Source: Nemertoderma westbladi (lineage: Eukaryota > Animalia > Xenacoelomorpha). From it: a stretch of 64,000 nt of DNA. The notes under the pieces are model-generated. The model did not search any database and was not told the DNA's origin. It saw only the letters and a list, made by a program, of their open reading frames with translations. Numbering within the stretch: the stretch's first letter is position 1; every line of letters begins with the position of its first letter. The translations under genes and the position numbers were made by a program. Where the stretch lies: contig JAUCBJ010006459.1 in NCBI GenBank assembly GCA_032718475.1, positions 36,552 to 100,551 of the forward strand. Reading direction: 5' to 3'. Of this stretch, positions 1 through 64,000 are shown piece after piece.

Positions 1-653
1 ACTAACACATCTCTTCTTAGTATCAGGGACCTGGTACCTAAAATTGCCGAATTCTGGGCGTAGTATTAACCTTATGCCTGAATTTGAGTCCTGGAAATAC
101 GCAAGAGGGGAAGGAACCTTATCATTCGTGAGTATTGGACCTACAAGTTACAAAATTAGAATATTCGTAAATGCACACCGTACCCAGTAATTATATATGT
201 GAAGGAGCAAAACTGTTTTGACCGTTCAGAATTAACACGCGCGTTAGAAATTATTTACACCTCGAAATATATAAAATTAACTTTTGTCCGTACTGTGCTT
301 TGCCCGCTAGTTAGACATCTCCAAATCTCTGCCTGTACCTAGCTAGCGTCTCTTTGCCCAACCATATAAATCACACCGCGGCAAGGTATACGAGCCTCTT
401 AGTCCGTCAGTGAGTCAGCCTGATTTTAGGATTCGCTGCGCGGGATTTTGTTTTATCGAAGTTTGTCTGCTCGTAGACTGTTTTCTGCCTCACCGGTTAT
501 AAGAGATCGATACTGCAATATATTCGCTTACTTAGTTTATTGTTTTGGTGAGAAGGTCGGATTTATGATTTCATTTACAAACTTTACAGTAGGATATTGC
601 AGGTATTGTTACCGTCTCTTCGCATAGTAGGAATAGGCGTATCTCTTCAATTA
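1..653 (+). mobile_element. Partial LTR of BEL/Pao family A (3' part), abutting the truncated pol of element B
   Basis: 1-626 is the near-exact reverse complement of ~12781-13410. It is followed by GTAGGAAT, as downstream of element A's 5' LTR, and a second TCTCTTCAATTA end-like motif ending at 653. Confidence 0.9.
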
Positions 654-2844
654 TTGAAAGATGAGTGGGACGTAGAGGTACCAGAGGAAATCAAGAAACA
701 GTGGAGCAAGTGGACAGGAGACTTGGAGAAGATGGGAACATACAACATGCCACGGGTGTATGTTCTCCGACGCGTCGTTGGAAGCGTACGGAGCGGCACT
801 CTACTTAGTACAACGAAAAGGGGCTCATAAGCCAAGGCTAGCCTTTAGCAAAGCAAAGTCAACGCCGCCAGACTCAGCATCTGTTCCCAAGTTAGAATTG
901 ACAGCTGCGAGACTAGGAGTAAGAGCCACAGCCTACCTAGTAGATACTATTCCCAACATAGTGGAGACACACTACTGGATGGACTCCATGGTAGTGCTCG
1001 GTTGGCTACACAACGAAAGGACGAGATATCCGATATTCGTCGCGAATAGAGTGGACGAAATAAGGGCGAGCACAGAACTGGAAAGGTGGCACTACTGCCA
1101 AACAGACGAGAACCCAGCGGACTTGCTGTCGAGGGGCGTGGAACGCCACACTTTCCTGAAGAAGGAAGTATTGTGGCAACATGGGCCACAATTTCTGAGC
1201 GATAGGGAGGCCTGGCCGCCGATAAGGAAGGTGGACCCGGGCTCGGAAGTAGTATCAGAAGGAGAAGAGGGGGATTCAGAGGGAGAAGAGATATACTCCC
1301 AGATGGTGAGGGAGATTAGGGACGTGCAACCAGGAAGGGAACTGTGCGATAACCCAACGGATAAACTCCTCAGCTACAGTTCTAGTTGGTATAAGACCAA
1401 GAAACTAGTAGCGTACTGGAGAGCCTTCGGGAATTTCCTTGCGGGAGTTGGCAAGGACAAGAAGATCAGGACAACCATAGATCTGGAGGGAGCGGCGAAG
1501 GCAGTGATCCGCTATGAACAATGGAAGAACTACGGTGACGAGGTAGAACGCGTCGGTAACCAACAGCACCTCCGACGGGACAGCGAGCTGATTACGCTGT
1601 CGCCACAACTCAATGATGACGGGATTCTAGTAATGAATTCTAGGGTGGGATACAACAATAGCATAGTCGTACCACCGAAACCCATCATCATTCCTACAGG
1701 ATCGCCAATAGTCCACCAGATTATATGGGACTCCCATAAATCGATATTATATGGGGGCACCAACCGAACCCTCACAGAGATAAGGAGGACCTATTGGGTC
1801 AAACAATTAAGGAAGAAGGTTAAAGCGGTAGTGGGGCAGTGCCAGACCTGCCGACGGGCGAAGAAGGAGCGAGCCATACAGGAGATGGCGCCACTACCGG
1901 CGAGTAGGGTAAGACAGCACGACCCGCCATTTACGCATTGCGGTGTGGACATGTTCGGGCCGATAAAGATCAAGGTGATGCGACACACGGAGAAACGCTA
2001 CGGTATTATCTTCGTATGCAACAATACGCGGGCGGTAGGGATAGAACTCGCCCAAGATGCAACCGCATCAGCGTTCATTAACGCCTTAGAAAGGTTTAGG
2101 GACCGCAAAGGTGGGACGATCGCAGTGATATACAGCGACAACGGCACCAACTTTGTGGGTGCAGAGAGTGAGATGGCAGAGGCCCTGGACATCTTGGAGG
2201 GGGAAGAAGTCAAGGCAGCCATGAGGAGACGTCAAGTAAAGTGGGAGAGACGGACGCCGTATGCACCACATACACTAGGATGCGTCGAGAGACTGGTGGG
2301 CAGTTCAAAGCGTCTAATGACGAAGCTAATGAACACCCACATGGTCACTGAGGACGTTTTACGGACAGTACTTGCGAAGTGCGAGGGGATCATTAATAGC
2401 AGACCGCTATATCCGGAGAATGATGACCCTGAGTCGTTAGACGTGCTGACGCCTAGCCATTTCCTGATGGAAAGGCCAGCGACCATCGATATGCGGGGTG
2501 TAGACGCAGATGACATACACTCCCGCCAAAGTTGGAAAGTCGCAAAGGCGATAAGCGCTGAGTATTGGAGGAGATGGGTCGAGGAATACCTACCCACGCT
2601 CCATAAGCGAAGCAAATGGAGGAAACCGAACAGGGAGTTAAGAACAGGAGATCTCGTAATCGTTACGGATGATACTATCATCAACAACCAGTGGCGGTTG
2701 GCGAGAGTTGTAGACACCTACTCCGACGAGGACGGAAGAGTCCGATCGGTAGAAGTGCGGATAGGTGGAAAGATAGGTGCGAAGGACAGAAAAACCTACA
2801 GGAGAGCAGTAGGGAAATGCTGTCTTCTAGAAGGGGCACCTTAG
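654..2844 (+). pseudogene. pol: BEL/Pao pol C-terminal half (peptidase A17/RNase H, integrase zinc finger, rve core, DUF5641-like tail); frameshift near 760
   Basis: WDVEVPEEIKKQW...MPRVY, then FSDAS..AYGA, PKLEL, WMDS, FVANRV, NPADLLSRG, CQTC, GVDMFGP, YSDNGTNF, ERLV, INSRPL, LTPSHFL, DGRVRSV. Confidence 0.95.
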
Positions 2845-2989
2845 AAGTGGAGTTAGCGCTTGGTTTAGTCGTCCAAGTTTTGGACTGAGGGGGGTGGGAT
2901 TGAGGGCGAGACGCCCTTCCCACATATAAAATTTGAAAAATAAAATAAAAATAAAATAATAGTACATGAGTAGGTACGCAGTTAGTAGG

Positions 2990-3570
2990 CAGAAGGTACG
3001 TAGTACCTAATTAGTTAGTAGGTACGTAGTACCTAGAGTTAGTTAGTTAGTCAGAAGGTACGTAGTACCTAAGTTAGTTAGTAGGTACGTAGTACCTAGA
3101 GTTAGTTAGTTAGTTAGAAGGTACGTAGTACCTAATCAGTTAGTAGGTACGTAGTACCTAGAGTTAGTTAGTTAGTCAGAAGGTACGTAGTACCTAATTA
3201 GTTAGTAGGTACGTAGTACCTAGAGTTAGTTAGTTAGTTAGTAGGTACGTAGTACCTAGAGTTAGTTAGAGAGTTAGAGGGTACGTGGTACCGTTAGTTA
3301 GAGTTAGAGGGTACGTAGTACCGTTAGTTAGAGTTAGAGTTAGAGGGTACGTAGTACCGTTAGTTAGAGTTAGAGTTAGAGGGTACGTGGTACCGTTAGT
3401 TAGAGTTAGAGTTAGAGGGTACGTAGTACCGTTAGATAGAGTTAGAGTTAGAGGGTACATAGTACCGTTAGTTAGAGTTAGAGGGTACGTAGTACCGTTA
3501 ATTAGAGAGTCGGAGGGTACGTAGTACCATTAGTTAGAGAAGAGTTAGAGTTAGAGGGTATGTGGTACCA
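2990..3570 (+). repeat. Tandem array of ~18 GGTAC-GTA-GTACC mini-hairpins separated by (GTTA/GAGTTA)n spacers
   Basis: Read directly; units of about 26-38 bp. Confidence 0.9.
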
Positions 3571-4063
3571 TTAGAGAGAGAGGGAGTAAGAGGTAGAAGG
3601 GTATATAAGATATAGATATTAGTTAGCAGTTAGTAGCGAGAGGGGGGCATATGAGTACAGCTGGGTAAATCGTGTGGCCACACGACGCATACTGCTGTAC
3701 TGCATAGACCCACAGAGTAGGCCAGAATGTGGATTAGAGAATAGAATAATCCATAGGCAGTAGTAAGTAGTAGGACAGTAGAATCAAATTAAAATAGATA
3801 AATAAATAGAATAGGGCTGAAAGTTGTGAAATAGTGGCAACATAAGGGAAGTTATTCTAGAACATAATAAAAGTAACGGACAGAAATTGTAAATTACGCT
3901 CATTTACTAGCTTCAAAATTAATTAGGAATAATTTAGGTTAAAAGGCGCAGTTAAGTAGAAGTAGGCCATTATCGAACTGTACAGAACATCCTAGATACA
4001 TCACTCATCTGTATTGCGCCTTGGTAAGGCACCACCTTGCAGGTGAGCGAGTGAACGTTCGGA

Positions 4064-5747
4064 ATGGCGAGTAAGTTGATCAGAAAGAGAAAGGCGGAGT
4101 CAGGAGGAAAGGAGATACTGGTGGATTTCACCGAGAGACATCCGGAAGAGAAGACGAGAGGATACTACGAGAGGTTGGAAAGGGGTCACGCGGCACGAGC
4201 GTTGCAGGATCACTTCCGGGAGGCGCACGAACAGCGGCTGGTCGGGACCTACGGGACCCCGTCGCTAGACAACGCGATCTTCCAACATTTCCACTACGTA
4301 GTGAAAGGGGACGAGGCGAAGTTCGGGATTCCGAAGTACCCGAGGGAATCACCGAGGAAGGACTGGAAGAGGTTCATAGAGTCCGTCAACAGAGGAGGAT
4401 ATATGATCCTAGATGACGAGGGAACCGTGGAGGACGAAGCGGGTTCGAGACGAGGAACGGCAGGGTCGGCCAGGACCATACTCCTACATTTGGCCGCGCC
4501 AAATGGGGACATCTTCTTATTCGACCTAGGGACGTATGGGAAGAAGGACGGGCCGAAATTAGACCGATTACCGAAAGCGGTACAAGTCTTAGTAAGAGAG
4601 AAGTCGACGACGAAAGTGGGATCGGCGATTCGCGAGGACGCGGAGAGGATCATCGGTCCGGACGCCACCAACCTCCTGGATATGCAGAAAGTCTTTATGG
4701 CTATGACGGCACCGGATGGATTGGGGGTAGTCGGAAACACAGGCCAATGCGGGGCGGTGGCGATGGGCCAATTATTGGGGCTCGTATGCCACAAACCGAT
4801 GGACTGGGGGAAGTTTAGGGAAGAATACGGAGCAGAACTAGCGAACTCGCTAAAGTGGGGAGCGAGACCGGGAAAGCAGGAGGTATATCAATTCCGCAGA
4901 GGAGCGATAAAGGTATATCAGAAGCGATATATCCTACAGGAAGACTGGATCATGATAAGTTTGCTTAACTTATTTATGACCGTGGTTATCGAGAGGGAAC
5001 CAGGGGCATTTCTGTTATCGGGATCACCCCTAAGCTACAGGAGAGCCTTTAAGACGGCCTTTGACGGTCTGGTAGACCACCCGGGGCTGAAGGGTGAGTC
5101 GGTATACTATAACAGCCGGCATCTGGTAGACGGGGAGACAGATACACCGTATCAGAGATGGGAGCAGTTAGAAGCGGATAGACGAGAAGCAAAGGGGACA
5201 CTACGGACGCGAGTGCGACTGGATGAACGACGAGGAGAAGTTCACAAGGTTCGAGGAGTGGGCCGACGTCGGGGCCATGACGCGCCAGCGCATGAAGGCC
5301 CAGGAGTTTAAGTGGGGTTTCTTCCTTATCAATCAGGAGACTCACATGGAAATCATAAAGCGGAGGCTACCGTTTACCTACCAAGAGGTAGCAACGGCGG
5401 CGTCGTACGCTGGAGTGATGAACACGCAAAGGTATCTGGACAGGTGGACGCCAGACAACCGAAGGGAGTTTAGGGATTTCTTGGCGGAGCACGTACCAAA
5501 GGCAATGAAAATGATCCTATGGGACGCCACTAGAGGGAGACAACCGGGCCACTCTGAGGGGCCACCGGCGAAGCGATATCGGGCACTAATAACACCAGCG
5601 CCCAAGGAGCCAACGACCGGGATCAGCAGGGAGGTGGCGGCGAAGGTCCGAAAACAGAAGGCGGATAATGCCAGAGGAACGGTGATAACCAAGAAACGAC
5701 CCAGGGAAGAGGACGCCAGGGGGAACTATCCCCAGAGGAACAGATAG
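4064..5747 (+). CDS. Accessory ORF of element B: DEDDy 3'-5' exonuclease, half CCHC knuckle and conserved C-terminal motif (frameshift/deletion near 5190; ORFs 4064-5311 and 5223-5747)
   Basis: ExoI ILDDEG; LPKAVQVLVREKSTTKVGSAIRED (ExoII region as in WRN/EXD/Mut-7); ExoIII-like RYILQED. The second frame reads QRGHYGRECDW...FEEWAD...WGFF. Confidence 0.8.
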
Positions 5748-6448
5748 GTTCCCGAGTCGAGGGAGAGAGACTGGGACTTGGACGTGGTACGCCTGGAAGG
5801 CGCCGCGTGGGACGTACGAACTATTAAGTACAAATCTAATTAATGCAAATAATCATATAAGTGCAATTTGTATGTACGTACGTAGTAATTAGTAATCTAG
5901 AAATATATACGTTCGGAGTAAGTACTATAGTCATACAACCTTTCTCAATTAGCTACTGGGACTGGGGGATAACTGACTATGGGACTATGGACGAGACACC
6001 AGACAATTCCACACTTCTTGAGTGCGACGGCACAAGAGGGGGGGGGGGGAGATTCTGTCAGAAGGGATGGGACAGTCAGAGTGAGGTTGAGGGACGGAAT
6101 AATAGTGCGGAGTGCGGAGAGAGTGCGGACGCAATTCTAGTGTGGGGGGGGGAGAATAAGAGGCTGAGCGAGGGACGAGGAGGTCCGAGTGTGAGAGAGT
6201 TAGGGTGAGAGTGAAGGTGAGATAGGGCGGAAGTGTTGGGGAAACAAAAGTTGCGTGAAAGGTGAGCGCGATCGGCCCGACATGAGACGCCAGGCACACA
6301 GGGTAGCGTTATCATACCCATAGGGGGCGGCCTGGAAAGCCGGCTCCAAGAGAAAAGAATTCCACCCCACACCCGATACTAGATCGGGATCCAGCGGGAT
6401 TGTAGCGCACTTTTTGGTTGATGCTATCTTCTTACCGGGAAGATAGCA

Positions 6449-6458
6449 TGGGGGGGAG
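6449..6458 (+). promoter_or_regulatory. Polypurine tract of element B
   Basis: G-run plus AG immediately before TGTTAGC; preceded by a perfect 11-bp hairpin (6421-6449). Confidence 0.8.
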
Positions 6459-6990
6459 TGTTAGCTTATTCAATCCCGCTAACACCCCATAAAGTTATAA
6501 GCCGATAAGCAATATTGGGAGCCACGAGATTGGGCAATTAACCAACTCGTGCCATCCCAATAAGAGTGGGAAGGAAGCACACAATAAAGGGTCAGGGGCC
6601 AAACCCCTAACCCAGAGAGTACAGGTGGAGTGAACGGGAACACTCCACGGGGCGCCAACAAGGGTATCAACCAATCAGAGGGGGGCAAGGCATCGATTGA
6701 GTAGAGCAATAAGGCCACCGTGCAATATAACCAGTAACACAATGTCAGTAATTCAGTTATCTCAGTGCAGTGTAGGTTAGTTAGTTTAGATAGGGGAGCA
6801 CGGGACTTTAGTTACCGTATCCCGCCTTCCGTATATTATACTACAGTCATCATATCTATATCTTATACCTATCAATTATTATACACCGAATATCAGAACT
6901 CATTCACTATTTCCGTTTACTCTTTATACACGGCGGGGACGCGTAAACTAAACACCGGATAAATCGGGATCCCTCCTGGATCCCGTCACA
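6459..6990 (+). repeat. 3' LTR of element B (~532 bp)
   Basis: Starts TGT after the PPT and ends ACA; TATA-like AATATAA near 6724 followed by TCAGT Inr-like motifs. No partner LTR in the window, so the right end is inferred. Confidence 0.7.
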
Positions 6991-7043
6991 TTAAATCAAA
7001 GTCTTACAAATTCGAACGTCAACGAACAACTTCGAACGTTACT

Positions 7044-7117
7044 GTCCCACCTTGGTGTAGTGGTTGCGTTGAATTCACATCTCCCATAGTTCATGGGTTC
7101 AAACCCCGCATGGACCA
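7044..7117 (+). mobile_element. tRNA-derived SINE head or tRNA pseudogene
   Basis: A box TGGTGTAGTGG, B box GGTTCAAACC, GTCC...GGAC acceptor-like ends; anticodon arm degenerate. Confidence 0.6.
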
Positions 7118-8458
7118 GGGCAGATTTCGTTCGGTCAGCAATAGGCCTAAGTATACAAAATGCAGTATTATTGCCTAGTAACCAATTCATAGCTACTATA
7201 TGGTTTTCACTTTGAGAAATTTCGCCCTCTAGTGGCAGACTGGGGAACTTCAGACTACTCTGTGACTCCGCAAAAGATATAGCCTATATTGTAATAGATA
7301 CCGAGTGGGGGGGGGGGGGTCAAAATTAAGTAATAATATATCTAAATAAGTCTCAAACATCTTGCCTCATGGCTCGCCCCTCAGAACTCTTAAACAATAT
7401 AGGTTCATAGTTTTTAAGGAAAACTGGTAAACGAGATTTGTTAATAGTTAATAGAAAACAATATATAAAGTAAAAGTAATACAAATAATTAAAGTAAAAG
7501 TAAATACAAATATTTAATTTAAAATTAAATACAAATAAATAAATTAAAATGAAATACAAATAAATAAGTATCAATAAATAAAAGAGCTGAGGTGTCACTT
7601 ATGACACCCTCTTGGGCAGCTTTGTGACAGTTGGACAACACAGACACCATTGCGTGTTAGGGCGCTAATCAGTCTGATTAATTAGGATAATCAATTAAAC
7701 CCTAACTAGGAGTCATAAGACAACTATTAGGATGTTGATTAATTTTCCTCCATGATCATCTTTTAGGTTGTAATCTAAGAGATGAATATAATTTTCAGAA
7801 GCCTCAATATCGATTGTACTTAAAACTTTCCTTGCTTTTTCAGAAAAAAACAATTTTATAATTATCATCACCTCGACGGGAAATAGTATAATCAATAATA
7901 ATATACGGCTCGCCATCTTCTGAAAAAAATTAATGTCTTACTATTGGCATATCCATATCAGAAGACATTATTTAATTTATTTTAATGTAAATCAAACAAA
8001 GTAAAAACTTTTTAATCTAAAACCATTATGCGCAGTTGATTATCGATCGTCGATTCTTTCAAGTATATGATGCGAGTAGCAGATGGTCGTCGTAGAGTGG
8101 AATTGAGTGAATTTCAATAGTCCTCCCTACGGGATGTCCCTTGAAAAGCATAGGGAGGACATCCTTCTACTACTGGGGCGTGTCACTGAATTACGACACT
8201 ATAAGTAGTATAGACTTGGGTGGCTTTGTGACACTTAGACCAAACTGACTGGCGCCAGACTGTCTGGGTGACACCCAATGTCACCCTATGGGTGTCATTT
8301 GGCACCTCCTAATTAGGCTATTTAGACCCTAATTGACAGGTGTCATCCATAAAATAGTACAATTAAACCATAATTTCGTAGGGATAGATGTCGATCTAGT
8401 TTTATTTCAAACTTTTCACCACCCTCGTTGTATTGCATAATAACAATTAACTCGTCTA

Positions 8459-10752
8459 TCATTGATAATAGTAAGGAGGTATGTTGGGATTATATTTGTT
8501 CGTGTTGTTATTTTGTTTCTGTCCCTGCCACGGTGTGGCCCTACTCCCAGCTAACTGTGGACTTGTAGTCCCCTGCGTGGCCGCATGCGTTAGTGATTGC
8601 CTCACTTTAGGAAATGCATCTGCCGGACTATGTTCCAGTTTAGGTCGGCTGCATTCCGCATTCGGTACTTTGCCTAGACTGTCCTCACTATAGACTGGAT
8701 CCGTTATTAGCTCCGCCTCGTAGTTTAGGAAGTTCGACATCTCCTCCAACCCTGGCTCCGCACCCTTCTTCTCTCGAGTGGAGAAAGCGATCTTTCTCCA
8801 TTTGTTCCTTTACCAAATCGGTAGTGCCTGCGCTATGTTCTAGTGCCTGCGCTAGTGCCTTGTTCTATGCACTTAGTTCGTATGGTGCATCTAGGGTCTT
8901 TAAGACTATCAGCACCTTTTCTACTCTGTTAGCAAAAGTCTTGATGCTAACAGGGTTATCTGCGAGTCCGCCTGATGTTATTTCCCTTAAGGTTTGTCGG
9001 ATATAATCTTAGCAGGATGGCCAAATTACCTGTCCAGGGCTCTCCACGCAGTTGTAAATCCTCCTTCAATTCCTTGGTATTGCCTTACGATGTCATAGGC
9101 TGGACCCCCTGTATAGACATGTAGATATTTTAGGCACTCCGCCTGTGTGTGATTTTTCATCAAAATCTCATTGCTGTACATCCTCCAGAACTGTAGATAT
9201 TCTCCCGGCTTGCTACCATCAAACTTAAAAGGCTCCTCTGGTGGCAGCTCTATTCTAGTTTTCAGCGCGTCGATGAGTGTTGCTATTGCCATCGCTTTAA
9301 TTTACAGCGTGCTCAATGGTACGGATGCAGGCTCCTTCAATGTTGACTGTGCTTCACCTCTCGGGTTTGTCGACTTTCCCTGAGTGGGATATATCATCGG
9401 GGGTGGCGGTACCTCCATATCTCCGTGTCATATGATTTATTTGTATCTGAGGGGGTCGGGGTTTTTAATTTTGGTTGTGTGTGTGGATACAGTAATGGGG
9501 GGAATGTCACCATGCCCCCCCCCCCCCCCCCCCACCGATGTTATATTTGACATTGGGGTAGATGTCATTTTGTTGGGGCCCATACACCTATCTGCAATAC
9601 CCCCCCCCCCCCTCCCCTGGGTATGTGTTATATCCCTGCATATTATAGTCATACAAGTGTGCAGGTACCGGTATAGGCCTAACAGGTTCCTGCATACTCA
9701 CCGGTATGTAAGCCGCGACCTCCGGGTCAAATCCCGGCATTCACGCTACCCTATCACCTACACTATCTCTCCCAACATGGCCTATAGTATGTGCAGTGAG
9801 ACTTACAGTATGTCCTGCAGTCTGCCTATGTTCCTCAGGATCGAAGTTTAATCTTCTCGAATATTCCGAGAACACCTCCCCGCAACTACCATATCGTCGA
9901 TCGGCAGCTACGTTCCGACGGGAAGTTTCCTTCAGATCCCTTCCTCTGTCTTCCTCCTCATACCGGTACACTCTGTACCCCTCACCCGGTGTGGTATATT
10001 TCGCCAGGTTGTGTTTCTCCGGGGCGACGGCAATATCCCGAAGTACGACCCCACTGGCTCTCCCCCTCTAGTTCAACTAGCGACGGTTCACTGTCCGTCC
10101 TATCTCGATGTCTCTGGTTGCCCGTAGCAACATTTCCTCATTTCTCCTCGCATCCTCTGGTTTCGGCGCCATATCCACGTTCATGAGGTCTCGTATCGAC
10201 CTCCTGGATGAACTCTACTGTTCTCCTTCCATCTTCTGAGTGGGCTCAACGTTTTCTCATTTGGCTGCTTACGGCACCAATGTCCCTCCCTCTGCCCAGT
10301 TGTATGGCCTCGCGGATATTCGTTGCCCTTCTACTATCCTCCGTCGTCGGGTGCCACAGTTCACTTAACCCACCGCACGCATTTCCCGCAGACATTCGTG
10401 AGGTGTCTGCCCCCCCTCTATTCTCCACTGTCGTTGGGAGCCCCGGTTCATTTGAATCACCGCGCATATTTCCCGTCGACATCCTATTGCGGTGGGGTGC
10501 CCTTCCCCCCCCCACCCGTCACTTCGCCCCACCCCCCTGCCCATGTTCCCCTCTAGTCGAGTTACTTCTGTTCTCCCTGGGTTCATTCGCCTGCGTTTCT
10601 CCCTGCGCAACCGCGTGGCCTTGTAGGCCCCCGCTAGGCGAATTACCTATTTCCCCAACGTTTGTATTAATCATACCGCCACTAGCCTCACCCTCATCAT
10701 TCATTATATTATTACTTGCATTATTTTGATTAATTTCAGCGGGATTATTCAT
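8459..10752 (-). pseudogene. gag: Decayed BEL/Pao gag (DUF1759-type), third element
   Basis: IELPPEEPFKFDGS..EYLQFW...LKYLHVYTGGPAYDIV...AWRALD and FLNYEAELITDPVYS, spread over several broken frames. Confidence 0.8.
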
Positions 10753-10992
10753 AATATTGTTATTTCTGTACCACCACTCGCGGTATTATTAAATTATTTT
10801 GGTTATCTGGCGCAGCAATATTTACATTATTACTATTTATTAAAACATTATTTCCTGCAAGAAATGTTTCATTATTGTTAGGGTTATCTACTACGGTATT
10901 ATTAATATTAACGTTTTCATTGAACGTATTGTCGTGTATGTTCAGTATTGCTTCAGTCGACCAAGGTCAAGATGGATCAAAGATTGGATATA

Positions 10993-11225
10993 TCTTTTTA
11001 CATAACACAGCAGAACACAGTAGAACACAGCAGAACACAGTAGAACACAGCAGAACACAATAGAATACAGGCGGAACATAGGCGAACACAGCTGTAATTA
11101 AAATCTACACCAAAAAATAACACATTTGGGAAAGTAGGCCTACCGGATTTAATCATACAACTGTAAGATGTCAATTACATATTTAAATTTAATGGCGGTT
11201 TTCCATATCCTCCAAAATAAATTAC
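10993..11225 (+). repeat. Left arm of a ~200-bp inverted repeat pair (partner 40787-40977); includes (CAGCAGAACA/CAGTAGAACA)n
   Basis: Reverse complement of 40787-40977 with a few indels. Confidence 0.85.
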
Positions 11226-11447
11226 TTCTCATTATCCGCTATACTAAAGGCTAAAAACAAACTGCGGCATTCTGATTCACATTCAAATGTTTACGTATCA
11301 CCTGATTTGACCCGACTTCAGTCTGAACAGGCATTCCTTCGACGTAAATCAAATCGCGATTCGAACAATGTTGGGCGAAGTTCAGGAGGCGAAACATCAA
11401 ACCCGATTGCCACCCCCACTGAAAGTTCGGACTCGGAAAACCACTAA
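11226..11447 (+). pseudogene. LINE ORF1 C-terminal fragment
   Basis: AILKAKNKLR...NVYVSPDLTRLQ, typical of the CR1/L2 ORF1 tail; TAA at 11445-11447. Confidence 0.75.
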
Positions 11448-11449
11448 AG

Positions 11450-12780
11450 GGAGAAAATTCCCGTAATTCAAACCCGCTTGTACAGTGTTGTACTTTTAAT
11501 GCTCAGTCATTGGGTAACAAACTATTGGATCTTGAACTGTTTTTATCCGATTCAAGATGTGACTTAATCGGTATTACCGAATCGTGGTTAACTGATGATA
11601 TTACCGACGAGATGTTAAGTGGCGATGGGAAATTTAATGTGTATAGAAATGACCGTACTACTAGAGGTGGCGGTGTGGTCTTACTTGTTAAAAAAGAAAT
11701 AATTGCTATAAAGGTTCCCCTAAATAACATGAAGTATGGTAGCGATATTGAAGTTGTTGCAGTAGATTTACTAAGTAACACTCCATCTCGTGTAATATGT
11801 GCATATAGATCGCCATCTTCTAGTATAGATACTGATACCCGTTTTTGTAAATATTTATCAGATTTATGTGAGGTACAGTACCCAGTCGCACTCTGTGGTG
11901 ATTTTAATCTCAGACTATTTGACTGGCAAACAAATTCACACCCAGACAGTCCATTGTATAATCTATTTGCAAACTTTATCCTGGATAATGGTTTAACTCA
12001 ATTACAGTACAACCCCACACGATTGAGTAGTGTTCTTGATTTGGTGTTTACGTCAGATGAGTTATTTATTTCTAATGTTCATGTTTCTGCTGGTTTAGGT
12101 ACGAGTGATCACGATGGATCAGTATTTTTTAGCATTTTCACCCCGCAACCGGAAACTTATGATGACCGCGATTTTTATTATGATTTTAAAAATGCAGATT
12201 ATGTAAACTTTTCTAGATTTGTTGATAATAATAATTGGGTATCCGAGTATGAATCATGTATATCTGTTAATGACTACTGGACAACATTTAGTAATATTTT
12301 AAAATCTGGTATAGAACGTTTTGTTCCTCGAATTTTACTGCGAAAGTCAAATAAGAGATCATATCCGGCTTACGTACGAACTCTTCAAAAAAGAAAAAAA
12401 ATAGCGTGGCGGCGAAGACACACTGTAGATGGCCAGGCCGAATACAAAAGGTGTGCCAAAGCAGCTTCAAAGGCGGTTTACCGTGCCGCATGTATTCGTG
12501 AAAATAAGATACTAAGTTCTGGTAAGTCGGATGCAATTTTCTCTTACGTAAATTCAAAGCGTAACAATCGAGCTGGTATTTCCGCTTTTAAGTACAATGG
12601 TAGTATTATTGTTGACGATTGCGCGAGAGCTAATATACTTGCAAGTGTGTTTACAGAAAATTTCACCACTGATGATAATGTTTTGCCAAATTTTACCAAT
12701 AAAGTATCTTCTAGTGTGCATATATCGAATATAGACTTTTCACCTGTTAATGTTTTTTCAGTTCTTCGTAAATTAGAGCC
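11450..12780 (+). pseudogene. LINE ORF2 part 1: APE endonuclease and linker
   Basis: FNAQSL.NK, GITESWL, RGGGV, YRSP, GDFN, LDLVF, SDH. Confidence 0.93.
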
Positions 12781-14680
12781 TATTGGAAGAGACAGTAACA
12801 ATACCTGCAATATCCTACTGTAAAGTTTGTGAATCAAATCATAAATCCGACCTTCTCACCAAAACAGTAAACTCTAAGTAAGCGAATATATTGCAGTATC
12901 GATCTCTTATAACCGGTGAGGCAGAAAACAGTCTACGAGCAGACAAACTTCGATAAAACAAAATCCCGCGCAGCGAATCCTAAAATCAGGCTGACTCACT
13001 GACGGACTAAGGGGCTCGTATACCTTGCCGCGGTGTGATTTATATGGTTGGGCGAAGAGACGCTAGCTAGGTACAGAGGCAGATATTTGGAGATGTCTAA
13101 CTAGCGGGCAAAGCACAGTACGGACAAAGTTAATTTTATATATTTCGAGGTGTAAATAATTTCTAACGCGCGTGTGTTAATTCTGAACGGTCAAACAGTT
13201 TTGCTCCTTCACATATATAATTACTGGGTACGGTGTGCATTTTACGAATATTCTAATTTTATAACTTGTAGGTCCAATACTCACGAATGATAAGGTTCCT
13301 TCCCCTCTTGCGTATTTCCAGGACTCAAATTCAGGCATAAGGTTAATGCTACGCCCAGAATTCGGCAATTTTAGGTACCAGGTCCCTGATACTAAGAAGA
13401 GATGTGTTAGTTTACTACTGTAGGCGTACAGTTACTAATAGCTATCCTGGCTCCTATCTAGAATTTTAGTCACCCAGGTAGTCCGGGTAACTTCCTATTA
13501 GGGCGTTGGCGGGGACACGGTAGATGTTAGTATATCCCTGATAGCCTCAATTTATTTGCGCCTAGTATGTAAACTGCCCTACCGCCCGAACGGTACAATC
13601 CTAATTCAGGTGAAAACACAATAACCCTCCTAGCCTACAAGTTCTGATGTAATGGACACCGTTGTACGGCAAATAGTCACAGACGCACCTGTACTTAGCA
13701 AGAGTTAAGCGTACAGTTTGCTGCACCCTAACCAATTTGTATGCTTCGTACCGGTGTGCCTACGTCCTATCTGCATACTAGTATCTGCCTGCGCTCTCCC
13801 TCCCCCGTAGGAATGTGAAGGTCTACTGTAGGTTTTCCTGAATCAAGACAGTACAGTCCCTATGATGTAATTTTGGGCTTACAGCGTGTCACTACGTCTA
13901 CCTTTTGATCTTTTGGTCTTACACTTAGGTAGCAAGGATCGAACGCTGTCTAACCTTTCAGGCGATGGGCGAATAACTCTAAAATGGTATTGCGGGTTGT
14001 CTCTCGTCTACATTCCCGTGATGTTCCCGTTCATTGCTGCGGCCCGATCTCTAGCCGGCCATCCTGTCCCTGAGTTTGTTCACCGTAGTGAATCCATAGT
14101 AAAACAGATAGAAAAGCTGAGAGAATATTCTGACTTTATTACAGAAGATACAATTATAATACAATGCAATCTGAGAATAAACTAAGCACGACAGAATATT
14201 GATAAGATAATCTGTGAAGTAGAGATGTAAGTGAAGAAGTGAACTAATGAACGAAATCGCACCTTTATATACTAAATTTGTGCCGCAATCAATCGAGAAA
14301 ATTCTCGATTGTTCTATAGATTCTAACAAGGTTTTAAAGATAGCTATTGGTCCAGCTAATATATAACTTGCACGACATTGGTTACAATCAAATAACTACA
14401 GCCTCATTGGTACAGACAAATGCAATTAATTTGTAGCGGTTAATTTAAATGAGTTGAAATTCTGCACAAAAAATAATTCGCACTTACTAGGATTCGAACT
14501 CGATACCTACTACACATATAATTTCCAACGCTCTACCAACTGAGCTACTGAACCACTTGACCGATAGATGTACAAATGATAGAACCAATACGAATGAGAA
14601 CTCAAAGCAATCTTTACAAAGTTAATTCGAATAAAATAAAATTTTGAAAATCCACGGCATTTAGGGAATATAATTCTATA
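12781..14680 (-). repeat. 3' LTR of element A (1900 bp)
   Basis: Direct repeat of 32759-34660, with about 6 substitutions and 2 single-base indels seen by eye. Confidence 0.97.
14468..14554 (-). ncRNA. tRNA-derived Pol III unit within the 3' LTR
   Basis: GGTTCAGTAGCTCAGTTGGTAGAGC (A box, intact D arm), GAGTTCGAATCC (B box), T6 terminator at 14473-14468. Confidence 0.7.
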
Positions 14681-14899
14681 CCGCTCCATGAAAACAGGAT
14701 ATTATCGTGCATAAAATATACGGTTTTCACCAATAATCAATCAAACTATAGAATACTTAGGGCGTACTTACATATTTACAATTAAATTTCAAACAATACT
14801 TCCTTTCTACGTAATGATTCGATACAAAAATAATTACAAATTCAAACTTTACGTATTTAAGGCTTTACTAAGTAAGTACAATATAAATCTAAATTAAAT

Positions 14900-15535
14900 T
14901 CACCAATATAAATCTATTGCATCTCAATATTGCATAAATTCAAACAATTACAAATACAAATAAATGAAAACAATAAGAAAGGCTCGCGAGTCTTCCATCT
15001 ACTATTGCATCTCAAATATTGCATAAATTCAAGTAATTACAAATACTTTCGTACCTAAATGTAGATTGCATAAGTTTGGAATAATTACAAATATGAGTCT
15101 TTCTGAGCACAAAATTTTCTATCTATAAAACTTTCTAAATACAAAATATAACACTTTACAAATGAAACTATAAGAAAGGCCCACGAGTCTTCCATCTACT
15201 CTTACTTTCTATTTCACTGTAAATACAAATACTGCTTATAAGATATAAATTGCATAATATTCGGAACAATATAAATTGCATAAGTTCAGAATAATATAAA
15301 TTGCATAAGTTTTGAATAATTACAAATATAAAATATAAATTCTTACTAAATATAAGTCGTACTAAATACAGATATAAGCTGCTTTCTAAATTTCATAAAT
15401 TCGGAACAATACAAATTGCATAAGTTCGGAATAAGCACAAATATAAAATATAAGTTTTACTAAATTTTCTAAACATAAAACATATAATTCAAAATAAATC
15501 ACAAAATCATAAGAAAGGCCCACGAGTCTTCCGTC
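14900..15535 (-). repeat. AT-rich degenerate repeats in the 3' UTR of element A (AAATTGCATAAGTTCGGAATAA-like on +) with three copies of the dispersed hairpin motif
   Basis: Read directly. Confidence 0.7.
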
Positions 15536-15552
15536 CACCCTTGCCCTCCCCT

Positions 15553-18500
15553 TTATCGCTTAGTGGATCGAGCCCTGCCGCGTCCTCGAAAACTGCGCAC
15601 AGGTGACTTTGCTCGCGATATGGGACTTGTGGGGCGAGTCACTGGTTTACTTGGGACGTTGAGAGACGGTGCGACTATTTCCTCGCAAATTCGTCTATTT
15701 GGCATCCCAAAACCTCGACCGATTCCTCGTGACCAATCAGTCGTCACTACAGTTGGTAGAACGTCTGGGAACGCGCGAAAGGCGGACGACGCAGACCCAA
15801 GAGTAGCTTGCGCCCCCTGTTGATCAGCTGGTGTATGTCCCGACCCTCCTACTGGTTCTCTTGGAAGTGATACCGTATCCCGAGTAACTCGAATAGTCGG
15901 CTCAACTCCTTTGCGTTCTTCTACATTAATAATTTTCTTTAATTGTTGGCCCACCTTTTGGACCCGTATGATCCTACCCTGCCCGTCCTCCCGAGGGTGA
16001 CGTGCAGACGGCGCAACCGGAGTGGCTGGTATATTCGTCGCCTCTAGGACCTCCTCTTCCTCGAATACGCTCGCTCGTATACGTTTATGGTAAAACGCGG
16101 CTCGGTACGCCCATGCGACGGTTAACCAAGCTCCCTTGTTCCGCTTTTCAGTTCGGAAACGATCGAATTCACCATACGTAATCCGATTAACGACTTTCTG
16201 AAAATTCCACGTGTTTTTGTTATCCGGGTGAATTTGTAACAGATACTCGCGCACCACTCGGAATCCGCTGTCGTGGGGCAAAATATCGACAACCTCGATA
16301 AGTTCGTCATATTGGGGCATAGCGGAGATATATCCTTCCGACATCATCGTCTGGGGATTTACCGCCCAAAATCCGAGATGCGCTCTCATCAGAAACCGTC
16401 TTCTCTGTGCCGATACATGTTCGTCGGCCAAATCTTCCCACTCATCAAATAACTTCCTTACGAGTTTTACAGATTCGTGTTCATAAGGTATGTCCCTTAG
16501 TTGGCATTCAGATGCTCGATGTCCCTTTATATTGCAGTAAGTACATTGAGCCATAAATCTCCAGCAAGTATAAAAGGTATGAGACCCTTGATCCCCACAC
16601 CATCCACAGATTAGCTGAGTCGTAGTAATGTGCTTTCCACTGCACTTTGACATATGATGTCCAGCGACGCCACATTTACTACACATCGTATTGGCAGGGT
16701 ACCACACTCGTTCGTATATAAGATCTCCAATCGGTCGAGCGCTTCCTCCCATACTATAATCGTAATCATCTGGGTCTATGGGTTGGTAGGTTTCTGAAGG
16801 TTGTATACAAACTATAGCATCTGTTGCTTCAAGTTGTCGAATCTCCGTCTGAGATTTCTTCGGGAGGTTCCTTTCTATCTCAAGAAGTTCCTCTAAAGGA
16901 TCGTCGGCGATCGTAGTAGTTACTTCGAATTCATCACCAAGGTGACCGATAGGCGCGCGCGTCTGCCGTGATTCATCCGTAATTTCCACGATACGTTCTC
17001 CTTCATAGGGTAACAATGTAAACATAGATGGTCTTTCGATAAGAGATCCCGCACAGCGAAGATACACGTCTCGAAATATGCTAAATCCTGCTCGAGTAAA
17101 GGCATTACACTGAGCGTCGGAGTTGTAGAAGGGTTCAAGGAATCGTCTAAACACGTCGGTACGAATTCTCCCTTCCATGTAGAACGTATGATCTTCTCCG
17201 AGACAAAGTGGATGTCTTTTGAGAGTGCGAGACACAATGTCGGCGATTAGGCAAACATTCACTGACGACTCTATCGCTAAATAATATTGTAAGACCGCTC
17301 TTGGAGGTGACGTAATAGCCCAATACAATACACGCATCCTCTCCATTTAAGCTGTGATTCAAACTCACTCATATCTGGAGTATCACCTTCTCCATAAGTT
17401 TCAATATACTTGTTTCTCTTATTTTCCTTATAATCCCAATTGAATAACAGGTAGGAAATGTATCCAGTTCCAGTCTTCTGAGTATTATACTCACGAAAAT
17501 ATCCCTGTTCTATAGACCACAGAATAAGAGGTCGAGTGTCGACGTATGGTGTCGGTAGTCGGTCATCGCTGTCCGTCATGCCGGCGAAGTCGCTAATTAA
17601 ATCCTCCCTTACTCCTGATCCAACCTTTACAACAGTTTTATCTAAAATCATGTTTCTTACCATCTTCGGTAGCATTCTAGCGTCAATATTACAAGCTTGG
17701 TCCATCTTCTTTACTATATCGGTGATAAGATGGTGTCGCTTTGTATTCGCTGGAGGTATCGGCATTCGTTTGTCGCTCCTCTGTCTACTGAAAACGTGCA
17801 GGACTCCGTCCGCCGCTCTAATTTGTATAGTCTTAGAAGTCAAACTCTGCTGATGACTGCCGCCCTCGTTATCGTAAAACATATAACCGTTTTCCTGAAA
17901 CGATCTAAACGTCCTAGTCCATTCATCCAACAATTCTTCCGAAGGTTGCCAAATCTTCTCTATATCCTTATCCTCATCGAAACGAATAACCTTACCTCGC
18001 CAATCTGCGGCAATATCTGTATCCGACTCGAAGGTTCCGGTTCCAATCCATAAACGAATCGTCTTGGTTAGATATCCTTTCAGATTACTCAGAGCTATGT
18101 CGGCACCAGCTCTATCCAGTTCCTTGAAATCTTGAATATGAGGTGGAACGTTGTGCACGACCTTTTGAGTAATATGTCTACGTAAATCATATATCTTACT
18201 CATATCGCTGAAAACAACTGCAGGAAGAAACTCCAAGTTTGAAATGATTTCTGGATGATCCACGATGGGTATTTCGTACGTCGTATCCTGTCGGACTGGT
18301 ATACTAATAGGGAAATTGAGTGTCGTACTCAATGGTTTCGTAGTTGAAGTACTATACGGTTGCATTTCTCTTGGCCTCTCCGGGGATGCAATCTGTAATC
18401 TCTGAATAACGTTTTGAGCAAAGTTTATGCTCTCGAAAACTTCCGGTGTCATCTCCTTAGCTGAAGTTTGATCGTGTGACGTCCAATGGCAAGGTAGGCT

Positions 18501-19283
18501 CGCGAGTCTTCCACCCCATTCTTCCATCTCACCTTTCTCGAAAGCCTTGTAGGCTCTGTATAGGCTAAGAGCTTCTTTCTTTTCGCGGGTTGACTGATTC
18601 GCCTCGTCCAGCGTAAGTTCAAATACATCGGGTTCAACAACCTTAGGTGGGTAAATGACAGTTTCTCCCGCCTTTGGTCCGGTCATAGCAAATGAATAAT
18701 ATGGATTCGATAAAGGATACCCTCCTTCCTGGTAGCGTAGTTGTTGATGATTCGAACACCTCGCCAATATCGGTTCGGGATTTTCCTTATTCAAACGCAT
18801 CGGAATCGCATTTCGTTGTTCGCGCATACAAGAACCGCATTGATAATAAAGTTTATAAACCGAAAATGCTTCCTTGGTTTCTCTATCGTCCCCTCGAGTT
18901 CGTCTGTAAAGATGCATTCCATCGAATTCATCGCGTACCGCGGGCATAGGTTCGTGCGCCTTTAGGTATTGCATGGTATGATACAAACGACTAATTTCAG
19001 TATCGGGGTCTTCGCTAATGTCTCCCGTATCACACAAAGCATCGTACGGGTAAAGTTCGTTGAAGGTTTGGCGCAAACTTTCGATTCTTTCGTTTAATGC
19101 GTTTTGCCTTCTCTTTAATACGTTCGAGTCATATTTAGTTCTCGCGAGTTTCGCTGTACTTTCCGATAATTCTTTTATACCGAATATAGTATAATCCTTG
19201 GCTCCAAATCTTTAGAATGGCGCTGCTGCCTCCTCTTGGATATCATATCCCCATCTCGGCTCTCCTTGTATCCCTTTCTCCAT
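15553..19283 (-). CDS. Accessory ORF of element A (~1240 aa reconstructed): DEDDy 3'-5' exonuclease, three CCHC knuckles, conserved motif, basic tail; nonsense codon at 19214-19212 and frameshift near 17345
   Basis: ATG at 19283 is in frame with ORF 19076-17277. FYDNEG; LPKMVRNMILDKTVVKVGSGVREDL; QYYLAIE. CSKCGVAGHHMSKC, CGWCGDQGSHTFYTC and CTYCNIKGHRASEC in ORF 17346-15553. Confidence 0.82.
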
Positions 19284-19948
19284 AATTAGGGTGTAGTTAC
19301 ATAATCATTACTACTAGAGGGAATACAACAGAGTTTGTAGTTAGTTGTGAGGAGACGTGAGAGTTTCGTCTGCCCTTTGGGCTCGACAACGCTCTAACCT
19401 CCTACCCATAGCCTAAGATCTAGGGTTTCTTTAATGACACGCTGCTTCTTATCTAAAAATTTTTTTTTGCCGAAATAAAAACGAATTTTGGGCTAAACTG
19501 GCTGTGAGTCTAAAATACTCACTTTTTGATCCCAAACTATTATCAGAAAATAAGCAGTCAAGAATTAGTAATAAATATAGGGGAGTCTATTTTGACGTAA
19601 CTTATTGAAACAAGACCGTGTAAAATTTAATTAAAAATTTTTAAGAAAGGCTCGCAAGTCTTCCTCTCTTGTTTCTCTAATTTTAAGTTCCACCCGACTG
19701 TACCCTGAAATCTATTCACTGGAGAAAATTTTAAAATTTTTTCAAATCCAAATGGATTGTCTAAAATTTCGAAAATGTCTCAATATTGTGAGTTCCAAGT
19801 AGAATTCCATTTCTTAAACCTACAAATCCCGCTCCTATGTGACACATAAGGGTACTACCCTCAATGTTCACATATAAAGACAATGGAATTCTACCGCTGT
19901 CCTTACTACGGTGTACAGGTACGTGGAAATCTATTTGTAAACTCCTAA

Positions 19949-22900
19949 TTATTTACTAGTATTAGGTGGAGATTTGTAGTCTCCAGACTCGTTACGAGTC
20001 TCTTCAAGAAGTACGAGACGTTGAGTCGGTCTGTCTACTGTACGACCGTCAATTGTCCGTACTGTCACAGTCCTTGTCACTCCATCCATAGATGGATGTG
20101 TGGCTAAAATTACACCTGTTATCCAGAAGCGTCTTTTTAGATTCACTTCTGCCAACAGCACGTGATCTCCCGGCTTTAATGCGCGGGTGTTATTATACCA
20201 AGTTGTTCTGGCAGAAATAGAGGGCAAATAATGGTTTTGCCATATTTCCCAGAATTTGTTAGCCAGTAGTTGCGTGATTTTCCACGCTTTTCTACCGTAG
20301 CTGTCGCTTTCTATTGGAATAGAAATCGGCGTCAAAGTGGTCGGTGCCTGCATTAGCAGGTGTGCTGGTGTTAAAGCGAACTGAGATTGTTTGTCATCGG
20401 GTACTAATACTATTGGTCTAGTATTTAGTATTGCCTCGATTTCAACAAACAATGTTGTCAGTTGGTCGTCTGTTAATATGTGGTTTACTGGAATGACCTT
20501 TGCCATGGCTGTCTTTATAGATCTAATCAATCTCTCCCAGACTCCGCCTCTCCAAGGACTATCTGGAGGATTAAACTTCCAAACAATCTTGTGAGGTTGT
20601 AGTTCGTTCGAGATTTGATCATGATCTAATTTCTTAAAGGCTCTAGCAATCTCATTCCGAGCACCAACAAAGTTTGTCCCTTGGTCTGAGTACAAGCATT
20701 TCACTAGTCCGCGTCTAGCGATAAATCGCCGCAGTGCTAGTATAAACGCGTTGGTGGAAAGATCCATCACACGTTCAATGTGAACTGCCCTACTGGACAT
20801 ACATGTGAAAATCAGTCCCCAACGTTTTACTAGTATACGTCCACGTTTCGTATGTATGGGACCAAAGCAATCAATTCCAGTCTCTGTAAAAGGTGGTCTG
20901 AATGCTTGAAGTCGTGCTTGTGGTAGTTCACTCATTTCTTGGGTACCTATTCTAGAATGTACCTTTTTACAAATAATACACGTACGTGTCACTGAACTTA
21001 ACGCTTTACTGGGTCTAATCAATACAAATCTTGTACGTAAGTAGGAAAGACAGTGGTGTCTTCCAGCGTGTTTCAGATGTAGATGTGCGTCCAGTATCAT
21101 TGCACGTTGTAGTTCGTGGTGTTGCGGTATTATTATTGGGTACCTAAAGTTTGTGTTAAAGTCAATGTTTTGAAGCCGAGATTTATGACAAATTAAGCCA
21201 TTATAAATTATCGGACTCCAACTCAGTATTGGTGACGACTTGATTGGTTGACCTTGATTTATAGATGTGAATTCGCGCGCGAAATATCGCAGTTGATAAT
21301 GGCGAATTAATTTAATCTCACATCTGTCAATCTCAGTCAATGTAAGTCGACGCGTAAAGTCGCGTTTGCCTTTAACATATTGTACAAAACGTACAATCCA
21401 CGCTAATTTTCGGCAAGCGCTTGTCCAAGAATCTGTTAAGTTTACAATACGGTCGACATGAGTATTTGTGACGTCATCAGGTAAGTCAATGGAGATTTTG
21501 GAAGGTTTTGAATTACTAGAAGGGCCCACGGGTCCGCCGGTAGGTATTCCCTTGTTGACTGTTGATCCGTCGGGGTCTACAAGTAATTTGTCCTTCTTCG
21601 TCTTCTTACCTTGATCGTCAGTACTTTGTAAGTCGATCGTTAATGGTGGTTTGAACTCTATGGGGTCAGCAGGTTTCGGTAAACTTATTTTCCTGCCGAC
21701 ATTAATCCCAGGTCTCACCATAGGTTGCAAGTTCGGTATGTCTCTTGAGCGCAAAGTAACACCTGTATTTACATTAGCGTAGGTACTACCCACATCTGTA
21801 ATACATGAGGTTTCACCGTGCTTATGGTTGCTCAAGTGTGTCGAATTTGGTAGTTTGTCAATACAAGGCCGCTCCAATAGGGAAACTGCGGCTTTATTGT
21901 TAGTCGATACATTACTAATGTCCGGTAGAACATTTTGTGATGTTTCTGACAAAATGTCTAGTCGACTGTCTAGTAATGTGTCTGGCGATACGTCTGGTAA
22001 CGTATCTGGTTGTTTGTCAATAGAAGGCCGCTCCAATAGGGAAACTGCGGCTTTACTGTTTGTCAGTGTGTTACTAGCGTCTGGTGGAACATTTTGTGAT
22101 ATGTCTGGCAAAATGTCTGGTTGGCTGTCTAGTAACATGTCTGGTTGACCGTCTGGTAACGTGTCTGGTTGACCGTCTGGCGATATGTCTGGTGTAGAAA
22201 GGCTCGCAAGTCTTCCTCTCTTGACCTTTGAAGTTATATCTTTCCATTTTGCCTTCGGTTTCTTCTTGAGTTTTGCCGCCGTTGTCTTTTTCTTTGTCTT
22301 CCCCTTTTTTGGTTTCTTGATTTCGGCGTCCTTTGGGATAGTGTTGGATTTGTTGTCGTATAACGGAGGCCAATCTTGTGTCGATTTCTGCAAGAATTGG
22401 GGTCCGTGTTGCCAAAATTCTTTGTTCTCCGGTTTACAGAATTCCTCAGGCATCATTCCTCGCGACGCAATATCAGCTGGGTTTTGTGGTCCGGGACAAT
22501 GTCGCCAATCCTCTTTTATTGAACGGTCTAGAATTTCCGCGCGACGGTTAGCTACGAATGTCTTGAATTCGAGTGTGTCGTTGTTTATGTAAAATAAAAC
22601 CAACGTCGCGTCAGTCCAATAAAATATCTGTAAACTCGACTGTAGTTCTGTCTGTATGAGGTTCACGATGGTGGTTGGCAGGGTTGCGGCTTGTAGCTCG
22701 GCTCGTGGTGTCGTCATATACTTAGTAGGCATGGTCTTAGCCTTAGAAGTAATGAGCGAAACATCGAACTCGTCTGATTCTACTTGTCTGCGCAAGTACG
22801 CTGCCACACCAAAACCGTTGTCACTGGCGTCAGAAAAACAGTGTAGTTCCAAGTTGTCAGGAAATGTACTTTGTAATGGAAAGTAAACCCTGGGTATGGA

Positions 22901-24481
22901 ATAATCCTCTAGCGAAGATAATTCCGCCTCCCAGGTCTTCCATAAGTCCACTTGGTCTGATGAGATCGGCTCGTCCCATGTTAGTCCATCCTTCCATATA
23001 CTGCGCATATAAATGCGGGCTTGCAGTATCACTGGACTGATGAATCCTAACGGATCGAACAATCGGCTCAACTTTGACAAGCATGATCTCTTTGTCAGTG
23101 TGTTCTCTTGACTGTCCAGTCTCACTTTCACTCGGAAGTTGTCTGTGTTTGGGTCCCAAAAGAGCCCCAACACCTTAGTCGTCGGTAGTGGTTCGAACTC
23201 TAGGTCTATGTCACCACCTCCACGCTCAGTCGTCCCGAATGAGTCTACTAATTCGGCACTGTTTGAGGCGAATTTGGTGAGGTTAAAACCTCCGCCCGCT
23301 AAGCAGTCCCGTAATTGATGTGCTACTGTTGTAGCACGTTCTACTGTGTCGCAACTCTGTAAACCGTCATCTACATAAAAGTCACGCTCCACAATCCTAA
23401 TTATCTCTGGGTCATACAGGTGTTTCTGATCCCTAGCGGCCTGCTTTAGGGCGTACATCGTGCAATTTGGGCTGTCTCTGGCACCGAAAACGCGAACTTG
23501 CATTTGGTAAGTCGCCGGTGGTAAACTTAAGTCTCCTTCCGGGTACCAGAGGAACCGCAAACTGTCTCTGTCTCGCTCTAACGCTCTCACTTGGTGAAAC
23601 ATCGCTTCAACGTCACAAGTAAAAGCTACTTGACGCTGACGGAAGCGCATAATCACCCCCATAAGATAATTATTCATGTTTGGTCCATCCATCAACTCAC
23701 TATTGAGGGACATTCCCTCAAACAGAGCCGCGCAGTCGTTGACTACGCGTACTTTATCTGGTTTGTCGGGATGTCTCACATAGTGATGTGGCAAGTAATA
23801 GGTTTGGTCAGTCACTATCTCCGGGTTAGTCATTCGGATAGCGTATCCCTTAGTCAAATACGTCTCCATCTGAGTGTTGTACTGCAGATGGGCCTTCTCG
23901 TCCTTTAATAGACGTTGCCGTATTGAGTGTAGACGTCTTAAAGCCAGTGGATAGTTGTTTATAAGTTTAGGACTTTGGCTACGCCATAACATCCCTACCT
24001 CATAATGTCCGTCTTTCGTCTGGTGGATAGTATCTTCCATGATCTTCAGAGATTGTTTCTCCTGTTCCGACATACAAGGTTCGTAGCTACCAGGTTCAGG
24101 TGTATCTTGTTCTAACCACCTGATAGTCTTCTCCGTTAATTCCTTGTCTAGCACAGCTTGTTCCAACTGATGATTTCTCAACGCGTCATCATCGATCTCG
24201 ACGGGCACTGTTGAGGTTATTGGGGTAGGTAGACTCGCAAGCCTATCATCTGTCGTCGATGGAATCTCTAGCTGACTCGTCTTCTCCCCAAGTTCTAAAC
24301 TCACCTGGTGAATTAGCTGCTCCTTGTGACTTATCATACTAGTTACACGTCTGTTATGTTTTGTCGACTGTAGTGTAGTATGGTTCACGTCGTGTGAGAA
24401 GGAATGAATTGAATTTGTAGTTAATAAACTACATGTACTCTGTACATCGTCTTCCTCGTCACTTACGTCTAGTGTGCGCAC
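19949..24481 (-). CDS. pol: BEL/Pao pol: RT, peptidase A17/RNase H, low-complexity insert, integrase
   Basis: YLPHH, KVRVVNDC, DVEAMFHQV, FGARDSP, FYVDDG, KVLGLFW, FDPLG, FSDAS, PRAEL, NPADIASRG, GIDCFGP, SDQGTNF, WERLI, LTPAHLL. Confidence 0.97.
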   Translation of the reverse strand: MRTLDVSDEEDDVQSTCSLLTTNSIHSFSHDVNHTTLQSTKHNRRVTSMISHKEQLIHQVSLELGEKTSQLEIPSTTDDRLASLPTPITSTVPVEIDDDALRNHQLEQAVLDKELTEKTIRWLEQDTPEPGSYEPCMSEQEKQSLKIMEDTIHQTKDGHYEVGMLWRSQSPKLINNYPLALRRLHSIRQRLLKDEKAHLQYNTQMETYLTKGYAIRMTNPEIVTDQTYYLPHHYVRHPDKPDKVRVVNDCAALFEGMSLNSELMDGPNMNNYLMGVIMRFRQRQVAFTCDVEAMFHQVRALERDRDSLRFLWYPEGDLSLPPATYQMQVRVFGARDSPNCTMYALKQAARDQKHLYDPEIIRIVERDFYVDDGLQSCDTVERATTVAHQLRDCLAGGGFNLTKFASNSAELVDSFGTTERGGGDIDLEFEPLPTTKVLGLFWDPNTDNFRVKVRLDSQENTLTKRSCLSKLSRLFDPLGFISPVILQARIYMRSIWKDGLTWDEPISSDQVDLWKTWEAELSSLEDYSIPRVYFPLQSTFPDNLELHCFSDASDNGFGVAAYLRRQVESDEFDVSLITSKAKTMPTKYMTTPRAELQAATLPTTIVNLIQTELQSSLQIFYWTDATLVLFYINNDTLEFKTFVANRRAEILDRSIKEDWRHCPGPQNPADIASRGMMPEEFCKPENKEFWQHGPQFLQKSTQDWPPLYDNKSNTIPKDAEIKKPKKGKTKKKTTAAKLKKKPKAKWKDITSKVKRGRLASLSTPDISPDGQPDTLPDGQPDMLLDSQPDILPDISQNVPPDASNTLTNSKAAVSLLERPSIDKQPDTLPDVSPDTLLDSRLDILSETSQNVLPDISNVSTNNKAAVSLLERPCIDKLPNSTHLSNHKHGETSCITDVGSTYANVNTGVTLRSRDIPNLQPMVRPGINVGRKISLPKPADPIEFKPPLTIDLQSTDDQGKKTKKDKLLVDPDGSTVNKGIPTGGPVGPSSNSKPSKISIDLPDDVTNTHVDRIVNLTDSWTSACRKLAWIVRFVQYVKGKRDFTRRLTLTEIDRCEIKLIRHYQLRYFAREFTSINQGQPIKSSPILSWSPIIYNGLICHKSRLQNIDFNTNFRYPIIIPQHHELQRAMILDAHLHLKHAGRHHCLSYLRTRFVLIRPSKALSSVTRTCIICKKVHSRIGTQEMSELPQARLQAFRPPFTETGIDCFGPIHTKRGRILVKRWGLIFTCMSSRAVHIERVMDLSTNAFILALRRFIARRGLVKCLYSDQGTNFVGARNEIARAFKKLDHDQISNELQPHKIVWKFNPPDSPWRGGVWERLIRSIKTAMAKVIPVNHILTDDQLTTLFVEIEAILNTRPIVLVPDDKQSQFALTPAHLLMQAPTTLTPISIPIESDSYGRKAWKITQLLANKFWEIWQNHYLPSISARTTWYNNTRALKPGDHVLLAEVNLKRRFWITGVILATHPSMDGVTRTVTVRTIDGRTVDRPTQRLVLLEETRNESGDYKSPPNTSK

Positions 24482-24493
24482 AGGCGCTCGAGT

Positions 24494-25470
24494 TTACCAC
24501 CCTATCGGCGTTCTGCAGGCGTATGCGTTTCCCGCTACAACTGCCGATGGTCTGGTTTCCCACACCTGATGTAGGTTGAATTGGTCCGTCCCGATCAGCA
24601 TTGCTACCGATCTATAATTGACAGGACATTCGGGTACACCAAGGTGTCTGAAATACTTACGGTCCTCTAGAGATTGTTCCGGCACTGGACCTAGTAGGTT
24701 ACTAAAGTCCTTCGTGGCCGCAAAGGTTAGATCTCTAAAAGGTAACAAAGACCTCTCCCTCTCGCTGTGCTGCGATTTTGGAAGAAGAGAGTCTAAGTCC
24801 AACTTAACTCGTGTCACTGGTATTGCACGCTGTCCGTGCATACTACTTACTGTATAACTGACGTGCTTACCTTGCTTAAGATCCGTCACTACGTCAGCTA
24901 TCTTTTCATCCACGTAGCTATGAGATGAGGCTGAATCTAGAATCGCGTAGATCCTCTTACTCCCCTTTGTGCCAGTGATCTTAATCGGGATTACACTGAA
25001 TCCCTTCAGTTGGTCAGTGGTCAGAAGCGCGATCGACGGTTGTTCGTCTCCATTAGAATATTCGTCGTCGTCTTCTGATTCTTCGTCCGACGATCCGGAT
25101 TGTTCTGAGAAGCAATCCTCAATATGGGTCACGAAGGTTGGAGTCGTTTTCGATTCTCGTTTTCGGTAAGCCGCATCACATCTCGCTGCTGCTTCCGGGT
25201 GTTCCCTGGCGAAGCGTTTCGTCGGCGTGTGGCTGTCTGTGTGGAGCAGACCGTCGTGGTTGCGTCCACAGGATGGACAAGTGTCGGTATTTGGGCAATC
25301 TTTACGGACGTGTCCGTGTCGCGTACACCGCCAACAAGAGTCCAGTGGCCGTATTTGCAGCCGTCGTTCTTCCGAGTTCAACTCGCGAAATTGTCGACAA
25401 CCTCGTAACTTGTGACCGATATACCGCTTACCTAGATGCTCGCAGTATTGGCAGCCACTGAAGTCGGTAC
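24494..25470 (-). pseudogene. BEL/Pao triple Cys-His nucleocapsid and aspartic protease; in-frame TAA at 24496-24494 separates it from RT
   Basis: CQYC..H...C, CWRCTRHGHVRKDC, CPSCGRNHDGLLH; AILDSASSHSY; MLIGTD; TPIGW. Confidence 0.9.
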
Positions 25471-25534
25471 CAAGTTGCTGTCTCGTTTGTTTTGTCCCAA
25501 TGGGCGCAGATACCCTACCTCCGTCCGAGAATTG

Positions 25535-26338
25535 TCATGATTCCGTCGGTGTGGTGTAAGTGGCCGTCTTAGTGGATGTTGTCTGGGGTTTTTGTCGGTT
25601 GGAAGATGGCAATGTGATTCCTTCTGCCACGATGTGCTGGTCGGTGTAGTTAGATCTAGTTTCTACTACTGCCTCCCTGGATATTAAAAGGTACACATCT
25701 TCTAATTTTAAGAATCCTCCCCGCTCCTCTCGCTGGTATTCGACCTTCCTCCACTCCCGACGAAGTCGATGGTGGAGTCGTCCTATGATTTTTAATAGGA
25801 CTGTAGGAGTATTCCCGTAATCAAGTTGTCCAATTGATCTTAAGGTAGTGATAGCGTTCTTGATCTCGTCAGCTAGTTTTAGTAAGTCGACGGGTTTAGT
25901 GATAGCCCCTCCCTTACAGAGTTCCTCTATTACTGACCTGGCCATGCTCACTGTACCTCCGTATATCGAAGTTAAACGATCGTACGCTAGTTCGAAAGCG
26001 TCTGGTACACCGACGAAAGTCTCCGCCAAACGTTTAGGTTCTCCTGACAACGTTTGGAGCAGGTAATTGAACTTCTCCCGTGATGTGAAGGCGCACACGG
26101 CGATCTGGGATTCGATATAGTCTACGAAAGTATGCCAGTGTTTTGAGCTACCGGAAAACTTCGGTGGTTGTTGTACCGGCAATCCTTGTCTGGCTGCGAA
26201 TTTCGCTATCTCCTCGGCAACGTTCAGAGTTTCGCGTCCTTGGTTGGTAACCAGGTTGATATTCTCCCTTCTTGGCGCTTTTCCCTGATACGATGTGGGG
26301 TTTGAAGGTACCGGTCTTTGTGGTTCCTTCGGGTGTCT
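25535..26338 (-). pseudogene. gag: gag core (DUF1759-like) of element A, downstream of the DNA transposon insertion
   Basis: LPVQQPPKFSG..KHWHTF...KFNYLLQTLSGEPK...AYDRLTSIYG; frame open up to 26338. Confidence 0.9.
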
Positions 26339-29300
26339 TAGGGTGCATCAAATTTTGAAATGTTGGAAATTGATTATGCCTGGGTGATGTTTGTGTTCCA
26401 TTTGGGGAATTATGATGTGTGGACAAAAATTGTTCAATTCTGACGACATTTAGAGGTCCCACACCACCATGTTATATTTTAGCAACGGGCGATAAAACGC
26501 GATCAATATAGTTTCCACGAACGATCAAAATATCAATGTGCATGTATTTAGAAAAGTTTTGAAGTAATATTTATGTAAGAATTGTAATTTGCTTTAAAAT
26601 GATATGCTGCATGATGTACTTCAGAACATATATAAAGGACATAGCAGATATCAGCGTCTGGCTTCAGCCGAGCTGTATTTTTAGGTTTAGACCAATATAG
26701 ATCTATATAGCATGGAAGTAGCTTTGCTGATATAGTTTATACAATTAAACATATTTTAATAATGTTAATTTAGATTTCAAAACTTTTCAAAATTTCCTTA
26801 TCATATTAAGTTTTTTTCCTAATTCTTGTTCAAATAACACAAATAACTTCAAATAACTAATTGCAAACGGCAGAGATGTGATTGCGATATTCGATTAAAC
26901 AGTAAATTTGAACTCAAATTGAATATGAAAACATTTATGTGATAGCATCAACATTGATATATTCAAGAAATCAAGGTATATTAAATTATATGAATAATTG
27001 TTCCTAGGTGAAAATATTTATGGGCATAATAAGACACTGGATAGAAATATATAGAACATTCACAATTACCAATTATAGTATTAACAATATTTATATCAAT
27101 TATTTATTGAATTCTACACTAATACTATATAAAATATCACTCTAAATGGGTTAGGCAGACATATATAATATACACATATAGTACAATTGTTTATCAATCA
27201 GTCTTTTTGTTTATTTAGTCTTTTACATTTCCGTATATTTGGTCTCATTTTACTCCGTAAGTTTGGTCTCATTTTACGATCTTTCTCAACAACTTGCAGG
27301 ACGTTTTGAAAATGTTCTTCTGATTTGGCTGCTGACAGAAAGTCGCTGGTGAGCTTAACACCCCTTTCAGGACCATCGTTCAAAACATTCACTGAAGTAG
27401 CACGTGCTTTGCTTAATGCAAAGGCTGGATCGTTACACCAGTCTTTAACAGGGTTTTCGAGAAAACTTATATCTAACTTTAACATGTTAATTGTAAACCA
27501 AGAATCTGTTCCAGCCAATTCTGATAGTGTGGTAGCTGGGGTGATGCTCTTAGGAAATACTGGCTTTCCAAATCCAACACCAAATCGTTTATGAGGCACA
27601 GTTATTATCTCATTAGGTTTAATGGATAGTAAAGTGTCAGCAAGTTTGCGCAGCTCATCATGGGGTACTTTGTTGCTAAATAATGCAAGAGGTATCATTT
27701 CTTCTGTTAAGTACCAGAGATGACGATGAAATGCTTTGAGAGCCGAAGTTGATATAAGTCTATTTACACATTGATATTGAAGCAGCCGTTTGTAAAGTAC
27801 TAGATCATTCCATGGTGCATCTATCGCATTACCACAAGTTAACCACCATATACTGTAGACATGAGTTATGAATATGACAAACTCTCTAATTTTACTCACT
27901 TGCTGAATGCTGGTTATAGTTCCAGGAGGTAAAATAGCTATTTGTTTCTCAAATAAAGATAATTTTATACAATAAAGTAGTTTGGCCATCCACCTAGCCT
28001 TGTGCACTGCCCCTGGTCGCTGAAATGAAATTTGTTCATCCATGGCACCTACAAACAATAGTGAGAGTTGAATAAACTCTCTATAATCGTCCCGTTGCAG
28101 TTCCAGTCTGGCAGTTGCTAGCAGTTTCAACTCATTCTCTAGCAATGCAAGAAAGTCTTTGGAGTCGGAATTGGATGTCTCTGCATCAATCTGAAAATAA
28201 CTAAGCTCTTCATCAGATATATTTGGCATAAGGCCCCAATTATTTCTTAAGCGAATGAATAGAGAACTATCTGGAGATTTTGATACCTCAATTTTCAGGT
28301 CCTCAAATACATGTCCAATTAGAAGCTCTCCTATATGGTGACGACATCCAGACCATAAGAGGGGTTTGTTAATCCTTCCCTGAATAGAGATGCAAGCAGC
28401 TGATAAATGACCAGTATTTGAAGTTGTTGTGTCAAATGTCATATTGACAATATTATCAACACATTTCCACTTCTCAAGAAGAGGGTAAGTCAGACCAGAA
28501 ATTATATCACCAGAACCCTGATCCGAACCAGGCTTGTAACTTGGTACACCAAGCAACTTCAAATCGGTAGAGTCACCAACAAGGATAGCTACTCTCTCTT
28601 CGGATTTGTATTTATTTGATAATGTTCCCAGTAGCTTACTATCCCACTGAAGGGAGCATAGTTCTGGAGGTATCCATGAGTCATGATAATCCTTAGCTAC
28701 TTCTTTAACAATTGAACGCCGCGCTCTATCTGCCACTGCATATGATGTGGAAACACTTCCTATATCTCCTCCAGATTCTTCAATGATACCCTGTGTGAAG
28801 GCTGCTTGTTGCATTGGGGTCATTTTCAGTCTTGTTGCTAAAGAAACAACATTTGGTCTTTGCAGTATGTTGCTAGGAATTACAACTGATGTTCCTGTTT
28901 TTGTCTTTTTTTGTTCTTTTGTGGTAATACTGTTACCTCAAAATCAGATTCCAGTCCTGATTCCGATTCACTAGAATATTGAAATTGCTTTGTAGATGCG
29001 ATAACTTGTAGTTCATTCTTGCTTAAGATCTTCCTCTTTGTCTCAGCCATTTCTCTGTCCAAAGAACGCTTTACTTTATTATCTAATGTTTTATCATATG
29101 ATCCAAATGATGCAATACGATCTGTCTTCATGGATATTAAAAAAGCAAGGTCTTCTTTATTTTTTATAGTCTTTTCAGCATCGTGTGCCCATAGTTGTAA
29201 TGTTGATTCCATTCTTAATTCCATATCCTTTACTTTAATCTCTGTAGCCGCAGTACATCTCCTATCTTTTGGTATTGCACGAAGCTTGTTGTTATCATCC

Positions 29301-29604
29301 ATGAGCTTAACAATTTTATCACAACATCTCTGATCAGACAACATTGGAATACTGGCTTTTCTGTAAAATGGCCTGATTTTGTCAAGTATAATTTTTGATG
29401 TCTCCAGTCTTGAAAAAGTTCCACATCTTCCAGGGCGCTTTGATGATTTACCAGTCGATTTCATATGATGGTACAACATACATCTTAACACTTGACGGCA
29501 AGTTGGCAATCTAGTTCCATTAATTATACCATCATCATCCGTGATTGCTTTTCCTAAGCCAAAAATATATCCTGACTGCCGCGTTTTTGGAGTACTAATG
29601 TTAG
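26339..29604 (-). mobile_element. hAT-related (hATm-like) DNA transposon nested in gag; one TIR retained, the other end deleted
   Basis: TAGGGTGCATCAAATTTTG terminus at 26339; abrupt composition change; no matching TIR or TSD near 29604. Confidence 0.8.
27198..29600 (-). pseudogene. hATm-like DDE transposase (frameshift near 28900-28950)
   Basis: RLPTCRQVL, LQWDSK, FDTTTSNTG, CRHHIGEL, RDDYREF, PGAVHKARWMAK, HLWYLTEE, NDGPERGVKL. Confidence 0.85.
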
Positions 29605-31952
29605 GTATTGTGTTCGAATTCGGAATTTCTCGAACTGTCGGTGTAACCTTCCTCCAGACGTTCCTCGATCTGAGCCAACTTGTTAACAACTGGTGGCAGA
29701 ATGTCGGCGAACTGTTGTGTACTAATTGCGTCCGTTGGTTGTAACGCCTTCGGTGTTGGTGTATTCTGTGGAGGATTGTCTGCAAAGGAGTTGTCTGAAC
29801 GCTCGCGTTTATATTCATCGGCCGCCCCTGTTCTAAATACCTCGCGTTTCGGGTAATCCGATTCGCTCGAAGTACTACTATCATCTGGATATGGTGGTCG
29901 ACGTGCTCGCGTTCGTTGCGTCGTACGAATTCTCACGTTACGTTTCGGAACATCGTCCACTGATCTCCGTTGTTCGGTAGGCTCACAAGTCTTCCTCGAA
30001 GTCGTAGATTGCGATGTAAACTGATTGAACGGTCACGTCGCTGTTCTCCGTTGTTCGGTAGGCTCACAAGTCTTCCTCGAAGTCGTAGATTGCGATGTAA
30101 ATTGGTTGAATGGTGGGCGAATGACAGCATTTGAAACAACTGGCCTTGTGGGTCGAAACGTCATTGGGTAAGCGTAGTGTGTAACGGGTTTAGGTGTCGA
30201 CGGTGGACTCACCTGTTTTGTCGTCAGTAATGCAGGTCCAGTCAACAAACTACTACGATCCGTAATCGGTGGGTTACTTACCTTGACTTTCGGAATGGGC
30301 GACGACGTTGCTCTTGGCGGTGTAAACTCGTCCGGAATAACAAACCTGTGTTCCGTCGCACCATGGATAGGAGATATGTTACTACTACCCGCAATCGAAA
30401 CAGGTTCCTTAGTCGTAACCGGTGCAAACATATGAGTTACCTGTGGGAATCGTTGACACAAGTCTTTTACTAATTGTCGTTCCCGTCCGGGTGCTCCTAC
30501 GCTTCCTTCCTTCTTTCGTTCCTGAATTTGGCGATGTCTTACCTCTATCTGGTCCAAGTCATGTCCGTCTCGAGATCTCATCGATCGATCGCGGGCCTTT
30601 TGATCCAGATCTTCCTCAGCGTTCGCTAATTCTCTCGCCTTCTTCTCGAGTTCGAAATGAAGTTTAGCTGTCTTCTCTCGTTGTTCCGTTTGTCGTTGTT
30701 GCGCCTCAAACTCTGCTTGTCGTATAGCGGATTGAGCTTTTATTTGCCGTGTTTTCATTTCGGCCCGTGCTTCCGAAACTAACCTGTCTCGTTCTAATTC
30801 CGCCGCTGCCGCTGCCGCTTGTCGCTCTGACTCGGCTGCTGCCGCTGCCGCTTGTCGCTCTGACTCGGCCGCTGCCGCTTGTCGCTCTGACTCGGCCGCT
30901 GCCGCTGCCGCTTGTCGTTCTGACTCGGCCGCTGCCGCTGCCGCTTGTCGGGCAATGTCTACCTCTAACCTTTCTACTTCAGCTGCTTCTAATTCAGCTT
31001 GTTCCTGTAGATGAGAGATTCTCGCTATATTCGCAACGCGTAGCTTCTCTTCCTCTACTGCTGCCTGCATCACTAGAAGTTGAGCTTGTTCCTCCATTTC
31101 TCGTCGTTGTCGGTAGAATTCTTGCTGTTGTCGAGCAACTTCTGACGTGACCATACTTCCCTCGCAGATTTCGCTACGAATACTTACCAGCGATTGATTT
31201 AGTATTCCCGGTGCCGATTCGATTTGTGCGAATGAAGTTTCCCTCGTATATTCCGGCACGGTTTCCAAATCGCCGACGTCTTCGCCGCACATGCGTAAGT
31301 GGTCCGTCAGGTGTTTTAATCGTCCATCCAGTCGGTACAGTTCCTGTTCTTCCTCGGGTTGTAATAATTCGTCCGAAACTGACTCACCTAACAACTGGTC
31401 CGCTTGTTCCTGTTGTATCTGTCTAATCGTCGACTTAAACTGAATCAGTTTCTCTCTAGTGATCATTAGTTTCTCGAGGATTCTAAGTTGAGTATCCATG
31501 TCCTGTCTCTGTCTAGCTAGATCTTGTAGGCCAACTAGATTATCTACGGACTTATATACTTTACTCTGTACTCTAACCTGGAGGGTGTAGAACTCGAATC
31601 GAGACATCGGAGCAGTCAACCCGTCTAATATGCGTTGGCCTTCTCCAATACTCCTGGTTATATGCGCCATGTATCCACCGACGCTTCTAACCACACTTTC
31701 TGTGCTTCCTGCTGAACTTACCATTTCCGTTTCCCTGTATCTAGGTTGCGGAACAGTTAGAAAGTCCTCGGTCCTGCCGTCGCCTCGTACTACGGCATCC
31801 GGTACTCCCGTTGGATGTACTGGTGACGCACACGGTGTAGGTTCGGTAGGCTCGCGAGTCTTCCCCTGTTGTTCTTCCGCTGCTGACTTATCTCCGTTGC
31901 ATGAGTCATAGTCGGTAGGTGTGTTCTTCGTATAGTCTTGTTTGTCACTCAT
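29604..31952 (-). pseudogene. gag: gag N-terminal coiled-coil region of element A (in-frame TGA at 30035-30033; ERQAAAAAAES repeats; 81-bp duplication)
   Basis: ATG at 31952; the frame continues past the TGA into ORF 29960-29601. Confidence 0.85.
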
Positions 31953-32747
31953 TTCGGTAGTTGTAAGTCAAGTAAAGTGAGTGTCAAAGTATCGAGTTTA
32001 CCGTATTTATCTAAACGGTACTAATTACAGTCTTATAAAATTAGCCTACCGGCCGATTTTATAGCAGATGGATAAAATTAGCCTAAACGGCCAATTTTAC
32101 AGCAAATAAATGTCACGGAATAAGTATATAATAAAATTAGCCTAGCGGCCAATTTTATAACAAATAAATCGGATAACGATATGCGTTATCAAAAGGTAAA
32201 TTAAATACAATAATACGGACTAATTCAGCAATGAACAAAGAAATCATACGGAATGCATAAATACTTGAGACAGTGGAACCCACAATAATTTTAACTAATA
32301 CGGTAATGCCTAACTTATTTATGCAACTTTTCGAACTCACCCACTCCAATAATTCTCCAGAAAAACAGATTCCCAGATACAAACCGAACGTGAACCTTTC
32401 CGTTTTTAACGTTGCGGACGAAACGCGATTTTCCCAACCAAAGTTGTTGAGTTATCTATCTCCCAAACTTGCTAAACACGGTCTTGCTCCCGTTACAGTC
32501 TAGAAATGAGTTCTGAATCCTGAAAAAACAAAAGAGTTAGGTTTTACTTTACGAAAATTTTGTACCGGTACAATATGGTATTTAAACCCCTTTAAACACC
32601 GGTATTCAATTCCAAAATATTGTACACGCGGTTCAAATCAAAATTATATTTCAAAAAATTAGCACTTAGCTAATCAAATACGAATTTTACCTCAAAATAC
32701 AAAATTTTCAAATAACTTTAGTCCTACCGAACCGTAGTTCAGTAAAA

Positions 32748-32758
32748 CACATTCCTAC
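32748..32758 (-). promoter_or_regulatory. Primer-binding position of element A: GTAGGAATGTG (non-tRNA type)
   Basis: Flush with the 5' LTR end; lacks TGG; complementary to an 11-mer inside the LTR. Confidence 0.55.
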
Positions 32759-34660
32759 TATTGGAAGAGACAGTAACAATACCTGCAATATCCTACTGTA
32801 AAGTTTGTGAATCAAATCATAAATCCGACCTTCTCACCAAAACAGTAAACTCTAAGTAAGCGAATATATTGCAGTATCGATCTCTTATAACCGGTGAGGC
32901 AGAAAACAGTCTACGAGCAGACAAACTTCGATAAAACAAAATCCCGCGCAGCGAATCCTAAAATCAGGCTGACTCACTGACGGACTAAGGGGCTCGTATA
33001 CCTTGCCGCGGTGTGATTTATATGGTTGGGCGAAGAGACGCTAGCTAGGTACAGAGGCAGATATTTGGAGATGTCTAACTAGCGGGCAAAGCATAGTACG
33101 GACAAAGTTAATTTTATATATTTCGAGGTGTAAATAATTTCTAACGCGCGTGTGTTAATTCTGAACGGTCAAACAGTTTTGCTCCTTCACATATATAATT
33201 ACTGGGTACGGTGTGCATTTTACGAATATTCTAATTTTATAACTTGTAGGTCCAATACTCACGAATGATAAGGTTCCTTCCCCTCTTGCGTATTTCCAGG
33301 ACTCAAATTCAGGCATAAGGTTAATGCTACGCCCAGAATTCGGCAATTTTAGGTACCAGGTCCCTGATACTAAGAAGAGATGTGTTAGTTTACTACTGTA
33401 GGCGTACAGTTACTAATAGCTATCCTGGCTCCTATCTAGAATTTTAGTCACCCAGGTAGTCCGGGTAACTTCCTATTAGGGCGTTGGCGGGGACACGGTA
33501 GATGTTAGTATATCCCTGATAGCCTCAATTTATTTGCGCCTAGTACGTAAACTGCCCTACCGCCCGAACGGTACAATCCTAATTCAGGTGAAAACACAGT
33601 AACCCTCCTAGCCTACAAGTTCTGATGTAATGGACACCGTTGTACGGCAAATAGTCACAGACGCACCTGTACTTAGCAAGAGTTAAGCGTACAGTTTGCT
33701 GCACCCTAACCAATTTGTATGCCTTCGTACCGGTGTGCCTACGTCCTATCTGCGTACTAGTATCTGCCTGCGCTCTCCCTCCCCCGTAGGAATGTGAAGG
33801 TCTACTGTGGGTTTTCCTGAATCAAGACAGTACAGTCCCTATGATGTAATTTTGGGCTTACAGCGTGTCACTACGTCTACCTTTTGATCTTTTGGTCTTA
33901 CACTTAGGTAGCAAGGATCGAACGCTGTCTAACCTTTCAGGCGATGGGCGAATAACTCTAAAATGGTATTGCGGGTTGTCTCTCGTCTACATTCCCGTGA
34001 TGTTCCCGTTCATTGCTGCGGCCCGATCTCTAGCCGGCCATCCTGTCCCTGAGTTTGTTCACCGTAGTGAATCCATAGTAAAACAGATAGAAAAGCTGAG
34101 AGAATATTCTGACTTTATTACAGAAGATACAATTATAATACAATGCAATCTGAGAATAAACTAAGCACGACAGAATATTGATAAGATAATCTGTGAAGTA
34201 GAGATGTAAGTGAAGATGTGTAACTAATGAACGAAATCGCACCTTTATATACTAAATTTGTGCCGCAATCAATCGAGAAAATTCTCGATTGTTCTATAGA
34301 TTCTAACAAGGTTTTAAAGATAGCTATTGGTCCAGCTAATATATAACTTGCACGACATTGGTTACAATCAAATAACTACAGCCTCATTGGTACAGACAAA
34401 TGCAATTAATTTGTAGCGGTTAATTTAAATGAGTTGAAATTCTGCACAAAAAATAATTCGCACTTACTAGGATTCGAACTCGATACCTACTACACATATA
34501 ATTTCCAACGCTCTACCAACTGAGCTACTGAACCACTTGACCGATAGATGTACAAATGATAGAACCAATACGAATGAGAACTCAAAGCAATCTTTACAAA
34601 GTTAATTCGAATAAAATAAAATTTTGAAAATCCACGGCATTTAGGGAATATAATTCTATA
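32759..34660 (-). repeat. 5' LTR of element A (1902 bp)
   Basis: Direct repeat of 12781-14680; TATA-like TATATAAA near 34250 and ATATAAA near 33020 on the minus strand. Confidence 0.97.
34448..34534 (-). ncRNA. tRNA-derived Pol III unit within the 5' LTR
   Basis: Same sequence as 14468-14554. Confidence 0.7.
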
Positions 34661-34665
34661 GAGCC

Positions 34666-36048
34666 TAAATTAAGCAGAACTCCTGATGGTTTACCATGTT
34701 ACATATTTTCTAAACTGGCGCGTTGTCTGGCGGCTCCTTTATCTGTAATTTTTAAGGTATCATTTGAATCACACACTTTACCCGACATATGGCGTACAGC
34801 CGATATTATACCCTTATTTAAAAAGGGAGATCCAACTGATCCTTACAATTATCGTCCCATATCACTTACTTGTATTGGTTGTAAAATAATGGAATTATGT
34901 ATAAAAACAGAATTGCTTGATTATCTACTGACAAACCATATAATAACAAAGTCTCAACATGGTTTCATGAAAAGACGGTCTACATGTACACAACTTTTGG
35001 AATCTACAAACCATTGGTACAAACAGCTTGATAATCGCAATTCCGTTGATATAATTTATGTAGATCTAGCTAAGGCCTTTGACTCTGTGGTACATAACAA
35101 GTTGGTGCATAAGTTGTCTTGCTATGGTATATCAGGTAATTTATTATTATGGATTAGGGCTTTTCTTTCCAATCGCACGCAACGCGTGGTTGTTGGAAAT
35201 CAGCATTCGATAACTTGTGACGTCATTTCCGGCACCCCCCAGGGTAGTGTATTGGGTCCCCTTCTCTTCCTGTTGTTTGTAAACGACCTGCCAGACATAA
35301 TTAGTCCAGTTACCTGTCAGCTGTTTGCCGACGATTTGAAAATGTATGCGAAGAGTGATGATAGTCATCTTTTAATTTCAGCTATTCAGAGGTTGGAATT
35401 TTGGACCAAAAACTGGCAGCTTAAAATAGCAGTTGATAAATGTAGAGTTATCCATGTGGGTGCAAAGAAAGTGAATGGTGCAGTCGATTTTTATTTGAAT
35501 GACATTTTAATTAATTCTGATTGTAAGTTCAAAGACCTAGGTGTCCTTATTGCTGATAATTTAAAGTTTGAACTACATTGTAAGGAGAAGGTTTCTAAGG
35601 CTCTCAAAATCGTTAATTTAATATTTCGTTGTTTTTATACAGATAATATGAGTGCATTGTTGAAAGCGTATACAAGTTATGTCAGACCTATACTTGAATA
35701 TTGCACCCCTATTTGGTCACCGTTTCAATTGGGTAGTATAGATCTAGTTGAACGCGTGCAGCGTTATTTTACACGCAGGTTATACGCCCGTTGTGGCCTG
35801 AGTCGTAATAATTATATTAAACGTTTAGAGTTTTTAAATTTGCAGCCACTGGAGGTCCGTAGAATTATATTTGATTTAAAAATGACTTACAATATTATTA
35901 ATAATGGTGTTGATTTAGATTTTAATTCATTTTTTACTGCATCGTGTCATTCTACGCGTAGCAATGGTTATAAATTATTTATAAATCGTTATAGACTCCA
36001 GATTACTAAGTACAGTTTTGCAAACCGAGTAGTGCCAATTTGGAATAG
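34666..36048 (+). pseudogene. LINE ORF2 part 2: reverse transcriptase
   Basis: NYRPISLT, QHGF, DLAKAFDSV, GTPQGSVLGPLLF, FADD, KDLGV, YVRPILEY. Confidence 0.95.
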
Positions 36049-39000
36049 ATAGATAGATTTATTTATACATTATGTAAAAACAATAACAAATACACCAAAC
36101 AATGTACCGGTATAAAGGTATTGTCCAACATAACATATAGGATTACCCCTAAAGCTTTGCAGCTTATTTCCAAGGGGGTCCTTTATGTTACTTGGTTACA
36201 AATACAATATTACACTACGCTAACCTAAAACCAATATAAAACGTAATTACACTATGTACATGTACAACTTTACCGAGAGCGTGACAATGTCCGACTCAAC
36301 GATAAAGATGTAATGTACAGAACAATTTATTATAAAACGTAATTACAGTATAAATAGTAAATAATTAATAAACTAATAACTTACTGTAGGACTATTGTAC
36401 CTATTTTTACATTGCACACGGAGATGAGATTTAACTGCAGATTTAAAAGAATGTTGATTATTTAGGTTTTTAATTTCATTAGGCAGAGCGTTCCAATTTT
36501 TTATGCCGTTAAAAAAGAAAGTATCAGATTCAAAGGATTTACAATTCGGGAGGTAGAAGTTTGAAGCACTAGCTCTGGTACTGTAAGAGTGTGTATCGCG
36601 TACTCTGTTGAATTTTTGTTTTAGGTAATTGGGACATTTACCATTATACACTTTATGCACATGGTTAAGGCGTAGCTGCTTAACTCTACTATCTAAGTTA
36701 AGTAGTCCAGATTCAGAAAAGTCATCTGGAGTTAGGTGGTGCCTAGGTTTGTAGTCTTTAATAAATCGTACTACTTTATTCTGAGCTACTTGTAATTTAC
36801 ATTTAAGCTGTTTGGTTAAGCCTTCATACCAAGAAGAGCACGCATAGTCCATGTGACACTGTATTAAAGAAGAGCAAAGTAACTTGCGGGAGTCGGTGTT
36901 CAAACTATTTTTATTTCTGTATAGAAACCTAAGCCTACTGTTAACTTTCGAGAAAATATTTTTCACTGTACTTTCTCCTGATAAGCAGTTATCCAATGTG
37001 GCGCCTAAATATTTAACTTCCTTTTTATTTTCAATCTTATGTCCATTACTAGTGACTTCAAACTTAGTTACCTTCTTTAACTTTCTTTTGGAACCAAACA
37101 AAATACTTTCAGTTTTACCGTAGTGAATGGATAGCTTATTATCAACCAACCACTCATTACAGGATTCTAGAACTGCACTTAACTTTTGGGAAATATGGAT
37201 AGGATCTTTATGAGAGAAAATAAGAGCACTGTCGTCGGCATATAAAATGAGTTTAAAATCGGGATCTATACTACTTATCATATCATTTACATAGCATACA
37301 AAAAGCAGAGGACCTAATATACTACCTTGCGGTACACCACAGGTAATCTCTTGTACAGTAGACAGCGATTTGCTAATGACTACAGTTTGACCTCTGTCTG
37401 ACAGGTAGGACTTGAACCAGTCTATAGAACCTACACCCATCAGGCCTAACTTACCAAGCAGAATTTCGTGATCTACAGTATCGAAAGCCTTTTGTAGGTC
37501 CAACATTACCATACCAGTATATAAACCCTTTGCGTTATTACATCTAATTGTATCAGTTAAGTTAATAAGGCAGGTGTCTGTAGAATATGATTTACGAAAA
37601 CCGGACTGAAGTTCATAGATCAGATTTAGCCTACTAAGATGTGCCTCCAGCTGTAGAAAAACAGAACGTTCTAGAATTTTAGATACAATACTTAAGATAC
37701 TAACAGGTCTGTAATTACAGGGTTCTACTTTACTATTCTTTTTATACAGAGGAACAACCTTAGCTAATTTCAGTTCGTCTGGTACTACATTATCTACGAT
37801 AGAGTAATTAATAATAAAAGTAATAGGCACTTTAAGTACTTCAGCACCATCCTTAAGAAAACGGGCAGGTATTAGATCTAGACCGGTACTTTTTGAGGCT
37901 GATAGGCTAAGTAGATTTTTAAAAACGAAATCCTCAGAAACGGGTTTTAAAAATAACTTTTCTGAATTTTGTAACTTTTCTAAATAAAAATTTTTTAGAG
38001 TTTCGGACCCTATACTATATTTATTACTTGATAACGGTAATTTCTTAACTAAATTAGAGGCAACATTAGTAAAATAATTATTAAATAAATTACTAACTAG
38101 AGTATGATCATGAATCAGCTCACCGTTATCTTGCAGAACAATATTCGATTTAGATTTGAGGTTTTTATAACCTAAAGATTTTAGGGTAGACCATAGACTT
38201 TTAGGATTATCTTTATTCTCACTTATTTTGTTGTACAAATATTCAGATTTAGCTTTTTTTATTTCCCGTTGGACAAGGTTTCTATATTTGCAGTAATTAT
38301 TATAATCAGCTAAAACACGGTATTTCCTAAATTTATACAAATAGTTATCTCTTTCTCTGATATTACTAAGAATACCCGAGGTCATCCAGGGCTCAGTGCG
38401 TTGTTTAAGACTAATTTCTTTAATTGGTGCTACAGTATTAAGTGCCTTTAAAAATATATCTTTAAAAACAGTGTACGCAAGGTTAATGCCAGCGGCCTTA
38501 AAACAGGGTTCCCAGTCAGAATTAACTAACAAACTTAAAAAGCGTTCCTTGCTGTAATTTTTCATAGACCTAACTGTTACTGTTTTATGATCCCCGAAAA
38601 AAGATTTTTGTGTCTTTCTTGTGCAAAAAACTATAAAATGATCGCTTAGACCTATAGGTAAAACCCCAGATTGAGAAATAATATCGGTATTATTACAAAG
38701 GATGTGATCTAGTAAAGTAGAAGTTTTACTGGTAATTCTGGTAGAATCTCGAATAATTTGTTTTAAACCAAACAAATTTAAAATACTTTGGTACTGTTTA
38801 CAGATGGGGGATGCTTTGTGATGGTAACAGATATTAAAATCACCTAAGAAATATATTTCACAGTCTGACCTAAGATTACATAAAATTGTATTTTCAAAAT
38901 TTTGCAAAAAATCTGATTGTTTAGGGGGCCGATATAAAGTACCGATTAAAATAGGTTTAGTTTTAGGAAGTAAAAGTTCCACCAGTAAAACTTCGTCACA

Positions 39001-40007
39001 AGTCTCTAAATCTTCCCTACGATTAAAAGCTAAATCACATCGAATGTAAGTACAGACACCACCACCGTGTCTGTCCCTATCCTTACGTAAAACTACGTAA
39101 TTATCAATATAAATTTCTCCATCAGAAACACTATCATCGAGCCAAGTTTCAGAGATTGTTAAAACTGCTGGGTTGGATTTATTGATTAAAATACGAATTT
39201 CGGAAAGTTTTGGAAGCAGAGATCGTGCGTTTAAGTGCAAAAAATGCAGACCTTTTTTCTTAAAAAAATTAAAAGTTTCACTCTCAGCATCACTTGGAGT
39301 TTGCAGAGGCGATGTGAGAAATGAATCGTCGGTTTCTGATTCTAAAATTGTATCATGAAAGGGAAGTTCGGTAAAAATACAGCTATTGCAGAGAAAACTT
39401 GGTTCAAGATTGTTTCTGGTGGAGAATAAATTACTGCGTTTCCTACGGTAACATTTTAAATGTACAAATGTGTCACAACTCTCGCATTGGACGATCTTAC
39501 TCCGAGAGTTTGTTCCTCGTTGACAGACGGGACAGTTGATCTTCGGGGCCCGCGTCCTGCTGGGTCCTGGGTTGGTCTCAATATCCCCAGCCAGAGACAG
39601 TAGACAGAGTTTAGCGATTAGGCCTCTAGATCGTGGAGAGGAGACCCAAGATCTTCTTCCCCGACGAGAGCAGTAGAGGCTAAATCCACTCGTCGACCAC
39701 ATCTCCGTCGATTCGGCGCGGCAGTTCGAAACGGTAGCGACAGGGTGTTCCGCAAACCAGTCCAATACGGGTATTGGGTGGGTTGCAGGGTTACCCCGCG
39801 GATCGGATGGTTCTGCCACAACGAAACGACCCAGAACGATGAAAACTGTGGAGATTAAGAGCGGGGACATTGTGCTGTCTGGCTGTAGTCTGACTCAGGG
39901 ATAAAAACTGTATAGGCCTAGTACCGGTATCTTTCTTGGTCTTATTGTCGGCAGGCCTACAGCTTATTCTCAGAGGTATGTAACAGACATAAAGTACTCT
40001 CTATATA
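36049..40007 (-). mobile_element. Single-ORF L2/Crack/Daphne-group LINE, apparently full length
   Basis: TSD GAATAG at 36043-36048 and 40008-40013; 3' tail AATAAA(TCTA)n. Confidence 0.92.
36373..39870 (-). CDS. 1165-aa LINE polyprotein: hydrophobic leader, 2A-like peptide, PHD finger, APE endonuclease, RT
   Basis: [14 protein letters not shown]; CPVC..QCESC..H.KC..CNSC; HLNARSL, SETWL, GDFN, SDH; [28 protein letters not shown]; uninterrupted. Confidence 0.96.
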
Positions 40008-40013
40008 GAATAG

Positions 40014-40116
40014 TTTGCCGCCAGACGTTGTAAACGCGCACAGTTTAAATATTTTTTCAAGAAAATTGCGTAACGTAGAACTAATGCAACACTGTCTTTT
40101 TGACAGACATTTGTAA
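40014..40116 (+). pseudogene. LINE ORF2 part 3 (C-terminus)
   Basis: (WNS)LPPDVVNAHSLNIFSRKL...DRHL*. Confidence 0.88.
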
Positions 40117-40786
40117 ATATTTTTAATTTGTATATACTCTCATGTGCATTTTTTAAATTCTCATATATTTGTGCCCATTTTTTTAAAATCTGCTTCATCA
40201 CACACTGTTGTTCATGGTTACATATTTGTTATTTTATGCTACTACGTACGCTTATTTGTTGTAGGGGGCCTAATTACATAACGTTTTTATCAGTTTATTG
40301 CATCATAAATTAAAATAATTTTAAATTACTTACTGTTATACTGTATATTTAGTAAAGGTTTCGAAATGAGTATTCCGATCCGATGCTAGGTTACCTATTA
40401 GTGCTCCCGGAAGGGAACCTTGGTGATTTTCTCCCTTTAATTTTAATATTTTAATCTGTGTTTTTCCGATTTAAATTTTAATATTAATTGTGAAATAAAT
40501 AAATAAAATCCTGTAACCATGGAGAGTTGGTTAGTTCTACAGCGCAGTACAGTACCGGTAGCTGAGTAGGCCTACATCAGTACATTGGTAATATACTCTA
40601 CACTGTGCCCGGTAATTGCCGGTAAATGCCTACATCTGTCTGTCTGTACAATGTACAGTCTGTCAGTCTGTACATGTCTCTACAGCACTAGGCCTACTGC
40701 GGTACTGGAGCAGGCTGACAGGCAGACTGCTGGACTAGTAACAGGTACAGGCCTAACCGAACAGCTGATCGGGCAACTCTGATCAG

Positions 40787-40977
40787 GTAATTTATTTTGG
40801 AGGATATGGAAAACCGCCATTTAATTTAAATATGTAATTGACATCTTACAGTTGTATGATTAAGTCCGGTACTTTCCCATAAGTGTGTTATTTTTTGGTG
40901 TAGATTTTAATTACAGCTACAGTATTCTATTGTGTTCTGCTGTGTTCTACTGTGTTCTGCTGTGTTCTGTAAAAAGA
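40787..40977 (-). repeat. Right arm of the inverted repeat pair (partner 10993-11225)
   Basis: Reverse-complement match. Confidence 0.85.
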
Positions 40978-41568
40978 ACTGTCCTCAAAGATTTATCATA
41001 TTCATGCAGGAGATAACTTCCAATAAACTTTAATTTGTTATAAATGTATAATTAATACTAGGTACCTGTTAATAAATTTCACTTATATTCGATATAGTAC
41101 ATGATTAAAATGTATAAATGAGCATCCATAAAATCCTTTCTTCACATACCGAACGCTGATAAGTTGAAATAATGTATCAAAATTACATACATCATTGCTT
41201 GCAAAGGTCACTTTTCAGCGTTTAAAGACCTTTGTTTATTTATGTAAACTTCCCTCGCTGCGCTCGCTCGGTACATAAATAAACTCGGGTCGTAACGCTG
41301 CAAAGTCCTACTTTGCACACAATTATGTAAATAGTTATGTTATTCAATATATATAGTATAGTAAAAGTTGCATGTGGTAAAGTTGTAAGATTTGACTCTC
41401 TGCTGGACTATGTACTGAAACACATGGCACACTTTACACGTCCATCAATGCCATCCAATTGAGAGATACAATACCGGAATATTGTTTACCTGTCATGTGA
41501 CTTGCATTCTTTATCACGGAAATAGCATTTAATCCATTCATATATTTTTATCAGATTCAATTATATTC

Positions 41569-41800
41569 TTTATTTAGCCATGAATTACATAGTATACTTA
41601 TATACTATTACTTTATACACATTTGTTTATAAACACTCTGTAGGTAGGAGTATTAATTTATCAGTATGGGGAGACATTAACAAATTTATTTAGCCATGAA
41701 TTACATAGTATACTTATATACTATTACTTTATACACATTTGTTTATAAACACTCTGTAGGTAGGAGTATTAATTTATCAGTATGGGGAGACATTAACAAA
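41569..41800. repeat. 116-bp tandem duplication
   Basis: Two apparently identical adjacent copies. Confidence 0.9.
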
Positions 41801-41921
41801 CTATCACTTGTATTGTGCTTAGAGTTGTATTTAGCATCTAATATAGGTAAGGTATTAACATACTAACACCTCCTCTCTATTACTGTTTACAGTAGTACTG
41901 TAGTGTTATTCATATTTAGGT

Positions 41922-42150
41922 CCCGCCCATGTGAAGAATACCAGGTTTTCACTTTTCGTTCGAAATTCTATTAGAATTTTATATAAGAAGAATTTGTATT
42001 TTTCAAAATTTTAGCGCTCATTTCTGTCTTATTATCTGTATATAATATACTTTATTTGTTTATTGTTTTGGTTAGAATCAGCCCTTTTAAAAACTATTGT
42101 TTTACTGAAAACCTGGTATTCTTCACATGGGGTAAACTGCAAAGTGAAAT
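41922..42150. repeat. Dispersed non-autonomous repeat with internal CCATGTGAAGAATACCAG inverted motifs; inverted copy at ~47205-47465
   Basis: Reverse-complement similarity between the two loci. Confidence 0.65.
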
Positions 42151-42191
42151 ATAATAGTAAATGGTCGCGAAATTATTTTTATGATCGATTA

Positions 42192-42391
42192 TCAAATCAA
42201 ATCAAACAGAGAAGCCGGAGACAACCCGAAGGCTCCTCTTTCGATAGCCTATCCCAAGATTTGCTCCCAGTTATTTAACTGGTACTCACTTTATCGACCC
42301 CAGTGGATGAAAGGCTGAGTGGACCCTGGCGGGGCTGAACCTACAACCACTAGATTGCAGGACCGGCGCCAACCTACTGAGCTACCTCACC
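42192..42391 (-). mobile_element. tRNA-derived SINE with Meta-like core and (TTTGA)n tail
   Basis: GGTGAGGTAGCTCAGTAGG...GGTTCAGCCCC head, then CACTCAGCCTTTCATCC..GGGGTCGATAAAGTGAGTACCAG, matching the MetaSINE/Sauria core as I recall it. Confidence 0.75.
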
Positions 42392-43187
42392 TTTTAGTCC
42401 ATGGTCGATTATACTGCACGATTAAATGGCGTTTCTAAATCTGAAAACCGCTATTTAGTTTCTTTTAGTTTTCAAGTTATAACAATTTCCATTTAGGGAG
42501 ACCTATTGAAATTACTATTACTATGTACAGTATAATGAAAGGTCGATTATCTCCAAATATTTTTTTTTATAAAATTGTCAACTTCAAAACCCTATTACAC
42601 TTTCATAATTTTTGAGCAATTAGTTTGAAAATTTCTGTGCGTGTCTACATATGTGTATGTATGTATGTTTAATATTGACGAACTGAAAACAAAAATAAAT
42701 ACCAAAAGCACAGATCTGACTAGAGGGTCGTCCAATAGAAAACATATAATTACAATACAGTAAATAATAATGGAGCCTAGGAACAAAGCAACCCTGCATA
42801 AAAGCATTAGACAACCTTTTGACATTTTTTGTTAATAAAATATAATACTATTTATAACAAACCTAGGAAATTAACATAAATTTAGCGGTCTAGAATAGAT
42901 TTAATGCCCCATCCCCCATCCTTGGTTTATCATATAAAAAACTTTCATGTGATTAGATGCAAAAATGTTAAATCGTTAGGGATTTAAGCGCAACCAAGTT
43001 TTTTTTGTTGTTAACTAGTATTAACTAATATTAAATAGCGAAAAATATGAATTTTCTAATTTCTCAGGTAGAATATCATCTTAGGTACGTATATGTCTAT
43101 ATAGGTTCTAAATTACCCGCATGTAGTTTAAATAAATTATTATTTTTTTGTTAATTAATAACTATTTATTTTACAAAATGAAACAAA

Positions 43188-43602
43188 TATAAAGTATTGA
43201 GGGTTTTTAGCTGGTTAAATTATATTAAATAAAGATACAATAGTAAACGTTTTCGACCTACCGGTCTGCATCAGACTATGTACTGGCAACTAACAGGAAA
43301 AGGTGGGGGTCTATATATATATATATAAGTTTTAAAGGGGAATACGATAGGTGAATCCCAGAAAGGTTAACATGTAGGCCTATGTATAAATAATGTAAGG
43401 TAAGGTCTCTTTCTGGGATTCACCTATCAGGTATTCCCCTTTAAAAACTTATATATATATATATATATAGACCCCCACATTTTCCTGTTAGTTGCCAGTA
43501 CATAGTCTGATGCAGACCGGTAGGTCGAAAACGTTTACTACAGTATTGTATATTTATTTAATATAATATAATATAACCAGCTAAAGACCCTGAATACTTT
43601 AT
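43188..43602. mobile_element. Palindrome of ~180-bp arms with a hammerhead-like motif in each arm; Penelope-like pseudo-LTR derivative
   Basis: Arms ~43188-43366 and ~43408-43602; TAGT-CTGATGC-AGACC-GGTA-GGTC-GAAA-ACGTTT-ACTA at 43503-43540. Confidence 0.7.
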
Positions 43603-45239
43603 ATTTTTTTCTATCATCTATTCACTATGCTACCGCTGGTGAATGCCTACCACTTCATTCGTTCGTTTACAAAAAGAAAGTCATAGTTTTATGTCAGACT
43701 TTATAATTCACATTTTCAAAGAATAGTTAAAGCATATTTTTAAAAATGCTTTACTATTTCGCGGAAATGTGTATTATAAGATAAACAAAAAAGACTTTCT
43801 TTTCCCCCTGTTCCACAACCTACTGTAATAATCTGTGAATAATTTATTGTTCTCATAGGAAAAATATGCATACACCCCTGCCCTGCTGCTGGTAGCAGTA
43901 CCTACACTGTAGTATGAATACAGAATACTCTAGGAAGTGGGTGGGTTGTGGGTAATACTGAAATGCACCATGTTTATGCATACTGACTCTAACAGGGCAT
44001 TGGGCATTAGGCAGTTAGGCTTACAGTAACTACAAGTGAATTAAAACAAGAGAGGTAATTGGCCTACAATTAATAGGTCTTTATGAAACTGGACCGATCA
44101 ATAATTCAACTCACAAGCGTTACCCTGGTTACTATCATCTTGAAGAAGGAATTGGGTTGCGTATGTCCATGTGTGTGAGTACTACACTAGTACGTTGGGT
44201 GGATAGATCAATATATTACTCACGGCCTGGGAAGCAAACCGTATGCTGGAATACAATATAATACTGCGTTAGGTTGTGCAGTATGTAGCCTGTTAAGCAA
44301 TAACCACTCTGCATTAATTAAGTTGTTATTCGGTTATATAATAATTATATAGGGGTGAACGGTGCTACTGTATACATACATGTATGTACCATAAGCCAAG
44401 CCGGTAGGCCTATACAGTATTCCTACAATATTCCTAACTCTCGTTTTATTGTTTTGGTTCCTTTCAATTCAACCTGCCTCTGTAACCTGCTTCTTTACTA
44501 ACCTGCCTACAAGAAGTATACTGTAGGTGTACCGGTATAGACATGGCGTTTGCCTTGCCCCCTGGAATTATTGTTCAGTAAACTGTAATCAATCGAATTT
44601 TCTCTGTATGTTCAAAATATATATATATAGAATATATATATAATATAATAGGATCAAAATATATTTCTACACGGATTTTTTGATTTTTCTATAAAAGTGA
44701 AGATGAAACGATTTCTCTCAATTTATTCAAGAATTATCGCTTAATTTCATATCCATAAACAATAAATTTTACGGGTAAGTTACCATAGAGTTCACACTTG
44801 TTCAAATATACACACAATAGAATACGATTTGAAATACAGTATAGGCCTACTGTGGGTGTAAACGATATACCGACAACCGACAGCCGACATCCACTGCCGA
44901 CAACAGCAATATGAAAATGTAACCCTAAAGAAAAGTAATTCTGGTTTATTGTTTTGGTTAGAAAAACCTTCCACTGTAATCTGTTCCTTTCCCTCAATTA
45001 ATAAATAACATTAATTAGCTTTAATAGTGGTTGTCGGCGTTGTCAGCGTTTGACGTTTACACCCACCTACTGTGTGTTTGCCATAATTGAGTTGTAAAAG
45101 GTTTAATTTCTAAATAGAGTAGGCTATTCAGCACTTGGTCCGGATTAAGGTGGGTGCATCGGGTACAGGTGCACCCGTGCGCCAGGTGCCGCCATGGAAG
45201 GGGCAGCCAGGGGCCTTGTTACAAAAAAATATTGTCAGC

Positions 45240-45367
45240 TGTAAAATAACTAACTACCGGTAATACCAATGCGTCCTTTAATACATTAATATATTATTAA
45301 TACTTATATTTATTATTATTACTTATAGTATTAAAAGACGCCTTGGGTACTACTAATTATTTTTACA
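45240..45367. repeat. Small imperfect AT-rich palindrome (MITE-like)
   Basis: TGTAAAATAA...GCGTCCTTTAATAC paired with GTATTAAAAGACGC...TTTTTACA. Confidence 0.5.
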
Positions 45368-48300
45368 ATAATTATTATATTATTTTACTAGAAAGCCAGC
45401 AAGCTGGCTTTAAACGAACTTGCCCCTCAAACCAGAACCGCAGTACCCTGAGTGAGCAAAAATGAAAACACGATAAATTGCCATCAACACAACGATAGAA
45501 ACACCAGCTGCTGGTACTCATGAGGGCCTAGTAAGCTACTGTACTACTATTTATTGAATGGATAGGCCCAAACTGCACAGAAGTATATTACTTGCTAAAT
45601 TTATTACTCTCTCACTCTAACCCAGACAGTCAGTAATCAAACATCAACAACTGTTTGTTTGTATAATGTATTACCCCACCAGATGAATAGCTCTTCCCAG
45701 TGAATCCTATGACAATAATCTATAAGGTTTCTCACTGCTATGTTAGATGGGAGGCCAGGTAATTGAATTGTAAGCACTGGGCCCTTTAAATGGTTTATAG
45801 GTTGATGATAATGAATGAGGAGGGACCCAACTAACACTACGTTTGTCTATATGGACGGTCTCCTTACAGCCAGCTGGCTAGCTTTTCTAGTTGAATCATA
45901 TTATTCTCCAACCAAATAATTTACTCATTCAGACGAATTTGTGCGTTTTTTTGCTGGACTAACAAATTTTGGCGACGTTCTGTGCGAGATTGGCGATATT
46001 TGAAAAGATTCTGAGGCACAAATATGTTGCTCAAATGACTGAATAGCCCAAATAAAAAAGTTGGTGCATACTCGACGAGTTGAAATCGGTGAAATTCGAC
46101 ATTAAATTTTCAAAACCGCTATTTTCCAGTGATCCCCAAAGTTCCAAAAAATATACAGTCTTGTGCGCAACAAAAATCTATGTAGAGTTTGTTATTAAAT
46201 TTTTTGCATACCTGCTTGAGTTTTTGAGATATTGGATGATTATACATATATACACACACGTACACTTAACCACATCGTGTTTTTTGAACGGCTCAACTCT
46301 TGACAAGAACTACCCTGGCCTATTAATAGGCAGGTTCGTTATTATTATATATAATATGAACAAATATTAATAACCAAAATTAACACAACCAAATTAAATA
46401 TATATAGAAAGAGTTAATCGATAGAGTATTTCAGTATTATATGTTATTCATTAGTTTATGTGGATCTCAACAGCTCGACCATGGGCTAGTATTGTGTCGT
46501 TATGTCTCGTCCACGAAGACCGGCGTAATACTGAAGAATACGAAGGTGAATACGAAGACCGAAGGTGGGTAATACTAATTGTAAATGAGCACCAAGTGTT
46601 ATCCACAATAACACATAAAAAAATAATAATAATATTAAATTTTGACTTTTTTCAATCTACTTTAACTTGGAAATACCACAAAAAAAAGTACCACCTTAAT
46701 ATATTATGGGAATAACTTACCAATTTCTTGTAACTTTCCTTGGCGACATGGATTATAATTCTTCAGTACATACAACAAGGGGTGGGGTTTTCCCCAAATT
46801 TGGTACAAACAATAACTATCGATTGACTAAATTACTCAATTAAGGTTTATGTAACTCACCCATAAAATTTAACTAAACTATTGTGATTTTTAATTTTAAG
46901 GTCAATTTTTAAAGTCAATAGAGCAAGTTGGTCACTTTCATTATCACACTAACTCCCAAGTTCGTATAATATCACCCTCAATTATCTCCCTTCTAGGTTT
47001 CCATTTCAGCTTGGTGTCCTGAATCTATCCTTAGATTAGACAAAAAAAAAGTGGGCTTGGTTCCTCTTCTGTGGCCCGGACACACAACCTTTTGTTCTGG
47101 ACGTCGACTGGAACCTAAACCTATGGTAACACTTACAGTACTTTCAGTATAAAAAATATTTAAGTAGTGCTTTCCCCAACAATGGTTTTAGAGAGATTCT
47201 TTGGTCCATGTGAAGAATACTAGACTTTCTGCCGTTTTATTTCACTTTGCAGTTACCCCCATGTGAAGTATACCAGGTTTTCACAAAAATAAACAGGTTA
47301 CAGAAGGGCTGAATCTAACCAAAACAATAAACGAATTAGTATATACAGGTTATAAGACAGAAGCGCTATAAAACAATTAATAAAGATAAATTTAAATAAA
47401 TAAAAAATCTTCATATATAAAATACGACCGAAAAGTGAAATCCTGGTATTCTTCACATGGGCGGATTCTTTACCCACTGAAATCCGCAATCGTATGGTTG
47501 TTAAAATGAAAAAACCAAACAAATATATACGAATGATATATTTGCAAATATATACAGTGTACATAAATCATTGATTTACATCGTGTTATTTCAATACCTT
47601 ACATTTTTGCTAACACATGGAGGAGCTAAAAAGTGATTCGAATGAACTATTCTTTCTATCAAAAATCAAAAAATTATTAATGTAATTACTAAGTAATTAC
47701 TAGTAATTAGTATTACTGTAATAATAGGGTATGTCCTGGTCATGTTCCTTTGTTGATATAACAACCATGTAACAAATTTATATTTTAATAATTAATTTTC
47801 CAGAACAGCACAACAACAAACCCACTATGATCTCTAGTCTCTATGGACACTATCCGTGTCTCGATAGAATCTAGGAGCCAATGTTGTTACACACCTATTG
47901 ATTACTATTACTGCCCTATGCTTCTAGCTCTATTTCAATCACCTATGCGAAAAGGGGATGGGAAAAAGGGATAACAAACAGGTTAGTTCCGGCTTTATAC
48001 CTTGCTACTACTACAACTTCATTATTGAGGTATCCAATATATGCTCATAATCTTGGCAATAATTGCTGGTTCGTTTATAGTTTAGAATTAAAATGGGGTT
48101 GCTAGAAGATTCAAGCTGAAATCTGTTTGAAAGAGTTGACTGCTATAATAGTTAAAATTATAATTGTGCGAGAATGTAAATGGACAAATTAAATTTGAAT
48201 AGGGAATGGCTGATTGTAAGTAATTGAATTCACATAAATCGGTGCCACTTCATCAATAGCAGCTATTCCAAATTGCCATTCGTTATCTTCCTCCCCTAGT

Positions 48301-49018
48301 CCCAATGCCAACATTAGCAACCTCTTATTTGGAGTTAAGGGGGGGGGGGGGGGGGGTGGTAACCCGCCCCCCTTTCTTTTTCATAAATTGTAGTTTTAAT
48401 TGTCCAACCTTTCTCATCCAAGTTGCATTAAATGATTGGTTGGCCGTCACATTTACAAATTACATTTGTCAGTAAATTTTATTTAATATAATGTTGTGGG
48501 GCGAGCCACGAAAATAAGAAATAAGGGTACCACTGTCTCATATCGTAAGCCGTATCGTATATCTAATAGAGGTGAGTACATTTTTTAATATAGGTTTTCT
48601 CGTGCTTTAGTGAATAATACCAAACCAATAAACGATATTACCGATACCAATTAACGACCGATACCGATTAACGATACCAGTTTACATACTGAATGTTGAT
48701 AAGAGCTAACAAAGGTGTAATAAATACTGTAGGAATTACAATACAGTAAGAACAATGTATCCGGTTGGTTTGTGTGGGCGAAGTGGGTTATTATTGGATC
48801 GAAGCAGGACCTTATCGCCCCTGGAACTTTATCGCCCCTATAAATTGCATTTTTGTTGGGAAGTTATCGCCCCCCTGTTCTTAGTTTTTAAGAACTTATC
48901 GCCCCTGGGTCTTTATCGCCCCTGAGTCTTTATCGCCCCTCGTCCTTTATCGCCCCTGTCATTATATACAGGATACTTTCCCCCAACTTTCACATACTTC
49001 CCTCTAACAGACTGTAGG

Positions 49019-49512
49019 GTGGTGAACAGGCATTCCTCTAGGAAACAAAGTGGAAGGGTTTACTGTGGAAGATCAACCATGGAGGTGAACAGGCATTCCT
49101 CTAGGAAACAAAGTGGAAGGGTTTACTGTGGAAGATCAACCATGGAGGTGAACAGGCATTCCTTTATGAAACAAAGTGGAAGGGTTTACTGTGGAAGATC
49201 AACCATGGAGGTGAACAGGCATTCCTTTATGAAACAGAGTGGAAGGGTTTACTGTGGAAGATCAACCATGGAGGTGAACAGGCATTCCTCTAGGAAACAA
49301 AGTGGAAGGGTTTACTGTGGAAGATCAACCATGGAGGTGAACAGGCATTCCTCTAGGAAACAAAGTGGAAGGGTTTACTGTGGAAGATCAACCATGGAGG
49401 TGAACAGGCATTCCTTTGGGAAACAGAGTGGAAGGGTTTAATGTGGAAGATCACCCATGGTGGTGAACAGGCATTCCTTTATGAACCAAAGTGGAAGGGT
49501 TTACTGTGGAAG
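49019..49512. repeat. 63-bp minisatellite, ~7.8 copies
   Basis: Unit ATGGAGGTGAACAGGCATTCCTCTAGGAAACAAAGTGGAAGGGTTTACTGTGGAAGATCAACC. Confidence 0.95.
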
Positions 49513-49519
49513 AATTAAT

Positions 49520-51330
49520 TTGTAGTGGCGGTGAGCTAGAAAGATCTTGAATAGTTTTTGAGAAGATTGTGTATTCGGTTTTAGATAAGTTTAGTGAGAG
49601 GCGATTATCTATAAGCCAGTCAGTCAGTTTATTTAATTCATTATTGGTATCATGTATCAGAGTATTAATCTGTTTAGCTGACTGTAGGAGAGTAGTATTG
49701 TCCGCAAACAGTGTAGTTAGTAGATTAGTGACGTTAGGTAAGTCATTGATGTAAAGGAGGAAGAGTAGTGGGGATAGGACTCCTCCTTGGGGTACTTAAG
49801 GGCAGTAGCGTAGATGAGTGTCCAGCTAATGAGACGTATTGGAATCTGGAAGTTAGAAAGCTAGAGATAAGATGCAAAGGAGTTCCTCTGATACCGTAAC
49901 ATTCTAGTTTACTTAATACAATTTTGTGATTAATCGTATCGAACGCTTTTTTTAGGTCTATGTATATGGTACAGGTTGACAATTTTTCTTCCAGGGCCTG
50001 GTTAATTTTTTCCATAACTGAAAATAAAGCTTGAGATGACGAGGTTTTTCGCCGAAATCCATATTGGCAGGCAGAGAGAATATTATATTTTGTAAGATAT
50101 GATTGCAATTGTGAATATATTATTTGCTCAAAAAGTTTACTTAGGACTGGCAAAAGGGATATGGGACGATAATTGTTTGGGTCTGTGGGACTGTCAGATT
50201 TGAAAATTGGAATAATTTTTGCGATTTTAAGTGAGCTGGGGAAAAAACCACTCGTGAATGATAAATTATATATGTAATTTAAATAGGTAAATCTAGGATA
50301 GAGAGTGGCATCTGCAAGTTGTAATAGCTTGATAGGGAGAGAATCGTTGGATGCCGACTTTGGGTTTAATTGGAGTATCAAGTATTCTATTTCTACAGGA
50401 GAAGTTTCAGTAAGAACAAACGAGTTAGATCTATGGTTAGATTGCGAAATATTACGAATGGGAGAGCGAGGCGAAGACGGAATTTTGTTATCTAATTTTG
50501 GTCCTATTGTGGCAAATTGATCGTTAAATATTGTGGCAATTTTAGAGGCATCCGTAATAATTTCTAAAGAATTATCCGTTTTTATTGTTAATTGTTTTGG
50601 GATGCTAGACTTCCGATTTCTATGCAGGGCAGAGTTTATAATAAACCCACGTTTTCCTAATATTATCTCCATTTTCCTGAAATTTTGTTTGATAGTATAA
50701 TTTTTCTGCGGCACACAATGTGGAAGTTAATTTATTGCGGTATTTTTTATAAATGTTGTGGTTAGCCTCAGAGGGAGATTTTAGATAATTACGATATAAT
50801 TTATTTTTCTGTAAGGTGCAAGCTAGAAAAGAATCCGACATCCGGAACGGTTTATCCGGAATTTTATGTTTTGCCGTTATGTCTTTTGTTGGGACGTGTT
50901 TATTGCCAATTTTCTTCAGTTTGTCATAAAAAACATTACATTTTTCAATACTTGCAATATTTTCAACTTTTTTATCAGTATAAGACCAGTTAGAAGTTAG
51001 TTGAATATCGTGAAGAAAGTTTGTAATATTGAAATTTGAAAAGTGAAATGCCGTATGATGATCAGCTTTTTTAAAATAACAGGAATAGTTTTGGAGCCAA
51101 GTAAAGGTGGGTTGATGGTGTCTGATGTACCGATTTTTACTTTAAAAGTTCCCGATTTTGATAAACAAGATGTAACATTTGTAATTATATGATCTATGAT
51201 AGATTCAGTTTGAATAGTTGAACCGGTATTATTAGTCCAGGAGCTAATACGAGTAGGTGAATGAATTAATTGTACAAATCCGTAGCTATTAAGTAAGTTG
51301 ATATATTCCTTAGATTTGTCCTCCAGATAC
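49520..51330 (-). pseudogene. Decayed L2/Crack-type LINE ORF2 (APE end, linker, RT)
   Basis: PTRI..SIIDHIITN, YKKYRNKL, NYRPISLLP, QYGFR, IDLKKAFDT, LFADNT; several frameshifts. Confidence 0.88.
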
Positions 51331-51472
51331 AGACTCTTGACACTAATAAACAACACCAATACCAATACCAACGCTACTCCCATTCAAAATTTATATTTGT
51401 CACAGTGGGGATAAGTTACCAGGGGCGATACTACTACTACTAGGATCGGCATGCTGCATTGCAGCTGCATTT

Positions 51473-52640
51473 TTAAGAATGCTGTGCCGGCTTGTCAACA
51501 AAATTGCACCGCCACAACTCCCTATCACCCATGACATTTGCTAGATCATCCGCATCTTTAAGGCCAGTGTCCTTTAAGATGCGTCTCAAGAAAGTCATGG
51601 GCTGTCCACCATGCTTATTCACTCCATGAAGCTGCCAAAGTACAAGATTATGCACTGGCTGGTCGTCACGGCGAAAGCAATGTCCTGCAAAGCGGAGGCG
51701 ATTTTGTTCTAGTGTCAAGCTTGGGGGAACCAATGAGACACCTCCAATGTTATATAGTGTCTGGTTGGAGATGTGTGCATTGTACTTGACACAATGAACC
51801 CGGCGTAGCATTCTTGTGAATGTGCCATCCAGAGATTTGGTGTCCTCAGCAGTTAGAGCCCAGCATGGACTCCCGTAGAGGAGTACTGGAACTACTGCTG
51901 CTCTAAATAATCGGACCTTAAGTTTCCGATTAATTCTCGGTGACTTCCAAATCCTGGAAAGCCTATTCAAGGCTGCCCATGCCTTTCCCTTACGTATTCG
52001 AAGGTCCTCACCTGACTTCCGGATCCATGATCCCAGGTAACAGAAGTCGTCCACATGCTCAAGCATACCATCCTTTGACCTTATGCTCATCCGATCAGAG
52101 ACTTGCTGAGGACTTTCAAAGTTAACTGTCAGAATTTTGGTCTTTCTGGAGTTAATAAAAAGACCAACACTAGAAGCAGCATGCTCTAATGAGCTGAGGA
52201 GCCGTTGGGCTCCCTCTAATGATTCTGAGAGTACTCCTAAGTCATCAGCAAAGTCTAGATCAGTTAGGTACTTGGCAGGATTTCCTCGACTTCTGGAGCC
52301 AGTAGGTGGAGTTATCATCACCCCATCATCATTATAATGATCTAAGGACATGCGTAGAACATAGTCAACCACAATAATGAACAAGAATGGTGCAAGTGTG
52401 TCTCCTTGGAGGACGCCCCATAACACTTCAAATGGTTCTGTGTCACCGTCAACAGTAGACACAAATGTTGTCGAACCATCGTATACTGATCTGATTGCTG
52501 CAATAATTTCATCAGGAATTCCATATAATGAAAGTATGCTGAACATACGTGAGCGAGAGACTGAATCAAAGGCCTTGAAGAAGTCAACAAAGATAACAGC
52601 CAGATGCCTGTCTTTCTTTTTTGATAACTCTTCAATTATC
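51473..52640 (-). pseudogene. RTE/RTEX-group LINE RT, 3' fragment
   Basis: FVDFFKAFDSV, GVLQGDTLAPFLF, DLDFADDL, FCYLGS, LLYGSPCW, RLRFAGHCFR. Confidence 0.92.
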
Positions 52641-55621
52641 CAATTAACCAGGGGCGATAAAGACCCAGGGGCGATAAAGACCCGGGAGCGATATGTTCCT
52701 AAGGGGCGATAAAGAACCATTTGAGGGGCGATAAGTTCCCAGGGGGCGATAAGGGCCAGGGGCGATAAAGGTGCAAGGGGCGATAAGGCCCTACAATCTA
52801 TTGGATTGGGGTTTGGAAACAGTACTCACAGCTGAGAGAGGTAACTGACATTTTGGGTGTACAAGGTGAAGGTGTTAATAGTTGAACGGTCAGATGTTTA
52901 GTGACTATTATTAAGAATATCGTGGCGTATTTAATGTCGTAGTTTGATATAGAGTTTATTCTTAGGTGCATTTCTACATTAAATGTCCACAACAAATAAC
53001 CGACAGCAGGTTCCTGTCTATTGGGGAGGGGGGTAGGCATTCTACTAGGGAAGCACCTAAGGGATCCGATAAGGGTCTTTCGAGTATCTCACACACCCGA
53101 CGAACGGTATCCCTTCAGTGACCTTTACTGAAGGAGTTCCCTTACATCGTGCTGCGGGAAGGCCCCACAACGTGTATATTATAATAATTGTATAAAGTTA
53201 TACCAATCCAGTTTCGTAATAAGGAATATAATCGCTCCATGTAAAATCGATATTCTCCTAGTAACTGGAATCTCATCCCGAGTCAGTGTAGATACAAGCT
53301 GCTGCTACTGTAGATGACACAGCAGTATTCCTATACTCTAATCCACTTTATTCTTGGTACATTATACGTACTATATATATTATTGACATTATTAAAATGT
53401 AATAAATAATTATTAACGTAATTGTTAAGCAATCGAAGGTCATTGAATGACACAGTAATTTAAATATTTTAAATAACTTCTTGTAAGTCAGGTTTTAGGG
53501 GGTTTTATTCAGTTACAGTTTGAAAAAATTTTATATTTAATTAGAATTAAAATTATTGTGCACAAGTATTTATAAGTGTTGTAAAGTTGTATTTCGATAT
53601 ACCTAAACCTGTGAGTTTATTATTTTTATTATTTAATTGGTAATATTTCAAGCTAACGACAATTAGGCCCTATATTATTATGCGGTATTGGTATACTTGA
53701 TAGCGTATCAGGGTAAACCAACAACGATTGGCCATAAGGCCAGTGGACAAGTGATCAACACAGATAACTAAACAATGCCCCGTACTGTAATATAGTGTCA
53801 TTTTCTGACGACAAGCAGCCACCCCACCCCCCCCCCCTTTTTTTTTAGATTTTCGATTTTGTAATAATTTTAATCATTTTTATAATTTTATTGTAAGCGG
53901 TTTAATAAAGTGTCTTTTTCGAAATTGCACCCTTCGTATCGCCGCCATTCTTCACATTAACCGTGATTTCTTTAAACGATTAGAAAGACCAAAGCAAAAA
54001 AATATATACATACATCACGTGATTAATTTGTGCTGAAGATCACTATTTTCAATTGCGTACTAGAAAGCTTGCGTTTCAAGGATTCCAAATATGTAACAAT
54101 ATGTGATTTACGTTTAGAAACAGCTGAGTTGTCTCCCCTAAATCCCGTAATAATTCCTATCAAAATTTCCGTACTAAAAGTGTTATTTATTTTTTACGCA
54201 AATTGTGTTATATAGTACGCAAATTGTGTTATATTGTACGGAAATTTGTAGCATTTTTGAAATCGTCAAGTTGTATTAATTTTCTAGAATATTAGCTACA
54301 GCATTTTTACATAATTATACTAAGGTAAGGATTCCCCATGAACATTATGAAATTGGCCTACAATTATTCTAGAAAATTTTAAGTTTCCCATTTCATTTAG
54401 CGCAATGGAGGCTACTATACTATACAGAGACTAGGCCATCATAAATAATTTTGAAGTTATTCTGGTATGTATTCAAGGTTATCACTTAGCCACAGTTGTG
54501 AAAAAATATAGCACTAAATTTTTTATCCTAATTGAGCGACAAGTCGTAATTACGAATGCGGCCCCTTAACTGGGCAACTCTCTCCCTCTCCGCTATATTT
54601 TTTACAAATCTTTAATGATATCAGGAAAACTTTGAAATATAGATAGGCAGTATGAACTCGAATTTTTCGGCAGGTGGGAGAAATTAACTTTCTCATTACT
54701 TACTTTGCAAGCCTTTGCAAAAAGTGTCTCCTCAATATTGCACCCTTTGTACATCAAGAAATATTGGTATCTTTTTGCTGCTTTGTTGTTGCCGCTGGAA
54801 AGGCGGCATACAAGAATACAAGAGTAATGTATGTAAAGTGCAGGCTGACTTGACTGGCATATTGGCATTATTGCATTTCCTCTGATGTTTTGTGTGGCCA
54901 TTTATTTGGTACGCAGCAAACTTCGGCCGGAGAAAACTTCGCTCTCAAAATGATTATTAGCAACATTGTTTATTGTTTTGGTTAGAAAAAGTCATATGTA
55001 ACATGCCGTTTCTGTAATCTGCTCATTTCCCCCGATCAGACGAAGATTGGACGCGGGTGAAGACGCGCCAAACCATTTATTTAACTAATATTCTTGAAAT
55101 ACAAAACTATTTACATGATTGTGTGGAAACTAGCACTTCTCAGAGTTATGACCCGAGTGTATTTATGTAACGAGCGAGTGGAGCAAGTGAGGTTTACATA
55201 AATATAAACGCTGTTAACAGAACAGTGCCCTTTTCACACAATGGCTGAATGATGTATTGGGTGCGTAATTTTGTTACATTATGTAAACTTGTCTGCGTTT
55301 TCAACGCTTAAAATTATTACATTTAATATTGAAATGTTCACTCTCTAGTGATATAAGTGAAATTGATATCCTTTTTAAGAAATTGCTTGCAGTTATTGTA
55401 ACAAATGTAACGTAAATAATGTTACACTTACAGTACAATATGGCTCTCCTCGATAGACTGAGAACAGTCAAGATGTTTAGCAGTTTATTGCTATTAAATT
55501 ATGAATACTTTACAGGGTTCCGTCCTATAGGCCGCAATGCTGTAAATGGTACCTCGCTCGTTGTGGAGATATCACTAGAACGCTGATAAGTTGTCATAAT
55601 AATGTAACAAAATACATAATA

Positions 55622-57659
55622 TCGTGGGGCGGGTGGTAAAACGTCCTAAGTCAAATTTTCTCAAAATTCATGTTTTGAGTGAATCGGGTATAAAATTGAA
55701 TTTCCCTCCTTTCTACCAAAGGATTAGTGATAAAATAACAGTGTAAAAAAGTTATTTGCAAATTTTCAGTTGTCCTAAGTTAAGGCTACGAATGGTAAAA
55801 CGTCCTAACTTTTTACTTATGGTGGTAAGTTGTCCTAAGTCAAACAAAACTAATTACGTAAGTGAAACATAGGACGTTTTGTCAAGTTTAATGTCCACCC
55901 ACCAGGAAATATCCATTACTATTAATAGGTAGTATTTGTTGTTGAGTGCCATTAGCGATTCCGGAAAGACCAATGTCGAGTCACAATGTTAATATTATGA
56001 GATTTTTAACATAAAATATTCAAAACAATAAATTAATTATACTTTCAGGAAAAGACTGACGGTGGCAATTGTATAGTAATTACCGGTGCCCCAGTCGAAA
56101 TTGCCCAAATGTAATATATGCATCCACCCCGGTCATAATCGCCTTGGGCATTATGCCCCCTCCACTGGGCATAATCCATAATCGCCTCTAGTCCGTAGTG
56201 CCCCCTATGGGCAAAATCTTCTTAGGCGAATTTGCCACATAACTAGTGTACTACTACAATTAATCGGCCTGCTGCATTGAATCTGCACATTTCGAAACAT
56301 TTTGTCACCACCATGTGTTGATGGACCATGGATTCACAATTGGCAAACCCAATGCAGCGTGCATAAAGAATGCTATGGCGTCTTATCAATAAAGTTGCAC
56401 CACCACAATTCCCTTTCCCCCATGACTTTGGTGAGATTATCGGCATCCTCAAGACCAGTGTGTTTCCTTTGAGATGCATCTCGCGAAAGCCATGGTCTGT
56501 CCACCATGCATATTTTCACGATGCCACCAAAGCATAAGTTTGTGCACAGGATGGTCCTCACGCTGCCCTATAATGTCCTATAATGTGGAGGCGGCGCCGT
56601 TGAATTGTCAAGCTAGGGGAGAGTAATGAGACACCTCCAACGTTGTATAGTGTCTGATTGGATATCTGTGCATTGTATTTCATTCCGAATGTGATATGTA
56701 ATGTGTTAATGGTGATTTATTAACTATACTGTATAATTACAGAATTTTGATACTATGTAGCTTTTAAATATTTCAATCTATTAAATAGAGCATACTTGGT
56801 AACCTGTTTCTTTCCTTCAATATAATTTGATCGTTTATTGTTTTGGTTAGGAAAACGTGCCCCTGTAACCTGCCCCTTCCCATGTAGTGTTGATAAGATC
56901 GTTTTTTGTCTTGTTTAGAAAAGTCCGCGCCTGTAACCTGCTCATTTACATGTATTGTTAACGAGATGGTTTATTGTTTTTGTTAGAACAGACAGTATCT
57001 CTAACCTGCGCGCTCGGGGATACCGCGCGGGAAGAGGCATTTGGCGCTAGGCCAAAAGTGTTTACTAAAGTGCACCAAAGCAAAATTGCCCCCACCACCC
57101 CCCCCCCCCCGGGCAATCTCGCCTGGGGGGCATTTTCGCCTGAGAGACCCGTACATTAGAAAATTAAAATTGCTTTACATCCTACTAACAGTAGATAGAC
57201 CGGACTTAGACACGATTAGTACCGAACAATTCTTTATAACTTTTGATTAAATTTATTCTTGTATTTAAACAAGAACCGAAATTATAATGGGAGCGCATTC
57301 ATATAGTATCGGATCATGGTTAGTATCGGTACATAACCTGCACCGGAGAGAATAATAAGTAATAGAGAATAGAGTAATAAGTAAGCAATAGTACGTAGTG
57401 ATAAGTTTGTAAAATGTCCTATGTCGCATTAAAATTGAAATTGGTAAAACGTCCTATGTTGCAAATTTGTCAAAAAAAACCCTACCAGAAGGCTATGTAT
57501 CTATATTTCTGGTATCAGAAAACGATCTAACACCCTTTTTATGTTAGAAAATGAAATAAAACAGAATACATTTGCAGTTTTGTTGAAATAGTCAACAAAA
57601 AACGCGTTTTCTCCAAACTACATTTTTAGACTTAGGACGTTTTACCACCCGCCCCACGA
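55622..57659. mobile_element. Non-autonomous DNA transposon with 31-bp TIRs and TA TSD (Tc1/mariner/pogo-like), with nested fragments
   Basis: TCGTGGGGCGGGTGGTAAAACGTCCTAAGTC at 55622 and its reverse complement ending at 57659; flanking TA on both sides. Confidence 0.85.
56340..56680 (-). pseudogene. Degenerate 3' end of the RTE family seen at 51473-52640
   Basis: HTGLEDADNLTKVMGERELW..NFIDK. Confidence 0.75.
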
Positions 57660-59439
57660 TATGTTCTAGAATGGTATGTATGTTAAATAGTCCGATGGCA
57701 GAGGTATGAGAATGAAAATGGTGGGAATGGGCGTCGCCTAAATCCTGAGTGCCTTGGAGTGAGTTTCACAAAACGGTAGATCCATCTCTTAGAAACGCTG
57801 ACCAACCATTCTGCCAAATTAACTACAGCTGTGTCACAATGTATCTACAATGTTCTCCTGTACCACCATATTAAACAAAAACCCCCATGAAAGGATCAGC
57901 TTAGCCTGACTTCGCTGAGACCCGAGCCGTGAAATATGTCTTCCGCCAATGAAGAAAGAGCAACAATGAGTAATAATTCAATTAAACTGATTAGTCTGTC
58001 ACCTGCCCGCAGTCGAAATATTGAGGGAGGGAATTTTCTACTGTAACATCATCAATGGTCAGTCTATTTACATAGAGAAATTAAATAAAAACGCTTAAAT
58101 TACTTACTGTATTATTACTTGTAATTATTTCCCGCTAAAATATTTTTTATAGATTAGAAAAATATATATTTTTTCGCGTCCTCGGACGTGTTATAAGTCC
58201 TCGGCTTCGCCTCGGACGTTATAACAGTCCTTGGACGAAATAATAGTTACTCGTACAAAATATCCGTACAAAATAACAAATAACAGTTCAATAAAGATAG
58301 ATATAGGCGTTCAAAGATTGCAAGTATTATCGTTCGCTGGAGGCCATTTATTATATTAAATATATACACAACAACATTCTAGAACGTATTATTTATCTCA
58401 TGAGTAAGTGTGTAACAATGGCACTGCATATGCAATATATCTATTGCGTTGCTACATGAACAAAATGTTCCAAAACATTCTTTATTTATTAAATAGAATA
58501 AATAGACTCCAGCGAACGATAATTGTTACTTTCTTGTGGCTGTTACCAAGGCCATCGTAATACTATGGCAAATTAATTTATAACGATGGCCTTGCTGTTA
58601 CCTAAGGTATTTTTTATACTAGCTAATATGTTCGTCAACATGTTAGCTATTATTTTTATAATTATATTACATTTTTTAAAATAGTTCATTCAATAGAAAA
58701 TTCGTTCTAAAATGGTCCGTTCAACTAATTATTTACCGAACTCCTTTTGAACGGCTTAATATTGTTTTGAAAAGGTTCAATAATGCTTCCTTTCTAACGA
58801 TTTGTGTACTGCAGGACTGCAGCAAAAGTAAATCAACTGAACATGAAAACAAACATTTGCTTGTTGAAATAAGACCACAAGTTTATATTGAATATTACCC
58901 CTACTTACTTTTATCACAAATATACCGAATTTACCGATCATGAGAAACATGGAAATAAATATAACAAAGAAATAAATCAAATAGGAAATACATAATATAT
59001 CATTAAGGTAAAAGTAAAATAGATAAGTCTAGAGTTAATTATTACAGAGTTGGAGTACTGTGTAATGATATCTTTCTCTGGGTAGCATTCCTTCGTTTTC
59101 TCCTGAATTTTGTAGCTAGTCGAATCCCCACACTCACTCCATCAATAATAAATACCCTTTCCCAGCTGTAACAAAAATAAACTTTATTTAAAAATAAAAA
59201 ATTTAAAAGAAACATTTTATGCACTACTTTATGCACAAAGGAAGGAGCCAATTATATAATTAAACCTAATGAATAGCATGTTGTATAAGTCACTTTTACT
59301 TCAAGTGATATACTGTTAGTACTGTAGGCCTATACTTTTATAAACTGTATTGACTTGATGAAACTGAATCTTTCTAATGTGATGCTCATTTATACAGACA
59401 TGTAAATATACATATAATATATATGCCGCCTCCGCTTTG

Positions 59440-59600
59440 CAGGACATTGCTTTCGCCGTGAGTACCAGTGAGTCTGTGCGCAATCTTGCGCTTTCTGACT
59501 TTCTTAAGACGCCTCTTAAAGGATATTGGCCTTGGAGATGCTGATAATTATGGGGATAGGGAATTGCGGCGGTGGAATTTTGTATATAACCTGTTTTGCA
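59440..59600 (+). pseudogene. Degenerate RTE 3'-end fragment
   Basis: TFLRRLLKDIGLGDADN..DRELRRWNFV. Confidence 0.65.
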
Positions 59601-61504
59601 TGCTGCTTCACAGTAAGCCAATTGAAGGTTGCATGGCGGTGGAACGAATTTTTGTTATAGATAGATAGGTACTTACATACCGCATTATAAACTTGAGAGA
59701 TTCAACCAAAGATTTTAAGTATTTAATTTACCGCTGTGCCATAAGCAGGCTAGGCTGATTTAAAAATTTTATATTTATTCAATCATATTTTTTGCATCAT
59801 TCTTATCTGTTTATTACAACACTCTTCGAATTAAATTACATGCAGTACCGCTCATGTGATATATTAAATTACATATTTTAAAGCTAATAACTCTAACTGT
59901 CTAAAGTTCAGTTTCGACTAGAAATAAAATTATTAACTAATAATTAAATGTTAAATAATTACCTTTAGTGTCTTTGATGGATGGCGACCCTTTATTATTG
60001 GTCCCGATACGGTTGAAAGGCATCACAAGATTGACCTCGATCTTTGCACTGTTCACGTATTGAATGTATGTACCCCATGACGTATGTACCCCATGCCGTT
60101 ATAAAAATATACAGCAAATAATTGAGACGCAACAAAAATTAATTTAAATTACAGTTATACAATGCAGTATGTTGTATTACACACCGTTATACAGTACCTA
60201 CTACTGTACACTGTATACTTTACTCCTGAGTTCTGTATGAACCAATATACCACTATTTTACATCATTCAGTACTTGGGCAGTTCCAGTATTGCCTGTAAT
60301 TGGATGACTCATCACAGACACTGGTTCCCATAGCGTGGGAAAGTTTGTCGTTCAGATAATTATTATTTTGTACGGAAAATGTTTAGTATTGAACCGCTAT
60401 TGAACTACGGTTATTAAAAACATAGTTTGGACATTTTTTGAACGACAATTTTAAAAATATCTGAACTGAAATTGAACTGGTTAATTTTTATTGGATAATA
60501 AACATTATTCAAACGTTCACAATAGAAAACGGAAATATAACTTGCCATTTACAAATCGTTACTTTTCAGTTTCTTAACTCAAATTGAACTGGATATTGCT
60601 TTGGACGCCATTCAAACGTCCAAGAACATTAACGGGAATTTAACTGATACCATTATTGAACGTTACTTTTCAGTTGAAACACCAACACCATTTAGGCGTT
60701 ATTATATGGAGACGAATTTAGAACGTTTAAATCTGGTACAGTATGTGCGACGTTTATGGAGTGGACATGTTCTCAACGTCCAAAAGCTGTGTGTGAACGT
60801 TATGTGCTACTAGGGTAGTCATTGTTCCAGTAGTAGTCGAAGAAGTATCTCGTACATAGTTGTTCCGCTATATTCCCCGTACATAGATTCCAACTAGTTG
60901 TATTCTCCCCTACGCTAAACGGTGGCGATTCGCCTCTGATATTCGACTAGGCAGTCGGGACCCCGATTTTACGAAAATCAATTTATCTCGGCTTCGGAAT
61001 TAACATTAATATAAATAAATTAACCGACTTTGGTGATGGATCGGCGAGGGTCGCAATTGTCTTGACGCGTTATATTTATACTCATTTTAATTACTTTGGC
61101 TATATTTAATTTACTGTAGCTACATTTTAACATTGGAGCTGTTGGCCCTACATCATTCGCAATTTTATATTCTGGAATGCTGAGAACATTTCGTTTATTT
61201 CATAAGTAGCTTGGCAACAATGCAATGCCTACATGATAATACTAGTACGCCATGTCCCGTAGTCATTTTCTGATGACACGGACCCCCCCCCCCCCCCAGA
61301 TTTTTCTACAAATCTTTATCATATTGCTTGAAATTTGAAACACAACTAGTTCCACTCACCATCGATGACCCCCATGAAGCCGGAATTTTCGATTTTGCCT
61401 TAAAAATTTTTTTGTAAGCGTTAAGGATATTCATACATAATCAATATGTTCTAGAACATTGTGAATTTATGTTCTAGAATAAATGGCCTGCAGCAGAAGC
61501 AAAT

Positions 61505-61887
61505 ACATGCAAAATCGAATGCCCATATCTCAGCTATTTCCAAACCAAATTCAAATATTTTTATATATTTGGAATCCTTGCATGGTTTTCCTTGCTTTCC
61601 ACTAGTACCAACAAATCACTATAAGGTTGAAGAGTAACTGCGGTGTAACTGGTGCAATATCGACGGGGACACTTTTTTTAAACGCTTGTAGCTAAAGAAT
61701 GAAAGCAAAAATAAAAAGTCTGGCTCACCCAGTCAGTGGTCGGGAGGTGAAACTATCTCTGTTTCAAATTTCATGCAATCTCATTAAAATTTGTAGAAAA
61801 ATTTGGGGGGGGGGGGGCATGTACCTGAATAACGACACTATTTTCCAGGACATGCTGTATTGTATAGTGTCGTAATTCAGTGACATG

Positions 61888-61918
<31 letters not shown>

Positions 61919-62212
61919 AAAAATTCTACAAATCTTAACGAGATTGCATGAAATTTGAAACAGAGATAGTTTCACCTCCCTCCTCCTTGCTGGGTGAGCC
62001 AGAATTTTTATTTTTGCTTTCATTCTTTAGCTACAAGCGTTTGAAAGAGGTGTCTCCATCGGTATTGCGCCAGATACACCGCAGTTATTCTTCAACCTTA
62101 TAGCGATTTGTTGATATTAACGGAAAGCTGGCCATGCAAGGATTCCACAGATGTACACAATCTGAATTTCGTCGTAGAATAGCTGAGATAGAGCGTTCGA
62201 AAGTTGCATGGT
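61505..62212. repeat. Two head-to-head inverted copies (~340 bp each) of a dispersed element ending TAGTGTCGTAATTCAGTGACA
   Basis: Arms ~61505-61840 and ~61865-62212 match in reverse complement; related ends near 8175-8202, 53793 and 61260. Confidence 0.75.
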
Positions 62213-62619
62213 TTTGCACCTCGACGAGGCTATTTTATCATATTTAATAATAATAAATCACCATTATTCTAGAACATTTTGTTTATCCCATACGCAGCTG
62301 GGCAACAATGCAATAACTCTAGAGTCATGCTATTGCGTAGCTATTCGTACGTAAACAAAGTGTTCCAGAATATGGTATATTTGTTGGTACTGTATTAAAT
62401 TATGCACAAAAATCAACCAAAATAATGTTTTAATTAGGTTCTATCCTGTATGATCAATACTTTTTTAACCCAGCTCTATAGGACGCACCTAAAATGGAAT
62501 AGTTTTTTTTTACGTAATTTTATTAAATTCATTCTTGCGCAATCGCTTCATATCTTAGCATGTCCTGGTTTCTCATAGCCACGTCGGGTTAACTGTGCCA
62601 TGTATAATGCACACAGTTC

Positions 62620-62940
62620 CAACCAGACACTATATACCATTGGATGTGTCTCGTTGGTTTCCCCAAGCTTCACACTAGAACAAAATTTCGCCGTGAGGAC
62701 CAGCCAGTGCGTAATCTTGTGCTTTGGCAGCCTCATGGAGTGAATAAGCATGGTGGACAGCCCATGACTTTCTTGAGACGCTTCTTAAACGACACTGGCC
62801 TTGAAGATGCGGATAATATCGCGAAAGTATTGTGGGATAGGGAGTTGTGGCGGCGCAATTTTGTTGATAAGCCGGCACAGCATTCTTAATGCACGCTGCA
62901 TTGGGCTTGCCAATTGTGTATTGCATGGTGGGCACAAAAT
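62620..62940 (+). pseudogene. RTE 3'-end fragment with 3' UTR
   Basis: RREDQPVRNLVLWQPHGVNKHGGQPMTFLRR...NFVDKPAQHS*, near-identical to the 51473 C-terminus. Confidence 0.85.
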
Positions 62941-62956
62941 ATTTTTCTTAGGCTGG

Positions 62957-63060
62957 CATAGCATGAACATAGCATGTCATGAACATAGCATATCATGAAC
63001 ATAGCATATCATGAACGTAGCATATCATGAACATAGCATATCATGAACATAGCATAGCAT
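62957..63060. repeat. 16-bp tandem repeat (CATAGCATATCATGAA)n
   Basis: About 6 copies, read directly. Confidence 0.85.
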
Positions 63061-64000
63061 GGACATTGTGCAGCTTCAATGCAGCAGGCCGATTATAGCT
63101 TACGAAGGAATAATGTGGGTGGTTGTCCCGTGTGCGATGCGAATGGGAAAGGACTTTTTTGGAATTAGATTATCGGGTAAGCAGGTTTTATCTATTCCTC
63201 AATGATTTTTTTTCATTTATACATTATATATAGATACTATTTAAAATATATTTTATTATCCACTTAATTAATAATATCGATTATGTGGCTAGTTAAAAAT
63301 ACTGAAAACGGAGGCCCCTAGATCAACCCCGTGTTCATCCAGAATTGTAGGAACTTATTCATTAACAGTGGAATACATAGAATAAATGTAATTAAGAAAC
63401 ATTATACTGTAGATAAGGTGGGGATGATTAAAACAATATATAACATGTGATTCAAGCTCTATTTCAAAGTCTATTTGAATCACATTTGTTATGTTTTATT
63501 TGAATAAAATGTATTGTGATTATTAAACCAATGAAGTAAAAGTGGCGTCCTTCATGCATTTGCGGGGTTATCTAGCTGCTGATCTTCTTTCTGGTTCATA
63601 AATTTTTGATCGTTTTCTTTAAAATATTAATTGCTTTTATTATATATTTCGATAAAATAATCCATTAAAAATTCATATTTCTTGAAAGAAATTGGATACA
63701 ACATAAATGTGTTATGATTCACTGAAGTCAGACATTATTTCTCATTATCTAATGCCATTATAATCCGTGCCAAAAGACTTAGGTTGTATTATTATACGTA
63801 ATACAAATGAATATATCAGTACATATACCTGGAAGTTATGCGCTATGCGCAGGCTCTATGCTGAGAAAACTAAACTACTTTTTCTTTCAATTGGCGATAG
63901 AATACAGATCAGGGTGTGCTACACAGTAGTGCCTTCGCTATGAATGTCTCATGTTATAAATCGCCATCCCTCCCTCACCACCGCCAACACTACTCACTTC

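Follow-up and report, generated by a model that had tools for sequence, protein, structure and literature searches.

Two retrotransposons of the BEL/Pao type, referred to hereafter as elements A and B, lie on opposite strands of the stretch of Nemertoderma westbladi DNA analysed here (the window, 64,000 nucleotides), and each carries a third open reading frame downstream of pol (ORF3). Are these two frames descendants of one old gene, and what would such a gene do for its carriers? The initial annotation had proposed that B, a highly divergent element, contains the same exonuclease cassette as A at the same place, and that the cassette is an old, selected component of a BEL/Pao lineage, or is exchanged between lineages, and not a chance capture of a host gene. 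The features of both elements are collected in Table 1.

Table 1. Position and content of the features of elements A and B in the window.
Feature	Position	Strand	Basis
A-family LTR copy, 97% identical to the LTR of A, in opposite orientation to A, adjoining B pol	1..628	+	
B pol fragment (RNase H region, integrase, C-terminal domain)	676..2844	+	Pfam
Tandem-repeat spacer separating B pol from ORF3	2986..3531	+	repeat families D2 and D3
B ORF3, first frame (ORF3a): basic N-terminus, then DEDDy-like exonuclease domain (~4346-5011)	4064..5311	+	
B ORF3, second frame (ORF3b): second half of a CCHC knuckle (GH-x4-C, 5196), C-terminal domain, basic tail	5172..5747	+	
Candidate 3' LTR of B (TGTGA...TCACA), putative boundaries, single copy in the window	6190..6990	+	sequence
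A 3' LTR; target-site duplication GAGCC at 12776-12780	12781..14680	-	
A ORF3, second frame (ORF3b): ExoIII Y-x3-E (17283, 17271), three CCHC knuckles (16683-16504), C-terminal domain, basic tail	15553..17346	-	
A ORF3, first frame (ORF3a): ExoI D/E (17873, 17867), ExoII D (17603)	17277..19283	-	
A pol	19949..24493	-	Pfam Peptidase_A17 3.5e-42, DUF5641 1.9e-20
A 5' LTR; target-site duplication GAGCC at 34661-34665	32759..34660	-	

The pol fragment of B contains, in this order, Peptidase_A17 (Pao; E=2.6e-15), Integrase_H2C2 (4.4e-11), rve (8.7e-5) and DUF5641 (1.8e-24), as assessed with Pfam. The integrase follows RNase H, the arrangement of Pao-type elements. Neither the reverse transcriptase nor the gag of B lies in the window; the 5' half of the element, its primer site included, is outside it, and B is truncated at its junction with the A-family LTR copy. 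At 1-636, this LTR leads into the initial 8 nt of the A primer site and from there directly into B pol. The junction is of the 5'-LTR type and perhaps arose from a deletion or a template switch. The candidate LTR of B gave no blastn match to the LTR of A. The initial annotation had assigned B a different LTR; since the window has one candidate B LTR, what stands of this is that the 3' end of B has no A-type LTR.

Within its LTR pair, A carries gag, pol and a third ORF that is split over two frames, all on the minus strand. The two LTRs, 1.9 kb each, are 99.6% identical and, together with the 5-bp target duplication, identify A as an element with paired LTRs. Their ends read TATA...AATA, not TG...CA, and there is no TGG-type primer site after the 5' LTR. 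The first 11 nt after the 5' LTR of A (32748-32758) are exactly complementary to LTR positions 865-875 (33786-33796, minus strand; chance ~5e-4), which suggests that A may prime itself. A tRNA-like stretch was noticed by eye in the A LTR near 14480-14555; ARAGORN called no tRNA genes, this stretch included.

Several further rearrangements were observed in and around A. A pol carries a long insert of low complexity, placed between its RNase H and its integrase; within the insert lies a 159-nt tandem duplication (21842-22159) that keeps the frame. The gag of A is split by an insertion of ~3.6 kb (~26350-30030, minus strand) with a 74-nt duplication at its edge and two long ORFs (27198-28937 and 28880-29932), neither of which has a Pfam match at E≤1. 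A terminal inverted repeat of at least 10 nt was not found at the guessed ends of this insertion, which is possibly a DNA transposon. ORFs of non-LTR retrotransposons, endonuclease/RT-like by eye, were seen at 11423-12823, 34628-36052, 36373-39894 and 49451-52825, and A sits within one such ORF, between 12780 and 34661.

The ten motifs on which the proposed relationship had been based, five from each element, are all present in the window. Those of B occur in a single plus-strand frame that starts from the ATG at 4064 (GYMILDDEG at 4397, LHLAAPNGDIFLF at 4484, LPKAV...IRED at 4568, SLKW at 4847 and QKRYILQE at 4919). On the minus strand, those of A at 17888, 17828, 17672 and 17354 lie in the ORF 17277-19211, and LQYYLAIE (17292) lies in the next frame. 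BLASTP aligned the first frames of the two third ORFs at E=2e-7, with 56 of 220 residues identical (25%), and their Smith-Waterman score of 92 was reached in none of 1000 shuffles (z=10.8). The second frames matched weakly (E=0.004; 3/1000 shuffles). No relation was detectable between the N-terminal parts (906/1000 shuffles); A ORF3 is about twice as long as B ORF3. In both elements ORF3 is on the sense strand, downstream of the integrase stop, after a gap of ~1.2 kb in B and ~0.7 kb in A, as expected from the proposal of a common location. The high divergence of the two elements was likewise borne out: they gave no blastn match at E<0.01, their pol proteins (RNase H, integrase) are 29-36% identical, and their base composition differs, with a pol GC3 of 0.58 in B versus 0.42 in A. 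We conclude that A and B carry homologous third genes after pol.

A profile built from the A and B domains was run against 1.84 billion representatives. The sole match at E≤0.001 was a protein of 648 aa (P0001; E=3.8e-4), a singleton from a 9.4-kb ENA contig. In a single frame, P0001 joins a DEDDy-like exonuclease domain to three CCHC knuckles and, at the C-terminus, an F-x-x-W..G..TR..WGFF..LPFTY block, and it matches B ORF3a (3e-10), A ORF3a (3e-11), B ORF3b (9e-7) and, over the knuckles, A ORF3b (8e-5). P0001 was also the sole match of the alignment among 7988 candidates in a word-indexed search; in such searches, B ORF3a matched none of the 7986 candidates (228-727 aa) at E≤0.01, and residues 495-640 of P0001 matched only P0001 itself among 14 candidates. 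Locus searches of viral, metagenome and GTDB contigs revealed no ORF3 relative, the integrase query gave one match, at 21%, and P0001 found nothing better than E 6-10 among plasmids and phages. With NCBIfam and PHROGs no match fell below E=0.01, the best being a DnaQ-type epsilon at 0.017 for A.

The likeness between these proteins extends beyond generic DEDD motifs. Smith-Waterman scores were 81 for B-A, 102 for B-P0001 and 125 for A-P0001, as compared with best scores against 10 bacterial DEDDy domains of 57 for B (E. coli RNase D, z=7.2), 37 for A and 65 for P0001. In a search without filters, scaled to the database size of the search against solved exonucleases, A and B match each other at E ~0.01. 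A, B and P0001 define a protein family that was missed by Pfam, with an altered active site and an unnamed domain. Some details of the initial annotation had to be revised. The pairing of the strand LHLAAPNGDIFLF of B with IQIRAADGVLHVF of A (LHLAAPNG/IQIRAADG) is out of register in both BLAST and MAFFT alignments. The pairing of QKRYILQE with LQYYLAIE did not exceed chance when taken alone (252/1000 shuffles, B ORF3a versus A ORF3b), and it holds by position and by comparison with P0001. A cassette is indeed present at 4064..5747, in two frames and not in a single open one, with a break near 5194.

The fold of the exonuclease-like domain was assessed by several means. When the alignment of A, B and P0001 was compared by hhalign with 10 RNase D/PolA domains of bacteria, the probability was 93.4% (E=2.5e-7) over 92 columns, from ExoI to ExoII. 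Among the best 30 matches in the ESM Atlas, 24 for B and 25 for A belonged to the PF01612 set, at 0.91-0.93; the three top matches of B were unnamed clusters, and its PF01612 match had 153 shared features, fewer than the 170 typical of same-family matches. The best PDB profile match was EXD2 (E=0.28), and RNase D was found at 1.8. With a model of the P0001 domain (pLDDT 44.4), Foldseek placed EXD2 first (E=5.5e-3), with many DEDD nucleases below it, and a wide structural search with the same model gave no Z≥5. The single-sequence fold of B had a pLDDT of 31.5. In direct comparisons with Pfam PF01612, neither A nor B matched at E≤1, and P0001 matched at E=0.2 (11.9 bits, below the cut-off of 23.6). 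Because hhalign, Atlas, PDB profile and Foldseek point the same way when taken together, a DEDDy fold is very probable, short of proof.

In all three proteins, the D-x-E of ExoI aligns with the DTE of RNase D (D117/E119 in B, at 4412 and 4418; 17873/17867 in A; DVE in P0001), and the ExoII Asp, in IRED, VRED and IKAD, aligns with D85 of RNase D (D192 in B, at 4637). At ExoIII, Y-x3-E was found in 3/3 proteins (Y289-x3-E293 in B, at 4928 and 4940), versus Y-x3-D in 10/10 references; this register was set by eye because hhalign stopped short of ExoIII. In B, an Asp is present one residue after the ExoIII Glu. The ExoI D and E, the ExoII D and the ExoIII Y are kept in 3/3 proteins at 26-28% identity. 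The domain is DEDDy-like, but it falls outside strict Y-x3-D membership. On balance, an active nuclease is slightly more likely than not.

Three CCHC knuckles are present in A (Pfam zf-CCHC 0.0033 in ORF3b) and in P0001, and their best PDB matches were HIV NC (1e-4) and Air2 (6e-4). Because ORF3b of B starts halfway through the last knuckle, the window copy of B has likely lost most of the knuckle array at its frame break. Beyond the knuckle, B and P0001 have an unnamed C-terminal domain in common (0/1000 shuffles), conserved in B ORF3b as FEEW..G..TR..WGFF..LPFTY at 5250-5381. Over this region, the B-A match was weak (3/1000 shuffles) and A-P0001 gave no significant match (643/1000 shuffles); downstream knuckle residues are common to A, B and P0001. 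The A protein has ~440 extra residues at its N-terminus (17889-19211, minus strand), in which a C-x2-C...C-x2-H pattern was seen by eye. This region had no match in B and no convincing Pfam family.

Both window copies of ORF3 are broken. In addition to the break of B, A ORF3a has an in-frame ATG at 19283 that is followed by an in-frame stop (19212-19214), leaving 17277-19211 open, and its frame is broken near 17320. Other copies differ at these places, and near 5194 loose ends of contigs from other copies were found in 3/3 DNA runs. The breaks look like copy-level lesions. Programmed frameshifting was considered for the split ORFs and rejected, since A and B are not broken at corresponding places, P0001 has one frame, and other copies differ at both breaks. 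The contigs came from three DNA runs on two samples, one of which is possibly the source; each run had 9,830-22,413 contigs lying on B and 5,091-12,546 lying on A. For both elements, 30/30 bins were covered in 3/3 DNA runs and the depth over ORF3 was of the same order as over pol; contig depth is not copy number, and among the contigs listed none bridges pol to ORF3. In a run guessed as RNA, low-depth contigs lay over ORF3 of A and B, which is not evidence of expression.

Contigs that are 16-19% diverged, with 0-5 gaps, cover the exonuclease of A; examples are 981 nt with 183 differences and 4 gaps, and 553 nt with 90 differences and 0 gaps. Third codon positions account for 13/22 of the ORF3 differences among those listed (p=0.012), for 4/6 in B alone (p=0.10), and for 14/19 and 13/19 in pol, the base of the test being the 40 differences listed per element, beside 625 and 416 others. 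Between A and B, the exonuclease core is 26% identical over 169 pairs and the C-terminal part 26% over 90 pairs, as compared with 34% for the integrase. The GC3 of ORF3 follows that of its own pol: 0.61/0.71 with a pol of 0.58 in B, and 0.41/0.42 with a pol of 0.42 in A. As ORF3 is no more alike than the integrase and its composition follows each pol, a recent exchange of ORF3 between A and B appears unlikely. We infer a long residence of ORF3 in each element, and an old shared cassette is, in our assessment, quite probable. As regards recent capture, the view of an old, selected cassette that is not a chance acquisition from the host is supported by the mutual scores of A, B and P0001, the shared Y-x3-E, a divergence at least as great as that of pol, the codon composition and the third-position bias.

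We propose, with a probability of roughly 0.6, that ORF3 of A and B is an old accessory gene whose product, a 3'-5' exonuclease of the DEDDy fold that also has CCHC knuckles and an unnamed C-terminal domain, would bind and trim RNA, most likely to counter silencing. The protein would be made separately, from a subgenomic or spliced RNA. Its knuckles would hold single-stranded RNA for the exonuclease, RNA being the presumed substrate by analogy to trypanosome RNase D, and the protein would trim or hold the RNA 3' end. Host small-RNA silencing would thus be blunted, host small silencing RNAs being the guessed target. An RNA-binding 3' trimmer is suggested because the layout of an exonuclease with tandem CCHC knuckles matches that of trypanosome RNase D. 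Anti-silencing as the main role is put forward tentatively, at somewhat less than even odds; if ORF3 acts on small RNAs, it would be a candidate transposon-encoded counter-defence. A more far-reaching version is doubtful: that a deep BEL/Pao lineage has kept its own family of D-E-D-E RNA exonucleases, with a triple CCHC knuckle array and a novel C-terminal domain, since before the integrases diverged to 34%, and that this suppressor trims or sequesters host piRNAs or siRNAs, helping to explain the abundance of both families. An env role for ORF3 was ruled out because there is no transmembrane segment by hydropathy: neither a signal peptide nor a transmembrane anchor was seen, the highest Kyte-Doolittle 19-residue mean being 1.44 or less in all ORF3 parts.

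The cassette might have reached A and B by other routes. If their ancestors had each taken it up separately, in an ancient horizontal exchange from a pool common to unrelated retroelements, the great differences between A and B in ORF3 length, N-terminus and spacer would be explained. There is a precedent in Juno, Vesta and Terminons, where an exonuclease ORF is described as gained independently at least twice and shared by retroelements of different classes (PMC5408684). The identical position and orientation in A and B weigh against such entries, and the similarity of ORF3, no greater than that of pol, and its composition, equilibrated in each element, weigh against recent ones, so that we regard this route as rather unlikely. 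A pairwise identity of just 25-26% and the score of B against E. coli RNase D (z=7.2) would accord with exonuclease genes captured from the host twice and independently, or with generic motifs that are alike by chance; moreover, the domains compared by score were 10 bacterial ones. However, the A+B profile singled out P0001 from all representatives searched, Y-x3-E and downstream knuckle residues are common to all three proteins, the C-terminal domain of B and P0001 is beyond the reach of shuffling, and neither A nor B alone matches a solved exonuclease at E≤10. Captures or chance are very improbable.

The activity of the protein might also differ from the one we propose. As in Exd1 or Maelstrom, the DEDD fold and knuckles could form a catalytically weak or dead scaffold, one that does not cut and instead binds RNA or a silencing protein of the host. 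The last Asp, replaced by Glu in 3/3 proteins, is described as a metal A ligand in Trypanosoma brucei RNase D (TbRND; Asp230, PMC7797062) and EXD2 (Asp246, PMC6648332), and Maelstrom and EXD1 are described as inactive DEDD derivatives (PMC5408684). The replacement is nevertheless one carboxylate for another, the remaining catalytic residues are kept, and a DEDE site is reported for RNase HIII, though this belongs to a different family (PMC9719913); we consider a scaffold unlikely. Nor does much likelihood attach to an enzyme of the replication cycle, which would trim 3' ends of the element's own RNA, primer or cDNA in the particle instead of host RNAs. The resemblance of the knuckles to nucleocapsid fingers (HIV NC, Air2) is consistent with it, as is the 3'-end processing proposed for rotifer ORF3 (PMC5408684), and primer maturation in A may be unusual, because a TGG-type site is absent and 11 nt pair with its own LTR. 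Yet the gene descriptions in the ICTV profile and the BEL/Pao survey name no such gene (PMC8742986, PMC3118150), so that most BEL/Pao elements apparently replicate without ORF3, and one minority contig joins across the whole of A ORF3 (15446 to 19643; one contig, one run). The proposed RNA exonuclease, most likely directed against silencing, remains our preferred reading.

A and B resemble Belpaoviridae in the Pao-type domains of pol and in the position of a third ORF between pol and the 3' LTR (a candidate LTR in B), and A also in its gag-pol order and its LTR pair with a 5-bp target duplication. The third gene named in the descriptions of the family is only env-like (PMC8742986, PMC3118150), unlike ORF3 of A and B; it is the only one listed in the ICTV profile (PMC8742986). 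Whereas LTRs of 0.2-1.2 kb are described, those of A measure 1.9 kb, and A further differs in its TA...TA ends and in having no tRNA-type primer site. The term 'exonuclease' has 0 occurrences in the main texts of a BEL/Pao survey (PMC3118150) and a mollusc survey (PMC6238403), and the literature searched, to which neither Repbase nor Dfam nor the bulk of subscription papers belonged, yielded no paper that describes a BEL/Pao element with an exonuclease ORF. Set beside descriptions with gag, pol and sometimes env only (PMC8742986, PMC3118150), ORF3 would be an old, selected, non-env accessory gene in two high-copy families.

Among cellular enzymes, EXD2, WRN and RNase D (PF01612) have in common with ORF3 the ExoI D-x-E, an LP...KVG...ED with the ExoII Asp, and the ExoIII Tyr. 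Unlike them, ORF3 is below the Pfam cut-off, has Glu in place of the last Asp, has inserts between the motifs, is fused to knuckles and is carried by a mobile element. The fingers of TbRND hold RNA while its 3' end is trimmed, and its combination of a DEDD exonuclease followed by tandem CCHC fingers, as in A and P0001, is called 'very unusual' (PMC7797062). In contrast with A and B, TbRND is described as a mitochondrial enzyme of the cell, in which the fingers number four and the DEDD site is complete (PMC7797062). TbRND appeared weakly among our matches, with profile matches confined to the fingers, and the likeness is one of layout.

The LTR retrotransposons Juno and Vesta of bdelloid rotifers are Ty3/gypsy-like. 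Together with Athena/Terminons, they carry a DEDDy-type ORF3 with a DEED motif, gained at least two times (Rodriguez et al., 2017, PMC5408684), and the same account is given in PMC6431247 and PMC6338049. As in A and B, the rotifer ORF3 is a non-env third ORF after pol, with a DEDDy-like domain, an altered acidic motif and no transmembrane segment, and it occurs in more than one element lineage (PMC5408684). Its motif is DEED, with the register taken from the text, versus D-E-D-E in A and B (ExoII Asp, ExoIII Glu), and its description is without a triple CCHC array or C-terminal domain, a Cys-His-Cys motif being given for two families only (PMC5408684). In the same description Juno and Vesta are not presented as BEL/Pao (PMC5408684), and the likeness to ORF3 of A and B is by description, not by sequence; rotifer proteins were absent from the matches of the ORF3 protein searches. 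With A and B, retrotransposon exonucleases, published for rotifers only, would extend to another virus family.

Follow-up and report, generated by a model that had tools for sequence, protein, structure and literature searches.

A predicted DEDDy exonuclease gene with zinc knuckles downstream of pol in BEL/Pao-type retrotransposons

What kind of gene stands where env would be expected in a BEL/Pao-type element of Nemertoderma westbladi, and what might it do there? The window, a stretch of 64,000 nt (GCA_032718475.1, contig JAUCBJ010006459.1, forward-strand positions 36,552-100,551), carries between pol and the 3' LTR of such an element a third open reading frame, ORF3, with exonuclease motifs and CCHC knuckles (table 1).

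The element and its third gene

The element at 12781-34660 is a BEL/Pao-type LTR retrotransposon on the minus strand. An earlier, sequence-only reading had placed it in this class, and the LTRs, the target-site duplication, Peptidase_A17, DUF5641 and DUF1759 were all found. The order of pol is PR-RT-RH-IN with Pao-type domains, including Peptidase_A17 (Pfam, E 3.5e-42) and DUF5641, and gag contains DUF1759. A triple Cys-His box in gag is a BEL/Pao trait (PMC554778); here two boxes fit the pattern, and an irregular third can be seen upstream. The capsid/protease region of gag has two in-frame stops in the window copy, and the candidate N-terminal part is without a Pfam match. The element is young, with LTRs 99.6% identical (99.58%; six mismatches and two gap columns over 1903), and its insertion target was a CR1/L2-type LINE ORF, which it split in two. 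It spans 21.9 kb, or approximately 18.6 kb once a nested insertion with approximate ends is removed, in agreement with the size first proposed. The ICTV profile of Belpaoviridae gives a genome of 4.2-10 kb, LTRs of 0.2-1.2 kb and an 18-nt tRNA-Arg/Gly primer site (PMC8742986); the window element departs from the Semotivirus traits in having no TGG site, 1.9-kb LTRs and a length of ~18.6 kb.

Table 1. Features of the window element and of the second BEL element (positions in the window)
Feature	Position	Strand	Remarks
Target-site duplication, 5 bp	12776..12780 + 34661-34665	.	both flanks of element
3' LTR	12781..14680	-	1.9 kb; sense ends TATAG...CAATA, not TG...CA
5' LTR	32759..34660	-	paired with 3' LTR
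Primer-site position, 11 nt	32748..32758	-	no TGG; exact complement of LTR nt 864-874
Donor-like GGTGAGT	32335-32341	-	candidate partner of acceptor-like site
Likely gag N-terminal part	29601..31967	-	severed from remaining gag by nested insertion
gag capsid region (DUF1759), Cys-His boxes, protease region	24494..26347	-	Pfam, ORF list
pol: RT, RNase H (Peptidase_A17), integrase (H2C2, DUF5641)	19949..24493	-	ORF list, Pfam
Acceptor-like site	19311..19331	-	~30 nt 5' of ORF3 ATG
ORF3, whole	19283-15553	-	between pol and 3' LTR; ~1240 codons
ORF3, first 23 codons	19215..19283	-	terminated by in-frame stop 19212-19214 in window copy
ORF3, middle piece	17277..19211	-	644 aa; lineage-specific N-terminal region of ~400 aa, then ExoI and ExoII
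ORF3, last piece, other frame	15553..17346	-	597 aa; ExoIII, knuckles, post-knuckle block, variable tail
ExoI FYDNEG	17862..17879	-	D 17871-17873, E 17865-17867
ExoII KVGSGVRED	17601..17627	-	D 17601-17603
ExoIII-type YLAIE (Y-x3-E)	17269..17283	-	E at canonical D position
Three CCHC knuckles	16504..16683	-	16642-16683, 16564-16608, 16504-16545
Conserved post-knuckle block	16294..16503	-	F-E/D-x-x-A-D...R...G-F; limits approximate
Second, divergent BEL element (pol 676-2844): exonuclease ORF, same family	4055..5311	+	ILDDEG 4406-4423, KVGSAIRED 4613-4639, YILQE 4928-4942
Second element: last-knuckle remnant and post-knuckle block	5172..5747	+	block 5193-5324; other frame

All the ORF3 features named in the sequence-only reading (ExoI, the LP...KVG...D segment, Y-x3-E and the knuckles) are present, and in 20,000 shuffles at least two knuckles never arose and one knuckle arose five times. 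ORF3 consists of three pieces in the window copy, separated by the stop and by a frame change within the ORF overlap at 17277-17346, and this copy is incapable of making the full protein. Contigs of other copies from three runs differ from it at both breaks; programmed frameshifting between the two pieces was rejected, since other copies differ at that point. ORF3 nowhere reaches transmembrane-level hydrophobicity (best 19-residue Kyte-Doolittle mean 1.38) and its first 23 residues are polar, thus supporting the view, already put forward from the sequence, that this gene is probably not env. The donor-like and acceptor-like sites form a candidate env-style splice for ORF3.

The LTR stretch complementary to the primer-site position lies at 13807-13817 and 33786-33796. 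By chance, an 11/11 self-complement arises in 8 of 20,000 cases at that offset and in 58 of 20,000 for offsets 0-5. A primer-site position complementary to the element's own LTR, the mark of Tf1/Sushi-type elements, is thus found here, and in Tf1 the self-priming complement is also 11 nt long. From this match the element looks self-primed, with 32748..32758 as the candidate site. In the literature covered, self-priming is known only from elements of the Tf1/Sushi type and from certain plant Copia elements, and the apparent BEL site would widen that range. In six related metagenome loci (L001, L003, L004, L005, L007 and L009) the LTR is followed immediately by a primer site of the tRNA type, TGGCGCC. 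A tRNA-like stretch in the LTR of the window element was not recognized as a tRNA by ARAGORN or Rfam. Separately, the window element contains 10 occurrences of a 17-nt motif (0.02 expected); it is absent from nine related loci but for one loose match, and its consensus folds weakly, at -0.51 kcal/mol and with no compensatory pair.

Identity, distribution and conservation of ORF3

Searched alone, the window ORF3 protein matched no exonuclease family in Pfam and, by phmmer, none in PDB. The family profile matches EXD2 at E 1.2e-9 and 1.7e-10, and Egalitarian second at E 9e-4. RND is a PDB profile match covering both the exonuclease and the knuckle domains, its exonuclease match being weaker than that of EXD2 (domain E 6.7; Z 5.4 vs 9.5); in the Atlas, the first match for P0003 was an RND-like cluster at 0.88, which we take as a lead only. 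The window ExoI-II piece, folded without ExoIII (pLDDT 67.5), ranks EXD2 first in Foldseek (E 3e-5) and in VIA-align (Z 9.5, rmsd 6.6, 129 aligned). The top rows of both are DnaQ/DEDD exonucleases, with modest TM-scores of 0.35-0.42, and family A polymerases are among the fold matches. A BFVD structure search returned distant viral exonucleases only, none at E <=0.001, and no named retrotransposon protein.

The ExoI D-x-E and the ExoII D are invariant in all eight rows of each of two alignments and align with EXD2; the third acid is thereby always D. At ExoIII the Y occurs in 14/14 rows, as Y-x3-D in ten and as Y-x3-E in four, the window among them. All four acidic positions are kept across 14 rows that are only 17-31% identical. 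Together, family and fold comparisons show in ORF3 a predicted DEDDy exonuclease with all four acidic active-site positions, in accordance with the DEDDy/DnaQ fold first suggested. Pfam overlooks the exonuclease in five of six database homologs and in all four locus ORFs scanned, and so it has probably been overlooked in repeat annotations as well.

The profile also matches NCp7, and CCHC knuckles of the nucleocapsid class bind retroelement RNA. Neither Pfam nor PDB gave a match for the post-knuckle block; for the knuckles and the block taken together, matches were confined to generic knuckles and the fold prediction is poor (pLDDT 47.5). A recent origin of the ORF3 knuckles by copying of the gag Cys-His boxes was unsupported, none of three gags scoring (best E 0.2).

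How widespread is the gene? It also occurs in the other, divergent BEL element of the window, which has lost most knuckles and whose copy of the exonuclease gene is broken; deletion forms without ~2 kb of ORF3 are present in runs X1-X3. Among nine metagenome loci, eight have ORF3 directly 3' of a BEL pol; the gene is naturally intact in L001, L004 and L007 and frameshifted in L003, and Pao-type pol/gag domains are also carried by L001, L002, L005 and L007. Whole units including ORF3 measure 10.8 kb (L004), 10.7 kb (L005) and 9.8 kb (L007). The pol identity between ORF3-bearing lineages is 27-34%, and the tree of ORF3 elements, which covers exonuclease-bearing elements only, has long branches. 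These loci show that the exonuclease gene is present in several deep BEL lineages at a fixed position after pol. The full exonuclease-knuckle architecture is not kept in every copy, given the knuckle loss in the second element and the frameshift in L003. Word-index protein searches gave nothing new among 1125 candidates for the window piece, recovered the query alone for a 9-row alignment, and found only close kin of L001 (5/3847) for the locus alignment. Scans of viral contigs, including one with pol, yielded no relative, nor did the pol scan bring up ORF3-less BEL elements that could serve as controls, and neither a genome-contig scan nor the first metagenome scan found a relative.

When copies are compared, 40 variable sites are listed for the exonuclease region; 28 of them are synonymous, where 28.7% would be expected (p 7.5e-8), with a rough omega of 0.17. 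The variants listed for the codons of the ExoI E and the ExoII D change no amino acid. Between relatives, dN/dS is 0.056-0.108 for the exonuclease (five pairs) and 0.098-0.152 for the knuckles (two pairs); the dS of RT pairs is saturated. These values show purifying selection on ORF3, both among copies and between families. The check proposed with the sequence-only reading, other copies of ORF3 with dN/dS below 1, has thus turned out in its favour.

Possible functions of the exonuclease

Three functions had been offered for the enzyme, and counter-defence would be the leading idea among them. Tentatively, and somewhat short of an even chance, we read ORF3 as a knuckle-tethered 3'-5' exoribonuclease that might help the BEL element to blunt host small-RNA silencing. 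Like an env product, the protein would come from a spliced or subgenomic RNA, and its knuckles would hold single-stranded RNA and pass the 3' end on to the two-metal site, the way trypanosome RNase D does. Its substrates might be element-derived RNAs, either unprotected small-RNA precursors or slicer fragments, and fewer guides would then be made against the element. For T. brucei RND, PMC7797062 describes C-terminal knuckles that enable the enzyme to bind RNA and increase its cleavage. The ICTV profile names gag, pol and env as the only genes of the family (PMC8742986), and the relatives are of ordinary size with tRNA primer sites, which points to an accessory role for ORF3. The counter-defence reading is weakened by EXD2, the closest structural match, which acts on DNA as well as RNA (PMC6648332, accessible part), and the strong conservation of the catalytic domain gives no pointer to an arms race. 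The incomplete architecture of some copies, the broken state of the window copy and the modest TM-scores of a model without ExoIII likewise count against it. A more extended version is rather unlikely, namely that an undescribed, widespread BEL/Pao group carries a knuckle-exonuclease suppressor of piRNA/siRNA silencing and that the enzyme has been co-opted here to cut the self-primer; if true, the window element would be the first BEL element that primes itself.

Alternatively, the enzyme might process the element's own RNA, by trimming a primer or the 3' end of the genomic RNA, or by removing RNA fragments from the particle while reverse transcription proceeds. Knuckles of the nucleocapsid class with a profile match to NCp7 are consistent with such a role, as is the 11-nt self-complement in place of a tRNA primer site, from which a 3' end must be generated; 3'-end processing is also proposed in the available part of the rotifer ORF3 paper. 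Nevertheless, we consider this somewhat unlikely: the six loci with a TGGCGCC primer site keep ORF3 under selection, and the ICTV profile includes no gene of this kind, so that the majority of BEL elements apparently manage replication without one. Primer maturation, one of the functions first offered, is thus weakened as a family role, the relatives using an ordinary TGG tRNA primer site. A fold serving mainly as an RNA-binding scaffold in export, localisation or packaging, like Egalitarian and EXD1, would fit the rank of Egalitarian in the profile matches and the ExoIII E for D in four rows, the window included, and the 17-nt motif could be its binding site; this is distinctly unlikely, since a dead fold would hardly preserve four acidic positions at such low identity, and the motif is nearly missing from the related loci and folds weakly.

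Proofreading is the role of DEDDy domains in family A polymerases, enzymes that appear in the list of fold matches, and the window element well exceeds the size range in the ICTV profile. EXD2 cuts DNA too, in the accessible part of its description. The enzyme might therefore proofread for the reverse transcriptase or tidy cDNA 3' ends, permitting a larger genome, as had been suggested for so large an element. Yet ORF3 also resides in units of 9.8-10.8 kb (L004, L005 and L007), and so is not tied to large size; it is separate from pol and bears RNA-type knuckles, and proofreading appears quite improbable. That ORF3 is a captured host gene, passively carried and without function for the element, might be suspected from the broken copies of the window and the second element and from the ~2 kb deletion forms, but is largely refuted and highly improbable in view of the purifying selection and of the fixed place after pol in lineages with such divergent pol sequences. 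Returning to counter-defence, the intact natural genes of L001, L004 and L007 make it testable whether animal retrotransposons encode enzymes against small-RNA silencing.

Comparison with known systems

Exonuclease ORF3s are known from Juno and Vesta, which we take to be Ty3/Gypsy elements. The sequence-only reading had pointed to DEDDy ORFs of bdelloid rotifers, and the accessible texts of PMC5408684 and PMC6431247 report them in the Juno and Vesta LTR retrotransposons and in Terminons. As described there, the likeness is considerable: an RNase D-like DEDDy gene that follows pol, takes the place of env and has no transmembrane segments. In contrast, the rotifer motif is DEED (PMC5408684), whereas BEL ORF3 has DEDD or DEDE, and the available descriptions, on which this comparison is based, include no knuckle array but only a Cys-His-Cys in Vesta2 and Vesta5. 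The carriers also differ, being Juno, Vesta and Athena/Terminon in rotifers and BEL/Pao-type elements here.

The best catalytic-domain matches, EXD2, WRN-exo, Nibbler/Mut-7 and Egalitarian, share the LP...KVG...D segment, but BEL ORF3 is only 14-17% identical to the EXD2 group, has added knuckles and is encoded by a retrotransposon; EXD2 has an N-terminal membrane anchor (PMC6648332, accessible part), which BEL ORF3 lacks. In T. brucei RNase D (PDB 7C42/7C45), too, a DEDDy exonuclease is extended at its C-terminal side by an array of CCHC knuckles, and in the available text of PMC7797062 it is a cellular enzyme whose knuckles boost the trimming of small guide RNAs. Its four knuckles directly follow the domain, whereas the three of BEL ORF3 come after a linker of ~130-200 aa and are accompanied by a conserved block. 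The shared architecture may be convergent, given the weaker exonuclease match to RND than to EXD2. The knuckle fusion, first taken as novel, therefore has a counterpart in the trypanosome enzyme as an architecture; for BEL/Pao, no exonuclease ORF3 precedent was found in the literature searched (Repbase was outside the search). Belpaoviridae with an env-like ORF3 have the same gag-pol order, Pao-type domains and a third gene after pol (PMC8742986), but here that gene encodes a predicted enzyme, not env, and the window copy has 1.9-kb LTRs with TA..TA ends and no tRNA primer site. The rotifer exonuclease ORF3s were previously an isolated curiosity of putative function; the arrangement now appears in another superfamily of LTR elements as well, where several lineages share it, strong purifying selection acts on it and a module for gripping RNA is joined to the enzyme.

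The main element and its third open reading frame

The main element is of BEL/Pao type, since its pol carries Peptidase_A17 and DUF5641 above Pfam cut-offs and its gag matches DUF1759. It lies in a LINE ORF, flanked by a 5-bp target duplication; its LTRs differ by six mismatches and two gap columns. It measures about 18.6 kb once the roughly 3.3 kb of nested insertion are subtracted, and gag-pol also bears two in-frame stops. The two ORFs of the insertion, which we presume to encode transposases, gave no Pfam match, and a search for its terminal repeats found none. ORF3 is itself disrupted in this copy by a stop and a frame change. All exonuclease and knuckle motifs that the sequence-only reading attributed to ORF3 are present where it placed them; the three knuckles are well above chance (two or more in 0 of 20,000 shuffles), and the claimed lack of a transmembrane segment holds.

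Features of the two elements and their surroundings (window positions)
Feature	Position	Strand	Remark
Third LTR of main family	1-634	+	96.7%
Second element	635-7300	+	pol 5'-truncated
Second element, pol	676-2844		
Second element, tandem-repeat spacer	2980-3593		
Second element, exonuclease ORF	4055-5311		
Second element, purine tract and TGT	about 6460-6470		
Third gag-like region	8459-9301	-	fragments, by eye
Main element, LTRs	12781-14680; 32759-34660	-	1.9 kb each, 99.58% identical
LTR nt 864-874	13807-13817; 33786-33796		
A-box and B-box stretch	14485-14560		and 5' LTR counterpart
17-nt motif	14980-31864		10 occurrences, 9 in same orientation
ORF3	19283-15553	-	between pol and 3' LTR, same strand as element
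ORF3, overlap with frame change	17277-17346		
ORF3, C-x2-C-x22-C-x2-H cluster	about 18750-18845	-	
ORF3, stop	19212-19214		
pol	19949-24493	-	
Nested insertion within gag	about 26340-29605		two transposase-like ORFs, 27198-28937 and 28880-29932
11 nt after 5' LTR	32748-32758		
LINE-type RT ORFs	36373-39894; 49743-51383; 51473-52825	-	by eye

Several further features were observed. The cysteine-histidine cluster of ORF3 falls in its lineage-specific N-terminal region and may be another zinc site. The 17-nt motif (0.02 occurrences expected) is confined to the internal region of the main element, coding sequence included; its consensus hairpin is weak, it is absent from the nine metagenome loci (L001-L009) except for one loose match, and it is possibly a packaging or protein-binding signal. 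A tRNA-like stretch with A and B boxes, close to where the LTR begins in sense orientation, was negative as a tRNA in both ARAGORN and Rfam. One LINE-type RT ORF appears intact by eye (1173 aa). The third main-family LTR is followed by 8 nt of main-family leader and then by the pol of the second element, a possible deletion or recombination between two families.

A conserved, knuckle-bearing DEDDy domain at the env position

The ORF3 protein alone gave no exonuclease match in Pfam or PDB. The exonuclease ORF of the second element, of the same family but with its knuckles mostly lost, aligns with it (E 2e-7, 25%), and a search of 1.84 billion proteins with a profile of these two sequences retrieved six (E 1e-4 to 8e-4), all with the exonuclease motifs and five with the three knuckles and a conserved block downstream. 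Conversely, profiles built without the window rows find each of the two window elements by the exonuclease (E 4e-16 and 1e-22) and by the knuckle block (E 1e-14 and 9e-9). The best match of the family profile is human EXD2 (E 1.2e-9 and 1.7e-10), followed by Egalitarian, while T. brucei RNase D is matched through both domains. The proposed DEDDy fold was also borne out by structure prediction of the ExoI-II piece (pLDDT 67.5, eight sequences; ExoIII lies outside the model), EXD2 ranking first in both Foldseek (E 3e-5) and VIA-align (Z 9.5, rmsd 6.6, 129 residues), with modest TM-scores. ExoI D, ExoI E and ExoII D are invariant in the alignment rows; ExoIII reads Y-x3-D in 10 of 14 and Y-x3-E in four, including the window.

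The stretch is present in four DNA runs from one organism (three studies), and contigs from three of these (X1-X3) cover 30 of 30 ORF3 bins. None of the contigs spanning the stop (19, 3 and 9) has the form of the window there; around the frame change, the window form is contradicted by all covering depth in X2 and X3 and by 37% in X1, contig depth not being copy number, and the differences fit a single open frame. Thus, the breaks are largely private to the window copy. Among the best-supported 40 of 119 variable places, 37 fall inside the ORF and off the breaks. Scoring every site individually against the window codon, 19 of the 26 that vary among other copies in this subset are synonymous (31% expected, p 1.2e-5), as are 6 of the 11 where the window alone differs; for the exonuclease region the figure is 28 of the best-supported 40 of 68 (28.7% expected, p 7.5e-8, rough omega 0.17). 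ORF3 therefore occurs in other family copies under purifying selection. Deletion forms without about 2.0-2.1 kb of ORF3, exonuclease included, were also seen in X1-X3 (contigs over 15400-19500). The DEDDy domain is conserved, under selection, catalytic-looking and knuckle-bearing, and occupies the env slot; ORF3 is almost certainly a genuine, selected DEDDy-knuckle ORF of BEL elements.

Distribution in other BEL elements

The gene is real in BEL/Pao and broader than first noted. Besides the second element, a metagenome scan gave at least nine loci among at least 598 pattern matches, from at least three assembly prefixes. The genomic-context count comprises L001-L009, with the protein homologs P0002, P0003, P0004 and P0006 left out; the gene directly follows a BEL-type pol on the same strand in eight of the nine listed, the L003 contig having no pol. 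Pfam recognised Peptidase_A17 in the four long pol ORFs scanned and DUF5641 in a fifth, partial one. L005 and L006 are identical across both compared regions. For the last 500 residues of pol, identity is 27-34% when both window elements and the loci are compared and 43-47% between one locus group and the other; the exonuclease domain shares 17-35% across the same splits. Because branches are long and every element in the trees bears the gene, a single old capture and repeated exchange are indistinguishable. Among relatives, dN/dS is 0.056-0.108 for the exonuclease and 0.098-0.152 for the knuckle region. Three locus contigs each represent a complete circular unit, 9.8-10.8 kb in size, and in six a TGGCGCC primer site directly follows the LTR.

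Possible roles and known systems

The ORF3 transcript may arise by an env-style splice, from the one donor-like site in the leader to an acceptor-like site about 30 nt 5' of the ATG. By analogy with TbRND, which without knuckles is reported to lose visible RNA binding, with cleavage sharply lower (PMC7797062), the knuckle-bearing exonuclease would act on RNA. Among cellular relatives, Nibbler acts in small-RNA pathways, and so do mut-7 and EXD1, as described in PMC5408684. In the leading reading, plausible but held tentatively, the enzyme may trim small-RNA precursors or slicer fragments as counter-defence. That it processes the element's own RNA is somewhat less probable. As a shared role, the primer-making put forward earlier is disfavoured by ordinary tRNA priming in the relatives, yet it stays alive for the main element. 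Here a TGG primer site is absent, and LTR nt 864-874, which run into a purine tract, form a perfect complement to the 11-nt stretch that directly follows the 5' LTR; such a match arose in 8 of 20,000 resamplings with the offset fixed as observed and in 58 of 20,000 with offsets 0-5 allowed. The main element is thus a candidate self-priming BEL element, a mode known from Tf1/Sushi, Tcn1 and certain plant Copia elements (PMC6317226). However, L005 and L006 also have an 11-nt LTR self-complement, the LTR start matching a segment close to the LTR end, while the L005 primer site is normal, so such complements need not be primers; theirs may circularise RNA. Similar 10-nt self-complements occur in L001, L003 and L004.

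An exonuclease fold serving as RNA scaffold is quite unlikely. Proofreading, also suggested by the sequence-only reading, is improbable and, as a shared role, disfavoured by the ordinary size of the relatives; that ORF3 is passive cargo is most improbable.

Papers from 1999-2001 on C. elegans Cer elements reportedly mention extra ORFs and unusual priming. No BEL/Pao exonuclease appears among the papers listed in searches of open-access full text, a scope of literature rather than of Repbase, Dfam or GyDB, and the term exonuclease is absent from the body of five BEL-related papers (PMC3118150, PMC6238403, PMC9094657, PMC2774666, PMC554778) and from the ICTV profile; since that profile has no such gene, the gene looks accessory. 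We regard the DEDDy-knuckle gene of BEL elements as a real finding, its proposed mechanism as plausible. DEDDy ORF3s are likewise described in rotifer Juno, Vesta and Terminons, where the motif is DEED and activity is given as unproven (PMC5408684, PMC6431247, PMC5718144).

What the first reader, a model, noticed from the sequence alone, without database searches (positions are those of the whole stretch)
32748..32758. Element A lacks a tRNA PBS; its PBS is exactly complementary to an 11-mer in its own LTR (possible self-priming)
Seen: on the sense strand the 5' LTR ends ...CCAATA and is followed directly by GTAGGAATGTG, with no TGG to pair with tRNA CCA. The sense LTR contains the perfect complement CACATTCCTAC (13807-13817; 33786-33796), and its 3' C would pair flush with the LTR end. 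A chance 11-mer match within 1.9 kb is on the order of 1 in 1000-2000. The copy at 627-634 retains GTAGGAAT. Known: Tf1/sushi chromoviruses self-prime through an ~11-nt duplex, while BEL/Pao elements use tRNA. Inference: self-priming here. If the 11-mer is not at the RNA 5' end, a cut or 3'-5' trimming would be needed to expose the 3'-OH, which is a possible role for the accessory exonuclease.
Basis: partly seen in the sequence, partly recalled or inferred. Interest (0 to 1): 0.8.

Follow-up and report, generated by a model that had tools for sequence, protein, structure and literature searches.

The report
Self-priming signature in giant BEL/Pao retrotransposon
A young 22-kb jumping gene of the BEL/Pao group has no tRNA landing site; where DNA copying would begin it carries 11 bases that match its own terminal repeat, and ten related families show the same self-match with different letters, so it likely starts copying itself with a piece of its own RNA, which I found described only for other retrotransposon groups.

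Summary
Observation confirmed. Element A is a BEL/Pao retrotransposon (minus strand, 34660-12781; LTRs 1.9 kb, 8 differences; 5-bp TSD). The 11 bases after the 5' LTR contain no TGG and are the exact complement of LTR bases 33796-33786 (chance about 1 in 1000 per position).

Covariation across families holds. 11 of 12 related loci with resolved LTR ends (10 families) lack TGG and match their own LTR for 10-15 nt, 7 of them across a predicted intron. Mismatched leader/LTR pairs reach 11 nt in 0 of 156.

Two side claims fail. The copy at 1-653 is an LTR with a duplicated end, not a PBS variant. The exonuclease is not needed: self-matching relatives have no room for one.

Best reading (0.78): Tf1-like self-priming, cut by RNase H. 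Not shown: RNA 5' end, the cut, exclusion of tRNA fragments. A lies on a long branch outside the relatives' group.

The scan noted this signature before in other genomes. Nine literature searches found no report for BEL/Pao; ICTV lists tRNA priming.

The parts
32759..34660 (-). 5' LTR of element A, 1902 nt, TATA...CAATA termini
   Evidence: 8 differences from the 3' LTR; boundaries by TSD and by contig ends
12781..14680 (-). 3' LTR of element A, 1900 nt
12776..12780 (+). target-site duplication GAGCC (left copy)
34661..34665 (+). target-site duplication GAGCC (right copy); the element splits a LINE ORF (endonuclease 11423-12823, RT 34628-36052)
32748..32758 (-). primer-binding-site position, 11 nt, flush with the 5' LTR, no TGG
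33786..33796 (-). candidate self-primer: exact complement of the PBS, LTR positions 865-875, 1027 nt upstream of the PBS
   Evidence: unchanged in the X4 and X6 contigs that span it
13807..13817 (-). same 11-mer in the 3' LTR
33778..33785 (-). G-rich arm of a predicted inner 8-bp helix that continues the primer/PBS duplex
   Evidence: prediction only
32763..32770 (-). U5-end arm of that inner helix, separated from the PBS by 4 unpaired bases
   Evidence: prediction only
32721..32748 (-). predicted 12-bp hairpin with a UACG loop directly 3' of the PBS
   Evidence: z -3.5, 0 of 200 shuffles as stable
34245..34390 (-). three CCAAT boxes and a TATA box (34251): candidate upstream promoter, about 455 nt before the 11-mer
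   Evidence: motif scan; function untested
33529..33534 (-). AATAAA downstream of the 11-mer, the poly(A) signal the model needs (another lies upstream at 34119)
   Evidence: use untested
19949..31967 (-). gag-pol region (DUF1759, YVDD RT, Pao peptidase A17, integrase, DUF5641); broken by stops near 25535 and 24494, a frame change with an 81-bp duplication near 30033, and a nested insertion
15553..19211 (-). accessory ORFs 17277-19211 and 15553-17346 (overlapping, different frames); the C-terminal part of the first resembles WRN-like 3'-5' exonucleases, the second has a weak CCHC knuckle
   Evidence: score 0.93, PF01612 in 38% of cluster members; 25% identity over 220 aa to element B ORF; no Pfam, phmmer or meaningful PDB hit
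14681..14692 (-). short purine-rich tract before the 3' LTR (PPT position)
   Evidence: sequence only
1..653 (+). variant A-family LTR whose end is duplicated and includes 8 nt of the PBS; followed directly by the pol of another BEL element (B)

Best explanation
Element A is a BEL/Pao retrotransposon whose primer-binding site is the exact complement of 11 bases in its own LTR, and it likely primes reverse transcription with that piece of its own RNA instead of a tRNA. Shown: geometry, no TGG, and the same self-match with different letters in ten related families. Predicted: the RNA folds back over a 1027-nt loop so that 33796-33786 pairs with the PBS, helped by an inner 8-bp helix with the U5 end and a stacked hairpin 3' of the PBS. 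Inferred by analogy with Tf1: the element's RNase H cuts just 3' of base 33786, RT extends that 3'-OH through U5 and R, and the strong-stop DNA jumps to the RNA 3' end, which must extend past the cut site, so the AATAAA at 33534 would be the one used. Whether the 11-mer is at the RNA 5' end (about 55%) or internal to an RNA started at the TATA box 455 nt upstream (about 45%) is open.
For: Exact flush 11-mer, chance about 1e-3. 11 of 12 related loci with resolved LTR ends (10 families) lack TGG and match their own LTR for 10-15 nt at offset 0-4; the one TGG locus reaches 4 nt; a second TGG family reaches 9 nt. Controls: 3 of 156 mismatched pairs reach 10 nt (2 are loci sharing one PBS), 0 of 156 reach 11; 4 of 650 downstream windows reach 10. 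Blind scan of 7 more loci: in 6 the best match in 900 nt is 10-13 nt and starts 0-3 nt after an ACA (one of them tied with a second 11-mer). Sister families L036/L054 differ at 3 of 11 PBS positions and each matches its own LTR. The matched site starts GTA or GTT in 9 of 11 families including A. In A the best partner of the last 30 nt of U5, of 1835 LTR windows, lies directly 3' of the 11-mer; the whole duplex is -35.8 kcal/mol against -22.4 for the best site elsewhere. The end-duplicated LTR variant ends flush with the full 11-nt site and carries the 8-nt remnant inside the LTR, which fits this site setting the start of the minus strand.
Against: No direct evidence of priming, of the cut or of the RNA ends. 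A has a long end branch (1.9) and lies outside the 93/97 branch holding the ten self-matching families; nesting with five of them is rejected (AU p 0.002), so their evidence transfers to A only as a prior. The duplex is in the predicted best fold only if the RNA starts within 19 nt of 33796; starts at 33825 or further up cost 4.8-17.7 kcal/mol, yet the only clear TATA box is 455 nt upstream. The inner helix is not general in the relatives (permutation P 0.37), and a rival partner at 33985 is nearly as good (-21.4 against -22.3). Three other 11-12-nt LTR complements lie in the leader. No covarying change within the A family was seen, with little power.
Confidence: 0.78

Rival explanations
1. 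The pairing is real and selected, but it is a regulatory or packaging structure that closes the 5' domain; the primer is something else, such as a tRNA fragment or other small RNA with the same 3' letters.
For: Half-tRNA primers exist in Ty1/copia (PMC6317226 passage). The host tRNA set could not be examined (no genome held). The 1-kb loop is about ten times longer than in the relatives.
Against: Each of ten families has a different PBS that matches its own LTR and not the others'; a host primer would have to track all of them. The match always starts 0-4 nt from the LTR end, where a 3'-OH is needed.
Confidence: 0.1
2. In A itself the match is chance, and A, a distant lineage, primes by an unknown route.
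For: Many windows were scanned; the per-position chance is 1e-3; A is not shown to belong to the self-matching group; other 11-mers occur in the leader.
Against: It needs no TGG, a flush 11-mer, a GTA start like the relatives and an adjacent inner helix all to coincide.
Confidence: 0.07
3. Self-priming as above, but the 3'-OH is exposed by the accessory 3'-5' exonuclease trimming an RNA back to the duplex.
For: The accessory ORF resembles WRN-like exonucleases (a lead) and has a relative in element B.
Against: Self-matching relatives have no room for such an ORF. DEDDy ORF3s occur in unrelated rotifer LTR elements, with no PBS or priming passage in that paper (PMC5408684 passages). An exonuclease needs a free 3' end, so it would act in trans or after an endonucleolytic cut.
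Confidence: 0.05

Closest known systems
Tf1/Tf2 of Schizosaccharomyces pombe, Tj1 of S. japonicus, and the Tf1/sushi and Tcn1 groups (Ty3/gypsy)
   Same: No tRNA site; 11-nt PBS complementary to the element's own LTR; a cut 3' of the 11-mer would give the primer (PMC7175516, PMC4600332, PMC6317226 passages).
   Different: A is BEL/Pao. [quoted passage not shown] Six related families form the match only across a predicted intron.
TAR lineage of Ty1/copia (Houba, Osr-1)
   Same: Self-priming predicted from sequence outside the Tf1/sushi group (PMC6317226 passage).
   Different: Plant Ty1/copia; different superfamily and domain order.
Belpaoviridae (BEL/Pao) as defined by ICTV 2021
   Same: LTRs, gag-pol with Pao-type domains, PPT, metazoan-type relatives.
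   Different: ICTV gives an 18-nt PBS for tRNA-Arg or tRNA-Gly, 4.2-10 kb genomes and 0.2-1.2 kb LTRs (PMC8742986 whole text). A has no such PBS, is 21.9 kb (with a nested insertion) and has 1.9-kb LTRs ending TA.
Juno and Vesta LTR retrotransposons of bdelloid rotifers with DEDDy ORF3
   Same: Accessory 3'-5' exonuclease-like ORF downstream of pol (PMC5408684 passages).
   Different: Other lineages; no link to priming was proposed in the passages seen; homology to A's ORF was not tested.

Membership tests
BEL/Pao (Belpaoviridae) | LTR-flanked element with target-site duplication | tested here: met
BEL/Pao (Belpaoviridae) | gag-pol with RT, RNase H region and integrase in BEL/Pao order and Pao-type domains | tested here: met
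   DUF1759, Peptidase_A17 (E 3.5e-42), Integrase_H2C2 (below cut-off), DUF5641; YVDD in the ORF; 1154 homologues, best 43-45% identical, all 120 listed with PF05380. RVT_1 itself did not hit A's pol at E 0.01.
BEL/Pao (Belpaoviridae) | 18-nt PBS complementary to the 3' end of tRNA-Arg or tRNA-Gly (ICTV) | tested here: not met
   no TGG in the first 60 nt after the LTR. Filed as BEL/Pao by its proteins; it departs from the stated priming rule.
BEL/Pao (Belpaoviridae) | genome 4.2-10 kb, LTR 0.2-1.2 kb (ICTV range) | tested here: not met
   21.9 kb, LTR 1.9 kb
Tf1/sushi self-priming group | Ty3/gypsy (chromovirus-related) Pol | tested here: not met
   Pao-type domains and homologues; not a member
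Tf1/sushi self-priming group | about 11-nt PBS next to the 5' LTR, complementary to the own LTR | tested here: met
Tf1/sushi self-priming group | the complement is the first 11 nt of the transcript | not testable with these tools
   only contigs were served, none on record as RNA; folding favours a start within 19 nt, the TATA box argues for an upstream start
Tf1/sushi self-priming group | RNase H cut 3' of the primer | not testable with these tools
   needs a biochemical assay
Tf1/sushi self-priming group | additional RNA structure around the PBS (U5-IR-like stem) | tested here: inconclusive
   inner helix and 3' hairpin predicted in A; inner helix not general in relatives; the Tf1 structure papers were seen only as reference titles
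tRNA-fragment-primed elements (half-tRNA copia type) | PBS complementary to an internal stretch of a host tRNA | not testable with these tools
   no host genome held; 0 tRNA genes in the window

The most novel reading that the evidence does not exclude
Self-priming is the normal mode of a large part of BEL/Pao diversity, a third superfamily, and unlike Tf1 the primer need not be the RNA's first bases: it is cut out of an internal site, built by splicing in many families and reached across a 1-kb loop in giant element A, possibly as an independent origin.
Probability: 0.35. Interest if true: 0.82.

Novelty: new variant of a known kind. Interest (0 to 1): 0.66.

Why it matters
ICTV describes BEL/Pao elements as tRNA-primed and their replication as poorly understood. 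If they self-prime, tRNA-independent priming occurs in all three LTR-retrotransposon superfamilies. That bears on whether self-priming or tRNA priming came first, and on how elements escape control by host tRNAs and tRNA fragments. It would also explain why annotation tools find no PBS in many BEL/Pao elements. The intron-spanning primers in the relatives would tie host splicing to the start of replication. The claim is directly testable by mapping RNA ends and strong-stop primers.

Tried and rejected
Whole host genome: none held, so no in-genome survey of sister families and no host tRNA comparison. Sequencing runs: no RNA holder listed; only contigs could be laid, which cannot show starts or ends. 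The gap in run X5 over the 11-mer is a part without cover and was not used. Runs X8 and X10 laid nothing. Within-family covariation: no variant row fell in either 11-mer, but only 40 of 116 and 40 of 114 rows were shown and about half a variant per 11-mer is expected, so this has no power. Splice-junction primer in A itself: best 8 nt against 11 contiguous; rejected for A. Extension of the duplex 3' of the PBS (a 7-bp helix after a 4x1 loop): it competes with the stable local hairpin; not used. A general inner helix in the relatives: rejected (P 0.37). L048/L068 as a clean compensatory pair: the two sites look alike locally and differ by one matched A/T change, but MAFFT did not align them, so it is counted as suggestive only. 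Closer relatives of A in viral contigs: 0 loci. Exonuclease ORFs: no Pfam hit, 0 phmmer hits among 1.84 billion representatives, no hit for element B's ORF, one irrelevant PDB hit. ARAGORN and Rfam called nothing in the LTR. The ends of the nested insertion in gag were not found. The careful 36-row tree did not finish (quick tree); a 16-row careful tree did; no outgroup, so no root.

Full report
THE OBSERVATION. Element A lies on the minus strand from 34660 to 12781, inside a LINE whose endonuclease and RT halves flank it. Its LTRs are 1902 and 1900 nt with 8 differences, begin TATA and end CAATA, and are flanked by the duplication GAGCC. Directly after the 5' LTR the sense strand reads GTAGGAATGTG (32758-32748); there is no TGG in the next 60 nt. 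The complement occurs once per LTR, at 33796-33786 and 13817-13807, and nowhere else in the window. Its 3' C would pair with the first base after the LTR. The chance is 3.5e-4 by Markov shuffles (7 of 20000; 2e-3 for offsets 0-5) and about 1e-3 per position empirically (17 of 18078 internal positions, 63 of 57980 elsewhere). Three more 11-12-nt complements lie in the first 800 nt of the leader, so the single match is suggestive, not sufficient.

WHAT THE ELEMENT IS. Pfam finds DUF1759, Pao peptidase A17, an integrase zinc finger (below cut-off) and DUF5641. The RT-RNase H region has 1154 homologues, the best 43-45% identical, from cnidarians, hemichordates, molluscs, echinoderms and fish where named. 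It is a divergent BEL/Pao element. Its gag-pol is broken by stops, a frame change and a nested insertion. Downstream of pol lie two overlapping accessory ORFs. The first resembles WRN-like 3'-5' exonucleases by language-model features (score 0.93, 170 of 256 features, PF01612 in 38% of cluster members) and matches the accessory ORF of element B in this window (25% over 220 aa). Pfam, phmmer and PDB searches gave nothing, so the exonuclease is a lead.

COVARIATION ACROSS FAMILIES. No host genome was held. I fetched relatives from metagenome contigs: 540 were confirmed in 20 of 64 parts of the collection and the best 80 kept, at 37-43% identity. Of 31 loci whose repeats I inspected, 12 had both LTR ends resolved, 7 had only the LTR start, 2 duplicated families already counted, and 10 were dropped because the repeats did not define an LTR end. 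Earlier scan notes gave me the idea to allow matches across an intron; I fixed the intron rule after a first loose look. Of the 12 loci, 11 (10 families; L050 and L073 share a PBS) lack TGG and match their own LTR for 10-15 nt, starting 0-4 nt after the LTR. Four matches are contiguous (L001, L048, L054, L068) and seven span a GT-AG intron of 67-186 nt. The one locus with a TGG site, L016, reaches 4 nt; a second TGG family, L013/L039, reaches 9 nt. Mismatched leader/LTR pairs reach 10 nt in 3 of 156 (two are the L050/L073 pair) and 11 nt in 0 of 156; downstream leader windows reach 10 nt in 4 of 650. In a blind scan of the 7 loci with unknown LTR end, the best match in 900 nt was 10-13 nt and began 0-3 nt after an ACA in 6 (one tied with a second 11-mer, one the family of L050); L072 reached 9 nt. 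Sister families L036 and L054 differ at 3 of 11 PBS positions, each matched in its own LTR. The matched site starts GTA or GTT in 9 of 11 families including A. In 9 of 11 relatives a poly(A)-like hexamer is present, always downstream of the matched site, as strand transfer after a cut would require. The hosts of these contigs are unknown and may be few.

HOW FAR THIS TRANSFERS TO A. In a 16-row tree the ten self-matching families are on one side of a 93/97 branch. A has an end branch of 1.9 and attaches outside it, unresolved with the TGG families; nesting A with five of the families is rejected (AU p 0.002). A may be a sister lineage or an independent origin. Evidence within A: the best partner of the last 30 nt of U5 among 1835 LTR windows lies directly 3' of the 11-mer (-22.3; a rival at 33985 gives -21.4), and the whole duplex is -35.8 kcal/mol against -22.4 elsewhere. 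From the other side, 31 of 3806 windows pair as well with that G-rich arm. A 12-bp UACG hairpin follows the PBS (z -3.5). The inner helix is not general among the relatives (P 0.37). The duplex is in the best predicted fold, with pair probabilities of 0.92-1.0 for ten pairs, when the RNA starts at 33796, and stays for starts up to 33815; starts from 33825 to 34225 cost 4.8-17.7 kcal/mol. Yet the only clear promoter motifs, three CCAAT boxes and a TATA box, lie 455 nt upstream. Long-range folding is unreliable, so the RNA start is open.

THE COPY AT 1-653. Contigs in runs X2 and X4 carry the sequence of window 635-653 between two LTR ends, and one X4 contig shows that variant end followed by the unchanged 11-nt PBS. 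So 628-653 is a duplicated LTR end that contains 8 nt of the PBS, and the copy ends at 653 inside element B's pol. The variant is informative in another way: its LTR ends flush with the full site, not the 8-nt remnant, which fits the 11-nt site fixing where the minus strand starts, whatever the primer. The LTR 11-mer is unchanged in the X4 and X6 contigs that span it; the variant tables were cut (40 of 116 and 40 of 114 rows) and have no power for covariation.

THE EXONUCLEASE. In 7 of 10 self-matching families pol ends 121-388 nt before the 3' LTR; in the other 3 the end of pol was not detected, but the internal regions are 5.7-5.9 kb. The signature therefore does not depend on an accessory ORF. 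DEDDy ORF3s are known from rotifer LTR elements (PMC5408684, passages).

MECHANISM. Shown: geometry, lack of a tRNA 3'-end site, family-specific self-matches. Predicted: the fold. Inferred from Tf1, where the first 11 bases pair with the PBS and RNase H cuts between bases 11 and 12 (PMC7175516, passages): a cut after 33786, extension through 1027 nt of R and U5, and transfer to an RNA end formed downstream of the cut (AATAAA at 33534, not 34119). Confidence 0.78. Rivals: selected structure with another primer 0.10; chance in A 0.07; exonuclease trimming 0.05.

WHAT IS KNOWN. ICTV gives BEL/Pao an 18-nt PBS for tRNA-Arg or tRNA-Gly (PMC8742986, whole text). Self-priming is described for Tf1/sushi, Tj1 and Tcn1 and predicted for TAR copia elements (PMC4600332, PMC6317226, PMC7175516, passages). 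Passages in PMC3601003, PMC5445492 and PMC5443660 mention it only for Tf1 or chromoviruses, or as an ancestral state. Term look-ups in the BEL/Pao surveys PMC554778, PMC3118150, PMC2774666, PMC6238403 and PMC8220671 found no passage on BEL/Pao priming. Nine searches showed no report of self-priming in BEL/Pao. The library lacks most subscription papers, Repbase and GyDB entries; I opened no supplements, which could hold PBS tables; the Levin and Butler papers were seen only as reference titles. Seven earlier scan notes report the same signature in other genomes; none exists for this genome or this sequence. They are unchecked and are not counted as support.

VERDICT. A real feature, most likely a known mechanism in a superfamily not known to use it, with possible twists (internal or spliced primers, a 1-kb loop). 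New variant of a known kind; interest 0.66.

Noticed in passing
window 34448-34535 (minus strand; also 14468-14555): tRNA-like A box and B box followed by six T in the U3 part of both LTRs, in the sense direction; looks like a tRNA-derived SINE head or Pol III promoter (motifs recognised from memory). ARAGORN and Rfam call nothing.
   Followed up: partly
window 32902-33605, run X4 record of 701 nt: One contig has 96 differences from the LTR; the run shows 84 T>C places on + (A>G on the sense strand) in 32690-33900, and a second contig continues past 33723. It looks like a copy made from A-to-I hyper-edited RNA (inference); a single run.
   Followed up: no
window 32721-32748 (minus strand): 12-bp hairpin with a UACG loop directly after the PBS, z -3.5.
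   Followed up: partly
window 1-653: LTR variant with a duplicated end holding 8 nt of the PBS; seen in runs X2 and X4 too, so it has spread as a subfamily.
   Followed up: yes
window 27198-29932 (minus strand): Two ORFs of a transposase-like insertion inside gag; 252 homologues of about 800 aa, up to 58% identical, none with a Pfam domain or informative name. The DNA-transposon label is my recall; ends not found.
   Followed up: partly
window 654-7050: Element B, another BEL/Pao 3' half with its own exonuclease-like ORF (4055-5311, continuing in another frame to 5747), a tandem-repeat block at 2980-3590 and a probable 3' LTR starting TGT near 6459; its 5' end is outside the window.
   Followed up: partly
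window 32521 (minus strand): Strong splice-acceptor-like sequence in the leader (branch-point-like CTAAC, pyrimidine tract, CAG); an intron ending here could remove the PBS from a translated RNA.
   Followed up: no
window 32759, run X4 loose end: Two contigs continue from the LTR end into sequence that partly resembles the leader (agreement only 0.65); possibly a diverged subfamily with another PBS. Unexplained.
   Followed up: no
L027, L046, L006, L036, L071, L073/L050, L007, L040, L065, L080: The PBS complement is formed only after removing a GT-AG intron of 67-186 nt from the LTR; sister families L036 (spliced) and L054 (contiguous) differ in this.
   Followed up: partly
window 8450-10730 (minus strand): A third, broken gag-like region of BEL type (by eye).
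   Followed up: no
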